DNA of 56,112 bases from an uncultured Christensenella sp. (GTDB lineage Bacteria; Bacillota; Clostridia; Christensenellales; UBA1242). The stretch spans positions 1 to 56,112 of the forward strand of contig CAZVVP010000003.1 in NCBI GenBank assembly GCA_964630515.1, written 5' to 3'. A model generated the notes under the pieces. The model saw only the letters and a list, made by a program, of their open reading frames with translations. It was not told the origin of the DNA and ran no database searches. The position numbers and the translations under genes were made by a program. The number at the start of each line of letters is the position of its first letter. Within the stretch, counting starts at the first letter, position 1. Shown in pieces: positions 1 to 56,112 of this stretch.

Positions 1-1541
1 TGAAAAGCAAAAAAATTCTAATTACAGTTATAGCACTTTGTGTGGCATTGGTCGGTGCTTTAACTGCTCTAGTGGTTGTATTAGTTAACTCTAATCAATC
101 CGCCAAATCTAATGTCACAGTAACATATGTTGCAGAAGATGTTGCGTGTGAGGTGAGTGCTTATTACGCTTTAGTTAATATGAAAGTAGGTAACGCAGGT
201 CCGTACACGTTTACTAGTATGGGAAGTGCAGTTGCAATTAATGAGAGCAGTTCAACAGCAACACTTAATCCAAGTGGGGATATTGCTTTAGACAATAAGA
301 ATAGTAGAATAGTGTTTCAATATGTATTCTATAATACAATGGCTAGCACTCCAATGTATATTGAATTAACTGGGCTTCCAGATAATGATACTGAAGGGGA
401 AAGTATTGAGAATGTAAAGCTATTGTATCATAATGACTATGACTTCTTGGATAATTATCAAATAAATGACGCTTTGTTTTCTGGATTTTATGATAGTGAA
501 CTAAATGGATCTATGGGTAAATTAGTTGTGCCAGCACTATGCACCAAGTATGTATATTTGATTGTATCAGTAGATGACCTATATGCTAACGCGTCATTTA
601 CAGGAGAGATTGAGTGGGAACTTACAAGAGGAGAAAAACCAATCACAACAGATGTAACAACTGGTAGTGTATTATCACTAAGTAATCTCTATGAAGGTTG
701 TGAAGTTACAGAAAGTGACTTAAATCATAGTACAGTTAATATTAGAACTTTAGATTGGTATACAGATAGTTCGCTTTCTACAAAAGTTACATTTCCAGTA
801 ACAACTACAGAGAGTACTACTTTGTATTCTAGTTATCTTAAAGGTAATATACCAGAAATTAATTTATCAACTGGAGTTAGTTCATGTTATACATCTTTTT
901 ATAACAAAGGATTAACTGTTAAGCATATGGCATTAGATATAGGAGAAACTTCTACAGTTGATGGATATTCTCCAATTACATCTTCAGATACAATTCTTGT
1001 TATTCCTGATATGTTTGAGCTTTCTGACGGAAGAATTTTGCCAATCGTTTCAGTAAATGGTGCTGGGTATACGCCAATAGATATGTCTTTTGATACTGAT
1101 GGAGATGGTAATGCTTGGGAATTTTCCAGTATATTAATCAATAATAGTCATGTTACAACCATGTATGTTGGTAACAATGTACAAGAATATAACAATGTAG
1201 CGTTAGAATCATGTGTACTTGAGTCTATTTATTTAGGTTTAGATATCAATTCTATTAGTGGAATGCCCAGTTTTTTGACATCTTCGACCTTAACTTCCAT
1301 ATATCTAGAAGAAAGTATGTGTGTAGGTAGTCAATGGGTTTTGGTTCAAGAACCTAATGGTTATTATGATGAGGATTCCTTCTATTCCTCTCAGTATGTT
1401 ATTCATGTAGCAGTAGATGATTCTGTTTTTGATTCTCCACAAACATTAACTACCTATTTAAGAAGTGTTGAAATTGGTGCTTCTGTTAATGGGCATATAT
1501 ATAGATATAATATGTTATACTCTGCACAAGCTAATGAATAA
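1..1541 (+). CDS. membrane-anchored surface protein; C-terminal part resembles BspA-type leucine-rich repeats; start codon clipped by window edge
   Basis: The frame of ORF 42..1541 stays open back to nt 3 (KSKKILITVIALCVALVGALTALVVVLV, an N-terminal signal anchor). The window begins with TG, consistent with a clipped ATG. The C-terminal segment (VTTMYVGNNVQEYNNVALESCVLESIYLG ... LTSIYLEE) has the irregular L/I pattern of BspA-like LRRs. A strong terminator follows. Confidence 0.6.
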   Translation, partial: KSKKILITVIALCVALVGALTALVVVLVNSNQSAKSNVTVTYVAEDVACEVSAYYALVNMKVGNAGPYTFTSMGSAVAINESSSTATLNPSGDIALDNKNSRIVFQYVFYNTMASTPMYIELTGLPDNDTEGESIENVKLLYHNDYDFLDNYQINDALFSGFYDSELNGSMGKLVVPALCTKYVYLIVSVDDLYANASFTGEIEWELTRGEKPITTDVTTGSVLSLSNLYEGCEVTESDLNHSTVNIRTLDWYTDSSLSTKVTFPVTTTESTTLYSSYLKGNIPEINLSTGVSSCYTSFYNKGLTVKHMALDIGETSTVDGYSPITSSDTILVIPDMFELSDGRILPIVSVNGAGYTPIDMSFDTDGDGNAWEFSSILINNSHVTTMYVGNNVQEYNNVALESCVLESIYLGLDINSISGMPSFLTSSTLTSIYLEESMCVGSQWVLVQEPNGYYDEDSFYSSQYVIHVAVDDSVFDSPQTLTTYLRSVEIGASVNGHIYRYNMLYSAQANE

Positions 1542-1574
1542 CAAAATAACAAAATCCTTATATGATTTTAAAAT

Positions 1575-1620
1575 AACAAACTATATATCTTTAAGTTTAT
1601 ATAGTTTGTTTTTTATTTTT
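1575..1620 (+). terminator. rho-independent terminator
   Basis: Perfect 13-bp stem aacaaactatata / tatatagtttgtt (1575-1587 / 1598-1610), 10-nt loop, then a T-run. Confidence 0.8.
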
Positions 1621-1668
1621 TCATAATATAAGTTTCCTTAAATTGGTTAATTGGTATATAATAAAATT

Positions 1669-3870
1669 ATGAAATTTGCAGAAGTTATTGTTGATATTGT
1701 TAATAGTGAGGTTGATAAAGTATTCGATTATCTTATATCGGATAGTTTTTCTGTAACGCTTGGAGATATGGTTTCTGTGCCATTTGGTAGAAGAGAAATT
1801 GAAGGATATGTCCTTAATATCAAAGACACCACAAATTATGATATTGACAAAGTAAAGCCCATCTCAAAAGTAGTAATTCCACAAATAATTAAAGAAGATG
1901 TATTAAAGTTAATTAAAGAATTAAAGAACAATCTATATCTTAAATATATAGACCTAATAAAGCTGGTTATTCCATCTCAGATTAGAAACAAACAAATCCA
2001 AACACAATATATAAGAAATATTCAACTTAATCATGAAATAAATCTAGAAGACTACTATGCAACTTTGCGAAAAAATACGAAAAATCCTATTCTACTATGT
2101 CAGTATTTAGAAAAGAATGGAATAGAGAATTATACAACTTTATCTAAATTATTTACTTCTGCGTGTGTTAACAGACTACTTAATGAAAAAATTATTGTTG
2201 AGAATAAAGTGGTTAAAAACAGATTAACTCAAGAGAATGTTAGACCACGAAAAGAAGTAGAACTTAATAAGTATCAAAAGGAAGCAGTTGATACAATTAC
2301 TACATCTAAGTACAAGACTTTTTTACTACATGGTGTTACAGGAAGTGGCAAAACAGAAGTTTATATAAGAGTTATTAGGCATTGTCTTATCAATAATTTA
2401 AGTGCAATAATGCTTGTTCCAGAGATTTCACTTACTCCACAGATGGTGTCTATTTTTACAGGTATCTTTGGCAGTGATATAGCAGTTTTGCATAGCGGAC
2501 TAAGTGCTGGAGAAAAGTTTGATGAATGGAATAGGATTTATAACAAGGAAGCAAAAATTGTAATTGGTGCTAGAAGTGCTATTTTTGCACCAATAGAGAA
2601 TTTGGGAGTTATCATTATTGATGAGGAGCATGATAATTCTTATGTATCCGATAGTAATCCTAGGTACGAAACTTATCAGGTTGCACAAATTAGAGCAAAG
2701 AATAATGATTGCCCATTAGTTTTGGGGAGTGCCACCCCTAATATAGAAAGTTATTACAAGTCTGAAACTGGCGAATTTGAGAGACTAGAGTTGCCGATAA
2801 GGGCAAACAATAAAGAAATGCCTTCTATAGAAATTGTTGATATGCTTCCAGAATTTAGAGGTGGAAATACAACTGGTTTTTCTAGTACTTTATTACTGGA
2901 ACTAACTAATACTATAAGGAAGAAAAATCAAGCAATTATCTTTATTAATCGTAGAGGCTTTTCTAGCTTTATTAGTTGTAAATCTTGTGGATATATTCCA
3001 AGATGTACTTCATGCGACATAACATTAAGCTATCACAAAGAATGTAATGAACTTAAATGTCATTATTGTGGCAAAAGATTTAGAAATATTACTAAATGTC
3101 CAGAGTGCGGTAGTGATGAAATTAAACTGGGCGGAACAGGGACACAAAAGGTTGTAGAGGAATTAGAGAAAATATTTCCAAATGTACCAGTTTATAGAAT
3201 GGATGTTGATAGCACAAAAAACAAGAATGGACACGCAAAGATTCTTTCAGAATTTGGCAAATCTAAACCTTCAATATTAGTAGGAACTCAAATGATAGCG
3301 AAAGGACATGATTTCCCAGAAGTAGATTTGGTAGGAATATTAGATGCGGACTTAAGTTTATTTTTTGGAGAATATAGAGCGTCGGAAAAGACTTTTCAAC
3401 TAATTACGCAAGTAGCGGGAAGAGCTGGGAGAAGTGAAATTGAAGGTAAAGTTATTCTCCAAACTTATTTTCCTAAGAATTATGTTTACAATTTAGTTGC
3501 AAACTATAATTATAAGAAGTTTTATCAGAAAGAAATAAATTTGAGGAATACAACTAATTTTCCGCCTTTTGCAGAGATTATAAGAATACTTATTAGTAAT
3601 GAAAATGAAGAAACTGCAAGAAACTTGACTGTAGAACTATATAACAAAATAAAAGATTTAAAAATTGAGTTTAAGGACAAAATATTTTTTATTCAAGCAA
3701 TGCAATCACCATTAAATAAGCTTAAGAATAAATTTAGATTTCAGATTGTGCTTAGATATGATGTACAGATTTGCGAAACTATTAAATCAAGAGTATATGA
3801 ACTACTTAATGATAGTGAACATAACAAGAGTTCAATATTTGTGGAGTTAAATCCATTAAGTTTATCTTAA
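1669..3870 (+). CDS. priA: primosomal protein N' (replication restart helicase PriA)
   Basis: Walker A GVTGSGKTEVY, DExH box IIIDEEHD, double zinc-finger block CKSCGYIPRCTSCD...CHYCG...CPECGS, and helicase C motifs GTQMIAKGHDFP and QVAGRAGR. ATG 1669 (MKFAEVIVDI) is preferred over the in-frame TTG 1651 of the ORF track. Confidence 0.93.
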   Translation: MKFAEVIVDIVNSEVDKVFDYLISDSFSVTLGDMVSVPFGRREIEGYVLNIKDTTNYDIDKVKPISKVVIPQIIKEDVLKLIKELKNNLYLKYIDLIKLVIPSQIRNKQIQTQYIRNIQLNHEINLEDYYATLRKNTKNPILLCQYLEKNGIENYTTLSKLFTSACVNRLLNEKIIVENKVVKNRLTQENVRPRKEVELNKYQKEAVDTITTSKYKTFLLHGVTGSGKTEVYIRVIRHCLINNLSAIMLVPEISLTPQMVSIFTGIFGSDIAVLHSGLSAGEKFDEWNRIYNKEAKIVIGARSAIFAPIENLGVIIIDEEHDNSYVSDSNPRYETYQVAQIRAKNNDCPLVLGSATPNIESYYKSETGEFERLELPIRANNKEMPSIEIVDMLPEFRGGNTTGFSSTLLLELTNTIRKKNQAIIFINRRGFSSFISCKSCGYIPRCTSCDITLSYHKECNELKCHYCGKRFRNITKCPECGSDEIKLGGTGTQKVVEELEKIFPNVPVYRMDVDSTKNKNGHAKILSEFGKSKPSILVGTQMIAKGHDFPEVDLVGILDADLSLFFGEYRASEKTFQLITQVAGRAGRSEIEGKVILQTYFPKNYVYNLVANYNYKKFYQKEINLRNTTNFPPFAEIIRILISNENEETARNLTVELYNKIKDLKIEFKDKIFFIQAMQSPLNKLKNKFRFQIVLRYDVQICETIKSRVYELLNDSEHNKSSIFVELNPLSLS

Positions 3871-3884
3871 TAACATACTTATAT

Positions 3885-3913
3885 TTGCAAAATATTTGAA
3901 TATATGTTAAAAT
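3885..3913 (+). promoter_or_regulatory. sigma-A type promoter for def-fmt operon
   Basis: TTGCAA (3885-3890), 17-nt spacer, TAAAAT (3908-3913), preceded by TGt (extended -10). Confidence 0.55.
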
Positions 3914-3941
3914 ATTTTGATATTAACAAAAGGAAAAAGTT

Positions 3942-4388
3942 ATGGCTATTAGAAATATAATTTTAAGTGACAATGAATTATTAAGAAAGAAAAGTAAGGA
4001 AGTCAAAGTCTTTGATGATAATTTAGCACTTCTTCTAGATGATATGTATGAAACAATGGTAAAAAACAACGGTTGTGGTATTGCTGCAGTTCAAGTGGGG
4101 ATTCTAAAAAGGGCAGTTATTGTTGAAACTAATGGTTTAAAACTTGAATTGATTAATCCAGTAATTACATCAAGTAAAGGTAAGCAGTCTGGACAAGAAG
4201 GTTGTCTAAGTGTCAAGAATGTTAGAGGTGAAGTTGAGAGGCCTTATCAAATTACTGTTAAAGCATTTGATAGATATGGAAATGAGATGATTCTAACTTT
4301 TTGTGATTTTGTTGCAACTGCTATTTGCCATGAACTTGACCATCTTGATGGAATATTGTTTATAGACAAAATGAAAAAGAATAAATAG
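3942..4388 (+). CDS. def: peptide deformylase
   Basis: Motifs GIAAVQVG, EGCLS and HELDHLDG; SD aaaggaaaaag upstream. Confidence 0.95.
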   Translation: MAIRNIILSDNELLRKKSKEVKVFDDNLALLLDDMYETMVKNNGCGIAAVQVGILKRAVIVETNGLKLELINPVITSSKGKQSGQEGCLSVKNVRGEVERPYQITVKAFDRYGNEMILTFCDFVATAICHELDHLDGILFIDKMKKNK

Positions 4389-4406
4389 CAAGGAGAAAGA
4401 AGTATT

Positions 4407-5366
4407 ATGAAAGTTATTTTTATGGGTACTCCTGAATTTGCAGTTCCCTCTCTTCAAGCATTAATTAATAGTAACCACGAAATTGTTGCTGTTGTAACTC
4501 AACCAGACAAAGAAGTTGGCAGGAATAAAAAAATACAATTTTCTCCTATTAAACAAGTAGCATTAGACAATAATCTAACACTTTTCCAATTTAACAAAAT
4601 TAAAAATGAGGGCATTGATATTATTAACAAGCTTGATGCTGATATTATTGTTACTTGTGCGTATGGTCAAATATTAAACGAAGATATTCTATTTGCTAAG
4701 AAATTTGGTGTTATTAATGTGCACGGAAGTCTACTTCCTAAATATCGTGGAGCATCACCAATACAATCTGCAATTATTAATGGCGAAAAGATAACTGGCG
4801 TAACTATTCTAAAAAGTGATATTGGTATTGATGACGGCAATATGATTCTTAAGAAAGAACTAGAAATTAAAGAAAATGAGACTTATGGCGAACTATCTAT
4901 AAGGTTGGCTAATTTAGGTGCTGAGGCATTACTTGAGGCACTAAATCTTATAGAAAACGGTCAAGCTATTTATACTCCTCAAGATTCAGGACTTGCCACT
5001 CATTGCAAAATGTTTAAATCTGGTTTTGGCAGATTAAACTTTAATAATTCAGCACGAGATATTGTTAATCTTATACATGGGGTTAATCCCTCTCCAATTG
5101 CATATATGATAATTAATGATAGCAGATACAAGGTATATAACGCACATATCCTAGACAACGAAGAAGTTTTGAAATTAAATTTAATTACAGAATATACTAA
5201 TGGCGAAGTTGTTTTAGCAAAAAGCAAACAAGGATTAATCATTAAAGCATCAGATGGTTTTGTGGCAATTGACAAAATTCAAGCTGAGAATGGAAAAATT
5301 TTGCCAGTTAAAGACTTTTTGAATGGTTCTAAAATAAATGTAGGAGATGTCGCTATCAATGAATAA
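4407..5366 (+). CDS. fmt: methionyl-tRNA formyltransferase
   Basis: MKVIFMGTPEFAVP N-terminus and the HGSLLPKYRGASPIQ motif; SD aaggagaaag; sits after def. Confidence 0.95.
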   Translation: MKVIFMGTPEFAVPSLQALINSNHEIVAVVTQPDKEVGRNKKIQFSPIKQVALDNNLTLFQFNKIKNEGIDIINKLDADIIVTCAYGQILNEDILFAKKFGVINVHGSLLPKYRGASPIQSAIINGEKITGVTILKSDIGIDDGNMILKKELEIKENETYGELSIRLANLGAEALLEALNLIENGQAIYTPQDSGLATHCKMFKSGFGRLNFNNSARDIVNLIHGVNPSPIAYMIINDSRYKVYNAHILDNEEVLKLNLITEYTNGEVVLAKSKQGLIIKASDGFVAIDKIQAENGKILPVKDFLNGSKINVGDVAINE

Positions 5367-6654
5367 AGAAATTAGACAAGCCTACGCTATATTAAAAAAA
5401 GTATATTTTCAGCAATCTTATGCTGGGATAGAGTTAAATAAGACAATAAGCCGTGAAAGAGAGAATAGTAATACTAAACTTGTTACTAAGATTGTTTATG
5501 GCGTAATTGAGAATGATATACAATTACAATACATTATTGATTTATTTACTAAGGCTAAGCCAGAAGATGAAATTAATCTATTGCTAAAGATTGGAACTTA
5601 CATTATAAAAAACATCAACAGTATTCCTGAGTTTGCTTGTGTAAATGAAATTGTTGAAATAGCTAAAGCAATCAAGAATACAAAAATTGCAGGATTTGTG
5701 AATGCTACGTTGAAAAATATTTGCAAAACAAAGGTAAAATTTCCAGATAGAAACAAAAATATTATTAAATACTTCAGTGTTATTTATTCTTATCCAGAAT
5801 GGGTTATCGAAGAATTATTAAGGGAACATGATGAGAACTTTGTTGAAAATCTTTTGGCTCATGAACTTACAACATTAACTCATATAAGGATTTTAACTGA
5901 AAGAATAAGTGTTGAAGATTTTATTAAAATATTAGATGAGAAAAAAATTGAGTATCATAAATCAGCATATGATAATACATTCTATGTAGAATACTCTTCA
6001 TTAATTAAGATGTCAGAATTACATGATAAATATATTGTTCAAGGGCTTCCAAGTATAATTACTGCCAATAATGTACCTAAAGAGTCAAAATTAATTCTTG
6101 ATTTATGTGCAAGTCCTGGTGGAAAAAGTGTATTAATGGCACAAAATAATCCTGATTCAATAATTTATGCTTGTGATGTTTCTGATAATAGAGTAGAATT
6201 AATTAATAAGTATGCAAAATCATATGATGTTACAAATATTAAAATATTTCAAAATGATGCGACAATCTTGAAAGAAGATTGGATAGAAAAGTTCGATACT
6301 GTTCTTTGTGATGTGCCTTGTAGCAATTTAGGTATTGCTAACAAAAAACCTGATGTGTTGTTAAATCGTTCCAAAGAAAGTGTTGGAGAACTTAAGGATA
6401 TTCAACTAAATATTTTACAAACCGCATCAGACTATGTAAAAAAGGGCGGAGTGTTGATTTATAGCACTTGCTCTATAATGAAAGAAGAGAACGAAAAAGT
6501 CATAGGCAAATTTTTGCAAAGTCATAATAACTTTGTACTAACTGAGGTTGATACTCATGGTGTAGAAGTTGAAAAATATCATAATTTATGCACTTTTTAT
6601 CCTCATATTAGTAATTGCGAAGGTTTTTTCATAGGGAGATTAAAGAAAAAATGA
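5359..6654 (+). CDS. rsmB: 16S rRNA (cytosine967-C5)-methyltransferase RsmB/Sun
   Basis: NusB-like N-terminal half, then SAM MTase motifs DLCASPGGKS, DVPCSNLG and YSTCS. ATG 5359 overlaps the fmt stop; the track start 5347 has its SD directly abutting the ATG. Confidence 0.9.
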   Translation: MNKEIRQAYAILKKVYFQQSYAGIELNKTISRERENSNTKLVTKIVYGVIENDIQLQYIIDLFTKAKPEDEINLLLKIGTYIIKNINSIPEFACVNEIVEIAKAIKNTKIAGFVNATLKNICKTKVKFPDRNKNIIKYFSVIYSYPEWVIEELLREHDENFVENLLAHELTTLTHIRILTERISVEDFIKILDEKKIEYHKSAYDNTFYVEYSSLIKMSELHDKYIVQGLPSIITANNVPKESKLILDLCASPGGKSVLMAQNNPDSIIYACDVSDNRVELINKYAKSYDVTNIKIFQNDATILKEDWIEKFDTVLCDVPCSNLGIANKKPDVLLNRSKESVGELKDIQLNILQTASDYVKKGGVLIYSTCSIMKEENEKVIGKFLQSHNNFVLTEVDTHGVEVEKYHNLCTFYPHISNCEGFFIGRLKKK

Positions 6655-7697
6655 AAATTTTATTAGATTACAATTTACAAGAATTGGAAGAGTTGGTTGT
6701 AGCTTTAGAAGAGCCTAAGTTTAGGGCTAAACAATTATTAGATGCTCTTTATAATGGAAAAAATTATAATGATAAACTTAATTTAAATAAGAGTTTAGTA
6801 GACAAGCTTTCTAATAGTAACTGCGTAATGCAACCTATTGAGATATATAAAGCAAAAGAGAGCAAAGATGGTAGTATAAAATTTCTTTACAAATTGTGTG
6901 ATGGAAATATTATCGAAGGGGTTCTTTTGAATTATACATTTGGTAACACAATTTGTATAAGCACACAAGTTGGTTGCAAAATGAACTGTGCTTTCTGTGC
7001 TAGTAGTCTTAATGGATTTGTTAGAAATTTAACAGCTGGAGAAATTATTGGTCAAATTACTGCTGTAAACAAATATCTTGGCGGAAATCTTAAAAACAGA
7101 AAAATTTCTAACATAGTCCTAATGGGAAGCGGAGAACCTTTTGATAATTTTGATAATGTTGCAAGATTTTTAAGTCAAGTCACTGATGAGAAATTGTTTA
7201 ATTTCAGTGTTAGAAATATCACAATTTCGACTTGCGGAATTGCCCCAAAAATTGAGAAATTAGCAGATTTAGGATATAATGTTACTTTATCAATTTCGCT
7301 TCATGCACCTAACGATACTGTAAGAAAACAAATTATGCCAATTGCAAAAAGCTATCCTATCTCAACTATTTTGGAAAGTGCTAAATATTATAATTTGATT
7401 ACAAGTCGAAGAATTACAATTGAATACACTTTAATTGAGGGAGTTAATAATACAACTAATCATGCTAAGCAATTAGTTGCTTTGCTTAAAGATTTCCCAT
7501 GTCATGTTAATTTAATTAAATTAAATGAAGTCGATGGTAGAAATTTGAAAAGTCCAACAATTTCTAGCTGTAAGCAATTTTTAAATATATTGACTACTAA
7601 TCAAATCAGTGCAACACTTAGAAGGAGTCTAGGTGATGATATAGAAGGTGCTTGTGGTCAATTAAGAAATAAAGAATTAAGTAAGAAGGGTGATTAA
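6651..7697 (+). CDS. rlmN: 23S rRNA/tRNA adenine-C2 methyltransferase RlmN (radical SAM)
   Basis: CKMNCAFCAS (CxxxCxxC), GSGEP, C-terminal GACGQL. ATG 6651 forms an ATGA overlap with the rsmB TGA stop (6652-6654). Confidence 0.93.
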   Translation: MKILLDYNLQELEELVVALEEPKFRAKQLLDALYNGKNYNDKLNLNKSLVDKLSNSNCVMQPIEIYKAKESKDGSIKFLYKLCDGNIIEGVLLNYTFGNTICISTQVGCKMNCAFCASSLNGFVRNLTAGEIIGQITAVNKYLGGNLKNRKISNIVLMGSGEPFDNFDNVARFLSQVTDEKLFNFSVRNITISTCGIAPKIEKLADLGYNVTLSISLHAPNDTVRKQIMPIAKSYPISTILESAKYYNLITSRRITIEYTLIEGVNNTTNHAKQLVALLKDFPCHVNLIKLNEVDGRNLKSPTISSCKQFLNILTTNQISATLRRSLGDDIEGACGQLRNKELSKKGD

Positions 7698-8577
7698 TAT
7701 TAAAGCACAAATTTTAAAAATAATTAATGGTGGAATGACGGCTATCAGTAATGGGATAGTATATAATTGCGAACCTAATGGCAAGTCGAAGAAATCCAAA
7801 ATTATGGTTGGAGACATTGTTGAATTAGAAGAAAATAACTATGGCGATAAATATGTTGTTAGTAAGATTGAGAAAAGAAAAAATTCTTTGTTGAGACCGC
7901 CACTTTGCAATATAGATAATCTATTTATTATAATGTCTAAATTGCCCAAAACAGATTATTTGCTAGTAGATAAACTGATTATTTATTGTAGAATTAATAA
8001 TATAAAACCTTATATTATAGTTAACAAAATAGATTTGTACACTGAAGAAGAAATTAACGACTTAAGAAAGCAATTTAGTCCAAGTGTAGAAGATATTATT
8101 TTTGTTAGTGGAAAACAAAAAGTAGGTATTGATAAAATTTTGCAATATTTACCTAAAAATTTATCAGTATTTGCTGGACAAAGTGCTGTAGGAAAAAGTA
8201 CAATACTTAACGCAATAAGTCCTAATTTAAATCTTTCAACCAATGATTTAAGCAAAAAAATTGGTCGTGGAAAGCACACAACTAGACATAGTGAGATTTA
8301 TATACTTGATGATAATATTATGATTGCAGACACGCCTGGATTTAGCTTACTTGACCTAGACATAGATATAGAACCAAAAGACTTATCTAAATATTATGTT
8401 GATTTTGAAGAATTTTTAGATTGTAAATATTCTAATTGTGACCATACGAATCTACAAGACAAGGATTGTATGCTAGCAAGAGCGGTTATTGATGAAAAAG
8501 TAGATAAAAATAGATATATAAGATATACTGAGCTGTACAAAAAATTAAGAGAAAAATGGAGAAAAAAATATGATTAA
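7690..8577 (+). CDS. rsgA: ribosome small subunit-dependent GTPase A (RsgA/CpgA)
   Basis: Circularly permuted GTPase motifs NKIDL, GQSAVGKSTILN and DTPGF; zinc cluster CKYSNCDHTNLQDKDC. GTG 7690 overlaps the rlmN stop by 8 nt. Confidence 0.9.
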   Translation: MINIKAQILKIINGGMTAISNGIVYNCEPNGKSKKSKIMVGDIVELEENNYGDKYVVSKIEKRKNSLLRPPLCNIDNLFIIMSKLPKTDYLLVDKLIIYCRINNIKPYIIVNKIDLYTEEEINDLRKQFSPSVEDIIFVSGKQKVGIDKILQYLPKNLSVFAGQSAVGKSTILNAISPNLNLSTNDLSKKIGRGKHTTRHSEIYILDDNIMIADTPGFSLLDLDIDIEPKDLSKYYVDFEEFLDCKYSNCDHTNLQDKDCMLARAVIDEKVDKNRYIRYTELYKKLREKWRKKYD

Positions 8578-9256
8578 ATTATTCCCTAGTACAAACCCTA
8601 GCCCTGAGAACAATTTACTTCATTATATTAGAGTTTTGCAAGAAGCGGGTGTGGAATTTATGCACTGTGATGTAATGGACGGGATTTTTGTAAAAAATTC
8701 ATGCTTAGATGTAGATTTGCTTAAAAAAATTGCTACTGAGACTACAGTAGGACTTGATGTCCATCTAATGATTACAGAACCTCTTTCTAATATAGACAAA
8801 TACATCAAACTTCCTGCAACGTATATTACAACTCATTATGAAGCATATAATAGTGTTCAAAATATTATAAAAATGTCTAAGTATATAAGAAATAATAATA
8901 AACTAATGGGACTAGCCATAAAACCTTCGACACCAATTTCAAAAATTAAAAATATTTTGAGTTTATGTGATTTAATTTTGGTCATGAGCGTTGAGCCAGG
9001 TGAGAGTGGTCAAGTCTTTATGGAATCTACTTATAACAAAATCAAAGAACTTAGACAAGAAATAGACATTAATAATTTGAATATAAAAATTCAAGTTGAT
9101 GGTGGTATTAACGAAAATAATATGCAAAAAGTAGTCAACGCAGGTGCTGATATTCTTGTTATGGGTAATGCAGTATTTATTGCTAATGACAGAGCAAAAT
9201 TAGTCAAGAGCGTGAAATTGTTATATAAGCAAAACGAACAACAAAGTGACATTTAA
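8570..9256 (+). CDS. rpe: ribulose-phosphate 3-epimerase
   Basis: HCDVMDG, DVHLM, MSVEPG and VDGG motifs; overlaps the rsgA stop; conserved position after rsgA. Confidence 0.88.
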   Translation: MIKLFPSTNPSPENNLLHYIRVLQEAGVEFMHCDVMDGIFVKNSCLDVDLLKKIATETTVGLDVHLMITEPLSNIDKYIKLPATYITTHYEAYNSVQNIIKMSKYIRNNNKLMGLAIKPSTPISKIKNILSLCDLILVMSVEPGESGQVFMESTYNKIKELRQEIDINNLNIKIQVDGGINENNMQKVVNAGADILVMGNAVFIANDRAKLVKSVKLLYKQNEQQSDI

Positions 9257-9332
9257 TTAACTATTTTCATATATATAACCATGAAAAATTCATATTCTTT
9301 GTTAAGATATATAAAATAAAAATGAGGTATAT

Positions 9333-9410
9333 ATGAAAATTTATTGTTTTAAGTGTCCAAGATTTCTTAGAGGTTTATTAAAACTAATTTTTTATAAACA
9401 TTTAAATTAA
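9333..9410 (+). CDS. possible 25-aa small protein or leader peptide (MKIYCFKCPRFLRGLLKLIFYKHLN)
   Basis: ATG 9333 is preceded by GAGG (9324-9327). The ORF ends 16 nt before the rpiB ATG. It is too short for the ORF track; support is the SD plus its position only. Confidence 0.25.
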   Translation: MKIYCFKCPRFLRGLLKLIFYKHLN

Positions 9411-9426
9411 CAATAAGGGGAAACAT

Positions 9427-9855
9427 ATGATAGTTTTGGCGTACGACCATAGGGGATATAAGTTAATGCAGAGTGTTAAGAAATATCTTGAAAGTATGAA
9501 TAAGCAGTACATTGAATTTGCAAACAAAGAATATGACAAGTGCGATAATTACGCATATTTTGCTAAAAAAGCTTGTGAATATATGAAAAAAAATAAAGAG
9601 TCAAAAGGTATTTTTTGTTGTGGTACAGGAATTGGTATTTCTATCGCAGCAAATAGAGTCAAAGGCATAAGGTCTGGAATTTGCCATGATGTTGAGACTA
9701 CTTTTTTGGCCAGAAATGATGATGATATTAATGTGCTTGTTTTGGCTGGAAATACTACAAGTATTGTTAAAGCAAAGAAAATGATTGATGTTTTTCTTAA
9801 TACAGCATTTGAAGGCGGTAGACATATAGAGAGATTGGCACTATTAGATAAATAG
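9427..9855 (+). CDS. rpiB: ribose-5-phosphate isomerase B (RpiB/LacA/LacB family)
   Basis: YDHRG N-terminus and CGTGIGISIAANRVKGIR active-site region; SD aagggga upstream. Confidence 0.9.
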   Translation: MIVLAYDHRGYKLMQSVKKYLESMNKQYIEFANKEYDKCDNYAYFAKKACEYMKKNKESKGIFCCGTGIGISIAANRVKGIRSGICHDVETTFLARNDDDINVLVLAGNTTSIVKAKKMIDVFLNTAFEGGRHIERLALLDK

Positions 9856-9900
9856 GCATAATCAAATAGGACAATTCATATTTATATTTTAGGAGTAGAT

Positions 9901-10590
9901 ATGAAAAAGTTCTATTTTTTTATTTTTATTATGATTTTTGCAAGTTTAATTTTTGTAAGTTGTGTTGACAACACCTACAACTTAGCACTCAATAATCTAT
10001 CTGAGATTAGAAACCAAATATTGATTGCTGAAGATGAAGATATTTATATGACCTTTATGAGTGGTAAAAGAGAAAAGGATTACAACTTAGATGGTGTATC
10101 AAACGAATTAATCGATTTTTCCATAATTAATCTTTATTTTAAAGACAAGAATTACGAATATAACGAAAAAAAAGTTGAGTATTCTCTAACCATCGATGAG
10201 ACTCTCTATAGCGGTGAAATGATTAATAACCCTTACGATAATAGTTTTGTAATAGATTTAGGCTTATTAGTTGATGAACTTAACTCTTTAGATATTACAA
10301 TCAAAGTAAATGAAGAAAGTAAAACTTATACATTAAATAACATTAGTAAAGCTTGGAAATATAGCAACGAAAAGGCACTAGAGACAGTATGTAAAGATTT
10401 GAAAGATTATTTACAACAAGAAATCAAAGATAATAAACTTAATGCTGAAGTTGTTATTAAGATTGTTTATAATAACGACTTGAGTGATACATATTATTGG
10501 TATGTACAAATCGTAACTATCAATGGCAACACATATACAGAATTAGTTAATCCGCAAACTAACGAAATACTTGCCAAAAATATTTCTTAA
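9901..10590 (+). CDS. putative lipoprotein, function unknown
   Basis: Signal peptide with lipobox LIFVSC; SD taggag; C-terminal YYWYVQIVTINGNTYTELVNPQTNEIL is PepSY-like. Own terminator. Confidence 0.65.
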   Translation: MKKFYFFIFIMIFASLIFVSCVDNTYNLALNNLSEIRNQILIAEDEDIYMTFMSGKREKDYNLDGVSNELIDFSIINLYFKDKNYEYNEKKVEYSLTIDETLYSGEMINNPYDNSFVIDLGLLVDELNSLDITIKVNEESKTYTLNNISKAWKYSNEKALETVCKDLKDYLQQEIKDNKLNAEVVIKIVYNNDLSDTYYWYVQIVTINGNTYTELVNPQTNEILAKNIS

Positions 10591-10599
10591 TACTAAACT

Positions 10600-10634
10600 A
10601 ATCACAAACATAATATTTTGTTTGTGATTTTTTA
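10600..10634 (+). terminator. rho-independent terminator
   Basis: Stem aatcacaaaca / tgtttgtgatt (10600-10610 / 10619-10629), 8-nt loop, T-run to 10634. Confidence 0.8.
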
Positions 10635-10655
10635 TAATTAATTTTTATTTCAGTA

Positions 10656-10684
10656 TTTACAAAGCATAAACTGTATGTTAAAAT
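10656..10684 (+). promoter_or_regulatory. sigma-A type promoter
   Basis: TTTACA, 17-nt spacer, TAAAAT with TGt extended -10; about 60 nt upstream of ATG 10743. Confidence 0.5.
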
Positions 10685-10742
10685 GAACATAATATCAAAC
10701 TACATTTATTTTTATTAATTTTAAACACAATGGAGGAAGAAA

Positions 10743-11444
10743 ATGAAACAAATTAATTATGTTTCTGACGATATGGACTTTAATGCTGGAAGTTTAATTT
10801 CAAATATAATGAATACTTTTGCAGAAAATAATATAGCTCCATATTCAACTGGTAATGGCAGAATTATGACTGGTTCACAAGTTTACTATGATACTGCTAA
10901 TCAAAATTTGCTTACAAGAGGTGGATTTTGTAGAAAAACGAAATGTATTGATAAGAATAACCATGAACTAGAAAGTTATCTAGAATTTAGACTATCTAAA
11001 GATGATGAAATTACAAAAATTGATTTGATTAATGATGAAATTACAAATGAAGAAATTTGTAAATTGTCAGGAATAGATGATTTAAATGAGGTACTTTCTT
11101 TGCAAGGAAACAACTTTCATTTTTATTTTCAAAAGGTAGACTTAGAATTAATGTTTACAAATAGAGGAAGTTATGTTGACTTTATTATGCAAACAGTCAC
11201 TGCCAAACACTTTAATTCTGAAACGGAAAAGAAGGTAGCGTTCTTTTCGTTAATAGACCAAACTAATGAACGCCAAAATGTAGAGAAATACGAAGAGAAA
11301 ACAAGCGAAATATTTAGTGTATTTAATTCAGTTATAAGTAATTATAATCTTGAGAAAGTTTCTGGTTATAGATATTCAGAACTTATGAACTTATTTCCGG
11401 AATCAACAACAACTCTTAACTTTGAAGATTGTAACGAATTATAA
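10743..11444 (+). CDS. hypothetical cytoplasmic protein
   Basis: 233-aa ORF with SD ggaggaag 6 nt upstream. No signal peptide or TM segment, and no motif I recognise. Confidence 0.65.
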   Translation: MKQINYVSDDMDFNAGSLISNIMNTFAENNIAPYSTGNGRIMTGSQVYYDTANQNLLTRGGFCRKTKCIDKNNHELESYLEFRLSKDDEITKIDLINDEITNEEICKLSGIDDLNEVLSLQGNNFHFYFQKVDLELMFTNRGSYVDFIMQTVTAKHFNSETEKKVAFFSLIDQTNERQNVEKYEEKTSEIFSVFNSVISNYNLEKVSGYRYSELMNLFPESTTTLNFEDCNEL

Positions 11445-11500
11445 GACAAAAAAGTTTTTTCATTATTTGAAAAGACTTTTTTTGTTAGTTAAAACTATTA

Positions 11501-12337
11501 ATGTATGATAAAATGTTATTGATGGACAAAGAGAATTCTATTCTAAAAACAGTTCTAATTACTTTAATAACGTTGATTTCTATAACAATTGTTTGTTGTT
11601 TAATTTTTTGGTTCTTCTTTCCAGTAACTACAGCAAATATCTGTTATAACTTAGGTCTATATGAGTCATCGGCAAGTCTTAATATAAGAGATTATAATAA
11701 TACAAAAAATATAAACTCAATTGCAAAAGCAACAGATACTTATATTTATTTACAAGATTACGAAAAATATATTGATGCTTTTGAGCTTTTTTATCAAGAT
11801 GAAAACTATTTCGCATATATAAATGATTTGAATACAAAAAATTATAATAATAAAGAATTCAATATTGTAACAAAAAGCTCTCTTATTAATGAAAACAATT
11901 ATTATTGCAATTATTATATTAAATCATTAATTAAAAATGACGAAATATCAAAAGCAAAATCATTTGTTTTGGAAAATATTGTGGAATATTCTAAAACACA
12001 AATTGACTATTTAACTCCAGATAATTATCTTTTATCCAATATGGTTGATATAAAGGAATATAGCTGGTTTATAGAACAAAACTTTAACAACAAAAGTATC
12101 TTAGAAATAATTTATAGTAATTTTAATATTATGTATGAAGAAATACTATTGTTGAATAACGAAACAAATATTGATGAAATATATTTTTTAAATTTCAGTA
12201 GAACAAGTTTAATGATTGGTTTAGATATACAAGAGATTTGTAATAACCATATTCAAAATATATTATCTACAGATAACATATTAACATTACAAGCAAAACT
12301 AACAGAATTAGACGGTATAATAAAAGAGCATATTTAA
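11501..12337 (+). CDS. hypothetical membrane-anchored protein
   Basis: 278-aa ORF with a single N-terminal TM (TVLITLITLISITIVCCLIFWFFF), then an N/Y/I-rich soluble part. The start is ambiguous among ATGs 11501, 11513 and 11522. Confidence 0.55.
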   Translation: MYDKMLLMDKENSILKTVLITLITLISITIVCCLIFWFFFPVTTANICYNLGLYESSASLNIRDYNNTKNINSIAKATDTYIYLQDYEKYIDAFELFYQDENYFAYINDLNTKNYNNKEFNIVTKSSLINENNYYCNYYIKSLIKNDEISKAKSFVLENIVEYSKTQIDYLTPDNYLLSNMVDIKEYSWFIEQNFNNKSILEIIYSNFNIMYEEILLLNNETNIDEIYFLNFSRTSLMIGLDIQEICNNHIQNILSTDNILTLQAKLTELDGIIKEHI

Positions 12338-12349
12338 AGAGGATAGCAT

Positions 12350-13921
12350 ATGAACAAAGAAATACGACAATTAGAAAAAAATATTTTACAATCATATGTA
12401 AATAAAATATTTGATAAAGAAAAAATTATTGATGAAGCATTTTTAAAAGTTGTTGTAGATATATCTCTCAAAAATAAAGTTGAAATTGCTGTTATTTCAA
12501 ATAGAAAGGGGGAAATTCTAGATGTTGTAACAGGGGATTCTGTATCTACTTCAATTGATTCCAGAGTGCTTGCAGATAATGGTATAAGAATTCTACACAC
12601 ACATCCATTTGCTTCATCAACGCTAAGTGACAAAGATAAACTTCTTTTGAAAAAAAACAACTTGGATTACATAGTGGCTGTATCTGTTAATGATAATGGA
12701 GTAGGGGATTTTAGTATAGGTTATATAACAAAAGACAAAATTGTTGAAGAAAAGTATGATTATGCTTTGTATATTAACAAATACGGAATTATGGAAAAAA
12801 TTAATTATATTATTAAAGAAAATAGAAAAAATAAGCCTAGCACAATTAGTTCAGACCTTGAGAAAGACAAAGCAATACTGGTTGCCGTTGATATTAACAG
12901 AAGTTATTTAAACCTTGAAGAGTCTTTAGAAGAACTAAAAGGTTTATGCCTAACAGACAATATTGAAGTTGTCGGAGTTGTAACACAAAACAAATCTGCT
13001 CCTGACCCAAAATTCCTAATTGGTATTGGAAAATTAGAAGAATTAAAAGACTTAGTAATAAGAACTGAAGCAAATTTAGTTGTTTTTGAAAACGAATTAT
13101 CTGCAGGTAAACAAGTTAATTTGTCTAACTATCTTAGTGTTAAAGTTATAGACAGAAGTATGCTAATTCTAGATATCTTTGCAAAAAGAGCTAGAACAAA
13201 TGAGGGTAAACTACAAGTTGAATTAGCACAACTTAAATATATGCTACCTAGATTAAAATCTTATATTGACTCTTCCAACAGATATGGTGGAGGAGTTGGT
13301 ATGCGTGGACCGGGTGAAACAAAACTAGAATTGAACAGGCGTGTTGTTGAGAATAATATCATTAAGAAATCAAACGAATTAAAGAAGCTAAAGCAACATA
13401 GAGAACTTAACAGAAAAAATAGAAAAGTCAATACAAATCCAACAATCTCTATTGTAGGATATACCAATAGTGGAAAAAGTAGCCTTCTTAATCTTTTAGC
13501 AAAAGATGATATTTATGCTAAAGATGAATTGTTCGCGACCTTAGACACAACTTCTAGAAAAGTTTGGTTAGGAGACAAGAAAGAAGTAATTATAACTGAT
13601 ACTGTTGGGTTTATTAGCAATTTACCACATGAATTTATAGAAGCATTTAGTAGTACATTGGAGGAATGTATTTATTCAGATTTGTTGTTACTTGTTGTAG
13701 ACATATCTAATCCAAGTTACGAATCTCAAATAAAAGTTTCATTAGATGTATTAGAAAAATTAGGTTCTAGTGTACCAATTATAAAAGTGTATAATAAGTG
13801 TGATAAAGTAGATATAACTGAATTTAAAGAAAAATTAAATGATGGTATTATTATCTCAGTAAAGACTAATTATGGTATCGAAAATTTGAAACAGAAAATT
13901 AAAAATTTTTTTAAAAAATAG
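12350..13921 (+). CDS. hflX: GTPase HflX with N-terminal JAMM/MPN-like extension
   Basis: HflX N-domain IDRSMLILDIFAKRARTNEGKLQVELAQLKY and GPGETKLE; G1 GYTNSGKSSLLN, G3 DTVGF, G4 NKCD. SD agagga. The first ~170 aa are extra and contain HTHPFASSTLSDKD. Confidence 0.9.
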   Translation: MNKEIRQLEKNILQSYVNKIFDKEKIIDEAFLKVVVDISLKNKVEIAVISNRKGEILDVVTGDSVSTSIDSRVLADNGIRILHTHPFASSTLSDKDKLLLKKNNLDYIVAVSVNDNGVGDFSIGYITKDKIVEEKYDYALYINKYGIMEKINYIIKENRKNKPSTISSDLEKDKAILVAVDINRSYLNLEESLEELKGLCLTDNIEVVGVVTQNKSAPDPKFLIGIGKLEELKDLVIRTEANLVVFENELSAGKQVNLSNYLSVKVIDRSMLILDIFAKRARTNEGKLQVELAQLKYMLPRLKSYIDSSNRYGGGVGMRGPGETKLELNRRVVENNIIKKSNELKKLKQHRELNRKNRKVNTNPTISIVGYTNSGKSSLLNLLAKDDIYAKDELFATLDTTSRKVWLGDKKEVIITDTVGFISNLPHEFIEAFSSTLEECIYSDLLLLVVDISNPSYESQIKVSLDVLEKLGSSVPIIKVYNKCDKVDITEFKEKLNDGIIISVKTNYGIENLKQKIKNFFKK

Positions 13922-14046
13922 TAGCACACAAATTTACTTCCTGCATATTATGAAGTAGAAAGCAAGACAAATGTTTTGTTTCTAACAGCTGTTAAATATA
14001 ATATTTTTGCTTTTGAAAAAACGATTCAAAGTAGGAGGTTATGTTT

Positions 14047-14256
14047 ATGTTTTTTGGTCATATGAACGGTGGCTGTGGTTGCGGTGGAAACATGAATCAC
14101 AAAGATAAAGACAACGATTGTTGCTGCTTAATAATTTTAATTTTATTATTATGTGGTAATTGCAATTTTGGTTTTGGTGGAGACAACTGCTGTTGTGATA
14201 TCATTATCTTATTGTTATTATTAAGTTGCTGCGGTTGCGGTTCTAATCATTGTTAA
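14047..14256 (+). CDS. Cys/Gly-rich tiny hydrophobic protein, YjcZ-like (sporulation-associated tiny TM family?)
   Basis: AGGAGG at 14033-14038 lies 8 nt before ATG 14047 (the track start 14041 is only 2 nt from the SD). 14 Cys and 12 Gly in 71 aa, with two L/I runs. Own terminator. Confidence 0.6.
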   Translation: MFFGHMNGGCGCGGNMNHKDKDNDCCCLIILILLLCGNCNFGFGGDNCCCDIIILLLLLSCCGCGSNHC

Positions 14257-14308
14257 TTAATATACATATTTTACACATATAGTTTACAAAATTTTACACA
14301 ATTATATA

Positions 14309-14340
14309 AACACAAGAGGGGTCTCTTGTGTTTTTTCTTT
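14309..14340 (+). terminator. rho-independent terminator
   Basis: Stem aacacaagag / ctcttgtgtt with loop gggt, followed by tttttt. Confidence 0.85.
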
Positions 14341-14369
14341 TTTTATTTATTATTATATAAATTCATGGT

Positions 14370-14398
14370 TTGACAAACTACTTTAAATATGTTAACTT
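14370..14398 (+). promoter_or_regulatory. sigma-A type promoter for engB (possibly leaderless transcript)
   Basis: TTGACA (14370-14375), 17-nt spacer, TAACTT (14393-14398), preceded by TGt. The ATG at 14405 is only 6 nt after the -10. Confidence 0.45.
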
Positions 14399-14404
14399 AA
14401 GTAT

Positions 14405-14986
14405 ATGAGAATTACAAGTACTAAATTTATTAAGAGTGTTGCTAATGGCAAAGATATAATTAATGATGGCAAGAATATGATTGCCTTTGTAGGAAGAAGT
14501 AATGTTGGAAAAAGTTCATTACTTAATTTTTTGGTAAATAACAAGAATATGGCTAGAACAAGTAGTACACCTGGAAGAACAAGGTTAATTAATTATTTTC
14601 TTATTAATAATGATTTTTATTTTGTTGATTTACCTGGTTATGGTTTTGCTAAAGGCTCTAAAGAAGAAAGTTCTAAATGGGACGATTTGATGGACCCATT
14701 CTTTACAGATAGCGAAAAATTGAAATTAGTTTGTGTTTTAGTTGATTGCAGAATTTCTCCAACAGAATTAGACCGCAATATGATAACTTATTTAACATAT
14801 TATCAAATACCTTTTATTGTAATAGCAACCAAAAGTGATAAATTGCCTAAAACAAAATTAAAACCAACTATCCAAAAACTTGCTAGTGATTTAGGACTAG
14901 CAATTGGCAATGTGTATATCACAAGCTCTTCTAACAAACAAGGAAGAGATGAAGTTTTACAAAAATTTGAACAATTCTTGGACTAG
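14405..14986 (+). CDS. engB: ribosome biogenesis GTP-binding protein EngB/YsxC
   Basis: G1 GRSNVGKSSLLN, G3 DLPGYG, G4 TKSDK; typical ~195 aa length. Confidence 0.92.
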   Translation: MRITSTKFIKSVANGKDIINDGKNMIAFVGRSNVGKSSLLNFLVNNKNMARTSSTPGRTRLINYFLINNDFYFVDLPGYGFAKGSKEESSKWDDLMDPFFTDSEKLKLVCVLVDCRISPTELDRNMITYLTYYQIPFIVIATKSDKLPKTKLKPTIQKLASDLGLAIGNVYITSSSNKQGRDEVLQKFEQFLD

Positions 14987-14990
14987 GAAA

Positions 14991-15977
14991 ATGGAAAATA
15001 AAATACAAAGATTAGACAATTACTCAACTATAGATTCGTATAAAACATATTTCAATATGTTTATTTTTACAGTTATCTTTTCGCTTATCTATAATTTAAT
15101 TATTTCGATACTTATTAGTGCCGGGGGACTTTCAGCTGAAACAATTGATAGTAACCCAATTATTATGTATGCACAATGTTTTGTAAGTCCCTTAATGTTT
15201 TTTTCTTTGTTCTTATGGCAAAATAGGGGGAAAAAATACAACATAAAGCAAATTTTAGGTGTAAATAAAAAAATAAGTTATAAGACTGTTCTTTTATCAA
15301 TTATAGTTGCTATATTTTGTCTTTTCTTATTTTCAAATATAGCAACGCTATTTAATTATTCATTAAAATTTATAGGTTTTAATCCACCTGATGAAATTAA
15401 TTTGCTTAAAGATAATTTTGGTCACTTGCTACTTAATATTTTTGTTCTAGCTTTACTTCCTGCAGTTTTTGAAGAACTTATCTTTAGAGGAATAGTATTT
15501 AAAGGCTTAATTACAGACCACAAACCAATTGTAGCAATATTATTAACTACATTTATGTTTACCTTTATGCATGGGACTTTACAACAAACTTTTTATCAAT
15601 TAATTTTGGGTCTAGTTATAACCTTAATTATGTATGTAACAGATAATATACTATATCCAATTATTGTGCATTTTTGCAATAACGCTATAGTTATTATCGT
15701 TGATTATATCACTTATCATCAAGAAGTGGCAGGAACATTTGCTACTGACTTTTTTAGCATAGTTAATTATTTCTTATTAGCATTTGTGGGAGTAGTTTTG
15801 TTTTATTTAATTTTTGATAAATTAATTAAAAATAACAAAGCCACAACTACTACAACTACTGAGTTTAAATCATTTAAGAAATACTCCTTAAGAGAAAAAG
15901 AGTACTGTGTATTAAGTTTATCTTTGGCTGTAGTGATTTGGGTAATTACTACTATCACAATTCTTGTTCAGGGGTAA
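14991..15977 (+). CDS. CPBP family intramembrane glutamic endopeptidase (CAAX protease/Abi family)
   Basis: Multi-TM protein with motifs PAVFEELIFRG, FMHG and HFCNN. ATG 14991 has SD aggaaa just after the engB stop; the longer track start 14904 would overlap engB by 83 nt. Confidence 0.8.
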   Translation: MENKIQRLDNYSTIDSYKTYFNMFIFTVIFSLIYNLIISILISAGGLSAETIDSNPIIMYAQCFVSPLMFFSLFLWQNRGKKYNIKQILGVNKKISYKTVLLSIIVAIFCLFLFSNIATLFNYSLKFIGFNPPDEINLLKDNFGHLLLNIFVLALLPAVFEELIFRGIVFKGLITDHKPIVAILLTTFMFTFMHGTLQQTFYQLILGLVITLIMYVTDNILYPIIVHFCNNAIVIIVDYITYHQEVAGTFATDFFSIVNYFLLAFVGVVLFYLIFDKLIKNNKATTTTTTEFKSFKKYSLREKEYCVLSLSLAVVIWVITTITILVQG

Positions 15978-15981
15978 AGAT

Positions 15982-17112
15982 ATGGAATATATTAAAGAAC
16001 AGAAATTTAAATCCGTTTACAAAACATATCTTATATATTTTATTGTATTGATTTGTTTTATTGCAGTTAGAATTATGTCTTCATTGGGGACATTTTCCGA
16101 ATTAAATTCTAATATTGCTGATGTTATTTATACTATATTAATAGAAGTTGTTTGTTTATTCATAATACCTTTAATCCTTTATTGTGTTTTTATTAAAGTA
16201 AAACCAAAACAAGTATTTCGTACTTGTAATTTTAGTAAAATAAGTTTCAAAACAGTACTTTTATCAATTCTATTAGGCACAGTAATGTATTTTTTGACTG
16301 TATTGTTATCTACATTCTTTAACGGAATAATAATCTTGTTTGGATATCAATCTAGTGGTAGTTCTACAGAAGAATATACTCTAATAACATACATTATTCA
16401 GATTTTTACTACTGCATTACTTCCAGCAGTGTGTGAAGAATTCTTACACAGAGGTATACTTTTACAAGGTACAAAACATATAGGATTTACTCGTTCAATT
16501 ATTATTAGTTCATTTCTATTTGGGTTGATACACTTAAACATTACCCAAGTATTTTATGCATCTGTACTTGGTTTGATTATAGGATATGTCTCAGTTGTTA
16601 CTAAAAATATTTGGCCAGCCATTATTATACATTTTATGAATAATTTCTTATCAATTACTGACAATTATCTTTCGTCCAATGTTACTTGGTACAAAACATT
16701 TATGCAAAGTATCTACAGTTGGTTTAATAGCATTAATTATATTTTAACAGTCCTAATAATAACAGTAGTTTTGATGTTGTTAGTTTTGATTATATATTTC
16801 TTAATTACAAGATTGTATTACAATGGATTGGTAAAGAAAGTAGAAAAAAGCATATCGGAGGTTTATCAAAAGAATGGACAGGTCTCAACTAATATGCCAA
16901 TTCTTATCGAAAATGAAGAGGTCTTAAACTTAGTAGAAAGTACAACTACTCTTAATTTAGATTTTAATAGTATAAAAAACCCACTTGCATTATTGATGCC
17001 AAAACAAACTAAAGTTTATAGAAGCACATACAAAGATAAAATATTTCTTAAAGGCTCATTTGTTCTCAGCATAATTATTACTATATTTACATTTATTTGG
17101 GGGTTGATGTAA
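15982..17112 (+). CDS. CPBP family intramembrane glutamic endopeptidase, second paralog
   Basis: Motifs PAVCEEFLHRG, GLIHL and HFMNN; multi-TM. ATG 15982 lies 5 nt after the upstream stop. Confidence 0.8.
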   Translation: MEYIKEQKFKSVYKTYLIYFIVLICFIAVRIMSSLGTFSELNSNIADVIYTILIEVVCLFIIPLILYCVFIKVKPKQVFRTCNFSKISFKTVLLSILLGTVMYFLTVLLSTFFNGIIILFGYQSSGSSTEEYTLITYIIQIFTTALLPAVCEEFLHRGILLQGTKHIGFTRSIIISSFLFGLIHLNITQVFYASVLGLIIGYVSVVTKNIWPAIIIHFMNNFLSITDNYLSSNVTWYKTFMQSIYSWFNSINYILTVLIITVVLMLLVLIIYFLITRLYYNGLVKKVEKSISEVYQKNGQVSTNMPILIENEEVLNLVESTTTLNLDFNSIKNPLALLMPKQTKVYRSTYKDKIFLKGSFVLSIIITIFTFIWGLM

Positions 17113-17582
17113 TGAAAATTAATATTTTGTGTATAGGCACCATTAAAGAGAAATTTTTTACTCAAGCTTGCAACGAATATATTAAGAGAATTAGTCGTTA
17201 TCACACAATCGACATTTTTGAATTTGAGGAAGAAAGAATTCCAAAAAATGCCAATCAAGCAGATATTGCTAAAGTTAAAGTAAAAGAGAGTATGAAATTT
17301 GAAAAGTATCTGAAAGGATACAATGTAGTATTAGATGTAAATGGTAAAAGTATGCCAAGTATTGACTTTGCTAAACATATCGAAAAAGTAGCTCAAACAA
17401 ATTTTGTTATCAATTTTATCATAGGCGGAAGTTATGGGTTAAGTGACAACTTGAAAAAACAAGCAGATTTGCTACTTAGCTTCTCAGAGTTTACTTTTCC
17501 TCACCAATTAATGAGAGTAATTTTGTTGGAACAAATATATAGGGCAACAACTATTAATAATAATATATTGTATCATAAATAA
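17112..17582 (+). CDS. rlmH: 23S rRNA (pseudouridine1915-N3)-methyltransferase RlmH
   Basis: SPOUT family, about 156 aa, with IIGGSYGL and HQLMRVILLEQIYRA. The start forms a TAATG overlap with the upstream stop. Confidence 0.9.
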   Translation: MKINILCIGTIKEKFFTQACNEYIKRISRYHTIDIFEFEEERIPKNANQADIAKVKVKESMKFEKYLKGYNVVLDVNGKSMPSIDFAKHIEKVAQTNFVINFIIGGSYGLSDNLKKQADLLLSFSEFTFPHQLMRVILLEQIYRATTINNNILYHK

Positions 17583-17598
17583 TAGGGGAGTGATAACA

Positions 17599-18450
17599 AT
17601 GCTAACTGAAACTTTAGTTGAGAAAACAAAAAAAATAGAAAAAATCAGTTTTGCAATTTTTATTATTAATAAATTGAAAAACAAAAAGGTACTTGGATTA
17701 ACGACAACAGAATGGTTAAAAAAAGAATTTGTTGGGTTGCCTCTTTATATTATAGACAATAATAACGACGATAATATAAAAGAAAAAATAAAACCTTATG
17801 CTATTAATTATGATTATATCTTTATAATCAATAACAATACGCCATTTATAACAAAAAATCTGATTGATAATATAATGGAATATATTTGGTTTAAAAATAG
17901 TCTTGCTTGTAAGCTATATTTAGGTGCAGTATATAAGACAAGTTACTATTTAGCTACAAACGAAATTAATTATGATAATTTCTACATGCAAAACCAAGAA
18001 CAATTTGCTATAGTCGAAACAGAAGAACAAGTCGCTATGGCAGAAAAATATTTTTCAAAAAAGATAATATTAGAAAACCAGAAAAAAGGTGTAATGTTTG
18101 AAAATCCAAATTCTGTTATATTGTCTCCATTCTGCGAAATAGGAAAAGGTACAACAATTTTTAGCAATTGTGTAATTAAAGGCAAGACAAAGATAGGTAG
18201 TAACGCAATTATAAATAATAATACTACTATCATAGACTCAACCATAGGAAACAACACTTCTATGTCTAATAGCAATATTACAAAATGCAAAATTGGAAAC
18301 AATGTTATAATTAGTCCTTATTGCACAATAAACAAATCAAAAATCGCGGATAATTGCTTTATAGAAGGGTATTGTTTAATTGACAACTTTTCAGTAAACA
18401 AAAATGAATTAATAAAAGCAAGAACTACATTACAAAAAGAAAAAAACTAA
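17599..18450 (+). CDS. GlmU-like protein with degenerate uridyltransferase motifs and truncated left-handed beta-helix
   Basis: GGGGAG SD 8 nt before ATG 17599. Colinear with GlmU (FAIFII.. for FAVVLAAGxGTRM; IFIINNNTPFIT for IVICGDTPLL; linker helix EEQVAMAEKYFSKKI; hexapeptide repeats IGKGTTIFSNCVIKGKTKIGSNAIINNNTTIIDSTIGNN), but only 284 aa against ~450. Confidence 0.6.
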   Translation: MLTETLVEKTKKIEKISFAIFIINKLKNKKVLGLTTTEWLKKEFVGLPLYIIDNNNDDNIKEKIKPYAINYDYIFIINNNTPFITKNLIDNIMEYIWFKNSLACKLYLGAVYKTSYYLATNEINYDNFYMQNQEQFAIVETEEQVAMAEKYFSKKIILENQKKGVMFENPNSVILSPFCEIGKGTTIFSNCVIKGKTKIGSNAIINNNTTIIDSTIGNNTSMSNSNITKCKIGNNVIISPYCTINKSKIADNCFIEGYCLIDNFSVNKNELIKARTTLQKEKN

Positions 18451-18460
18451 AGGAGAACTT

Positions 18461-19027
18461 ATGCTTGTTTTAGTAGGACTAGGAAATCCAGACAAAATTT
18501 ACGAAAAGACTTATCATAACATAGGCTTTATGGCAATTGATTATTTTGCTAAGCGTCATAGTATAGAATTTACAAAAAATAAATATAACGCAAAAGTTGC
18601 AGAAGCTATGATTAATGGCGAAAAAGTAATATTATTAAAGCCAACGACTTACATGAACTTAAGCGGAAATAGCGTAAGTGCTATTATTAATCAATTGAAA
18701 CTTCCTCTAGATAACTTATGTATAATTTATGATGACATAGATTTAGAAGTTGGAAGTCTTAGGTTAAGAACTTCAGGAAGTGCAGGAACACATAACGGAA
18801 TGAGAGACATTATAAACAAGTTAAGTTCAAAGGATTTCTTAAGACTAAGAGTAGGTATTGGACGACCTGAAAAAATGTCTTTAATTGATTATGTTTTGTC
18901 AAAAATATCTAAGGATAGAGAATCTATATTTAATAAAGTTTTTGAAGAAGTTGCAAATGTTCTTGATGAATTTATAATAAAAAAAGGAAAAATAGAATCA
19001 AAAAGCATTTCAGTACAAAATGATTAA
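18461..19027 (+). CDS. pth: peptidyl-tRNA hydrolase
   Basis: GLGNPD..Y..TYHNIGF, GTHNGMRDI and RLRVGIGRP motifs; SD aaggag. Confidence 0.95.
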   Translation: MLVLVGLGNPDKIYEKTYHNIGFMAIDYFAKRHSIEFTKNKYNAKVAEAMINGEKVILLKPTTYMNLSGNSVSAIINQLKLPLDNLCIIYDDIDLEVGSLRLRTSGSAGTHNGMRDIINKLSSKDFLRLRVGIGRPEKMSLIDYVLSKISKDRESIFNKVFEEVANVLDEFIIKKGKIESKSISVQND

Positions 19028-22000
19028 ACAAATTATTGATAGAAATAGCAATTTAAGAATATTCTTTGACGCAGTTGAAAATAATAAAAAAATCAGCCTA
19101 CTAAACTGCGGAGAAGGAGAAATGATACAGTTATTGGATGAAATTAATCATCCAAAACTTTTTGTTGTCCCTAATAAAGATGAAGCTAACAAATTTGCTG
19201 AAAAGTTTAAATTACTCAATTTTAAAGTCAATGTATGTACAGATATCCCTGATTTATTCCTTTCCGATTACTCCGTTGGTGAAAATGAGTATCTTAATTT
19301 TTTAACAAACCTAAATAATTCTGAAATCGATATTCATATAATAACACCAAATGTTATAATGCTTCCTCTTCCTAAGACAATTATTAATTCAACATTCAAT
19401 ATTTCAGAAGGTGATGATATATCGATAGATGAGTTAGTAAAAAAACTTTCTTCTTTTGGCTATAAGAAAGTTGAATCTATTAGTTGTTCTGGAGAAATTG
19501 TTACGCGGGGAGAAATTGTTGATATTGTCAAGTTTGGAACAAATGATGGTGTAAGAATTACTTTTGACTATGATACTATATCGAAAATTCAAATCTTAGA
19601 TGATAGTTATATTCAAGTAAAAGAAAATATTAATAGCATTTCTTTTGGACAAACTAAGTATTTGTCAATTAATCTAGATGCTACTAATTCTATTATTGCC
19701 AAATCCAAAAATGCTGAAATAAAAAAATTATTTGATAATTATTTAGAATTTAATAGTAACTATAATAATTTGTGGTTTTTACCTTTTTCTGAAGAAGAAT
19801 TAGTTAGTTTATACAGTGTTGTGTCTATTGATACTATTATTGCATTCTCAGACATTAAGCAAGTTTGGGACTCTGCAGAAAATTATATCAAAGAATATGA
19901 CCAAAAAATTAAAAATGGAAAGGAAAACAATTTATTACTAAGAAATCATACCAATCCTTTAAGATTAGAAAATTTAACACTTAAAGATGTCAAAAATACT
20001 TGTCTTGGTTTTCAGTTTATTAATAATGCTAATAGAATATTTACACCGAACAGTGTATTTTCTTTCAAGTGTATGCCTAACATACATTATGGAGAAAATT
20101 ACAAATCATTAGTAATAGATTTAATTAACTACAATAAACAAGGCTTTACAACTATTGTTTTTGTAGATGAAATTAATTATAATCAGTGCATTTCAAGACT
20201 AAGAGGAAATGTTAATTTTGTTGAGTGTAAAAATATTTTTAGCATACAAAAACAAAATATTAATATTATTAAAAAAGAATTCCTTAATTCTTTTAATTTT
20301 TTTGAGGAAAAAATAGCTTGTATTGGCAGTAATTGTATAGGAAAAACAGTTTATAAAGTGAAAGAGAAAGTAGACCTATCATCTACTGATATTTTGACAG
20401 AAATTGAATTGCCTAAAGCAAATGATTATGTTGTACACAAAATACATGGAATAGGAAAGTGTTTAGGTATTCAAAATCTTACTCTTTCTAAAGATTTAAA
20501 GAAAGACTATATAGTAATTGAGTACAAAAACGAAGATAAACTATATTTACCAATTGAAAATGTTGATAGTATAACAAAGTATATTGCAGATACAGAAACA
20601 CCAACTTTGAACAAGCTTGGCGGAACCGAATTTAGAAAAGTAAAAGACAAAATTAAATCTTCCGTTAAAGATATAGCAGAAAATCTTATTAAAATTTATA
20701 AGGAAAGAGAAGAATCTAAAGGCTTTAAATTTCCTCACGATGATGATATACAATCACAATTTGAAAACGATTTTCCTTATCCATTAACGTTTGACCAACA
20801 ACAAACAATTGAAACCATAAAAGAAGAGATGGTCTCTGGCAAATTGATTGATAGATTAATCTGCGGTGATGTTGGCTTTGGAAAAACTGAAGTAGCCATG
20901 AGAATAGCATTTAAAACTCTTCTTGCAGGTAAAAATGTCGCTGTATTGTGCCCAACTACAATACTTAGCGAACAGCACTACACAACATTCTCAAATAGAA
21001 TGGAAAAGTATGGAATTAATATTAATGTTTTGAATCGTTTTAAAACAACAGCAGAAACAAAAAAGATTATTGAAGATATTAATCATGGCAAAATTAATTT
21101 AATTATAGGTACTCATAAATTACTTAATGATAAAATTCAATTTAAGAATCTAGGACTATTAATTATTGATGAAGAACAGAAATTTGGTGTTGAACATAAA
21201 GAAAAGATAAAAAATTTAAAAAAGCAAGTGAATGTTTTAACATTAAGTGCAACACCTATTCCTAGAACTTTACATTTGTCATTAAGCGGAATTAGAGATA
21301 TATCAACTATCCAAACTCCACCATCTAACAAAATTACAACTCAAGTAAGTGTTATGGAATATAACGATTTTACAATAAAGCTTGCGGTTGAAAAAGAAAT
21401 AGATAGAGGCGGACAAGTATTAATAATTTATAACAAGGTTGAAACAATTGACCAAATTTCGAAACATTTTTCTAAATTGCTAGACAACAAATATATTATT
21501 GATACAGCTCATGGTCAAATGAGTTCAAATATCTTAGAAGATAAAATAATGCAACTCTATAATGGAAAAACCCAAATTTTAGTATCAACAACTTTGATTG
21601 AAAACGGGGTGGATTTGCCCAATGCAAATACGCTAATTATACTAGAATCTAACAAATTAGGCTTATCTCAATTGTATCAATTAAAGGGTAGAGTAGGTAG
21701 AGGCTCTAGAGAATCTTATGCGTATTTTATGTATTCAGGAAGTTTGACAGATATTGCTTACAAAAGATTAAAAGCAATAAGTGAATTTACTTCAATGGGT
21801 AGTGGTTTTAAGATTTCTATGAGGGATATGGAATTAAGGGGAGCTGGTAATATTTTTGGAGCGCAACAACATGGGCATTTAGACAAAATCGGATATTCCA
21901 TGTATATGTCAATTTTAAACAGTTCAATTGAAGAAATAAAAAATAAGGTGAACACTAATAAACTTTATCAAGAAATTAGAATTGAGACCGATATGCCTAC

Positions 22001-22376
22001 TAACATTCCTAACTCTTCAGTGTTTAATACTAACCAAAAAATGTCACTATACAGTAGAATTGCACAGATAGACACTGCAGAAAAATATAATGACATCATG
22101 TCAAAAATCAATGATATTTGTAATGAAATACCTAAATCTTTAGAAAATTTATGTAAATTCTCATTAATAAAGAATAAACTTTACAAATACAAAGCAACAA
22201 AGTTAATTGTTAAAAATTCAGATTTTAGAATAATTTTTGATAAAAATGTAAATATCGAACATTTATCTAATCTTATTAACAAAAATAATTCTTTAGATTT
22301 AGATGGAAATGTTTCGTTAGTGATTAGACAAATTGACAAAAACAAAATATTAGATTATTTGATATCCATATTATAG
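19020..22376 (+). CDS. mfd: transcription-repair coupling factor Mfd
   Basis: 1118 aa. CarD-like region VHKIHGIG, FPYPLTFDQ, Walker A GDVGFGKTEVA, DEEQKFG, LSATPIPRT, GRVGRG. Overlaps the pth stop; conserved pth-mfd order. Confidence 0.95.
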   Translation: MIKQIIDRNSNLRIFFDAVENNKKISLLNCGEGEMIQLLDEINHPKLFVVPNKDEANKFAEKFKLLNFKVNVCTDIPDLFLSDYSVGENEYLNFLTNLNNSEIDIHIITPNVIMLPLPKTIINSTFNISEGDDISIDELVKKLSSFGYKKVESISCSGEIVTRGEIVDIVKFGTNDGVRITFDYDTISKIQILDDSYIQVKENINSISFGQTKYLSINLDATNSIIAKSKNAEIKKLFDNYLEFNSNYNNLWFLPFSEEELVSLYSVVSIDTIIAFSDIKQVWDSAENYIKEYDQKIKNGKENNLLLRNHTNPLRLENLTLKDVKNTCLGFQFINNANRIFTPNSVFSFKCMPNIHYGENYKSLVIDLINYNKQGFTTIVFVDEINYNQCISRLRGNVNFVECKNIFSIQKQNINIIKKEFLNSFNFFEEKIACIGSNCIGKTVYKVKEKVDLSSTDILTEIELPKANDYVVHKIHGIGKCLGIQNLTLSKDLKKDYIVIEYKNEDKLYLPIENVDSITKYIADTETPTLNKLGGTEFRKVKDKIKSSVKDIAENLIKIYKEREESKGFKFPHDDDIQSQFENDFPYPLTFDQQQTIETIKEEMVSGKLIDRLICGDVGFGKTEVAMRIAFKTLLAGKNVAVLCPTTILSEQHYTTFSNRMEKYGININVLNRFKTTAETKKIIEDINHGKINLIIGTHKLLNDKIQFKNLGLLIIDEEQKFGVEHKEKIKNLKKQVNVLTLSATPIPRTLHLSLSGIRDISTIQTPPSNKITTQVSVMEYNDFTIKLAVEKEIDRGGQVLIIYNKVETIDQISKHFSKLLDNKYIIDTAHGQMSSNILEDKIMQLYNGKTQILVSTTLIENGVDLPNANTLIILESNKLGLSQLYQLKGRVGRGSRESYAYFMYSGSLTDIAYKRLKAISEFTSMGSGFKISMRDMELRGAGNIFGAQQHGHLDKIGYSMYMSILNSSIEEIKNKVNTNKLYQEIRIETDMPTNIPNSSVFNTNQKMSLYSRIAQIDTAEKYNDIMSKINDICNEIPKSLENLCKFSLIKNKLYKYKATKLIVKNSDFRIIFDKNVNIEHLSNLINKNNSLDLDGNVSLVIRQIDKNKILDYLISIL

Positions 22377-22510
22377 CGTATAAATTTATAAAAAAATGGT
22401 TAATATCCCATTATATTAGTTGCTAAATTTTTTTAAATTATATATACTATCTAAGTTAGACAAAGATGTTGAAAACATCATAATATATAACACAATTAAA
22501 AGGAAAAAAT

Positions 22511-24331
22511 ATGAAACACATTAAAAAATTTCTATCAATGCTAGTTTTTGTTGCAATTTTTGTAGCTTCCATGTTTTCAATGACTGCTTGTAACTTGATT
22601 GTCACTGATGTTACTGCTTACTATGAACAAGTCGTAGCTACTTTTGAATTTGAGAACAAAACAATCAATGTAAAGATGTCAGACCTTAATAATACTTTCA
22701 AAAATTATGGTTATTCTAGATATAAGCAAGGATATTATTCTTCATTGGAAGAGTGTATTAAGGATTCTTTGGACTATTATATTCAAAAAACTTTACTTAT
22801 TAATCATATAGCTGTGTCTTTGCAAGAAATTTACGAAGATACTAACAATGAGTTATATAATTTGTCATTTGTTGATTTTGAGAACTTTGATTGGGAAACC
22901 ACATTAGAAAATATCTATGAAAGTGATACTGCTAATGCTAAAGAGATAAGATATAACGCTTTCACTTCTATGCAAGAAACAGTTGATGGTTTTGTAGAGG
23001 ATATATTGGAAGAAGACGATAAGTTAGCAGAAATAGAAACTGATCAAGAAGAAACTCTTAGAGATACTAAAGAAGAATATGAATCTGCTCTTGTTGTTTA
23101 CGAAGAAGATATTTTTGATGATGATGGCAAATATTTAGATACAGTAACTAAAGTAAAATATAATATCGAAGAATTAGAACTATTTAATAAGTCAAATGTT
23201 AGCAAACACTTTGAACTAGTAAATAATTATAGTCAAGATTTGACAGCAAAAGGTTATAATAAATATATAAACTATCTACAACAAACTGCTAAATCAGAAG
23301 AAAGAAGTACTAAGATAGAAGATGTTATCGCTTTTGAAGAAAAGGCCAACATTAAGGCGGAATTTGAAAACCAACTTTTGAAATTGTATGAATATTGGTA
23401 TCAAACAAATCAAGAAGTTCCAACAGAAAAGATTGTTGAGTATTACAAAAACCAATATAATAGCCAAAAGAAAGAGTTTGAAGATAATATCAATGCCTAT
23501 AGAACTGCGATGAATGATTATACTAGTAATTATGTTTACTATAACAATAATTCTGGGCAAGAGTATGTTGTTGTTAATCATATCTTGATTAACTTCTCTG
23601 CCGAACAGAAAGCTGAATTGGAGAAGCTAGAAGCAGATTATGAAAGAGACAAGACTAGTTTTGCTAATGACACAGATGCCTTAGAGGCTTTAGAAAAAAA
23701 ATATGAAAAAGACAGAATAAATGTTATTGTGACTACTAAATCAGTTTATGAAGTAGATGGAGTACAGAAAGAAGATTATATCGGCAATATAATTAACGAT
23801 ATCAAAACTTATGTTTCTACAAATAACATCAAATCAAATGAAATCATAAGCGAAAAAGAGTTGTTAACTAAGAAAGCTAAGAATTTTGAAGATATGATGT
23901 ATATTTATAATGACGATAGTGGAAATATGAACTCAGATTTTTATTATGCTATTAATGTAAATGAAGGCGTTGATTCTCAATATGTTACAGAATTTACTGA
24001 CGGTGGAATTGATTTATATAAAAACTATCAACCAGGTGATGTATTAACTTATCCAGTAATTAGTACTTATGGAATCCATATTATGTTCTATTCTGGTGTT
24101 GCTGGAAACATTATAGAATCTATCGATTCATTAACAGCAGAAATGTTACTTACAAACACAGTAAATCCTGCTAGTGACAAAACTATTTTCGAATATGTTT
24201 ATGATACTGTAGAATCAGATTCTGCCCTAGTTGACAATTATAATAATTATGTAAATAGTTTATTAGCACAAATGTATAATTCTGCTAATATTATAACTGA
24301 TGAATACAAATATAACGATCTATGGAGTTAA
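22511..24331 (+). CDS. PrsA/SurA-like parvulin-type peptidyl-prolyl isomerase lipoprotein
   Basis: Lipobox SMTAC. Parvulin hallmarks VVVNHILINF ... DDSGN ... TYGIHIMFY. Usual position downstream of mfd in Firmicutes. Confidence 0.7.
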   Translation: MKHIKKFLSMLVFVAIFVASMFSMTACNLIVTDVTAYYEQVVATFEFENKTINVKMSDLNNTFKNYGYSRYKQGYYSSLEECIKDSLDYYIQKTLLINHIAVSLQEIYEDTNNELYNLSFVDFENFDWETTLENIYESDTANAKEIRYNAFTSMQETVDGFVEDILEEDDKLAEIETDQEETLRDTKEEYESALVVYEEDIFDDDGKYLDTVTKVKYNIEELELFNKSNVSKHFELVNNYSQDLTAKGYNKYINYLQQTAKSEERSTKIEDVIAFEEKANIKAEFENQLLKLYEYWYQTNQEVPTEKIVEYYKNQYNSQKKEFEDNINAYRTAMNDYTSNYVYYNNNSGQEYVVVNHILINFSAEQKAELEKLEADYERDKTSFANDTDALEALEKKYEKDRINVIVTTKSVYEVDGVQKEDYIGNIINDIKTYVSTNNIKSNEIISEKELLTKKAKNFEDMMYIYNDDSGNMNSDFYYAINVNEGVDSQYVTEFTDGGIDLYKNYQPGDVLTYPVISTYGIHIMFYSGVAGNIIESIDSLTAEMLLTNTVNPASDKTIFEYVYDTVESDSALVDNYNNYVNSLLAQMYNSANIITDEYKYNDLWS

Positions 24332-24337
24332 TAATTA

Positions 24338-24375
24338 AGTCAAACAAATGTACGATATTTGTTTGACTTTTTTTT
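24338..24375 (+). terminator. rho-independent terminator
   Basis: 12-bp stem agtcaaacaaat / atttgtttgact, 7-nt loop, T8 run. Confidence 0.85.
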
Positions 24376-24418
24376 AAAATTCTTATATCATTTTAATAGT
24401 TAAATCATGTGAGGACTT

Positions 24419-24913
24419 ATGATAATATTAGGAATCGACCCAGGAATAGCAATAGTAGGCTTTGGAGTAATTGAAAAGACTAAAAACGATATTAAAGTCA
24501 TTGACTATGGTGTAATTACAACTCACAAAGATACAAGAACACCAAAAAGGTTACAGCAAGTATATAGTGGCATAATGCAGTTGATTGATAAATACAAACC
24601 AGACGCAATTGCGTTAGAAGAATTATTTTTCAACAATAATGTAACTACTGCTATTACAGTAGCACAAGCAAGAGGGGTTTTGCTTATAGCCAGCGCTAAT
24701 TATACAGATAACTTATTTGAATATACACCACTTCAAATAAAACAGGCATTAACTGGCAACGGTAGGGCAGAAAAAAAACAGGTTCAATATATGGTCAAGG
24801 CTATTCTTAATTTAAACTCAATTCCTAAACCAGATGATGCAGCAGATGCATTAGCGGTCGCTTTAACACACGCACAAACAAATACTTTCTTAAGTCAAAC
24901 ACAAATAAGGTAG
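24419..24913 (+). CDS. ruvC: crossover junction endodeoxyribonuclease RuvC
   Basis: ILGIDPG, ALEELFF and DAADALAVAL catalytic acidic motifs; SD gaggac. Confidence 0.93.
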   Translation: MIILGIDPGIAIVGFGVIEKTKNDIKVIDYGVITTHKDTRTPKRLQQVYSGIMQLIDKYKPDAIALEELFFNNNVTTAITVAQARGVLLIASANYTDNLFEYTPLQIKQALTGNGRAEKKQVQYMVKAILNLNSIPKPDDAADALAVALTHAQTNTFLSQTQIR

Positions 24914-24919
24914 GATATT

Positions 24920-25519
24920 ATGTATTCATTTATAACAGGAACAATCGAAGAAAAACAGGAAAATTTAATTGTTATCAATAATAACGGCATTGGTTATGAA
25001 ATCTTTGCTTCAACAATGACAGTTAATAAGGTCGCACCAGTAGGTGAAGAGGCAAAAATTTATACATATTTACATGTAAGAGAAGATGCTATGCAGTTAT
25101 TTGGTTTTAGCAATAAACAAGAAAAAGATGTGTTTCTTTCTTTGATTTCTGTATCAGGGATTGGTGCAAAGACCGCAATCCAAATGTTATCATATATTTC
25201 AGCACCAGAGCTTGTTAACGCGATAATCTTTGGTGATGTTAAACTTATCGCTTCAATCAAAGGAATAGGAAAAAAGACAGCTGAAAGAATATTGTTGGAA
25301 TTAAAGAACAATATCAATCAGCTAAATGGTATTACATTGGAAAATTATGGAGACTTCCCTGATAATAACCTTGATGAATCCGCAATAGATGAAGCAGTTA
25401 ATCTTCTTGTTAATATGGGATTAACAAAGATGGATGCAGTAAAGATAATTAAAAAAGTTGCTGAGCCTAATGACACTACAGAGATGATTATAACTAAAGC
25501 ATTAAGGAATATGGGATAA
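24920..25519 (+). CDS. ruvA: Holliday junction DNA helicase subunit RuvA
   Basis: OB N-terminus, HhH motifs [11 protein letters not shown] and [13 protein letters not shown]-terminal domain III. Confidence 0.93.
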
Positions 25520-25520
25520 T

Positions 25521-26573
25521 ATGGATTTTGATGAAAGAATTGTTACAAGCACCAAATATTTAGATGAACAAGAGGTCGAAAACACCTTAAGACCAGCAAT
25601 AATGGATGAATATGTTGGTCAAGACAAGATAAAAAATAACCTAAAAGTTTATATTGGTGCAGCTAAAAAAAGAGGGGAAGCTTTAGACCACGTGCTTTTG
25701 TATGGACCTGCAGGTTTAGGGAAAACAACTCTAAGTCATATTATAGCTAACGAATTGGGTTCGTCAATCAAAATTACAAGTGGACCTGCAATTGAAAAGG
25801 TTGCAGATTTGGCAAGTATCCTCACAAATCTTAACAAAAACGATGTATTGTTTATAGATGAAATACATAGACTTTCTAGAGCAGTGGAAGAAATATTGTA
25901 TCCAGCTATGGAAGACTATGCATTAGATTTTATTCTTGGTAAGGGACCAAGTGCAAGAACTATGAGGCTAAAATTACAGCCTTTTACTCTAATTGGTGCT
26001 ACCACAAAAGCAGGTATGCTTACAGGTCCTTTGAGAGACAGATTTGGAGTTGTATGTAGATTAGAATTATATTCTGAAGAAGAGCTATCAGCAATTATTT
26101 CTAGGTCTGCAAATATTTTAAAGATGGATATTGAGAAAGATGCTTGCATGGAACTGGCTAGAAGAAGTAGGGGAACTCCAAGAATTGCTAATAGATTTCT
26201 AAAAAGAGTTAGAGATTTTGCTGAAGTAAAAGAAGAAAAAACAATCACACTTGAAACTACCAAAGAAGCATTAGATAGACTAGAAGTAGATGAATTAGGT
26301 TTAGATTTTACAGATAGAAGAATTATGTTAACCCTAATTGATAAATTTAACGGAGGACCAGCAGGATTAGAAACTCTTGCAGCAGCAACAGGCGAAGATG
26401 CCAATACCATTGAAGATGTTTACGAACCATATCTTATTCAACTTGGTTTTATTGCAAGAACTCCAAGAGGAAGAGTTGCGTTACCTAATGCATATAAACA
26501 TTTTAATAAGAAAATATCAACTCAAAGGCAAAATTATTTAAAAATGTTTATTGAAAATGATGATGAAGAATAA
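25521..26573 (+). CDS. ruvB: Holliday junction DNA helicase RuvB
   Basis: AAA+ Walker [10 protein letters not shown], Walker [10 protein letters not shown], sensor GATT, C-terminal RTPRGR. Confidence 0.96.
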
Positions 26574-26619
26574 AAAACTATTGTTTTTTGTTTCAAATAA
26601 TAGTAAAATAAAGATAATT

Positions 26620-26651
26620 AAGCACAATTGTTTTATTGTGCTTTAATTTTT
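26620..26651 (+). terminator. probable terminator after ruvB
   Basis: 9-bp stem aagcacaat / attgtgctt with 6-nt loop, then an interrupted T tract (ttaattttt). Confidence 0.5.
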
Positions 26652-26665
26652 GTAAAGGAAAACAT

Positions 26666-27703
26666 ATGGAAAAAGACATTTTTAACGTAGAAACTTATGA
26701 TTATTATTTACCTGAAGAACAAATAGCTCAGAGACCTATTGAAAAAAGAGATGAGTCTAAGTTGTTAGTATATAACAAAAACGACAATTCAATAGAGCAT
26801 AAACATTTTTATAATATAATCGATTATTTAAACAAAGATGATGTTTTAGTGTTAAACAACACCAAAGTTATTCCAGCTAGACTTTTTGGTGTAAAAGAAG
26901 AAACAGGTGCCAAGATTGAAATATTATTACTTAAACGCATTAATAATACTGACTGGGAAGTATTAATGAAACCCGGTAAAAGGGCAAAAAAAGGTACAAT
27001 AATTTCGTTTAATGACAAATTAAAACTAGAAGTTTTAGAAACTTTGGAAGATGGTAATAAAATAGTAAAATTTATTTTTGAAGGGGTATTTGAAACAATA
27101 CTAGACGAAATTGGCGAAATGCCTTTGCCTCATTATATTAAAGAAAAATTAACTAATAAGCAAAGATATCAAACTGTTTATGCCAAAGAACAGGGTAGTA
27201 GTGCCGCACCAACAGCCGGTTTACATTTCACAGAAGAGTTGCTTGAAAAAATCAAAAATAAAGGCGTAAAAATCGTTAATGTATTACTTCATGTGGGGCT
27301 TGGAACTTTTAGACCTGTCAGTGAAGATAATATCTTAAATCATAAGATGCACACAGAATATGTAGAAATTGCTGAAGAATCTGCAAAAATTATAAATGAA
27401 GCAAAAAGAAATGGTAAAAGAGTAATCGCAGTAGGAACGACCAGCATAAGAGCATTAGAATCATGCGCAAGTGATAATGGATTAGTTGAATCTACAAAAA
27501 AAGACACTAATATCTTTATATATCCAGGCTATAAGTTCAAAATTGTAGACGCAATTATAACAAATTTCCATTTGCCAAAAAGCACATTAATTATGCTTAT
27601 TTGTGCTTTCTGCGGAATAGACGAAACATTAAAATTTTACAAAAACGCTGTTGATGCAAAATATAGATTTTTCAGTTTTGGTGATGCGTGCTTTTTGTAT
27701 TAA
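26666..27703 (+). CDS. queA: S-adenosylmethionine:tRNA ribosyltransferase-isomerase QueA
   Basis: [43 protein letters not shown] 26666 with SD aaaggaaaa; the track start 26636 lies inside the terminator hairpin. Confidence 0.94.
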
Positions 27704-28834
<1,131 letters not shown>

Positions 28835-28855
28835 CATAATTTAACATTTATTTCT

Positions 28856-28884
28856 TTGTAAGTTTATATTATTTTTGATATAAT
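28856..28884 (+). promoter_or_regulatory. sigma-A type promoter for yajC
   Basis: TTGTAA, 17-nt spacer, TATAAT preceded by TGa (extended -10). Confidence 0.5.
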
Positions 28885-28916
28885 ATGACTAGACTTATAA
28901 TTAAAGGAGACTATAA

Positions 28917-29420
28917 ATGAATCTATTATTAAGCGAAACTGCTACAAGTTCTTGGTTGGTTTGGGTAATTCTTATCGTTGTAATGCTTGTTATGATAGTT
29001 CCTCAATATTTGAAAAGAAAGAAAGAAACTACCAAATTGCAAGAAACTCTTAATCAATTAAAAACTGGTGACAGCATAATTACATATTCTGGTGTTTTTG
29101 GCAAAATCATTAGCATGAGAGAAACTACAGTTGGTAAAGTTTTCGTAATTGAGACAGGTGATGACAAACACAAGTCTTATCAGGAAATCCACATAGATGC
29201 AATTATGGGTGTTGACACTAAAAGGGACATTATTCTTGATGCAGAAGGAAATGATATAACTTTTGCTGATGAAGACAATGCTAAAGAAGTAGAAATAGCT
29301 GAACCAGAAACTCTAGCTGAATCTAAAACTTCTGAAGAATTAGAAAAAGAAGTATTAGAAGAAACAGCTAAAGATACTGAACCTAAGAAAGCTAAAAAAG
29401 CTAAAAAAGCTAAAAAATAA
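28917..29420 (+). CDS. yajC: preprotein translocase subunit YajC with long acidic/lysine-rich C-terminal tail
   Basis: N-terminal TM plus PQYLKRKKE..L..GD.I.T.GG..G.I core; conserved queA-tgt-yajC order; SD aaaggaga. The tail ends in (AKK)3, encoded by 3 x gctaaaaaa (29391-29417). Confidence 0.85.
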   Translation: MNLLLSETATSSWLVWVILIVVMLVMIVPQYLKRKKETTKLQETLNQLKTGDSIITYSGVFGKIISMRETTVGKVFVIETGDDKHKSYQEIHIDAIMGVDTKRDIILDAEGNDITFADEDNAKEVEIAEPETLAESKTSEELEKEVLEETAKDTEPKKAKKAKKAKK

Positions 29421-29456
29421 GATGATAATCCAAAGATTATCATCTTTCTTTTTTTG
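29420..29456 (+). terminator. rho-independent terminator of yajC
   Basis: 11-bp stem agatgataatc / gattatcatct, loop caaa, T-rich tail. Confidence 0.8.
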
Positions 29457-29463
29457 TTTAAAT

Positions 29464-29488
29464 AAAAAAACTCAACTATGTAGTTGAG
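29464..29488 (-). terminator. rho-independent terminator of rpsT
   Basis: Stem ctcaacta / tagttgag, flanked by an A7 run on the + strand (a T-run on the - strand), directly after the rpsT stop. Confidence 0.7.
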
Positions 29489-29494
29489 TAATTA

Positions 29495-29887
29495 TTATTT
29501 TTCTTCTACTTTCTTAGTAGTCTTTCTAGTTCTCTTAACAGGTGCTTTTTCTTCTTTCTCAGCAACTTTTTCTACTTTAACTTCCTTTACTTCTTCTACA
29601 ACTGGTGTAGTAGTAGCAACTTCTTTCTTTAATTTGTCTAAAGCAGAAGAAAGTCTTGCAACCTTATTACTAGCATTGTTCTTATGAATAACACCTTTGC
29701 TTTGTGCAGCATCAATCTTACTGATAGTTTCTCTCAATAAGTTTTCTGCTAATTCAATGTCTTTAACAGTAAGAGCTTTCTTATACTTCTTGATTTGAGT
29801 TCTTAAAGAATTTCTAACCAATCTGTTTTCTTCTCTTTTTCTAGCAATTGTGTTAATTCTTTTCTTTGCAGATTTAATATTTGCCAC
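29495..29887 (-). CDS. rpsT: 30S ribosomal protein S20 with ~45-aa K/E/V-rich C-terminal extension
   Basis: MANIKSAKKRINTIARKREENRL... is the canonical bS20 N-terminus. GTG start with SD aaggag. 130 aa against the usual ~85-90. Confidence 0.92.
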   Translation of the reverse strand: MANIKSAKKRINTIARKREENRLVRNSLRTQIKKYKKALTVKDIELAENLLRETISKIDAAQSKGVIHKNNASNKVARLSSALDKLKKEVATTTPVVEEVKEVKVEKVAEKEEKAPVKRTRKTTKKVEEK

Positions 29888-29930
29888 GATTTTTCTCCTT
29901 ATTAATTATCATTTTCTGAAAATCTGAGTT

Positions 29931-29959
29931 ATTTTAACATATAAAATATTAAAAAGCAA
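29931..29959 (-). promoter_or_regulatory. sigma-A type promoter for rpsT
   Basis: On the - strand: TTGCTT, 17-nt spacer, TAAAAT preceded by TGt. Confidence 0.5.
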
Positions 29960-30049
29960 GATTATTTTGACAATTTATTAAATTTTGTAGTTTATTATTT
30001 AACTAACCTGTTAAAAATTATAAAAATCATATTTTTGTGGGGATAGAGA

Positions 30050-30877
30050 GTGAAGAAAAAGTACGATTCCGATATTATAATTGATTTGATAGAAAATAAG
30101 AAATTAGAAGTTGATGATTTCATTGTAAAAGAAGATGACAGTTCAGTAAAATCAAAACATTATATTGTTGAAAATTTTAAAATTAATAATCAGAAACAAT
30201 CTAAAGAAATTGAACGGCCTATTGGCGAATATTCCTTAATCTCAATTGAAGATATTAGATATGTATCGGATAAAATAAAAAAACAATATATAAATGTAAT
30301 TTCCGAAAAATTATTATGCTTGCTTCCAACAATTAAATGCTCTGATGAAATCATAATTGTAGGTTTAGGCAATCAAAATATTGAATCAGATAGCCTAGGT
30401 CATAATGTTGCAAATAAAATAATCGTAACTAGATATTTAGATTACAAAAAAAATAATTGGCCAAAAATTTCTTCAATAACTCCTTCTGTTATGGGAATTA
30501 CAGGCATTGAATCAGCCGATATTATCGAAAGTATAGTCAATAAAATTTCTCCCAAATGTATTATAGTAATTGATTCTTTGTGTGCTTCTTCTCCAAAAAG
30601 GCTAGGTACTTCAATACAATTAACAAATGCTGGAATAATACCTGGCGGAGGGATTTTGAAACCCAAAAAAGCATTAAATAAAGAAACTATTGGTTGTGAA
30701 GTCATTTCAATCGGAATCCCTTTGATGATTTTTGCAAAAAGTTTTTGCGAAAGCATTAATGATATAGACAATAATTTAATTGTAACATTTCACGATATAG
30801 GTGAGATGGTTAATCTTCTAGGGGATATAATCTCAAAAGCTATTAATAAGTCATTAATTGGAATTGAAAAGCTATAA
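30050..30877 (+). CDS. gpr: germination protease (GPR endopeptidase, peptidase A25)
   Basis: IIVGLGNQNIESDSLGHNV..IIVTRYL, PSVMGITGIESADII and VIDSLCASSPKRLGTSIQLTNAGIIPGGGI are colinear with Bacillus Gpr. GTG start. Shorter (275 aa) than Bacillus Gpr. Confidence 0.8.
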   Translation: MKKKYDSDIIIDLIENKKLEVDDFIVKEDDSSVKSKHYIVENFKINNQKQSKEIERPIGEYSLISIEDIRYVSDKIKKQYINVISEKLLCLLPTIKCSDEIIIVGLGNQNIESDSLGHNVANKIIVTRYLDYKKNNWPKISSITPSVMGITGIESADIIESIVNKISPKCIIVIDSLCASSPKRLGTSIQLTNAGIIPGGGILKPKKALNKETIGCEVISIGIPLMIFAKSFCESINDIDNNLIVTFHDIGEMVNLLGDIISKAINKSLIGIEKL

Positions 30878-30895
30878 ATTCATTATACTATAAAT

Positions 30896-31462
30896 ATGAG
30901 AAAACTATTTAATTATATAATTGTATTTACAGTAAGTCTGATATCGTTTGTGGTTCTCATAATTAACTATTTTAATATTTCTTATCCTGTAAAATATTTA
31001 GAAACTGTGAACAAGTATTCTAGCATTTATAACTTAGAACCAGTTTTAGTATTAAGTATCATCAATGTAGAGTCAAATTTCAAACAAGATGCAGTATCTA
31101 TATCTAACGCTATTGGATTAATGCAACTCAAACTTTCCACTGCTCAAGATATGTCAAACTTGTGTAATGATGGAGAAGTGAATACAGAAATACTATGTGA
31201 TTATGAATATAACATTAAATATGGTTGTATGTATCTTAATTATCTATTTAATTACTATGACAACAACTTTGACAATGCCATATGTGCATACAATGCAGGA
31301 CTTGGAAATGTCAATCTTTGGTTAAACGATAACCAGTACTTAGATAGTGATGGAAATTTAATAAATATACCATATGAAGAAACTAGAAATTATTTAATCA
31401 AAATTAAGCGTAATTTGAAGATATATAGCCATTATCAAAAAATTGGAAAGTTAAATTTTTAA
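30896..31462 (+). CDS. lytic transglycosylase (SLT/GH23 domain) with N-terminal membrane anchor
   Basis: Catalytic VESNFKQDAVSISNAIGLMQL and AYNAGLGNV motifs; N-terminal TM. Confidence 0.82.
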   Translation: MRKLFNYIIVFTVSLISFVVLIINYFNISYPVKYLETVNKYSSIYNLEPVLVLSIINVESNFKQDAVSISNAIGLMQLKLSTAQDMSNLCNDGEVNTEILCDYEYNIKYGCMYLNYLFNYYDNNFDNAICAYNAGLGNVNLWLNDNQYLDSDGNLINIPYEETRNYLIKIKRNLKIYSHYQKIGKLNF

Positions 31463-31481
31463 ATAATTAAAAATAATAATG

Positions 31482-31510
31482 TTGACAAAAGCCTCTAAAT
31501 TCAATATACT
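31482..31510 (+). promoter_or_regulatory. sigma-A type promoter for lysS
   Basis: TTGACA, 17-nt spacer, TATACT. Confidence 0.6.
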
Positions 31511-31545
31511 AATTAGTATTAAAATATTAGATGGAGAAAATTAAG

Positions 31546-33024
31546 ATGGCATTACCAGAAAATCCTAGTCTAAATTTAACAAAAGAAACAGATATTAGAC
31601 TAAACAAAATTAACTTATTAAAAGAAAACAATATTAATCCTTATGCAAATAAATATGAAATAACTCATACTTTAGAAGAAGCAAGAAATACAGAAATTGG
31701 AAAATCTGTAAAAGTTGCCGGAAGAATGACTTTTAGAAGAACTTTTGGTAAGTTTATGTTTATCCAATTAAGCGATATATTTGCTAAGATTCAAGTAAGT
31801 TTAAGTGTTAATGAGATAGATTTAGAAAAATTTAAATTTTTCAAAACTTATGTAGATATTGGTGATTATGTAGGAATTGAGGGTGAGTTATATACTACTC
31901 AAACTGGTGAATTAACAATCAAAGCCTTGAGTTTTGAACTTTTGAGTAAAGCAATGCTTCCACTTCCAGAAAAGTTTCATGGTTTAACAGATATTGAGGC
32001 TAGATATAGACAAAGAAACTTAGATTTAATAATGAATGATGAATCTAAGAAAGTTTTACTTGGTAGAAGTAAGCTTGTATCTTTTATAAGAAGATTTTTG
32101 GAAAATAATGGATTTATTGAAGTAGAAACTCCAATTTTACAAGGCGCTGTTTGTGGTGCATCAGCAAAACCTTTCTTAACTAAACATAACGCATTAGACA
32201 AAATGTGCAATTTAAGAATTGCGCCAGAAGTTTATTTAAAACAGGTTGTAGCTGGAGGATTCCCAAGAGTTTTTGAGGTTGCAAAATGCTTTAGAAATGA
32301 AGGAATGGATGCTTCTCACTTACAAGAATTTACTCAAGTTGAGTGGTATGCAAGTTACTGGAATTTTGAAGATAATATCAAATTTTTCACAGAATTTATT
32401 CAAAAACTTGTAACTTATATGTTAGGCAAACCAGAAATTATTGTTGCTGATAAATCTTTCGTTCTTGATAAAGAATTTAAGAGAGTAGATTATACAAAAA
32501 CTATTAATGAAATTCTTGGTTTTAATGTTCTTGATTTCCAAGATGTTGATGCTTTGAAGGAAAAAGTATTATCAACAGGTATGTTTGACGGCGATGAAAT
32601 CGAAATATTGAAAACTTGTGGAGCTATTATAGATTATGTTTATAAAAGAAAAATCAGACCACAGATTATCGAACCAACTATTCTTTATAACTATCCAGCA
32701 TCTTTAGTTCCACTAGCAAGACCAAGCGATGCCGACCCAAGAACAATAGAGATGTTCCAATTCCTAATTAATGGCGAAGAGCTTTGTAAAGCATACTCTG
32801 AATTAGTAGACCCAATAATTCAAAGACAAACTTTAGAAGAACAAGCTAAAGCAAAAGCTATGGGTGATGAAGAAGCTATGGATGTCGATGAAGATTTCTT
32901 ACTTGCTATGGAACACGGCATGCCTCCGATGTCTGGCTTAGGAATGGGAATTGATAGATTACTTGTTATGTTATATCAACAACCAAGCATAAGAGATGTT
33001 GTTTTATTCCCTATAATGAAATAA
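31546..33024 (+). CDS. lysS: lysine--tRNA ligase (class II)
   Basis: OB-fold N-domain plus class II motifs (FRNEG, ELCKAYSEL, GMGIDRLLVM). ATG 31546 has GGAGA 9 nt upstream; the track start 31531 is an in-frame alternative. Confidence 0.94.
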   Translation: MALPENPSLNLTKETDIRLNKINLLKENNINPYANKYEITHTLEEARNTEIGKSVKVAGRMTFRRTFGKFMFIQLSDIFAKIQVSLSVNEIDLEKFKFFKTYVDIGDYVGIEGELYTTQTGELTIKALSFELLSKAMLPLPEKFHGLTDIEARYRQRNLDLIMNDESKKVLLGRSKLVSFIRRFLENNGFIEVETPILQGAVCGASAKPFLTKHNALDKMCNLRIAPEVYLKQVVAGGFPRVFEVAKCFRNEGMDASHLQEFTQVEWYASYWNFEDNIKFFTEFIQKLVTYMLGKPEIIVADKSFVLDKEFKRVDYTKTINEILGFNVLDFQDVDALKEKVLSTGMFDGDEIEILKTCGAIIDYVYKRKIRPQIIEPTILYNYPASLVPLARPSDADPRTIEMFQFLINGEELCKAYSELVDPIIQRQTLEEQAKAKAMGDEEAMDVDEDFLLAMEHGMPPMSGLGMGIDRLLVMLYQQPSIRDVVLFPIMK

Positions 33025-33035
33025 TATTTTTAAGT

Positions 33036-33080
33036 ATTTGTCGAATTTTAAAACAATAAACTTCGGCAAATGCTTTTTTT
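33036..33080 (+). terminator. rho-independent terminator of lysS
   Basis: 10-bp stem atttgtcgaa / ttcggcaaat (one G-U), 16-nt loop, T7 run. Confidence 0.65.
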
Positions 33081-33107
33081 ATTTTATTAATAAATAGGAA
33101 AAATTAT

Positions 33108-33136
33108 TTGCTCTAATAACATTTTTAAAGTATACT
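33108..33136 (+). promoter_or_regulatory. sigma-A type promoter for degV-family gene
   Basis: TTGCTC, 17-nt spacer, TATACT. Confidence 0.5.
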
Positions 33137-33169
33137 TTTAGTAGGTTATATATAAAGAGAGGTTTTTAG

Positions 33170-34033
33170 ATGAGCGTATTCTTTACAGACAGTAATAGTG
33201 AATTGTGGTTTGATCAAGTAGAAAAACTTGGCATTGAATACATAAGTATGCCTTACACAATTGACGGACAAGAATATTTTTATGATTTAGGTAAAAATAC
33301 AGATTTTAAAGAATTTTATAACAAAATAAGGAAAGGGTCTATGCCTATAACTTCGGCACTTAATCCACAAAATTATGAAGAAATATTTACCCCATTTCTT
33401 GAACAAGGAAATGACATAATATATGTTACATTCTCCAACAAGATGAGTGGAACTTTTGAACATTTAAAAGTTGCTATTAACACCTTGAAAGAAAAGTTTC
33501 CAGATAGACAAATCAAATTTGTAGACACTTGTAATATTTCTATTGGCGCTGGAATTATAGCTTACTATGCAGCTTTGGAATACAAAAAGGGTGCTACTGA
33601 TGAAGAAATAATATCTTTTGTTGAAAAATTTAGAAATGAGATATGTGAGTACTTTATAGTTGATGATTTGATGCATTTAAAAAGGGGAGGTAGGATTTCT
33701 GGGATTTCTGCTACTGTTGGTACAATCCTTGGCATTAAACCTGTACTAGGTATAAACGAAGAAGGTTCTATCGAAACTGTTGCAAAAGTAAATGGTAGAA
33801 AGAAATCAATTCTTGCTTTACTTAATTTAATTAAAGAAAAAGGACAAAATGTTGCAGACTATCCAATTGCAATAATCCATGCTGATTGCATAGAAGATGC
33901 TAAATTTTTAAAAGAAAAAATCGAAGTAGAATTTGGAAAAGATTTAGACATTTGGTTCCAAGATGTTGGTCCAACAATCGGTACACATTGTGGTCCAGGT
34001 ACAGTTGGTATAGTATTTCATGGCAAAAAATAA
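33170..34033 (+). CDS. DegV family fatty-acid-binding protein
   Basis: Typical DegV length and layout: TDSNSEL.., PITSALNP, LMHLKRGGRIS, GTHCGPGTVGI. Confidence 0.88.
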   Translation: MSVFFTDSNSELWFDQVEKLGIEYISMPYTIDGQEYFYDLGKNTDFKEFYNKIRKGSMPITSALNPQNYEEIFTPFLEQGNDIIYVTFSNKMSGTFEHLKVAINTLKEKFPDRQIKFVDTCNISIGAGIIAYYAALEYKKGATDEEIISFVEKFRNEICEYFIVDDLMHLKRGGRISGISATVGTILGIKPVLGINEEGSIETVAKVNGRKKSILALLNLIKEKGQNVADYPIAIIHADCIEDAKFLKEKIEVEFGKDLDIWFQDVGPTIGTHCGPGTVGIVFHGKK

Positions 34034-34043
34034 CATAAGAAAT

Positions 34044-34073
34044 AATGGGTAATTGGCCCATTTTTTCTTTTTT
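34044..34073 (+). terminator. rho-independent terminator
   Basis: Stem aatggg / cccatt with a short loop, followed by ttttttctttttt. Confidence 0.65.
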
Positions 34074-34108
34074 GATAGTAATAGTCAGTTAAATCTTAAA
34101 AATAAGTA

Positions 34109-34138
34109 TTGACAAACTACCATTTTTGATGTTAAAAT
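34109..34138 (+). promoter_or_regulatory. sigma-A type promoter for coiled-coil protein gene
   Basis: TTGACA, 18-nt spacer, TAAAAT preceded by TGt. Confidence 0.55.
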
Positions 34139-34167
34139 AGCATAGATTGTAATATAGAGGTATGAAA

Positions 34168-37128
34168 ATGACAGAAGTTTTATATGTAATTTTAGAAATA
34201 ATTTGTATCTGCCTAATTGTAGCTTTAGGTGCATTTTTGTTATCACTAATCCTAGACGCTATATTTAGTGCATTCTCAACAACAGAAGGTTTGTATTTTA
34301 ACAAAAATAAGAAAACTGAAAAGGTTGAACATGAGAACGAATATCGTGATATCGTTGTTCATAGCAATGTCGATAATGCTTCAACAAAGATTGAATCAAA
34401 CAATGTAAATTCAAATGAACAATTTACAGAAGTAGACTTTGAAAAAGCAGTCGAAGAGCAAAAAGCACTTCAAGCAAGAAACAATGTGGTTGAATCTGCA
34501 CCTGTTGAGATTAAGGCTGTAGAAGAAGACTATGATAAGATTCTTAATGAAGTAACAAAAGAAGCTTTAACTATCTACAATAAAGAGAGAGAAGAAATAG
34601 CTAAAGCAAAAGCAGAGAAAGCCAAGAAAGAAGCTCAAGAAGCAGAAGAAAGAAGAGCGAAAGAAGAGCAAGAGGCAAAAGCTCTTGCTAAGCAAAGAGA
34701 AGAAGAACAAAAAGCTAAGGCTGTGGATACTTCAGTAAGCAACGAAGCAATTGATAGACAACTTAAAGAATTAAAGCTTGCTAAAGAAATGTTTGAGCAA
34801 GAAAGAAAAGAGTTAGTTAAGTTAAAAGACAAATTATATAAAGAAAAATACAAAAACCCTAGAAATCATAGTAAAAATAAGAATAAATCTTATAACAAAA
34901 ATTATGATAACGGCTCTAATATCTACGAATTGAAAAGAGAGTGGAGACTTAGAGAAACTGAACTTCTTGAATTACAAAGATTACAAAAAGAAGAAAATGA
35001 AAAAGAAATTCAAGCACTTGTTGCTGATTTAGAAAAATCTAAAGAAGAGATTAAGAAAAAACAAGAACAAATCAATGAACTTATCAATAAAGAAAACGAT
35101 TATTCCAACGAATTACAAGAATTAGAATCAATGAAAACTGAATGGAGAAATCGTGAGAAAGAGTTTACAACTAGACAACAACAAGAAATAGCAGAATATG
35201 AGAAGTTATATGACGAATTATCTTATGCTTTAGATTCTTATAAAACTGATATCCAAACTAAAGAAAAAGAAATTGCTAAATTAAGAAAACAAAATGAAGA
35301 TTTCTCTAAAGAAACGGAAGAATTGCAAGCTCTAAGAAACAGCCTTCAAGAGAAAGAAGAGCAAATATATGAATTGAAGGAAAACCATAAACATGATGAC
35401 CAACAATATATTGACTCTTTGATTAGAGAACTAGAAATTTCAAAAGCAGAAATTGAAACAAAGAAAGAAGAAATAGAAGCTCTTAAGAAAGAAAATAGTG
35501 ATGTTTCTGAATATGTAAAAGAACTTGAAGAATTAAAAGACGAATTACAAAACAAACAAAAAGAACTTGAGAATAGACAAGAACAACAAAAAGAAGAAAA
35601 TAATAAACAATTTGATAAATTAACCTTAGAATTAGAAGAATTTATCACTTCAATGGAAAACAAAGAAAAAGAAATCTATTCTCTTAAAGAAAAAGAAAAA
35701 GACTATTCCAATGAAATCATTGAATTGGAAGAAATGAAAAAGGCTTGGGACAAGAAAGAAAAAGAATTAGAACTTGTTCAAGATAGAATGAGAGATGATG
35801 TTCGTAAAGAAATCGAAATTATTGAGTCTAACGTAGATGACTACAATAAGCAAATATCAAAAATCACAAAAGAACTTGAAGAATTAAAGAAAGAATTAGA
35901 TAAAGTTATAAAGAATGTAGGTAGTCACGATAGTAATGTAACAGCTGAAAAGATTACAAACATCAAAGAAGAAATTGACAGCAAAGAGGCTGAATTAAAG
36001 AAGTTACAAAAAGATTTAGACAAAGAATTAATTACTCTTATATCTAAATTAAATAGCGAAATTGATAACTTAAAGATTTTAATTGAAAACAAAGAAACAG
36101 AAATCGAAGAATTTAAGAAATTAAAACAAGATACTTCTGTTCAAAACGAAAAATTAAAATTATTAACAAAACAGTTAAGAACTAGCGAAGATGATTTAAG
36201 AAAATATAGTGATAATTATGATAATTCAACAAACGATGATGGTGATGATTCTGTTAATTACAAATATCAAAAAATTAACAAAATGAGCAGTAAATTAACC
36301 AAAATTATTCAAAATGTTTCTCAAATTGAAAAGGAAAATGCTCAAGTTAAGAAAAATACAGAGCTTATTCGTTTAGAAAATCATAATGCTGAATTAAAAA
36401 ATCAAAACGAAAGACTTAAGAGAATCACTCAAAGTCTTCAAGAAATGAGTCAAAAGAAACAAAATGCAGAAGCTTCAAATGGTCCTATTCAATATGCAAG
36501 CAATAACAACAATGCAACAATTGAATATTCTAAGAAATCTTATAAAAAGGTTATAGAAACAACAACTACTGAATCTTCTGACCAAGACTCGCCAGCAAAA
36601 GTAGATATCCCAACTACTGAAATTATCATTGAAGAAGCTCCTAAGACTAAAGAAGAAAATAAGGATTCTCTTATCGATTCGGAAATAGTAATTGCTAATA
36701 AATCTGAAAAGCCTGTTAAACTTACAAGTGAATATGATATCAAATTACAAAAGCTTGAAGATGAATTAGTAGAAGCTGAAAAAGAATTTAAGAAGATAAG
36801 TAAAGAATATTTACCTTTATTAAGAATTAAAAAAGCTTACGAAAGAGATACTAACAAATTATCTAAGAAAGAAATGCAAGTAGCTAAACAAAAAATTAGT
36901 TTGTATGGTATTAAGAATACAAAAATTAGCGAAGAAAAGTCTGCTAAATTAAAAGCTGATATGCAAACAATTGAAGAATTGCGTGATAGCATTAAATCAT
37001 ATGAGGTTGTTCTTGGACAAAACAAAAACAGACTTCCTGATTTGGAAAAAAATTATAATTTAATTAATAAACATATTTTATTACTTAAAGAAAATATACA
37101 AAACACAATAGATTTAATGAATAATTAA
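34168..37128 (+). CDS. membrane-anchored giant coiled-coil protein, function unknown
   Basis: N-terminal TM (VLYVILEIICICLIVALGAFLLSLILDAIF), then ~940 aa of K/E/L/Q-rich heptad-like sequence. SD agagg 7 nt before ATG 34168. Own promoter and terminator. Confidence 0.8.
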   Translation: MTEVLYVILEIICICLIVALGAFLLSLILDAIFSAFSTTEGLYFNKNKKTEKVEHENEYRDIVVHSNVDNASTKIESNNVNSNEQFTEVDFEKAVEEQKALQARNNVVESAPVEIKAVEEDYDKILNEVTKEALTIYNKEREEIAKAKAEKAKKEAQEAEERRAKEEQEAKALAKQREEEQKAKAVDTSVSNEAIDRQLKELKLAKEMFEQERKELVKLKDKLYKEKYKNPRNHSKNKNKSYNKNYDNGSNIYELKREWRLRETELLELQRLQKEENEKEIQALVADLEKSKEEIKKKQEQINELINKENDYSNELQELESMKTEWRNREKEFTTRQQQEIAEYEKLYDELSYALDSYKTDIQTKEKEIAKLRKQNEDFSKETEELQALRNSLQEKEEQIYELKENHKHDDQQYIDSLIRELEISKAEIETKKEEIEALKKENSDVSEYVKELEELKDELQNKQKELENRQEQQKEENNKQFDKLTLELEEFITSMENKEKEIYSLKEKEKDYSNEIIELEEMKKAWDKKEKELELVQDRMRDDVRKEIEIIESNVDDYNKQISKITKELEELKKELDKVIKNVGSHDSNVTAEKITNIKEEIDSKEAELKKLQKDLDKELITLISKLNSEIDNLKILIENKETEIEEFKKLKQDTSVQNEKLKLLTKQLRTSEDDLRKYSDNYDNSTNDDGDDSVNYKYQKINKMSSKLTKIIQNVSQIEKENAQVKKNTELIRLENHNAELKNQNERLKRITQSLQEMSQKKQNAEASNGPIQYASNNNNATIEYSKKSYKKVIETTTTESSDQDSPAKVDIPTTEIIIEEAPKTKEENKDSLIDSEIVIANKSEKPVKLTSEYDIKLQKLEDELVEAEKEFKKISKEYLPLLRIKKAYERDTNKLSKKEMQVAKQKISLYGIKNTKISEEKSAKLKADMQTIEELRDSIKSYEVVLGQNKNRLPDLEKNYNLINKHILLLKENIQNTIDLMNN
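34880..35900 (+). repeat. five in-frame tandem repeats of 201 nt (67 aa) inside the coiled-coil gene
   Basis: The anchor motif D-x-S-x-E..ELE..K..W/L..KEKEL recurs with D codons at 35098, 35299, 35500 and 35701 (exact 201-nt spacing). Conserved Trp lies at aa 261, 328 and 529, numbered from 34162. Confidence 0.75.
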
Positions 37129-37134
37129 TCCTTA

Positions 37135-37177
37135 AAAAACTAACTGAGACAAAACAAACTCTCAGTTAGTTTTTTTG
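37135..37177 (+). terminator. rho-independent terminator
   Basis: Stem aaaaactaactgag / ctcagttagttttt, 12-nt loop, T-run. Confidence 0.85.
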
Positions 37178-37238
37178 TCATTAATAGTTATACATATTCA
37201 TAAAATAATATTAAATATTTAGTTCTTTGGGGTTTAAT

Positions 37239-37940
37239 ATGAAGTATAGAAATGTTGTAATCAACTCTATAATATGCACAATGCTTTGTCTACTTTTATT
37301 TTTTACAACATTTTATAGTAGTTCTTATGTTTTTAATTTTAATAACGAAAATGTTGTTTATAATGGTAACCAGTCTTCTAATAAAGTATCTTTAATGATT
37401 AATGTTTATGGTGGGACAGAGTTTATAGAGCCTATTATAAATACATTTAAAGAATATAATGCAAAAACAACTTTTTTTATCGGGGGAGTATGGCTTGAGA
37501 AGAATTTAGAAACTCTTGCATTGATGATAAGTGAAGGTCATGAAATCGGTAATCATGGCTATCTACATTTAGACCAAGACAAACTAGATTATAGCCAAAA
37601 TTATGAGGAAATAGTTGCTTGCGACAAGCTAGTAGAAGTTTATACGGGATACGATATGAAACTTTTTGCGCCACCAAGTGGAGCATACAATAATGCAACA
37701 ATACAAGCAGCAACTGATTTGGGTTATACAACAATTATGTGGTCGAAAGATACTATTGATTGGAGAGATCAAGATTCTAATTTGATATATCAAAGAGCCA
37801 CCAAAAATCTTAAAGGTGGTGACTTAATCCTTATGCATCCAACAGCAAAAACTGTAGAATCATTAAGAGCAATATTAGAATATTGCAAAATAAACAATTT
37901 GGAAGTCACAACAGTGTCAAATAATCTGCTAGCTGAATAA
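37239..37940 (+). CDS. polysaccharide deacetylase (NodB domain), PdaB-like sporulation type
   Basis: N-terminal TM. TTFFIGGVWLEKN, GHEIGNHGYLH, FAPPSGAY, KDTIDW and LILMHP match NodB motifs 2-5. Motif 1 reads SLMINVYGG. ATG 37239 has GGGG 6 nt upstream. Confidence 0.75.
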   Translation: MKYRNVVINSIICTMLCLLLFFTTFYSSSYVFNFNNENVVYNGNQSSNKVSLMINVYGGTEFIEPIINTFKEYNAKTTFFIGGVWLEKNLETLALMISEGHEIGNHGYLHLDQDKLDYSQNYEEIVACDKLVEVYTGYDMKLFAPPSGAYNNATIQAATDLGYTTIMWSKDTIDWRDQDSNLIYQRATKNLKGGDLILMHPTAKTVESLRAILEYCKINNLEVTTVSNNLLAE

Positions 37941-40226
37941 CCACTTATAGTCGTAATTTTTGCTACCATTATTTTTTTCAGGAATAATTATATTAGTTTT
38001 TTTGCTAATATTATAAGTCAATTTTTCTTTTGATTTATATTTAATGTAATACATATAACTATTTCCCGATTTAATATCATAATCTGTATAATTATAACCA
38101 TCTATGCCAGATTGTGTGTCAATAATTATTTCTTCCTTATTATTTACAACTTTAATTATTTGATATTCGTAACTAGGCAATGGGTCGAAATTAATAGTTA
38201 TATAATTCTTATCTTCATCGTATTCTATTGATGGATTAAATACAACTTCTTCTTGAGTAGAAACAGAAGGTAAATACCTTTTACTAAAATAATCTTCAAT
38301 AATATATCTATCACTACAATCGTTATCAGCAATTACTATACTATTATCTCTTTCATAAACAACTCTATTAATTTTACATTTTTCTACGCTATTAGGCACT
38401 TTAAAACTATCTGGCTGTTTTATATTATTTAAATATACAAAAGTATCATTTAATACAGAAGTCGCATATGTTCCTCCATTATTACTGCCATCTAAATTTG
38501 CCGATGACTCTAATGTGTAATTACCAATCCAGCAACCAACAGAATAATCATTTGTAAATGCTATACTGATCGCATCTGTATTATAGTTTGTGTTAGGAAC
38601 AGCAACTGTGCCAGTTTTTCCAGCGATATCACAATTAAGTTTATTTAACCTTTTACTTGTACCATATTTTACCCCATCTTGCAGTATTGATGTCATTAAA
38701 TATGCAGTATCTTCTCCCATTACTTTAGAACTGTATCTATTATCTAAATATATTGCAACACCATGTTTATTAGTTATTTTTCTAATTGTTGATAAAGGTT
38801 TATAATATCCTCCGTTAGCAAAAACAGTATAACTATTAGTTAAATTTTCTATACTAATACCATCAGTAAATCCTCCCAAAGCTAATGCATAACCATTATC
38901 ACTATCTGCAAATTCTATTCCACAATTTGTAGCAAACTCTTTTGCTTTATCGATACCAATTTCTTTTAAAAGCTTAACTGCAGGAATATTTAGGCTATAA
39001 GCTATAGAATCTCTAACAGAAACATATCCACTATAAGTGTTTCCTACATTTTTTGGTTTATATCCATCAATATCTATTGGCTCATCAAGAACTTTTGTCA
39101 TTGGATTAATTATCCCTTGCTCAAGAGCAGGTGCATATACCATAAAAGGTTTAATTGCAGAACCAGGTTGTCTGATTAAATTACCAACTTCATAATCTGT
39201 ATTACTTGCAAAAGCAACTAGTGAATTATTGGTATTATCTACAATATTTAAGATACCTTGACAAATTTCACCGTTTCGATTTGCAATAATGTATTTTTCA
39301 CTATTTATAATATTGTACACTTCTTCTTGCTTGTTTTTGTCCAAATAAGTATAAATTTTATAATCACCTTCGTTTATTTCATCTAGTGACAATCCTAGAA
39401 TTTCAGAAGCCTCTTTCATTACTATATCCATATAGTCATAATAAATATTATTGTTAATGACTTTAGTCACACTAGTTGTAAGAATTATTTCTTCATTAAT
39501 TGCATCATTATATTGTTCCTCTGTTATTACTTTATCTTTTAGCATCTCAGACAAAACTAAATTTCTTCTTTGAGTGCATTTTTCCAAATCATAAATAGGG
39601 GAATAAGTTGCAGGGGCTTTAATTAATCCAGCTAGTACCGCACTTTCAGAAAGGGTTAAATCTTTAGCATCTTTACCAAAATAATTTTTAGATGCGTTCT
39701 GAATCCCATAAGAAGAATTACCATAATAGATGTTGTTTAAATACATTTCCAAAATTTCATTTTTGGAGTATTCTTTCTCTAGCTCTTGAGTTATGTACAT
39801 TTCTTTAATTTTTCTTTCTATTGTTTTGTCGTTGGATAGTTGTGTGTTTTTAACCAATTGTTGGCTAATTGTACTAGCACCTTCTTTGAAACTTCCGCTT
39901 TTTATATTATTAATCATAGCCATAACTATACGTTTATAATTTAGTCCGTTATGATTATAGAAGTCTTTATCCTCAATACTAATAAATGCATCTTTAGTAT
40001 AATCTTGCAACTCATTAACTGATACAAAATTTGTTTCTTCGTTAATCCTATTTTCACTTGCATCATAAACAGGAATATTTGAATAATTGACCGTTAATTT
40101 GCTTTTGTCCAAATCATTTAAACTAACAGAATTAGAAATATTACCTAGAAAGATAAGCAATCCACCTAAACATATGACTGCAAGTATCAAGAAAACTATG
40201 ATTCCCACTTTTAATATCTTTTTCAT
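37929..40226 (-). CDS. class A penicillin-binding protein (PBP1A family: glycosyltransferase + transpeptidase)
   Basis: GT51 motifs EDKDFYNHNG, GASTISQQLVKN and RKIKEMYITQELE; TPase SxxK (GSAIKP), SLN and KTGT. N-terminal TM; extra C-terminal ~150 aa beta-rich domain. SD GGAG. Confidence 0.92.
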   Translation of the reverse strand: MKKILKVGIIVFLILAVICLGGLLIFLGNISNSVSLNDLDKSKLTVNYSNIPVYDASENRINEETNFVSVNELQDYTKDAFISIEDKDFYNHNGLNYKRIVMAMINNIKSGSFKEGASTISQQLVKNTQLSNDKTIERKIKEMYITQELEKEYSKNEILEMYLNNIYYGNSSYGIQNASKNYFGKDAKDLTLSESAVLAGLIKAPATYSPIYDLEKCTQRRNLVLSEMLKDKVITEEQYNDAINEEIILTTSVTKVINNNIYYDYMDIVMKEASEILGLSLDEINEGDYKIYTYLDKNKQEEVYNIINSEKYIIANRNGEICQGILNIVDNTNNSLVAFASNTDYEVGNLIRQPGSAIKPFMVYAPALEQGIINPMTKVLDEPIDIDGYKPKNVGNTYSGYVSVRDSIAYSLNIPAVKLLKEIGIDKAKEFATNCGIEFADSDNGYALALGGFTDGISIENLTNSYTVFANGGYYKPLSTIRKITNKHGVAIYLDNRYSSKVMGEDTAYLMTSILQDGVKYGTSKRLNKLNCDIAGKTGTVAVPNTNYNTDAISIAFTNDYSVGCWIGNYTLESSANLDGSNNGGTYATSVLNDTFVYLNNIKQPDSFKVPNSVEKCKINRVVYERDNSIVIADNDCSDRYIIEDYFSKRYLPSVSTQEEVVFNPSIEYDEDKNYITINFDPLPSYEYQIIKVVNNKEEIIIDTQSGIDGYNYTDYDIKSGNSYMYYIKYKSKEKLTYNISKKTNIIIPEKNNGSKNYDYKWLFS

Positions 40227-40270
40227 ATAAACTCCAAAAAATTTTTACATAATTATTATGTACTAAATTG

Positions 40271-40299
40271 TTGAAAATATAGACAATATTTGATATAAT
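40271..40299 (+). promoter_or_regulatory. sigma-A type promoter for miaB operon
   Basis: TTGAAA, 17-nt spacer, TATAAT preceded by TGa. Confidence 0.55.
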
Positions 40300-40330
40300 A
40301 AATCTTGCAAATACTATTTAGGAGAAAATA

Positions 40331-41653
40331 ATGAAAAAGTACTATTGCATCAAAACTTATGGTTGTCAAATGAACATACACGAAAGTGAAAAATTGGCTG
40401 GTATGTTAAGGTCACTTGGATTTGAAAATACAGAAGATGAGAAACAAGCTGATGTTATTGTATTTAATACTTGTTGTATTAGAGACGGGGCAGAGCAAAA
40501 AATATATGCTCATATTGGAGCATTAAAAAAATTAAAAAATGAAAAGCCTGATTTAGTTATAGCAATCTGTGGCTGTATGACACAAGTTGAAGGACGACCA
40601 GAAACTATCAAATCAAAATTTCCATTTGTGAATATCATTTTTGGTACTCACAATCTTAATGAGTTCAAAAACTATTTAAGAGATTATTTGAATAAGAAGA
40701 AATTTATCTGTGATATTTGGCCAGAAGCAAAATATACTGATGACAATGTTGACACTTTTAGAACTTCAAACAATAATGCTTGGGTAAATATAAGTTATGG
40801 TTGTAATAACTTTTGCACTTACTGTATAGTTCCTTATGTTAGGGGAAGGGAAAGAAGTAGAGATTTTAATGATATAATTAATGAGTGTAAGAAAGCAATA
40901 AGCGAAGGTTATAAATACATAACACTATTAGGTCAGAATGTAAATAGTTATGGAAATGATATAAATGATGACAATATTACTTTTGCTAAATTACTACTAG
41001 CAGTTGCACAACTTGAAGGCGATTTTAGATTAAAATTTATGACCAATCATCCTAAAGATTTAACTAAAGAAGTAATAGATATAATTGCTAAAGAACCAAA
41101 AATTGCCAAAGTAATTCACTTACCAATTCAATCAGGTAGTAATAATATACTTAAAACAATGAATCGTAGATATACTAAGGAACAATATTTACATCTAATT
41201 GATTCAATTAGGGAAAAAATGCCAGATTGTTATATATCAACTGATATTATTGTAGGTTTTCCAGGCGAAACTGAAGAAGATTTCTTAGATACTTATAACC
41301 TAGTTGATAAAGTTAAATATGACGGAGTCTTTGCCTTTATGTACTCAAAAAGAGATGGTACAGTTGCCTCAAAAATGGAAAATCAAATTGATTTATCTAC
41401 CAAGAGAGAAAGGGTTAACAAACTATTAACATTATCTAAGCAAATTATTAAACATAAGAATAAAGAGTCGATTGGAAAAGTTTATAACATTATAATTAAC
41501 TCATATAGCGAAGACAATCAAGAATATTTGGCAACAACAGATAGTGGTAAATCAGTTGTAATTACAAAGACAAAAGAACTTGTAATTAATAATTTCTATC
41601 AAATAGAAATTACACAATTTACAAAAAATAAATTATATGGAAAAGTTATATAA
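40331..41653 (+). CDS. miaB: tRNA-2-methylthio-N6-dimethylallyladenosine synthase MiaB
   Basis: N-terminal UPF0004 Cys triad (YGCQMN ... C ... C), radical SAM CNNFCTYC, C-terminal TRAM domain; SD aggaga. Confidence 0.88.
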   Translation: MKKYYCIKTYGCQMNIHESEKLAGMLRSLGFENTEDEKQADVIVFNTCCIRDGAEQKIYAHIGALKKLKNEKPDLVIAICGCMTQVEGRPETIKSKFPFVNIIFGTHNLNEFKNYLRDYLNKKKFICDIWPEAKYTDDNVDTFRTSNNNAWVNISYGCNNFCTYCIVPYVRGRERSRDFNDIINECKKAISEGYKYITLLGQNVNSYGNDINDDNITFAKLLLAVAQLEGDFRLKFMTNHPKDLTKEVIDIIAKEPKIAKVIHLPIQSGSNNILKTMNRRYTKEQYLHLIDSIREKMPDCYISTDIIVGFPGETEEDFLDTYNLVDKVKYDGVFAFMYSKRDGTVASKMENQIDLSTKRERVNKLLTLSKQIIKHKNKESIGKVYNIIINSYSEDNQEYLATTDSGKSVVITKTKELVINNFYQIEITQFTKNKLYGKVI

Positions 41654-41662
41654 GGAACTGAA

Positions 41663-42802
41663 ATGATATTTTTAGACAATGCAAGCACAACAAAAATCAA
41701 TACTGAAGCTTTAAATGTTTATTGCAATTATTCAAATAATTCTTATTTTAATCCAGGTGCTTTGTATTTAAAAGGTGCAAAAATAAGTAGTGAAATTAAA
41801 GCCGTTAAACAACAATTTTTAAGACTATTAGGAGCAAGCAAATTTGATAATATTATATTTACAAGCGGTGCTACCGAATCTAATAACATGGTGTTAAGCT
41901 CCTTTATTAAAACTAAAAATAAAAAAGCTCTAATTGGAATATCAGAACATCCATCAGTATATAATAAGGCAAAAAACCTACAAGACAATGGCTACAATAT
42001 AGAATTTGTCAATATAAATCCAAATGGAACAATTGATATTAACGATTTTAAAAAAAAGCTTACCAGCGACACTTGTTTTGTTTCAATAATGCATGTTAAT
42101 AACGAAACTGGCGCTATTAATCCAATTAAAGATTTGGTAGATATTACTAAAAAAGTAAATAAAAATATTATTTTTCATTCAGATGGTGTGCAAGCTTTTG
42201 GGAAAATAGATGTTGACCTAGAAGATTTAGGCGTTGATTTATATACAATAAGTAGTCATAAAATTTATGGGCCAAAAGGCATTGGCGCTCTATATATCAA
42301 AAAGGGTATCAATATTAACCCGCTGCTTTTAGGTGGAGGACAAGAAAATAACCTTAGAAGTGGAACAGAGAATACCCCAGCAATATTTGCTTTTGCTAAA
42401 GCTTCTGATGTTGCAATTAAAAATTTAGAAGAGAATTTAGAACAGGCGAAAAATTTAAACAATTTATTGCGTGAAAATATAAAGAAATTGCCTTTCGATA
42501 TTGTAATTAACAGCAATAAATCTTGTTCGCCTTATATATTTTCTTTCTCAGTCGCTAATCTAAGGGCAGAGACAATTCTTAGAATGTTAGAAGATTATGA
42601 CATTCTTATAGGTAATGGCTCAGCTTGCTCTAGCCACAAAAAGGGTAATAGGATTTTGGAAAATATGGGACTTGACAATAAGTACATTGAAGGGTCTTTA
42701 AGAGTAAGCCTAAGCAATAGCACAACAGTTAATGAAATCAATTTTTTTATTGATAAATTTAAACAAGTAATAAACGAATATAAAAATAAAATTAATAGGT
42801 AA
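41663..42802 (+). CDS. cysteine desulfurase (NifS/IscS family), likely ThiI sulfur donor
   Basis: PLP lysine motif SSHKIYGPKG and active-site Cys in GSACSS. Located immediately upstream of thiI, as in Bacillus nifZ-thiI. Confidence 0.88.
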   Translation: MIFLDNASTTKINTEALNVYCNYSNNSYFNPGALYLKGAKISSEIKAVKQQFLRLLGASKFDNIIFTSGATESNNMVLSSFIKTKNKKALIGISEHPSVYNKAKNLQDNGYNIEFVNINPNGTIDINDFKKKLTSDTCFVSIMHVNNETGAINPIKDLVDITKKVNKNIIFHSDGVQAFGKIDVDLEDLGVDLYTISSHKIYGPKGIGALYIKKGININPLLLGGGQENNLRSGTENTPAIFAFAKASDVAIKNLEENLEQAKNLNNLLRENIKKLPFDIVINSNKSCSPYIFSFSVANLRAETILRMLEDYDILIGNGSACSSHKKGNRILENMGLDNKYIEGSLRVSLSNSTTVNEINFFIDKFKQVINEYKNKINR

Positions 42803-42808
42803 TAAAAT

Positions 42809-43987
42809 ATGAATAATACAATACTAATACGTTATGGGGAGATATTTTTAAAAGGCAAAAATAAAGGATTTTTTGAAAAAACTCTACTTAACAATATAAT
42901 AAGCGCTGTCAATGATTATGACTGCAAAGTAACTAAAATTAGCGGTAGAATAATAATAACTGATTTCCAAGAAAAATATGAAAATAAGATAATTAATAAA
43001 GTTAAATCAGTTTTTGGTATTTATTCTATAAGTTCAGCATATTGTTTTAAAACTTCAGTAGAAAATATAGAAAATTATATATCAACCATAGATTTAGCAA
43101 GTAAGAATACTTTTAGAGTGACAGTAAAAAGAGCAGATAAAACTTTTCCAATTAATTCAACGGAATTTTCAAAAAAATTAGGGGGAATTATTCTTAAGAA
43201 TAACCCTCATATTAAAGTTGATTTACACAATTATGACATTGAAGTCTCTGTTGATATTAGAGAACAGGGTAGAACTTTTGTTTTCTATGACACCATTTAT
43301 GGCGAAGGTGGAATGCCTGTTGGAACTAGTAGCGGAGGATTACTTCTTTTGTCAGGTGGTATAGATTCTCCAGTAGCAGGACTAGTTATGGCAAAAAGGG
43401 GTATGCCAATATCTGCTTTACACTTTCAATCAATCCCATACACAAGCGAAATGGCGAAAGAAAAAGTTGTATCGCTTGCAAAATTATTAAGCGATTATAC
43501 TGGAAATATTAAGTTATATGTTTGCTCATTAACCAAAATACAAGAAGCTATACACAAACATTGTAAACCAGAGTATATGATAACAATTATGAGAAGAATC
43601 ATGATAAGAATTGCTGAAAAAATTGCAAGCGAAAATAATCTAAAGGCTATTATTACAGGGGAAAGTCTTGGACAAGTTGCAAGCCAAACTATAGAAAGTA
43701 TAACTTGTACTAATATTGTTGCGGAAACAATCCCAATCCTAAGGCCTCTTATCGCTATGGACAAAGAAGAAATAACTCAAATTTCCAAAAAACATAACTT
43801 CTTTGAGACCTCAATTCTTCCATATGAAGATTGCTGTACTGTTTTCTTGCCAAAATTTCCAATTATTAAGCCAAAACTAGATAAAGTAGAGAAAGAAGAG
43901 AACAGGTTAGATATAGATGCTTTAATTTCTGAAGCTTTGTCGGAAATTGAAATAATTAATACAAATAATTTGTTTTATAAAAGTTAA
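42809..43987 (+). CDS. thiI: tRNA 4-thiouridine(8) synthase ThiI
   Basis: N-terminal ferredoxin-like/THUMP part, PP-loop LLLSGGIDSPVA, and ITGESLGQVASQT. Confidence 0.92.
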   Translation: MNNTILIRYGEIFLKGKNKGFFEKTLLNNIISAVNDYDCKVTKISGRIIITDFQEKYENKIINKVKSVFGIYSISSAYCFKTSVENIENYISTIDLASKNTFRVTVKRADKTFPINSTEFSKKLGGIILKNNPHIKVDLHNYDIEVSVDIREQGRTFVFYDTIYGEGGMPVGTSSGGLLLLSGGIDSPVAGLVMAKRGMPISALHFQSIPYTSEMAKEKVVSLAKLLSDYTGNIKLYVCSLTKIQEAIHKHCKPEYMITIMRRIMIRIAEKIASENNLKAIITGESLGQVASQTIESITCTNIVAETIPILRPLIAMDKEEITQISKKHNFFETSILPYEDCCTVFLPKFPIIKPKLDKVEKEENRLDIDALISEALSEIEIINTNNLFYKS

Positions 43988-44026
43988 ACAATTATTTAAT
44001 TATATCTAATTGTTTGACTTTTTTTT
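43986..44026 (+). terminator. rho-independent terminator of thiI
   Basis: 9-bp A/T-rich stem aaacaatta / taattgttt, 12-nt loop, then gac + T8. Confidence 0.55.
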
Positions 44027-44035
44027 AGTCTCATA

Positions 44036-44074
44036 TTACAATGATTATGGTGTTTTTAACACTAATCATTGTAA
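44036..44074 (+). promoter_or_regulatory. long hairpin in rny 5' region (function unknown)
   Basis: ttacaatgatta-tg-gtgtt-ttt-aacac-taatcattgtaa forms 12 + 5 bp with a 2-nt bulge. No T-run follows. It ends 12 nt before the rny SD. Confidence 0.3.
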
Positions 44075-44097
44075 AATAAATTAAAAAGGAGATAACA

Positions 44098-45696
44098 GTG
44101 CAAAATATTGCAAAAATATTTTCGTTATCTGCATTTAATTTTGGTACCGTTTTAGTTACTGTTTTAGTTACTTGTGCAATAGCTATTCCAGCAACATATT
44201 TCGTTATAAAATATTTGGCAAAAAGTACAATCAACAAGAATAAAGATAAGGCTAATTCTTTATTAGAAGAAGCTAAGTCTGAAGCAAAAAATATGAAGAA
44301 AGAAATCGTACTTGAAGCTAAAGAAGAGGTTCATAAATTAAAAGCTGAGTGTGACGAAGAATTAAGACAAAGAAGAGCCGAAATTCAAAAACAGGAAAAT
44401 CGACTAATACAAAGAGAAGACTTCTTAAATACTAAAGAGGAATCAATAGAGAAAAAACTTGAAAATATTGAGAAAATAAAAGAAGATTTAAGAACTAAAG
44501 AGGACAACCTTGTTAAGAAATCAGCCGAACAAGATGCTATAACTGAGAAAATGGTTCAAGAGCTAGAAAGAATCGCTAAACTTTCTAGTGAAGACGCTAA
44601 GAAAGAACTGATTTCTAGATTTGAAGAAGATGCTAAGAAAGATGCTGCTATTTTAGTTAGAAACATTGAAGAACAAGCTAAAGAAGAGGCTAACAAAAAA
44701 GCTAAAGATATCTTAACCTTAGCTATTCAAAAAACAGCTGTTGACCATACTAGCGAAGTTACTGTAACTTCTGTTGATTTGCCTAGCGAAGAATTAAAGG
44801 GCAGAATTATTGGAAGAGAAGGTCGAAATATTAGAGCTTTAGAACACGCAACAGGAGTAGATTTGATTATTGATGATACTCCAGAAGCTGTTGTAATAAG
44901 TTGTTTTGACCCAGTGAGAAGAGAAATCGCTAGATTATCTTTAGAGAAATTAATTCTAGATGGAAGAATTCATCCAACTAGAATTGAAGAAATTGTAGAG
45001 AAAGTAACTAGAGATATCGAAACATCAATCAAAGAAGAAGGTGAGGCTGCTGTATTTGATGCAGGTATTCATGGACTTCATCCAGAATTAATCAAAATAC
45101 TTGGTAGATTAAAATATCGTACAAGTTATGGTCAAAACTGTCTAAAACATTGTCTTGAAGTTTCGTATTTAGCAGGACTACTTGCAGTTGAAGTAGGAGC
45201 TAATGAGAAAATTGCCCGTCGTGGTGGATTACTACATGATATTGGTAAAGCAGTAGACCATGAAGTTGAAGGTACGCACGTAAATATTGGTGTAGAGCTT
45301 GCAACTAAATATAAAGAGTCTAAAGAAGTTATACATTGTATTGCAGCACATCATGGTGGTGTTGAATATGAATCTTTAGAAGCAATATTAGTACAAACTG
45401 CTGATGCTATTAGTAGTGCTAGACCGGGAGCAAGAAAAGAATCTCTTGAATCTTACATTAAGAGATTACAACAGTTAGAGGAAATTGCCAATAATTTCAA
45501 GGGTGTTGAGAAGAGCTTCGCTATTCAAGCCGGAAGAGAAATTAGAATAATTGTTAAGCCTGATGAAATTAACGATAATGATGCTTTATTCTTAGCAAAA
45601 GATATTGCTAGAAAAGTTGAAAAAGAAATGGAATATCCAGGACAAATTAAAGTTAATGTAATTAGAGAAACAAGAAGTGTAGACTACGCTAAATAA
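44098..45696 (+). CDS. rny: ribonuclease Y
   Basis: N-terminal TM, coiled-coil, KH motif [17 protein letters not shown] motif LLHDIGK. GTG start with GGAG 7 nt upstream. Confidence 0.95.
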
Positions 45697-45706
45697 TATT
45701 AATAAG

Positions 45707-45737
45707 AAAAATACCAGAATAATTTTCTGGTATTTTT
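45707..45737 (+). terminator. rho-independent terminator of rny
   Basis: Stem aaaaataccagaa / ttctggtattttt, 5-nt loop, T-run. Confidence 0.85.
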
Positions 45738-45741
45738 TTAG

Positions 45742-45764
45742 AAAAAAAGTGGCATTGACCACTT
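45742..45764 (-). terminator. probable terminator of lexA
   Basis: Stem aagtgg / ccactt, loop cattga, flanked by A7 on the + strand (a T-run on the - strand), right after the lexA stop. Confidence 0.55.
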
Positions 45765-45765
45765 C

Positions 45766-46374
45766 TTAAAATTTTCTAACTAAACCAACTAGTTTGCCTA
45801 GAACTATAACATTGTCTGCATATATAGGGGACATTGTATCATTTTCAGGTTGTAGACGGTATCTTCCATCTTCTTTATAAAATCTCTTTAATGTAGCACA
45901 ACCATCAACCATAGCTGCAACAATTTCTCCATTATTAGCCGTAGTTTGTTGTTTAAGCACTACTTGGTCACCATCATATATTCCCGCATTAATCATACTG
46001 TCACCGTGTATATTTAGCATAAATAATCCTTCGCCCTTAAACATATTAGGGGAAGTATAGAAATATTCTTCACACTCTTCAACAGCAAGGATAGGAGAGC
46101 CTGCAGCAATATTTCCGAGTACTGGGATTGCAATTAAATTATCTTTAGGCAAAAACTCTACATCATTGTTTTCAACAATCTCTAATGCTCTGTTTTTGTT
46201 TGGATTTTTCTTTATAAGATTATTTCTCTCTAATTTCTCTAAATAATAAGAAATTGTACTAGTACTACTTACATTAATAGCTCTGCACATCTCTCTGACC
46301 GTTGGAGGATAACAATTATCTTTGATGTATTCCTTTATAAACTGTAACAACTCTTCTTCTTTATTTTTTTTCAT
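45766..46374 (-). CDS. lexA: SOS repressor LexA
   Basis: N-terminal winged HTH (YPPTVREMCRAINVSSTSTISYYLEKLE). S24 peptidase Ser in GDSM and Lys in ATLKRF. SD aaggag. Confidence 0.95.
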   Translation of the reverse strand: MKKNKEEELLQFIKEYIKDNCYPPTVREMCRAINVSSTSTISYYLEKLERNNLIKKNPNKNRALEIVENNDVEFLPKDNLIAIPVLGNIAAGSPILAVEECEEYFYTSPNMFKGEGLFMLNIHGDSMINAGIYDGDQVVLKQQTTANNGEIVAAMVDGCATLKRFYKEDGRYRLQPENDTMSPIYADNVIVLGKLVGLVRKF

Positions 46375-46405
46375 ACAAACTCCTTGTATAATAATATATG
46401 ATTAT

Positions 46406-46434
46406 AATATATCACACTTTCAATGCATTGTCAA
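46406..46434 (-). promoter_or_regulatory. lexA promoter
   Basis: On the - strand: TTGACA (46434-46429), 17-nt spacer, TATATT (46411-46406), preceded by TGa. Confidence 0.55.
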
Positions 46435-46445
46435 ACATTTGTTCT
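46432..46445 (-). promoter_or_regulatory. LexA operator (Cheo/SOS box)
   Basis: The - strand reads AGAACAAATGTTTG, i.e. GAAC-N4-GTTT. That is one mismatch to the Firmicutes GAAC-N4-GTTC core. It overlaps the -35 hexamer of the lexA promoter. Confidence 0.6.
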
Positions 46446-46461
46446 AAAGTTTTTAATAAAA

Positions 46462-47502
46462 TTATCTTAATTTAACGTTATGTGTCAATGCGTCTCTTTT
46501 GATATCATCAGAAATAGCCGCATAGTGTTTTCTTGTTACATTAATATCTTTATGACCTAGTACAGACGCAACAACATATATATCATTTGTTTCTCTATAA
46601 AGATTTGTACCAAAAGTACTTCGTAATTTATGCGGAGTAATTTTTTTTAGGGGATTAATTAATTCTGCATATTTTTTTACTAGAATTTGAACAGTTCTTA
46701 CATTAATTCTTTTATTTTGTAAACTAAGAAATAAAGCATGTTCATCTTCTGGAAGATTCTTGATTCTTGCTCTAACTTCCAAATAACTAAGCAGGGCAGT
46801 TGCCACTTCATCGTTAAAATATAGTGTTACTTTTCCTCCGCCTTTTCTTACAATATTGAAAGCATTTTGGCTAAAATCTATATCTTCAACATTAAGACCT
46901 ACACATTCTGAAATACGAATACCAGTGCCTAAAAATAATGACAAAATCGCATAATCTCTTTCTTTGGTATGCTTGTGAAAACTTTGTTGCATTTGGGTTA
47001 AATCATAGCCATCTTCAGACAAATTTAGTATTTTTACTACCTCATCAACATCAAGCCTAGTTATTGGCTTTTCATGTAATTTAGGGGTTGCAACTTTTAC
47101 GGCTTCATTACTATCAAGGATTTCTTTTTTGAAAAAATAATTTAAAAAACTCCTTATACTACTTAACTTTCTTGCCATAGAACAATCGCCATTTTTGACA
47201 AAATTTTTTCCTTTCTTATATAATTTTCTATCAGATAGAAACATCTCTATATGGGTCTGGGAAATAAGTTTGATATCTTCGTAATTCAATTGTTTAATTT
47301 CTTTACCAAAAAATTCTTCAGTATTATTTATTAAAAATTCAAAAAACTTCTTTATATCGGAGATATATCCAAGTCTAGTCAATACTGAAGTTGTTTGCTC
47401 AATTCCTCTAACAAATTCCAAACACAAATCTGGTAATTCAGTTAGAATTTGATTAATTTTCTCTAAATTCTTATAATCACGCACTGCAAAATAACTTTCC
47501 AT
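46462..47502 (-). CDS. tyrosine site-specific recombinase (XerC/XerD-like)
   Basis: N-terminal SAM-like domain. Catalytic residues in TGIRISE (Arg), HKLRSTF (H-x-x-R) and LGHKDINVTRKHY (His, Tyr). ATG 47502; an in-frame GTG at 47508 is an alternative start. Confidence 0.85.
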   Translation of the reverse strand: MESYFAVRDYKNLEKINQILTELPDLCLEFVRGIEQTTSVLTRLGYISDIKKFFEFLINNTEEFFGKEIKQLNYEDIKLISQTHIEMFLSDRKLYKKGKNFVKNGDCSMARKLSSIRSFLNYFFKKEILDSNEAVKVATPKLHEKPITRLDVDEVVKILNLSEDGYDLTQMQQSFHKHTKERDYAILSLFLGTGIRISECVGLNVEDIDFSQNAFNIVRKGGGKVTLYFNDEVATALLSYLEVRARIKNLPEDEHALFLSLQNKRINVRTVQILVKKYAELINPLKKITPHKLRSTFGTNLYRETNDIYVVASVLGHKDINVTRKHYAAISDDIKRDALTHNVKLR

Positions 47503-47538
47503 AATCACTCTTCATTTCAAAATATTCATTATTTAAGT

Positions 47539-47567
47539 TTGCTATATTTACTCAAAATAGTTATAAT
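47539..47567 (+). promoter_or_regulatory. sigma-A type promoter for ORF 47620
   Basis: TTGCTA (47539-47544), 17-nt spacer, TATAAT (47562-47567). It sits in a near-palindromic AT block that also carries TATAAT on the opposite strand. Confidence 0.55.
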
Positions 47568-47619
47568 AATATTATAATATTTGAGAATAAAAGTAAAGTA
47601 AATTATTTAGTAGGGGAAA

Positions 47620-48555
47620 ATGGACAATAACGAAATCTTTCATAATCTTACAATTAAGGATAATAAAAAATTAAAAAACTTAAGATTAGGTTTTAGGATG
47701 TTAGTTGAGGAATGCTTTTCTGACTTAATTAAAACTGAACCAGTATTAATGGAAAAATACAAAATTCAATACTATTACTTTGATAATTTTGAATTAGGTA
47801 CTAATATAGAAGAGGAAAGTATTAATACTTTATTCGTAGAACTTAAAGATACAACTCAAGAAACTAATAGCCAAGATATGAGAAAAAAATCACTACAAAA
47901 TATTAAGAATCATTTATTTAACTTATTAGTTAGCAAAAGTTCTAAAGAAACTTTGCTTTGGCGAACAAAAAATTTTATTCATTATAGATATTATGAAGAC
48001 TTTTTAAAAAATACTAATAACACAGAAGTAAAATCAGAAAAAGTTGAAGATATTAACAAATCTTTAAATAATACAGATAATGATAGAAAAATTTATCAAT
48101 TTAGAATAGTTGTTGGTGAAAACTACAAAAATACAGAAAAAAATCTATATGGGATTAGGTACTATGCAAACAATAGTAATGAGGTAAGTATCAAATATCC
48201 AAAGTATGCTATGGAGTACTATGCATACAAAAACTATATTACAAAGAATCTATATACAGAATATGTAAATCTATTTAAAAAAATTATGCTTGAAGAAAAA
48301 GCACAAGAAATTAAATTTGAATTAATAGAAACTATTATTTATAATTTACCAAATAATTTATTTGATAAAAAAATAACAATGAATTCTATAAGAAATATTA
48401 TAAATTATTTGAGGAATAATCCAATAAATAATTATAAATCCTTGGATAATCAGAGCTATGCATTTTTGTCACAAAATACAAATCTAGATATCTTCGAATT
48501 AAAGCACTGTATTAAAACATTTGAAAATTATTACAAAAGAACAAACATTAATTAA
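47620..48555 (+). CDS. hypothetical protein; possible degenerate nucleotidyltransferase-fold (SMODS/MNT-like) protein
   Basis: 311-aa ORF with SD aggggaaa, own promoter and strong terminator. ELGTNIEEESINTLFVEL sits where G[ST]-x(9-12)-D-x-D would lie, but both Asp are absent. The C-terminal ELIETIIYNLPNNLF resembles the helix motif of those families. Assignment is from memory only. Confidence 0.6.
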   Translation: MDNNEIFHNLTIKDNKKLKNLRLGFRMLVEECFSDLIKTEPVLMEKYKIQYYYFDNFELGTNIEEESINTLFVELKDTTQETNSQDMRKKSLQNIKNHLFNLLVSKSSKETLLWRTKNFIHYRYYEDFLKNTNNTEVKSEKVEDINKSLNNTDNDRKIYQFRIVVGENYKNTEKNLYGIRYYANNSNEVSIKYPKYAMEYYAYKNYITKNLYTEYVNLFKKIMLEEKAQEIKFELIETIIYNLPNNLFDKKITMNSIRNIINYLRNNPINNYKSLDNQSYAFLSQNTNLDIFELKHCIKTFENYYKRTNIN

Positions 48556-48575
48556 ACATTCATAAAAAAGTACCT

Positions 48576-48613
48576 AACTTTTCGCAAAAGTATAATTTTG
48601 CGAAAAGTTTTTT
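48576..48613 (+). terminator. rho-independent terminator
   Basis: Perfect 14-bp stem aacttttcgcaaaa / ttttgcgaaaagtt, 6-nt loop, then tttt. Confidence 0.85.
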
Positions 48614-48702
48614 CGTGTGTATTTTTGTATTGCCCTATTAATTTTTTATATCGTTATCAAAAAACTAATGATTCAAATTAAATATTTATAAATAAGTTTT
48701 TA

Positions 48703-49365
48703 TCACATTTCCAAAAGATAGCTATAATTTTTCAAATCTTTTCTATTTTTTTTCCAGCTAGGCATTATACTTGCAATTATTTGATAAAATTTTGAAGAAT
48801 GATTAAATTCAAATAAATGTGCTAATTCATGAATAACAATATAATCAATTATGTTATGAGGAAGCATGATAGCCTTATAATTGATAATTATATCCCCTTT
48901 TTTAGAACAACAACCCCACCTAGCTTTATAGTTTTTTACTGAAAAAGAATTATAATTAATTTGCATTAAATTGGCAAAATACTCCATTCGCTGACTTAAA
49001 ATAATTTTTGCTTGTTCTCTATAAAACTTTTGCATTTTAACAATAAAAACTTCTTTTTCCCACGGAATTGGATAAATGATTTCATTGTTACAAATCTCAA
49101 TTTTTTTTATTCCTGCGATTTGTCTAGCTGTATATTTCTTACCTAAAATTAAAAAAGCATCATAATTTTTAATATCATAATTAAGTAAATTATTTTTTTT
49201 AATTTCATTCAAATGCTTATTTATCCAATTCTCTTTCTCATTTACAAATTCAAAAATTCTTTCTAAAGGAAGTTTTCTTGGAGCTCTTACAACGACTTCA
49301 CCTGCTTTGGATATCGATAGAGAAATGCTTCTTCTATTGGTTCTAATTATACAATCAGGTTTCAT
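48703..49365 (-). CDS. YgjP-like zinc metallopeptidase (DUF45 / M48 family)
   Basis: HELAHLFEFNHSSKFY (HExxH...H) near the C-terminus, typical ~220 aa length, strong SD GGGGGAAG. Confidence 0.8.
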   Translation of the reverse strand: MKPDCIIRTNRRSISLSISKAGEVVVRAPRKLPLERIFEFVNEKENWINKHLNEIKKNNLLNYDIKNYDAFLILGKKYTARQIAGIKKIEICNNEIIYPIPWEKEVFIVKMQKFYREQAKIILSQRMEYFANLMQINYNSFSVKNYKARWGCCSKKGDIIINYKAIMLPHNIIDYIVIHELAHLFEFNHSSKFYQIIASIMPSWKKNRKDLKNYSYLLEM

Positions 49366-49422
49366 TATAACTTCCCCCTATTTCTCAAAAATCAACTAAA
49401 GTACTAAGTTTTTAGCTATTTG

Positions 49423-49443
49423 AATACTACTTTGCATAGTATT
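49423..49443. promoter_or_regulatory. inverted repeat AATACTA-N7-TAGTATT, candidate operator
   Basis: Perfect 7-bp arms. The right arm is part of the 13-nt TTTGCATAGTATT, which repeats at 49462-49474. It abuts the palindrome ATTATATAAT (49441-49450), which offers TATAAT on both strands. Confidence 0.35.
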
Positions 49444-49478
49444 ATATAATAATAAATTAAGTTTGCATAGTATTTCGT

Positions 49479-49508
49479 TTGACTTATTCTGTCATTTTTT
49501 TATATACT
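49479..49508 (+). promoter_or_regulatory. sigma-A type promoter for PadR-fusion gene
   Basis: TTGACT, 18-nt spacer, TATACT. Confidence 0.45.
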
Positions 49509-49588
49509 ATTAAAAATATAATATTTTTTTACTATAGTATATCAAACTTATAAAATATTATAAAGTAATTTTCTACATGGAGAAACAA

Positions 49589-51448
49589 ATGGCTAAACGC
49601 TCAAGAAGAACAACCGCTACAAGAGGTTCTGTTAATAATATAATACTAGAATCTTTGTATTCTGGCAGTAAATATGGATATGAAATAATTAAAGAAATAG
49701 AAGAAAGGACTAATGGCGAAATCGTTTTAAAACAACCTAGTCTTTATAGTAGTTTGAGTAGGTTTGAAAGTAAAGGTTTTGTTTCTTCTTCGTGGGCTGA
49801 TAGTGAATTGGGAGGAAGAAGACATTATTATGAACTTACCGATAAAGGTAAATCTTATTATGAAAATAACGTTCTTAATAAGAAAGCTATGTACGAATTC
49901 TTAAATGATGACTATGACTTCTCTATGCACAAGTTATCAAATCAAGATTTTGCAGATGATGAAGAATCTATAGATGATGACACATCTTCTGAAGAAAACT
50001 ATGATTATGACGTTTCAAATCAAGATGAAGAAAATTACAATTCTTACAATAAATACTCATTTAGTGTTGAAGATAGAATCAATTCTTTATTAAATGATGA
50101 AGAAATTCATGATACTTATATTGAAAGAGATCAAAATATAGAAGATGATACTTTTGATAGCTACAAAGAAGAAATGGAAGAAGATAATTCCTACTCCCCA
50201 GTTGATGAAGAACTTGATAACCCAGGCTTTGATAAAGAAATTGCAGAAGAAAGCGATACTGCTTATATTGATAAAAGTTCTAGCTTTGAAGATAATATTA
50301 GATATACTCATAACTTATCTAAAGAAATGGCCAATGTATATGACTCCCTAAAGAACAAACCTCAACAAGAAGAGAATAATAATCAGTATTATACTGATAA
50401 TCAAAAGAAAATTGAATCAATGAATATTTTGTATGGTAATTCCCCTCAAGTTGAAGAACAGGTTCACCAATATGTATTTACAGAAAGTTCTCCTAAATAT
50501 TATATCGATGAAAATGGGATAACTAAAAAATATGTCCAAAAGCCTGAGCCTGATCAAACTCATACTCTTATATCTAACAACTATAGACAATATGGCAATA
50601 CATCATCTCAAACAAATATGTTCAATTCTTCGGACTTTGAAGAAATTATGAGTAAAAGCACCAAAACAAAGAAAACCAACAATGTATATATTGAAGAAAT
50701 TGAACTTTCTGATGAAGAGATTTCAAGAAAAAATCAATTATTTAAAGAAAAGTTTGATAGTATCGTAGACAGTAAATATGGTAAAATTTCAAACGAAGCA
50801 GAAGAATATGAAGACAATTTTGAAGAAGACACAAATTTTATTGTCAAAGATGAAGAAGAATTTGTTGATATAGACAATAATGATGATGAATCTTATTACT
50901 TTGCTTATAACAAAGAAGAACCAGAAGAAACTGAATACAAAATCAAAGAAGATTTAAAAATTTCTGAATATAACAACGAAAATACTGAATTTTCACATCA
51001 ATTAGATAGTAATAGTAAATATATCAAAATAAATAAAGCAAATTTCCTTTTTGGTTTTATTATGCTATTAGTTATGGTTGTAGAAATGACTACCTTACTA
51101 TTTATATTAAAGTCAAAAGTAGACCTAATATCAATTGACTATACCCTATTTATTTTATCTTTTGTTATCATTTTTATTGTTTGTGCTATATTTATTATTC
51201 CATTTTTCTTTAATCCTAATAAGCGAAAACTCAATACTTTTAAATTAAGCTATTCATTAATCTTAGGAGTTTTAAGTTTCTTGGTTTTAAGCACCTTGAC
51301 TTATGCAGTTAATTCTTTTATAGGTTTCGATATTAATAATATTCAATATTTTTATGCTAAACTATTAGTTCCAATTATTCTTTCAGCTAATTTTATAATT
51401 GGACCTATAATCTACAAACTAATTAATATTAATCAAAAACTATATTAA
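49589..51448 (+). CDS. PadR-family winged-helix regulator fused to acidic linker and C-terminal 4-TM domain
   Basis: The N-terminus (NIILESLYSGSKYGYEIIKEIEERTNGEIVLKQPSLYSSLSRFESKGFVSSSW...RRHYYELTDKG) is a PadR signature. About 380 aa of D/E/N/S-rich sequence follow. The last ~135 aa hold four hydrophobic helices. ATG 49589 has GGAG 7 nt upstream. Confidence 0.8.
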   Translation: MAKRSRRTTATRGSVNNIILESLYSGSKYGYEIIKEIEERTNGEIVLKQPSLYSSLSRFESKGFVSSSWADSELGGRRHYYELTDKGKSYYENNVLNKKAMYEFLNDDYDFSMHKLSNQDFADDEESIDDDTSSEENYDYDVSNQDEENYNSYNKYSFSVEDRINSLLNDEEIHDTYIERDQNIEDDTFDSYKEEMEEDNSYSPVDEELDNPGFDKEIAEESDTAYIDKSSSFEDNIRYTHNLSKEMANVYDSLKNKPQQEENNNQYYTDNQKKIESMNILYGNSPQVEEQVHQYVFTESSPKYYIDENGITKKYVQKPEPDQTHTLISNNYRQYGNTSSQTNMFNSSDFEEIMSKSTKTKKTNNVYIEEIELSDEEISRKNQLFKEKFDSIVDSKYGKISNEAEEYEDNFEEDTNFIVKDEEEFVDIDNNDDESYYFAYNKEEPEETEYKIKEDLKISEYNNENTEFSHQLDSNSKYIKINKANFLFGFIMLLVMVVEMTTLLFILKSKVDLISIDYTLFILSFVIIFIVCAIFIIPFFFNPNKRKLNTFKLSYSLILGVLSFLVLSTLTYAVNSFIGFDINNIQYFYAKLLVPIILSANFIIGPIIYKLININQKLY

Positions 51449-51453
51449 AAGTA

Positions 51454-51485
51454 AAATAGGAAAATAAACTTTTCCTATTTTTTTA
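51454..51485. terminator. bidirectional terminator between convergent genes
   Basis: 11-bp stem aaataggaaaa / ttttcctattt with 5-nt loop, A-run before and T-run after. It overlaps the stop codon of the - strand gene. Confidence 0.7.
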
Positions 51486-52332
51486 TACTTACAAATAAAC
51501 TCTTTATTCTTTTATTTTTCTTAAAAAGCATAATTATTAACACTATACTGATTATTAACACTAATAAAGCAAATATTATTCCAGTAATGCTATCTAATTT
51601 AAAAATGGCTCCCCCACCTAAGAAACACATTATAAATATACTTATAGGTCTAATCGTTGTGGAAATTATAAAAAAATCTTTAAACCTCATAGAAGAAATT
51701 CCTGCAACCATGCAAAACAAGTCATCAGGAAAAAAAGGAAAAATAAAGACTATTCCTAGAATATATTTTCCATTATTTTGTAGGATCCTAGAATATTTGT
51801 TAATATTATGTTCACCTAAAATCCAACTAACAAATTTGTATCCAAAACTTTTTCCAATCATAAAAGAGATATATGAACCAACAAGAACACCAACTGTGCA
51901 ATAAACAAAAGTAAGCAATGGTCCATAGATTACAAGGCCCACCACCAACAAAGCTACTGCAGGTATGGGCAAAAATACAACTTGAGCAATTTGTATTAAG
52001 ATAAAAGTAAGAGTTCCTTTGTGACCAGTTGATAATATTAATTCTTTTGTCGCTGTTATTGATGAAAAATATTTTAACAAATCATATTGATATAAAACAT
52101 TGTATATAAGGATAAAAAGCGAAAGTCCATAAACTATAATAATTAATATTTTATAAACTACCTTAGGCAATTTCTTTTGAAACACTATCAATATCCCATC
52201 TAATAACAATATTACAAAAACAGAACCATATATTATAGCTTGATTTAAATCAGTTACTTTAAATATAAACAAAAATAACAACAAAAAAAATACTGGTAAT
52301 CCATAAACAAAAAATTTTTTAATGTATTGCAT
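51475..52332 (-). CDS. TVP38/TMEM64 (DedA-related) family membrane protein
   Basis: Polytopic membrane protein carrying the FPFFPDDLFCMVAGIS motif typical of the family. Confidence 0.75.
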   Translation of the reverse strand: MQYIKKFFVYGLPVFFLLLFLFIFKVTDLNQAIIYGSVFVILLLDGILIVFQKKLPKVVYKILIIIVYGLSLFILIYNVLYQYDLLKYFSSITATKELILSTGHKGTLTFILIQIAQVVFLPIPAVALLVVGLVIYGPLLTFVYCTVGVLVGSYISFMIGKSFGYKFVSWILGEHNINKYSRILQNNGKYILGIVFIFPFFPDDLFCMVAGISSMRFKDFFIISTTIRPISIFIMCFLGGGAIFKLDSITGIIFALLVLIISIVLIIMLFKKNKRIKSLFVSIKK

Positions 52333-52393
52333 ACTTATCTTTAACCTGCCAATCTATAATAATTTATATTATTAAATATAAATAAATATGATT

Positions 52394-52421
52394 TTGCAAA
52401 AAATAAACTATGTGCTAAAAT
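52394..52421 (+). promoter_or_regulatory. sigma-A type promoter for ABC operon
   Basis: TTGCAA, 16-nt spacer, TAAAAT preceded by TGc. Confidence 0.5.
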
Positions 52422-52460
52422 TATATTAAATATAAAATTTTTAATAAGAGAGATAGAAGA

Positions 52461-53408
52461 GTGTCAAGACCAATACTTTCTGTAAAAAATTTGACTAAAT
52501 TATTCAATAAACATTTAGTTATTAATAATGTTTCATTTGATGTTTACGAAGGCGAAGTTTTAGGTTTATTAGGTCCTACCGATTCTGGTAAGTCAGCAAT
52601 ACTTAGAGCTTTATCAGGCGCTTTAGTCCCAACAAATGGAGACATACTTGTAGACGATATCAGTTACAAACAGAACTTCACTGAAGCTATAAAAAATGTA
52701 ACTGGTTTTATTAATTTACCTAAATTGTATAATAATTACTCTGGTTTAAAAAATATGCGAATACTAACCTCTTTGAGAGGAAATTTCAGTGATGAAGTTC
52801 TGAAAAATGTGGCAAAAATTACAGGAATAGAAACTGAACTGCATAAAAAGTTAAATAAATATACTAAAGCTGAAAAACAGAAATTATTAATTGCTATCTC
52901 CCTAGTTTCTAAGCCTAAAGTAATTTTGCTTGACGACCCTTTTGTTGCATTGAACGCAGAAGAATTAAAGGCATTACAAGATTTAATTAAATTACTTGCA
53001 TCTAAATATAAAATTGCCTTTATCCTATCAAGTCAAATGTTAGGCTTAATGGAACAAGTATGCCAATCAATCGCAATAATCAATAGTGGTGCAATACTTG
53101 AAATACGTAATATGGACGCCTTAAGGTTAGAAAGTGACAAAAATCAAAAATTAGCGATTACAGTGGATTATCCTAATTTTGCTGGAAAAATTATTTTAAA
53201 TGAATTTAACTGTAAAGTTCAAGTCTGTGGAAATAAGATTTTAGTTTATAACACAGAAGAATATTTACAAAAAATGCTAGAGCGTTTAAAAAATTATAAT
53301 ATATCAATTTTTCATGTAGAAATAATCAAAAAATCTTTAGAACAATTATTAGAAGAAGTTCTTCAAAGAAAAGCAATGAACAAATCTTGGGTTGAGGAAT
53401 ACAGATAA
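52461..53408 (+). CDS. ABC transporter ATP-binding protein with degenerate catalytic motifs
   Basis: Walker A GPTDSGKS is intact. The signature reads YTKAEKQ instead of LSGGQ. Walker B is ILLDDP (Glu to Asp), the D-loop is ALN, and the H-loop is SSQ (His to Gln). GTG start. Confidence 0.8.
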   Translation: MSRPILSVKNLTKLFNKHLVINNVSFDVYEGEVLGLLGPTDSGKSAILRALSGALVPTNGDILVDDISYKQNFTEAIKNVTGFINLPKLYNNYSGLKNMRILTSLRGNFSDEVLKNVAKITGIETELHKKLNKYTKAEKQKLLIAISLVSKPKVILLDDPFVALNAEELKALQDLIKLLASKYKIAFILSSQMLGLMEQVCQSIAIINSGAILEIRNMDALRLESDKNQKLAITVDYPNFAGKIILNEFNCKVQVCGNKILVYNTEEYLQKMLERLKNYNISIFHVEIIKKSLEQLLEEVLQRKAMNKSWVEEYR

Positions 53409-53411
53409 AAA

Positions 53412-55445
53412 GTGTCAAAACTATATAATATTGAATTTAGAAAAACATTAAAAAAACCTATTTCAATTATTGGAACTTTTTTGTTAATACTATTAATGAT
53501 AGCATTAGCATTCTCTTTTAATCCTGTAAAAGTGGTTGAAAACAAAGAAACTGATACTCCTACTCTTAATATTTATGATGAATATATTGACGAAATAAGC
53601 CCAGCAATTCAACAAACAATTAATGAAACGAAGAATATTATTAATTATTACAATGCATTAAAAACAAGACAAGACAAACTTCAAGAATTGACAAATTCTA
53701 TTAATATAGAATTTGAAAATCTTGAAATCGTCAAAACGAAAGGAAATAACGATGAAATTAACGAACAAGGCTCAATTATATTTGATAGCTTAAAAGAGTA
53801 TACTAATCTCCTTGCTACTTTCCCTGACATGAGCCATATTGATTACATTTACAATATTTCTGTATATGATGATTATGTCAATAATATGTATTTCACTAAT
53901 ATGAGAGAATGGACTAGCCATATAGAGACTTTCGTTAACAATAATAATGAGAATTTGGGCAATCAAGTATATACCCTGCTAGTTACAAATAATTTTAATA
54001 CAGTTTTGGAAGAGAGCTTAGATATTGCTATTAATTTTATTAATTATACTTTAACTAATCATTACAACAAAATTACACAAAACTATAATATTTATAAAGA
54101 ATATATTAATAGTTCAACAAATGCAACTTTCCGCTATGTTCAAGCTAATAATAATTTAGAAAAATTAAAGACCAATATATATGATTTTGAGAAATTATAT
54201 AGCCAAATTATGGCATACGATTATGATATAATAATCACCAAACAAGAAAATATTGATTCAATTTCTAATTCTTTAATTATGTTAAATGAAATTTTATCAA
54301 CAACAGGTCAATTAACACGCGCAGAACATCAAGAAATGTTAAAGCAGTTATCAAGTACAAGCTTTATTTCGGTAATAAAAAACTTCAATGAAAATCTTAC
54401 AATAGTTGCTCCGGATAACGAAATTGTTTTAGATTTAAATGAATACATTACATTATCTGAAGAAAATTATAATACTAACGAAAAAAATATAATAAGCTCA
54501 TACGAATCAAATGATTCGTTAAATTTACAAAAAAATATAAACAAACAAGTTTATTTAGCAGAATCTTTAATTGAACTTATTAATGATACTATAAATATCG
54601 CTTGTTACGAAGAATATAGCATATATGAAAGATATATCGATAATAATCAAATTTACGACGCAAATTGCGGAATTACATTAGCAAAATATTATATTACTAA
54701 TAATAATTACCCTACTGATGTTATAAACAATTATCAATTTAATTATCAAGTAAATGAAAAAATTTCTTGTTATGATTACATAATATTTGCATTAAAAATT
54801 GCAACGATTGCCATAATATTAATACAAGCAATTAATATCTGTAGCTCCATATCTGGCGAAAGAAAAAATGGTAACTTAAGAATGCTATTAATGTCACCAA
54901 ACAAGAGATCAACAATTTTTAACTCTAAATATTTTTCCATTATTTCTTCTACACTTCTAATGTTCGTAATTTCGATAATTACTTCTGGAATTACTGGAGT
55001 TTTAATTTTTGGAGAAGAAATAGGTCAAATAATTACTGTATTTAACGCTACTACAGTTATAGAAATAGAACCAATAATGGCGATATTGATTAATTTTATT
55101 TTTCAAATTTTGGAATGTATATCGTTTATAAGTTTATTCTGGATTTTCTCTATCACCATTAAAAATTTTGCTCTATCCACATCATTATCAATATTCAGCT
55201 ATCTAGCTTGCATTGGATTATCAAAGATTAACTGGAATATTTTATCAATCTTCCCTTCAAATAACTTCAATTTAAACAAATATTTTTATTCAAAAACATA
55301 TACTAGTAATAATATTCTAAACAAACTATTCGACCCTACATCTTATTCAATACAAAATTTTTATTTAAGTTTAATCATCACATTAATATTTATAATTGTA
55401 ATGTATTTGATAAACATAAAGGTATTCAAAAAGAAGTCATATTAA
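53412..55445 (+). CDS. ABC-2 type permease with ~430-aa loop between TM1 and the C-terminal TM bundle
   Basis: TM1 is IIGTFLLILLMIALAFSF. A long N/Y/I/E-rich soluble region follows, then 5-6 TM helices from about aa 455. GTG start 4 nt after the ATPase stop. Confidence 0.75.
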   Translation: MSKLYNIEFRKTLKKPISIIGTFLLILLMIALAFSFNPVKVVENKETDTPTLNIYDEYIDEISPAIQQTINETKNIINYYNALKTRQDKLQELTNSINIEFENLEIVKTKGNNDEINEQGSIIFDSLKEYTNLLATFPDMSHIDYIYNISVYDDYVNNMYFTNMREWTSHIETFVNNNNENLGNQVYTLLVTNNFNTVLEESLDIAINFINYTLTNHYNKITQNYNIYKEYINSSTNATFRYVQANNNLEKLKTNIYDFEKLYSQIMAYDYDIIITKQENIDSISNSLIMLNEILSTTGQLTRAEHQEMLKQLSSTSFISVIKNFNENLTIVAPDNEIVLDLNEYITLSEENYNTNEKNIISSYESNDSLNLQKNINKQVYLAESLIELINDTINIACYEEYSIYERYIDNNQIYDANCGITLAKYYITNNNYPTDVINNYQFNYQVNEKISCYDYIIFALKIATIAIILIQAINICSSISGERKNGNLRMLLMSPNKRSTIFNSKYFSIISSTLLMFVISIITSGITGVLIFGEEIGQIITVFNATTVIEIEPIMAILINFIFQILECISFISLFWIFSITIKNFALSTSLSIFSYLACIGLSKINWNILSIFPSNNFNLNKYFYSKTYTSNNILNKLFDPTSYSIQNFYLSLIITLIFIIVMYLINIKVFKKKSY

Positions 55446-55458
55446 AACTTAAATTCAT

Positions 55459-55503
55459 AAAAAAAGATATAATTTGGATTAAGTCCACAATTATATCTTT
55501 TTT
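55459..55503. terminator. bidirectional terminator
   Basis: Outer stem aaaagatataatt / aattatatctttt plus inner stem tgga / tcca, flanked by A-run and T-run. Lies between the convergent permease and rnhA. Confidence 0.8.
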
Positions 55504-55945
55504 AACCTTTATATTTCATTATTTCCATTCTTGCCAACTCATCACATCTATTATTATAGACATTATCAGAATGCCCCTTTACTTTAACCCACTTCACAGA
55601 ATTATGTCTATCAATTGCTTTTAGCAGACTCAACCACAACTCTTTATTTTTTACTTCTTTTTTATTTGCATTTTTCCAATTATTTGCTTTCCAATTATCT
55701 ATCCAGCCTTCTTCAAAAGCATTCATTGTATATGCACTATCGGTATAAACAGTAACATCACAAGGCTCTTTAATTTGATTTAACCCTTCAAGTACAGCTG
55801 TAATTTCCATTTGATTATTGGTTGTGTTTGGATTAACGCCAGAAAACTCTTTAGATTTATTCTTATAAAAAAGAATAAACCCATACCCACCAACACCTGG
55901 GTTACCAGAACACGCACCATCAGTGTACAAAATAATTTCTTTCAT
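55502..55945 (-). CDS. rnhA: ribonuclease HI
   Basis: YTDGACSGNPGVGGYG, TNNQMEITA, TDSAY and KVKGHSDNVYNNRCDELA (DEDD catalytic set); SD AGGTGA. Confidence 0.93.
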   Translation of the reverse strand: MKEIILYTDGACSGNPGVGGYGFILFYKNKSKEFSGVNPNTTNNQMEITAVLEGLNQIKEPCDVTVYTDSAYTMNAFEEGWIDNWKANNWKNANKKEVKNKELWLSLLKAIDRHNSVKWVKVKGHSDNVYNNRCDELARMEIMKYKG

Positions 55946-56039
55946 TTAATCACCTAGCTTAATTTTGCAATTTATTTTAATATAATTATATCAAATATAA
56001 AATAGATAAAAAAATAAATTAATTAATTTTATTAAATAA

Positions 56040-56068
56040 TTGACAAATATTATGAAAAACTATTTATT
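56040..56068 (+). promoter_or_regulatory. possible promoter for downstream tRNA
   Basis: TTGACA (56040-56045), 17-nt spacer, TTTATT; about 20 nt before the tRNA 5' end. The -10 is weak. Confidence 0.3.
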
Positions 56069-56086
56069 AATATAGTAATTAATTAT

Positions 56087-56112
56087 AGGGGTGTAGTTCA
56101 TCGGTAGAATAA
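56087..56112 (+). tRNA. 5' part of a tRNA (D-arm GTTC-ATCGGTA-GAAT resembles tRNA-Gly type), clipped by window edge
   Basis: A 7-nt acceptor strand is followed by TA, then D-stem GTTC / GAAT around the loop ATCGGTA. The anticodon is not visible, so identity is uncertain. Confidence 0.5.

Follow-up and report, generated by a model that had tools for sequence, protein, structure and literature searches.

A predicted JAMM/MPN+ hydrolase domain fused to the N-terminus of the ribosome-splitting GTPase HflX in Clostridia and Fusobacteriota

Introduction

HflX splits ribosomes and has been studied for its part in heat shock and antibiotic resistance. It acts on the intersubunit face of the 50S subunit, where its ND1 domain lies at H69 and a helical loop reaches into the peptidyl transferase centre. 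JAMM/MPN+ proteins, in turn, include the archaeal JAMM enzymes, which work with the ubiquitin-like SAMPs, and many MPN domains, such as those of Prp8, Rpn8 and CSN6, serve as scaffolds.

N-terminal additions to HflX have been seen before. In structures of mycobacterial HflX bound to the 50S subunit, an extension that precedes ND1 touches the A-site finger (H38) and uL16 (PMC11831132). Such additions can act sterically, the mycobacterial extension disordering H68-H71 (PMC11831132). In addition, a review from 2025 has already remarked that Clostridium HflX is extended at its N-terminus, without naming the extension (PMC12493154). Apart from this remark, no description of an HflX-JAB, HflX-JAMM or HflX-MPN fusion, nor a name for the domain, was found in the literature searched. 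In public annotation the proteins described here, which we call JAMM-HflX, appear merely as "GTPase HflX", and the precomputed Pfam annotations on public relatives call no JAB family.

Here we describe a JAMM-HflX protein encoded by an uncultured Christensenella sp. "The window" denotes the whole stretch of DNA that was analysed (56,112 nucleotides), and "the window protein" the JAMM-HflX that it encodes.

Results

The complete JAMM-HflX ORF occupies positions 12350-13921 of the window on the plus strand, to which the coordinates of its parts also refer, and encodes a single polypeptide of 523 amino acids followed by a stop codon. A Shine-Dalgarno-like AGAGGA, read from the sequence at 12338-12343 of the same strand, lies 6 nt 5' of the ATG at 12350. 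A minus-strand ORF at 12334-12660 (108 aa, TTG start) was rejected as antisense within conserved coding sequence. Rfam and tRNA scans of the 56-kb window returned no matches.

The HflX portion of the protein was delimited with family and domain profiles. TIGR03156 spans aa 174-519 (E 1.4e-125) and passes its equivalog cut-off of 216.75 bits with a score of 418.9 bits, and the Pfam families GTP-bdg_N, GTP-bdg_M and MMR_HSR1 match the window protein at aa 190-278, 280-358 and 366-483, respectively. The preliminary description had placed the start of the canonical HflX N-domain near aa 173 (KDKAILVAV); these matches, which together begin at aa 174, show that boundary to be right. ND1 and the helical domain thus occupy 12866-13432 (aa 173-361, from Pfam, TIGR03156 and Foldseek), followed by the G domain at 13433-13918 (aa 362-523, from MMR_HSR1 and its motifs). 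The G1 motif GYTNSGKS (aa 370-377, 13457-13480), the G3 motif DTVGF (aa 417-421, 13598-13612) and the G4 motif NKCD (aa 482-485, 13793-13804) are all intact. Furthermore, Foldseek comparison with the ribosome-bound structures of HflX and HflXr gave 38-40% identity and TM-scores, relative to the target, of 0.72-0.76.

No C-terminal domain follows the G domain. PRK11058, which represents the E. coli-type protein, was matched only over profile positions 10-356 of 426, the protein stopping 7 residues later, and the score of 289 bits against a cut-off of 441 bits places the window protein outside E. coli-type membership. Tail lengths in an alignment of 55 members agree: the window protein has at most 5 residues beyond the G domain and is one of seven members with 11 or fewer, the other 48 having 50-76. 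The absence of the E. coli-type C-terminal domain, which the preliminary description had reported, is confirmed by both comparisons.

In the N-terminal portion, the segment HTHPFASSTLSDKD (aa 83-96, 12596-12637) contains H83-T-H85-P-x6-S93-x2-D96, in which H83, H85 and D96 are the predicted zinc ligands and S93 the predicted catalytic serine. E45 (codon 12482-12484), invariant in the alignments given below, is the glutamate predicted to serve as general base in the JAMM site. From E45 to D96 the spacing is E-x37-H-x-H-x7-S-x2-D, so that both the position and the spacing given earlier for the JAMM motif are exact. H-x-H-x7-S-x2-D occurs a single time in the six-frame translation of the 56-kb window, and its chance expectation from composition is 3e-4 in the JAMM-HflX protein and 0.009 over all long ORFs. 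In the secondary structure predicted by AF2, E45 begins the first β-strand, after a helix at 29-42, H83 and H85 stand at the end of a strand at 80-86, S93 directly precedes a helix at 94-102, and D96 falls in the first turn of that helix. The modelled placement of these residues is consistent with a JAMM zinc site.

AF2, Foldseek, the family profile and Prok-JAB together define an N-terminal JAMM/MPN+ (JAB-like) domain at 12350-12832 (aa 1-161). The AF2 model of this N-domain has a pLDDT of 92.7 and a pTM of 0.88, with an MPN core at approximately aa 29-136 that is flanked by one N-terminal and two C-terminal helices. The best Foldseek match was PfJAMM1 (E 1e-4, probability 1.0), followed by Rpn11 and a subunit of the COP9 signalosome (CSN), with Mov34 at rank 8 (E 0.067). 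In parallel, the matches of the N-domain in a viral fold library were MPN and RadC proteins. The MPN fold suggested by the motif is therefore also predicted by the model. The Foldseek TM-scores are modest (0.41-0.51) and count against the explanation preferred below.

The Pfam profiles gave one answer for the family and another for the window protein by itself. Prok-JAB (PF14464) was matched at E<1 by 27 of 40 N-domain members, with a best E of 5.6e-6, and RadC (PF04002) weakly by 11 of the 40, with a best E of 0.0019. The window protein alone, however, stayed below threshold on Prok-JAB (E 0.29, 11.5 bits against a cut-off of 25 bits), which likewise counts against the preferred explanation, and neither RadC (PF04002) nor an HhH domain was detected in it by the Pfam scan. 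Profile support for the JAB assignment of the preliminary description thus comes from the family and not from the single sequence, and even within the family no member was shown to score reliably above the curated thresholds. When a profile of the 40 N-domains was compared with the PDB, the matches were almost exclusively JAMM/MPN+ enzymes, aligned over the zinc motif: Sst2 (2e-4), AMSH-LP (8e-4), STAMBP, the Prp8 MPN domain, RadC (2qlc), Rpn11-like proteins and AfJAMM. A match between this profile and chloroplast ribosomal protein S19 (E 2e-3) was treated as noise, since it falls outside the motif region and is without fold support. A phmmer search of the PDB with the single N-domain gave a spurious LRR match alone.

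Between the two portions of the protein, the full-length model shows a pLDDT of 56 for the block 161-170, falling below 50 at aa 165-168. Mean pairwise identity is 13% over aa 137-172 compared with 36% in the JAB core. With low pLDDT and low identity, a flexible linker is placed at 12833-12865 (aa 162-172), and the JAMM domain is predicted to be connected with the HflX core by these approximately 11 disordered residues.

Relatives of the N-domain were collected by an exhaustive HMM search, used in place of word-indexed searches with the N-domain and with the 40-sequence profile, which had given two fragments only. At E≤1e-3 the exhaustive search found 210 relatives, nearly all of them the N-termini of HflX proteins of 520-615 aa. 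H-x-H-x7-S-x2-D was present in about 140 of 150 relatives among the matches listed, the remainder being mostly truncated fragments. E45, H83, H85, S93 and D96 are unchanged in 40 of 40 N-domains. Across all 55 full-length representatives E45, G62, H83, T84, H85, S93 and D96 are invariant, and these seven N-domain columns make up 7 of the 16 invariant columns of that alignment. The catalytic columns of the N-domain are hence conserved on a par with the GTPase motifs, despite an identity of 36% in the JAB core. R52 and R80, which flank the predicted site, are nearly invariant in the 40-sequence alignment. Neither E45 nor S93 is a metal ligand, so that their invariance points to catalysis beyond metal binding. 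In an LptE fusion (P0007) the same domain family is repeated five times in tandem, and each repeat lacks at least one of the His ligands. The fold therefore does not require these residues, and their invariance in the HflX fusions reflects selection on function.

We also collected 80 related genome loci with a 6-sequence alignment. All 80 have the HflX fusion in one ORF with the H-x-H-x7-S-x2-D block intact, and they span Clostridium, Hathewaya, Christensenella-like MAGs, Fusobacterium and Leptotrichiaceae, complete isolate genomes among them. Many Clostridia and Fusobacteriota have JAMM-HflX as their usual, housekeeping HflX, and the architecture is not peculiar to the genome of the window. 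Conservation of the motif among orthologous extensions, on which the preliminary description depended, accordingly holds in the 40 and 55 aligned sequences and, for the H-x-H-x7-S-x2-D block, at each of the 80 loci. Its central observation, an HflX with a fused N-terminal domain bearing an intact JAMM signature, is upheld by the single ORF, the family profile, the predicted fold and the invariant residues.

The neighbours of the gene in the window are rsgA, rpe, three unknown ORFs, ysxC, CPBP proteases, rlmH and pth, the last a separate gene at 18461-19027. Clustering of neighbours over the 80 loci yielded PBP1A, a 182-aa protein, which we take from its sequence to be HPRT, and lineage-specific unknowns. 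In the window no gene for a ubiquitin-like/β-grasp, E1-like or E2-like protein was found beside the gene, and over the 80 loci neither such a gene nor any other small partner is conserved there. As there is no conserved partner gene, nothing in the neighbourhood points to a particular substrate.

Discussion

It appears reasonably likely that the JAMM domain of JAMM-HflX is an active hydrolase that HflX tethers at the intersubunit face of the 50S subunit, where it cuts a ribosome-bound substrate. We infer that the N-domain has hydrolase activity and coordinates zinc through H83, H85 and D96. Moreover, since Clostridia and Fusobacteria show no change in the catalytic residues, bacteria with JAMM-HflX probably deliver an enzyme to the ribosome. 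Because the mycobacterial extension, which also precedes ND1, contacts H38 and uL16, the JAMM domain would be kept by its linker within reach of this region during splitting or occupation of the ribosome by HflX. There it would cleave a ribosome-bound substrate, for which a ribosomal protein tail, a bound factor and the nascent chain are candidates. As far as is known, all characterised JAMM enzymes cut amide bonds in flexible tails and, by this analogy, such a bond is the most likely target. Specificity may come from GTP-dependent recruitment by HflX, replacing the ubiquitin-like partners of other JAMM enzymes.

The preliminary description had further suggested, from the sequence, that ribosome rescue may be coupled to the cutting of a peptide, a tag or a nascent chain. 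Stated more fully, and only tentatively, JAMM-HflX might be a two-enzyme rescue factor of Clostridia and Fusobacteriota, in which the GTPase splits or occupies a stalled or hibernating ribosome and the JAMM zinc hydrolase then cleaves on the 50S intersubunit face. Targets of the hydrolase would be the nascent chain or its tRNA linkage, the tail of a ribosomal protein, for example that of uL16 or bL27, or a hibernation or rescue factor that is bound there.

The JAMM domain could instead act on a non-peptide bond, in the manner of a nuclease or a release factor, with RNA, a nucleotide or the peptidyl-tRNA ester on the split 50S subunit as substrate. The JAB fold lies within the deaminase-like fold, and gene contexts have led to the inference of a nucleic-acid role for RadC-type JABs (PMC3239186), which favours this alternative and at the same time counts against an amide-cleaving enzyme. 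RadC was matched by 11 of the 40 members, appears as 2qlc among the PDB profile matches and recurs among the viral fold matches. The near-invariant R52 and R80 beside the site might serve in phosphate binding, most of the target particle is RNA, and the point of attachment lies near the tRNA acceptor/peptidyl transferase side of the 50S subunit. However, it is peptidase-type JAMMs (AMSH/Sst2, PfJAMM1 and Rpn11) that give the strongest matches in sequence and fold, Prok-JAB outranks RadC both in members matched (27 against 11) and in best E (5.6e-6 against 0.0019), and the window already has a separate pth gene (18461-19027). In addition, we know of no JAMM enzyme for which nuclease or esterase activity has been proven by biochemistry. 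A non-peptide substrate consequently seems unlikely to us. Somewhat less probable again is a non-catalytic MPN module, a scaffold either zinc-binding or purely structural, which would give HflX an additional contact with the ribosome, a wedge against subunit association, or a means of regulation or zinc sensing, and would parallel in role the mycobacterial extension that disorders H68-H71. Scaffold MPNs are common, with the Prp8 MPN domain among the profile matches here, the five catalytically dead repeats of the LptE fusion imply that the domain family can serve non-enzymatic roles, and N-terminal additions to HflX can work sterically (PMC11831132). Yet scaffold MPNs characteristically lose their catalytic residues, as in P0007, whereas in JAMM-HflX five catalytic positions, the non-ligand Glu and Ser included, are invariant in 55 representatives at a domain identity of about 36%, and H-x-H-x7-S-x2-D is whole in 80 of 80 loci.

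A chance motif in an unrelated extension, or a fusion created by assembly or gene calling, would fit the sub-threshold score of the window protein alone on Prok-JAB (E 0.29) and the two relatives given by the first word-indexed searches. Against this stand the motif expectation of 3e-4, the agreement of family-wide invariance, PDB profile matches and the fold predicted and matched by Foldseek, and a continuous ORF in 80 independent genomes, complete isolate genomes included. Both were rejected on this evidence, and we regard the probability that either applies as very slight.

A strictly conserved catalytic JAMM site on the HflX of a large clade would add to ribosome rescue or recycling in these bacteria a hydrolytic step that is missing from current models. 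Members of that clade include Clostridium perfringens and further species of Clostridium, Christensenellales-like lineages of the gut, and Fusobacterium. The JAMM repertoire would gain an enzyme targeted by a GTPase and not by a ubiquitin-like protein. If the two-enzyme proposal were true, this HflX would be a ribosome-directed JAMM peptidase without a ubiquitin-like partner, performing a rescue step described in no organism.

Among known systems, the solved HflX and HflXr structures (5ady from E. coli, 8a57 and 8uua from Listeria, 8vk0 from M. smegmatis) have the ND1, helical and G domains in common with the window protein. In none of the solved HflX structures is ND1 preceded by a folded enzyme domain, alignment with the window protein extends over only about 360 columns and, unlike these comparators, the window protein is also without a C-terminal domain. 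AMSH, Sst2 and STAMBP are the best sequence-profile matches of the JAMM domain (E 2e-4 to 8e-3), aligned over iHTHP...S..D, but the match is limited to about 50-60 residues around the zinc site. AMSH has ubiquitin-binding insertions and a second zinc site, for which the JAMM-HflX domain is too small. PfJAMM1 (5ld9/5lda) and AfJAMM (1oi0/1r5x) share E...HxH-x7-S-x2-D on equivalent secondary-structure elements. These archaeal JAMMs, however, are stand-alone proteins with only 15-17% sequence identity to the HflX-fused domain, which in addition has further helices at its termini. RadC (PF04002) and Prok-JAB (PF14464) have the HxHPxG...S..D signature in common with the JAMM-HflX domain but, unlike RadC, which usually carries an N-terminal HhH domain, JAMM-HflX has neither an HhH domain nor a DNA-repair context. 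The SAMP/ThiS/MoaD, CBASS Cap3 and Bil JAB systems have neighbouring β-grasp, E1-like or E2-like genes, none of which is conserved beside JAMM-HflX. Finally, the mycobacterial HflX extension and the JAMM domain both precede ND1, a position on the H38/uL16/H69 side of the 50S intersubunit face (PMC11831132). The mycobacterial extension, however, is a peptide of 39-58 aa without an enzyme fold (PMC11831132, PMC12493154), whereas the JAMM domain comprises about 160 aa with a predicted catalytic site.

The JAMM-HflX open reading frame

The JAMM-hflX gene occupies positions 12350–13921 of the forward strand, encodes 523 amino acids and is preceded by a Shine-Dalgarno sequence, AGAGGA, 6 nt upstream of its start. 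Residues 174–519 match NCBIfam TIGR03156 (GTPase HflX; E = 1.4e-125), the three Pfam HflX families (GTP-bdg_N, GTP-bdg_M and MMR_HSR1) together span residues 190–483, and the GTPase motifs G1 (GYTNSGKS), G3 (DTVGF) and G4 (NKCD) are intact. The E. coli-type HflX model, PRK11058, aligned only at profile positions 10–356 of 426, where the protein ends; this HflX therefore lacks the C-terminal domain.

The first 172 residues, covered by no HflX model, contain E45 and the block H83-T-H85-P-F-A-S-S-T-L-S93-D-K-D96 (nt 12596–12637). Translated in six frames, the entire window contains the pattern H-x-H-x7-S-x2-D a single time; the chance expectation from composition is 3e-4 in the window protein. 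The preliminary description of an HflX carrying an N-terminal JAMM signature was borne out in every detail: the ORF, the HflX boundary, the motif residues with their exact coordinates, and the missing E. coli-type C-terminal domain.

Conservation and distribution

A three-sequence profile HMM, searched exhaustively against 1.84 billion cluster representatives, returned 210 relatives of the N-domain at E≤1e-3, the complete ones mostly 520–615 aa long with the profile match at the N-terminus. H-T-H-P-x6-S-x2-D was present in about 140 of the 150 relatives listed (of the 210), the exceptions being mostly truncated fragments. Conservation of the motif residues among orthologous extensions, set beforehand as a check, proved complete in both alignments: the sole invariant columns among 40 N-domains were E45, G62, H83, T84, H85, S93 and D96 (with R52, G54, R80, P86, L92, L100 and A110 at least 90% conserved), and these same columns were among the 16 invariant in all across 55 full-length proteins. 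Mean pairwise identity in the latter alignment was 36% in the JAB core, against 45–50% in the HflX domains and 13% in the linker.

A survey of one genome per GTDB species yielded 141 loci. The 80 retained lie in numerous named Clostridium species (C. carboxidivorans P7, C. tetanomorphum, C. argentinense, C. magnum and others), in Hathewaya, Desnuesiella and Lutisporaceae, in uncultured Clostridia MAGs, Christensenella-like ones among them, and also in Fusobacterium and Leptotrichiaceae. At every one of the 80 loci the JAMM domain forms the N-terminus of a single ORF of 519–614 aa with a P-loop, and the H-x-H-x7-S-x2-D block is intact. A short class (519–550 aa), comprising the window protein and mostly uncultured gut and rumen Clostridia, has no C-terminal domain, which is present in a long class (589–614 aa). 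The closest relative of the window protein, from a rumen Clostridia MAG, is 65.5% identical over the full length. The architecture is widespread and not peculiar to this genome.

Both HflX and the JAMM domain are familiar on their own; their fusion is apparently undescribed. No relevant description of HflX fused to a JAB, JAMM or MPN domain was found in the open-access full-text literature, and HflX goes unmentioned in the main text of two surveys of JAB domains by the Aravind group. Public relatives, including one from C. perfringens, are named "GTPase HflX", and no JAB family appears among their precomputed Pfam annotations.

Fold of the N-terminal domain

Comparison with Pfam, one of the checks that the preliminary description had proposed, gave a divided answer: single members of the 40-sequence set matched Prok-JAB in 27 cases (best E 5.6e-6) and RadC in 11, with no other recurring family, whereas the window protein alone gave only a sub-threshold Prok-JAB match at residues 78–111 (E 0.29, 11.5 bits). 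The window N-domain alone found nothing meaningful in the PDB, and a word-indexed protein search with it recovered two metagenomic fragments only. The 40-sequence profile matched mostly JAMM/MPN proteins in the PDB, led by AMSH-like Sst2 (E 2e-4) and AMSH-LP (E 8e-4) and including STAMBP, the Prp8 MPN domain, the RadC homologue 2qlc, Rpn11-like proteins and AfJAMM, in alignments passing through iHTHP...S..D. A weak match to chloroplast S19 was taken as noise.

Another of these checks, an AlphaFold2 model of residues 1–158 (pLDDT 92.7, pTM 0.88), returned an MPN-type fold, with Pyrococcus furiosus JAMM1 as the best Foldseek match among solved structures (E 1e-4, probability 1.0, TM 0.41–0.51), followed by Rpn11, a COP9 signalosome subunit and, at rank 8, the Mov34 MPN domain (E 0.067). 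Named fold matches in a viral library were MPN, proteasome-subunit-like and RadC proteins. In the model E45 starts the first strand after helix 29–42, H83 and H85 end strand 80–86, S93 directly precedes helix 94–102 and D96 lies in its first turn; by this predicted secondary-structure placement the five residues occupy the canonical JAMM positions. Three independent comparisons (profile against PDB, Pfam on family members and predicted fold) support membership of the JAMM/MPN+ superfamily, and the JAMM reading gains further support from conservation.

Genomic neighbourhood

The genome is low in GC (about 28%), and the window is an unremarkable region of housekeeping genes, in the order priA, fmt, rsmB, rlmN, rsgA, rpe, three unknown ORFs, JAMM-hflX, a small Cys-rich ORF, ysxC, two CPBP proteases, rlmH, pth, mfd, ruvCAB, queA, tgt, yajC, gpr, lysS and onwards. 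The germination protease gene gpr suggests a spore-former. Neither in the window nor across the 80 loci is there a conserved small partner gene next to hflX, whether ubiquitin-like, E1-like or of another kind.

The three ORFs directly upstream (9901–12337, +; 229, 233 and 278 aa) match no family. Homologues of the lipoprotein-like first and membrane-protein-like third lie upstream of JAMM-hflX in 17 and 15 of the 80 loci, a synteny conserved within the Christensenella-like group. Between hflX and ysxC, a putative 71-aa ORF (14041–14256, +) is extremely Cys/Gly-rich with two hydrophobic Leu/Ile runs (CCCLIILILLLCG...CCCDIIILLLLLSCCGCG) and matches neither Pfam nor NCBIfam. A tandem pair of Rce1-like/CPBP intramembrane protease paralogues follows (14904–17112, +); with its listed TTG start at 14904, the first would share 83 nt with the end of ysxC (14986), and it therefore probably begins further downstream.

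Elsewhere, the similarity of a 286-aa protein (17590–18450, +) to GlmU is confined to the left-handed beta-helix acetyltransferase half (profile positions ~200–354 of 452); its N-terminal ~120 residues are unassigned, and the protein is not a full-length GlmU. Amid well-annotated housekeeping genes, four forward-strand ORFs at 42–1541 (499 aa), 22511–24331 (606 aa), 34162–37128 (988 aa) and 47620–48555 (311 aa) have no Pfam match. lexA and a tyrosine recombinase (Phage_integrase family) lie at 45766–47508 (−), near where cumulative GC skew stops rising (~45–48 kb) and then declines, possibly no more than an effect of the switch in gene orientation.

Possible function of the JAMM domain

A metagenomic protein, P0007 (1090 aa; 6001–9273 of ENA ERZ27251080 contig k141_1726038), begins with an LptE domain, after which the HflX-type JAB-like domain family is repeated five times in tandem (46–75 bits each). 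Its neighbours, LptF/G, an M50 protease and a class-I tRNA synthetase, indicate a diderm bacterium. In each of the five repeats one or both histidine zinc ligands of HxH are missing, so the fold survives without the catalytic residues, and P0007 seems to represent an undescribed use of the domain as catalytically dead repeats. The absolute conservation of these residues in the HflX fusions, extending to the non-ligand Glu and Ser, is best explained by selection for catalysis, and this pattern speaks against a purely structural role, the second rival reading, which we disfavour. While the architecture, the fold assignment, the conservation and the linker are shown by the analysis, zinc binding and hydrolase activity are predicted. 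Characterised JAMM enzymes cut amide bonds in flexible tails, and for this reason we favour, speculatively, an amide bond in such a tail of a ribosomal protein, bound factor or nascent chain. The main rival substrate is RNA or an ester, for which speak the link of RadC-type JAB domains to nucleic acids put forward earlier (PMC3239186) and two near-invariant arginines on either side of the JAMM site in the 40-sequence alignment.

In the full-length model (pLDDT 89.3, pTM 0.78) the JAMM domain ends in helix 147–161 and is joined to ND1, the HflX N-terminal domain beginning at residue 173, by a low-confidence linker (residues 162–172; pLDDT <50 at 165–168). Ribosome-bound structures of HflX and HflXr superpose on the HflX part (38–40% identity), and in none of them does anything precede ND1, bar the mycobacterial extension. 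In these structures ND1 touches H69 and the helical-domain loop extends to the peptidyl transferase centre. HflX binding would hold the JAMM domain, tethered by its short linker, at the 50S intersubunit face, where it could hydrolyse a ribosome-bound substrate, favoured here as an amide; such coupling of ribosome rescue to cleavage is plausible, if unproven. We infer this placement from the contacts of HflX on the 50S and from the mycobacterial HflX N-terminal extension, which shares the JAMM domain's attachment point ahead of ND1, touches both the A-site finger H38 and uL16, and extends towards H68–H71 (PMC11831132).
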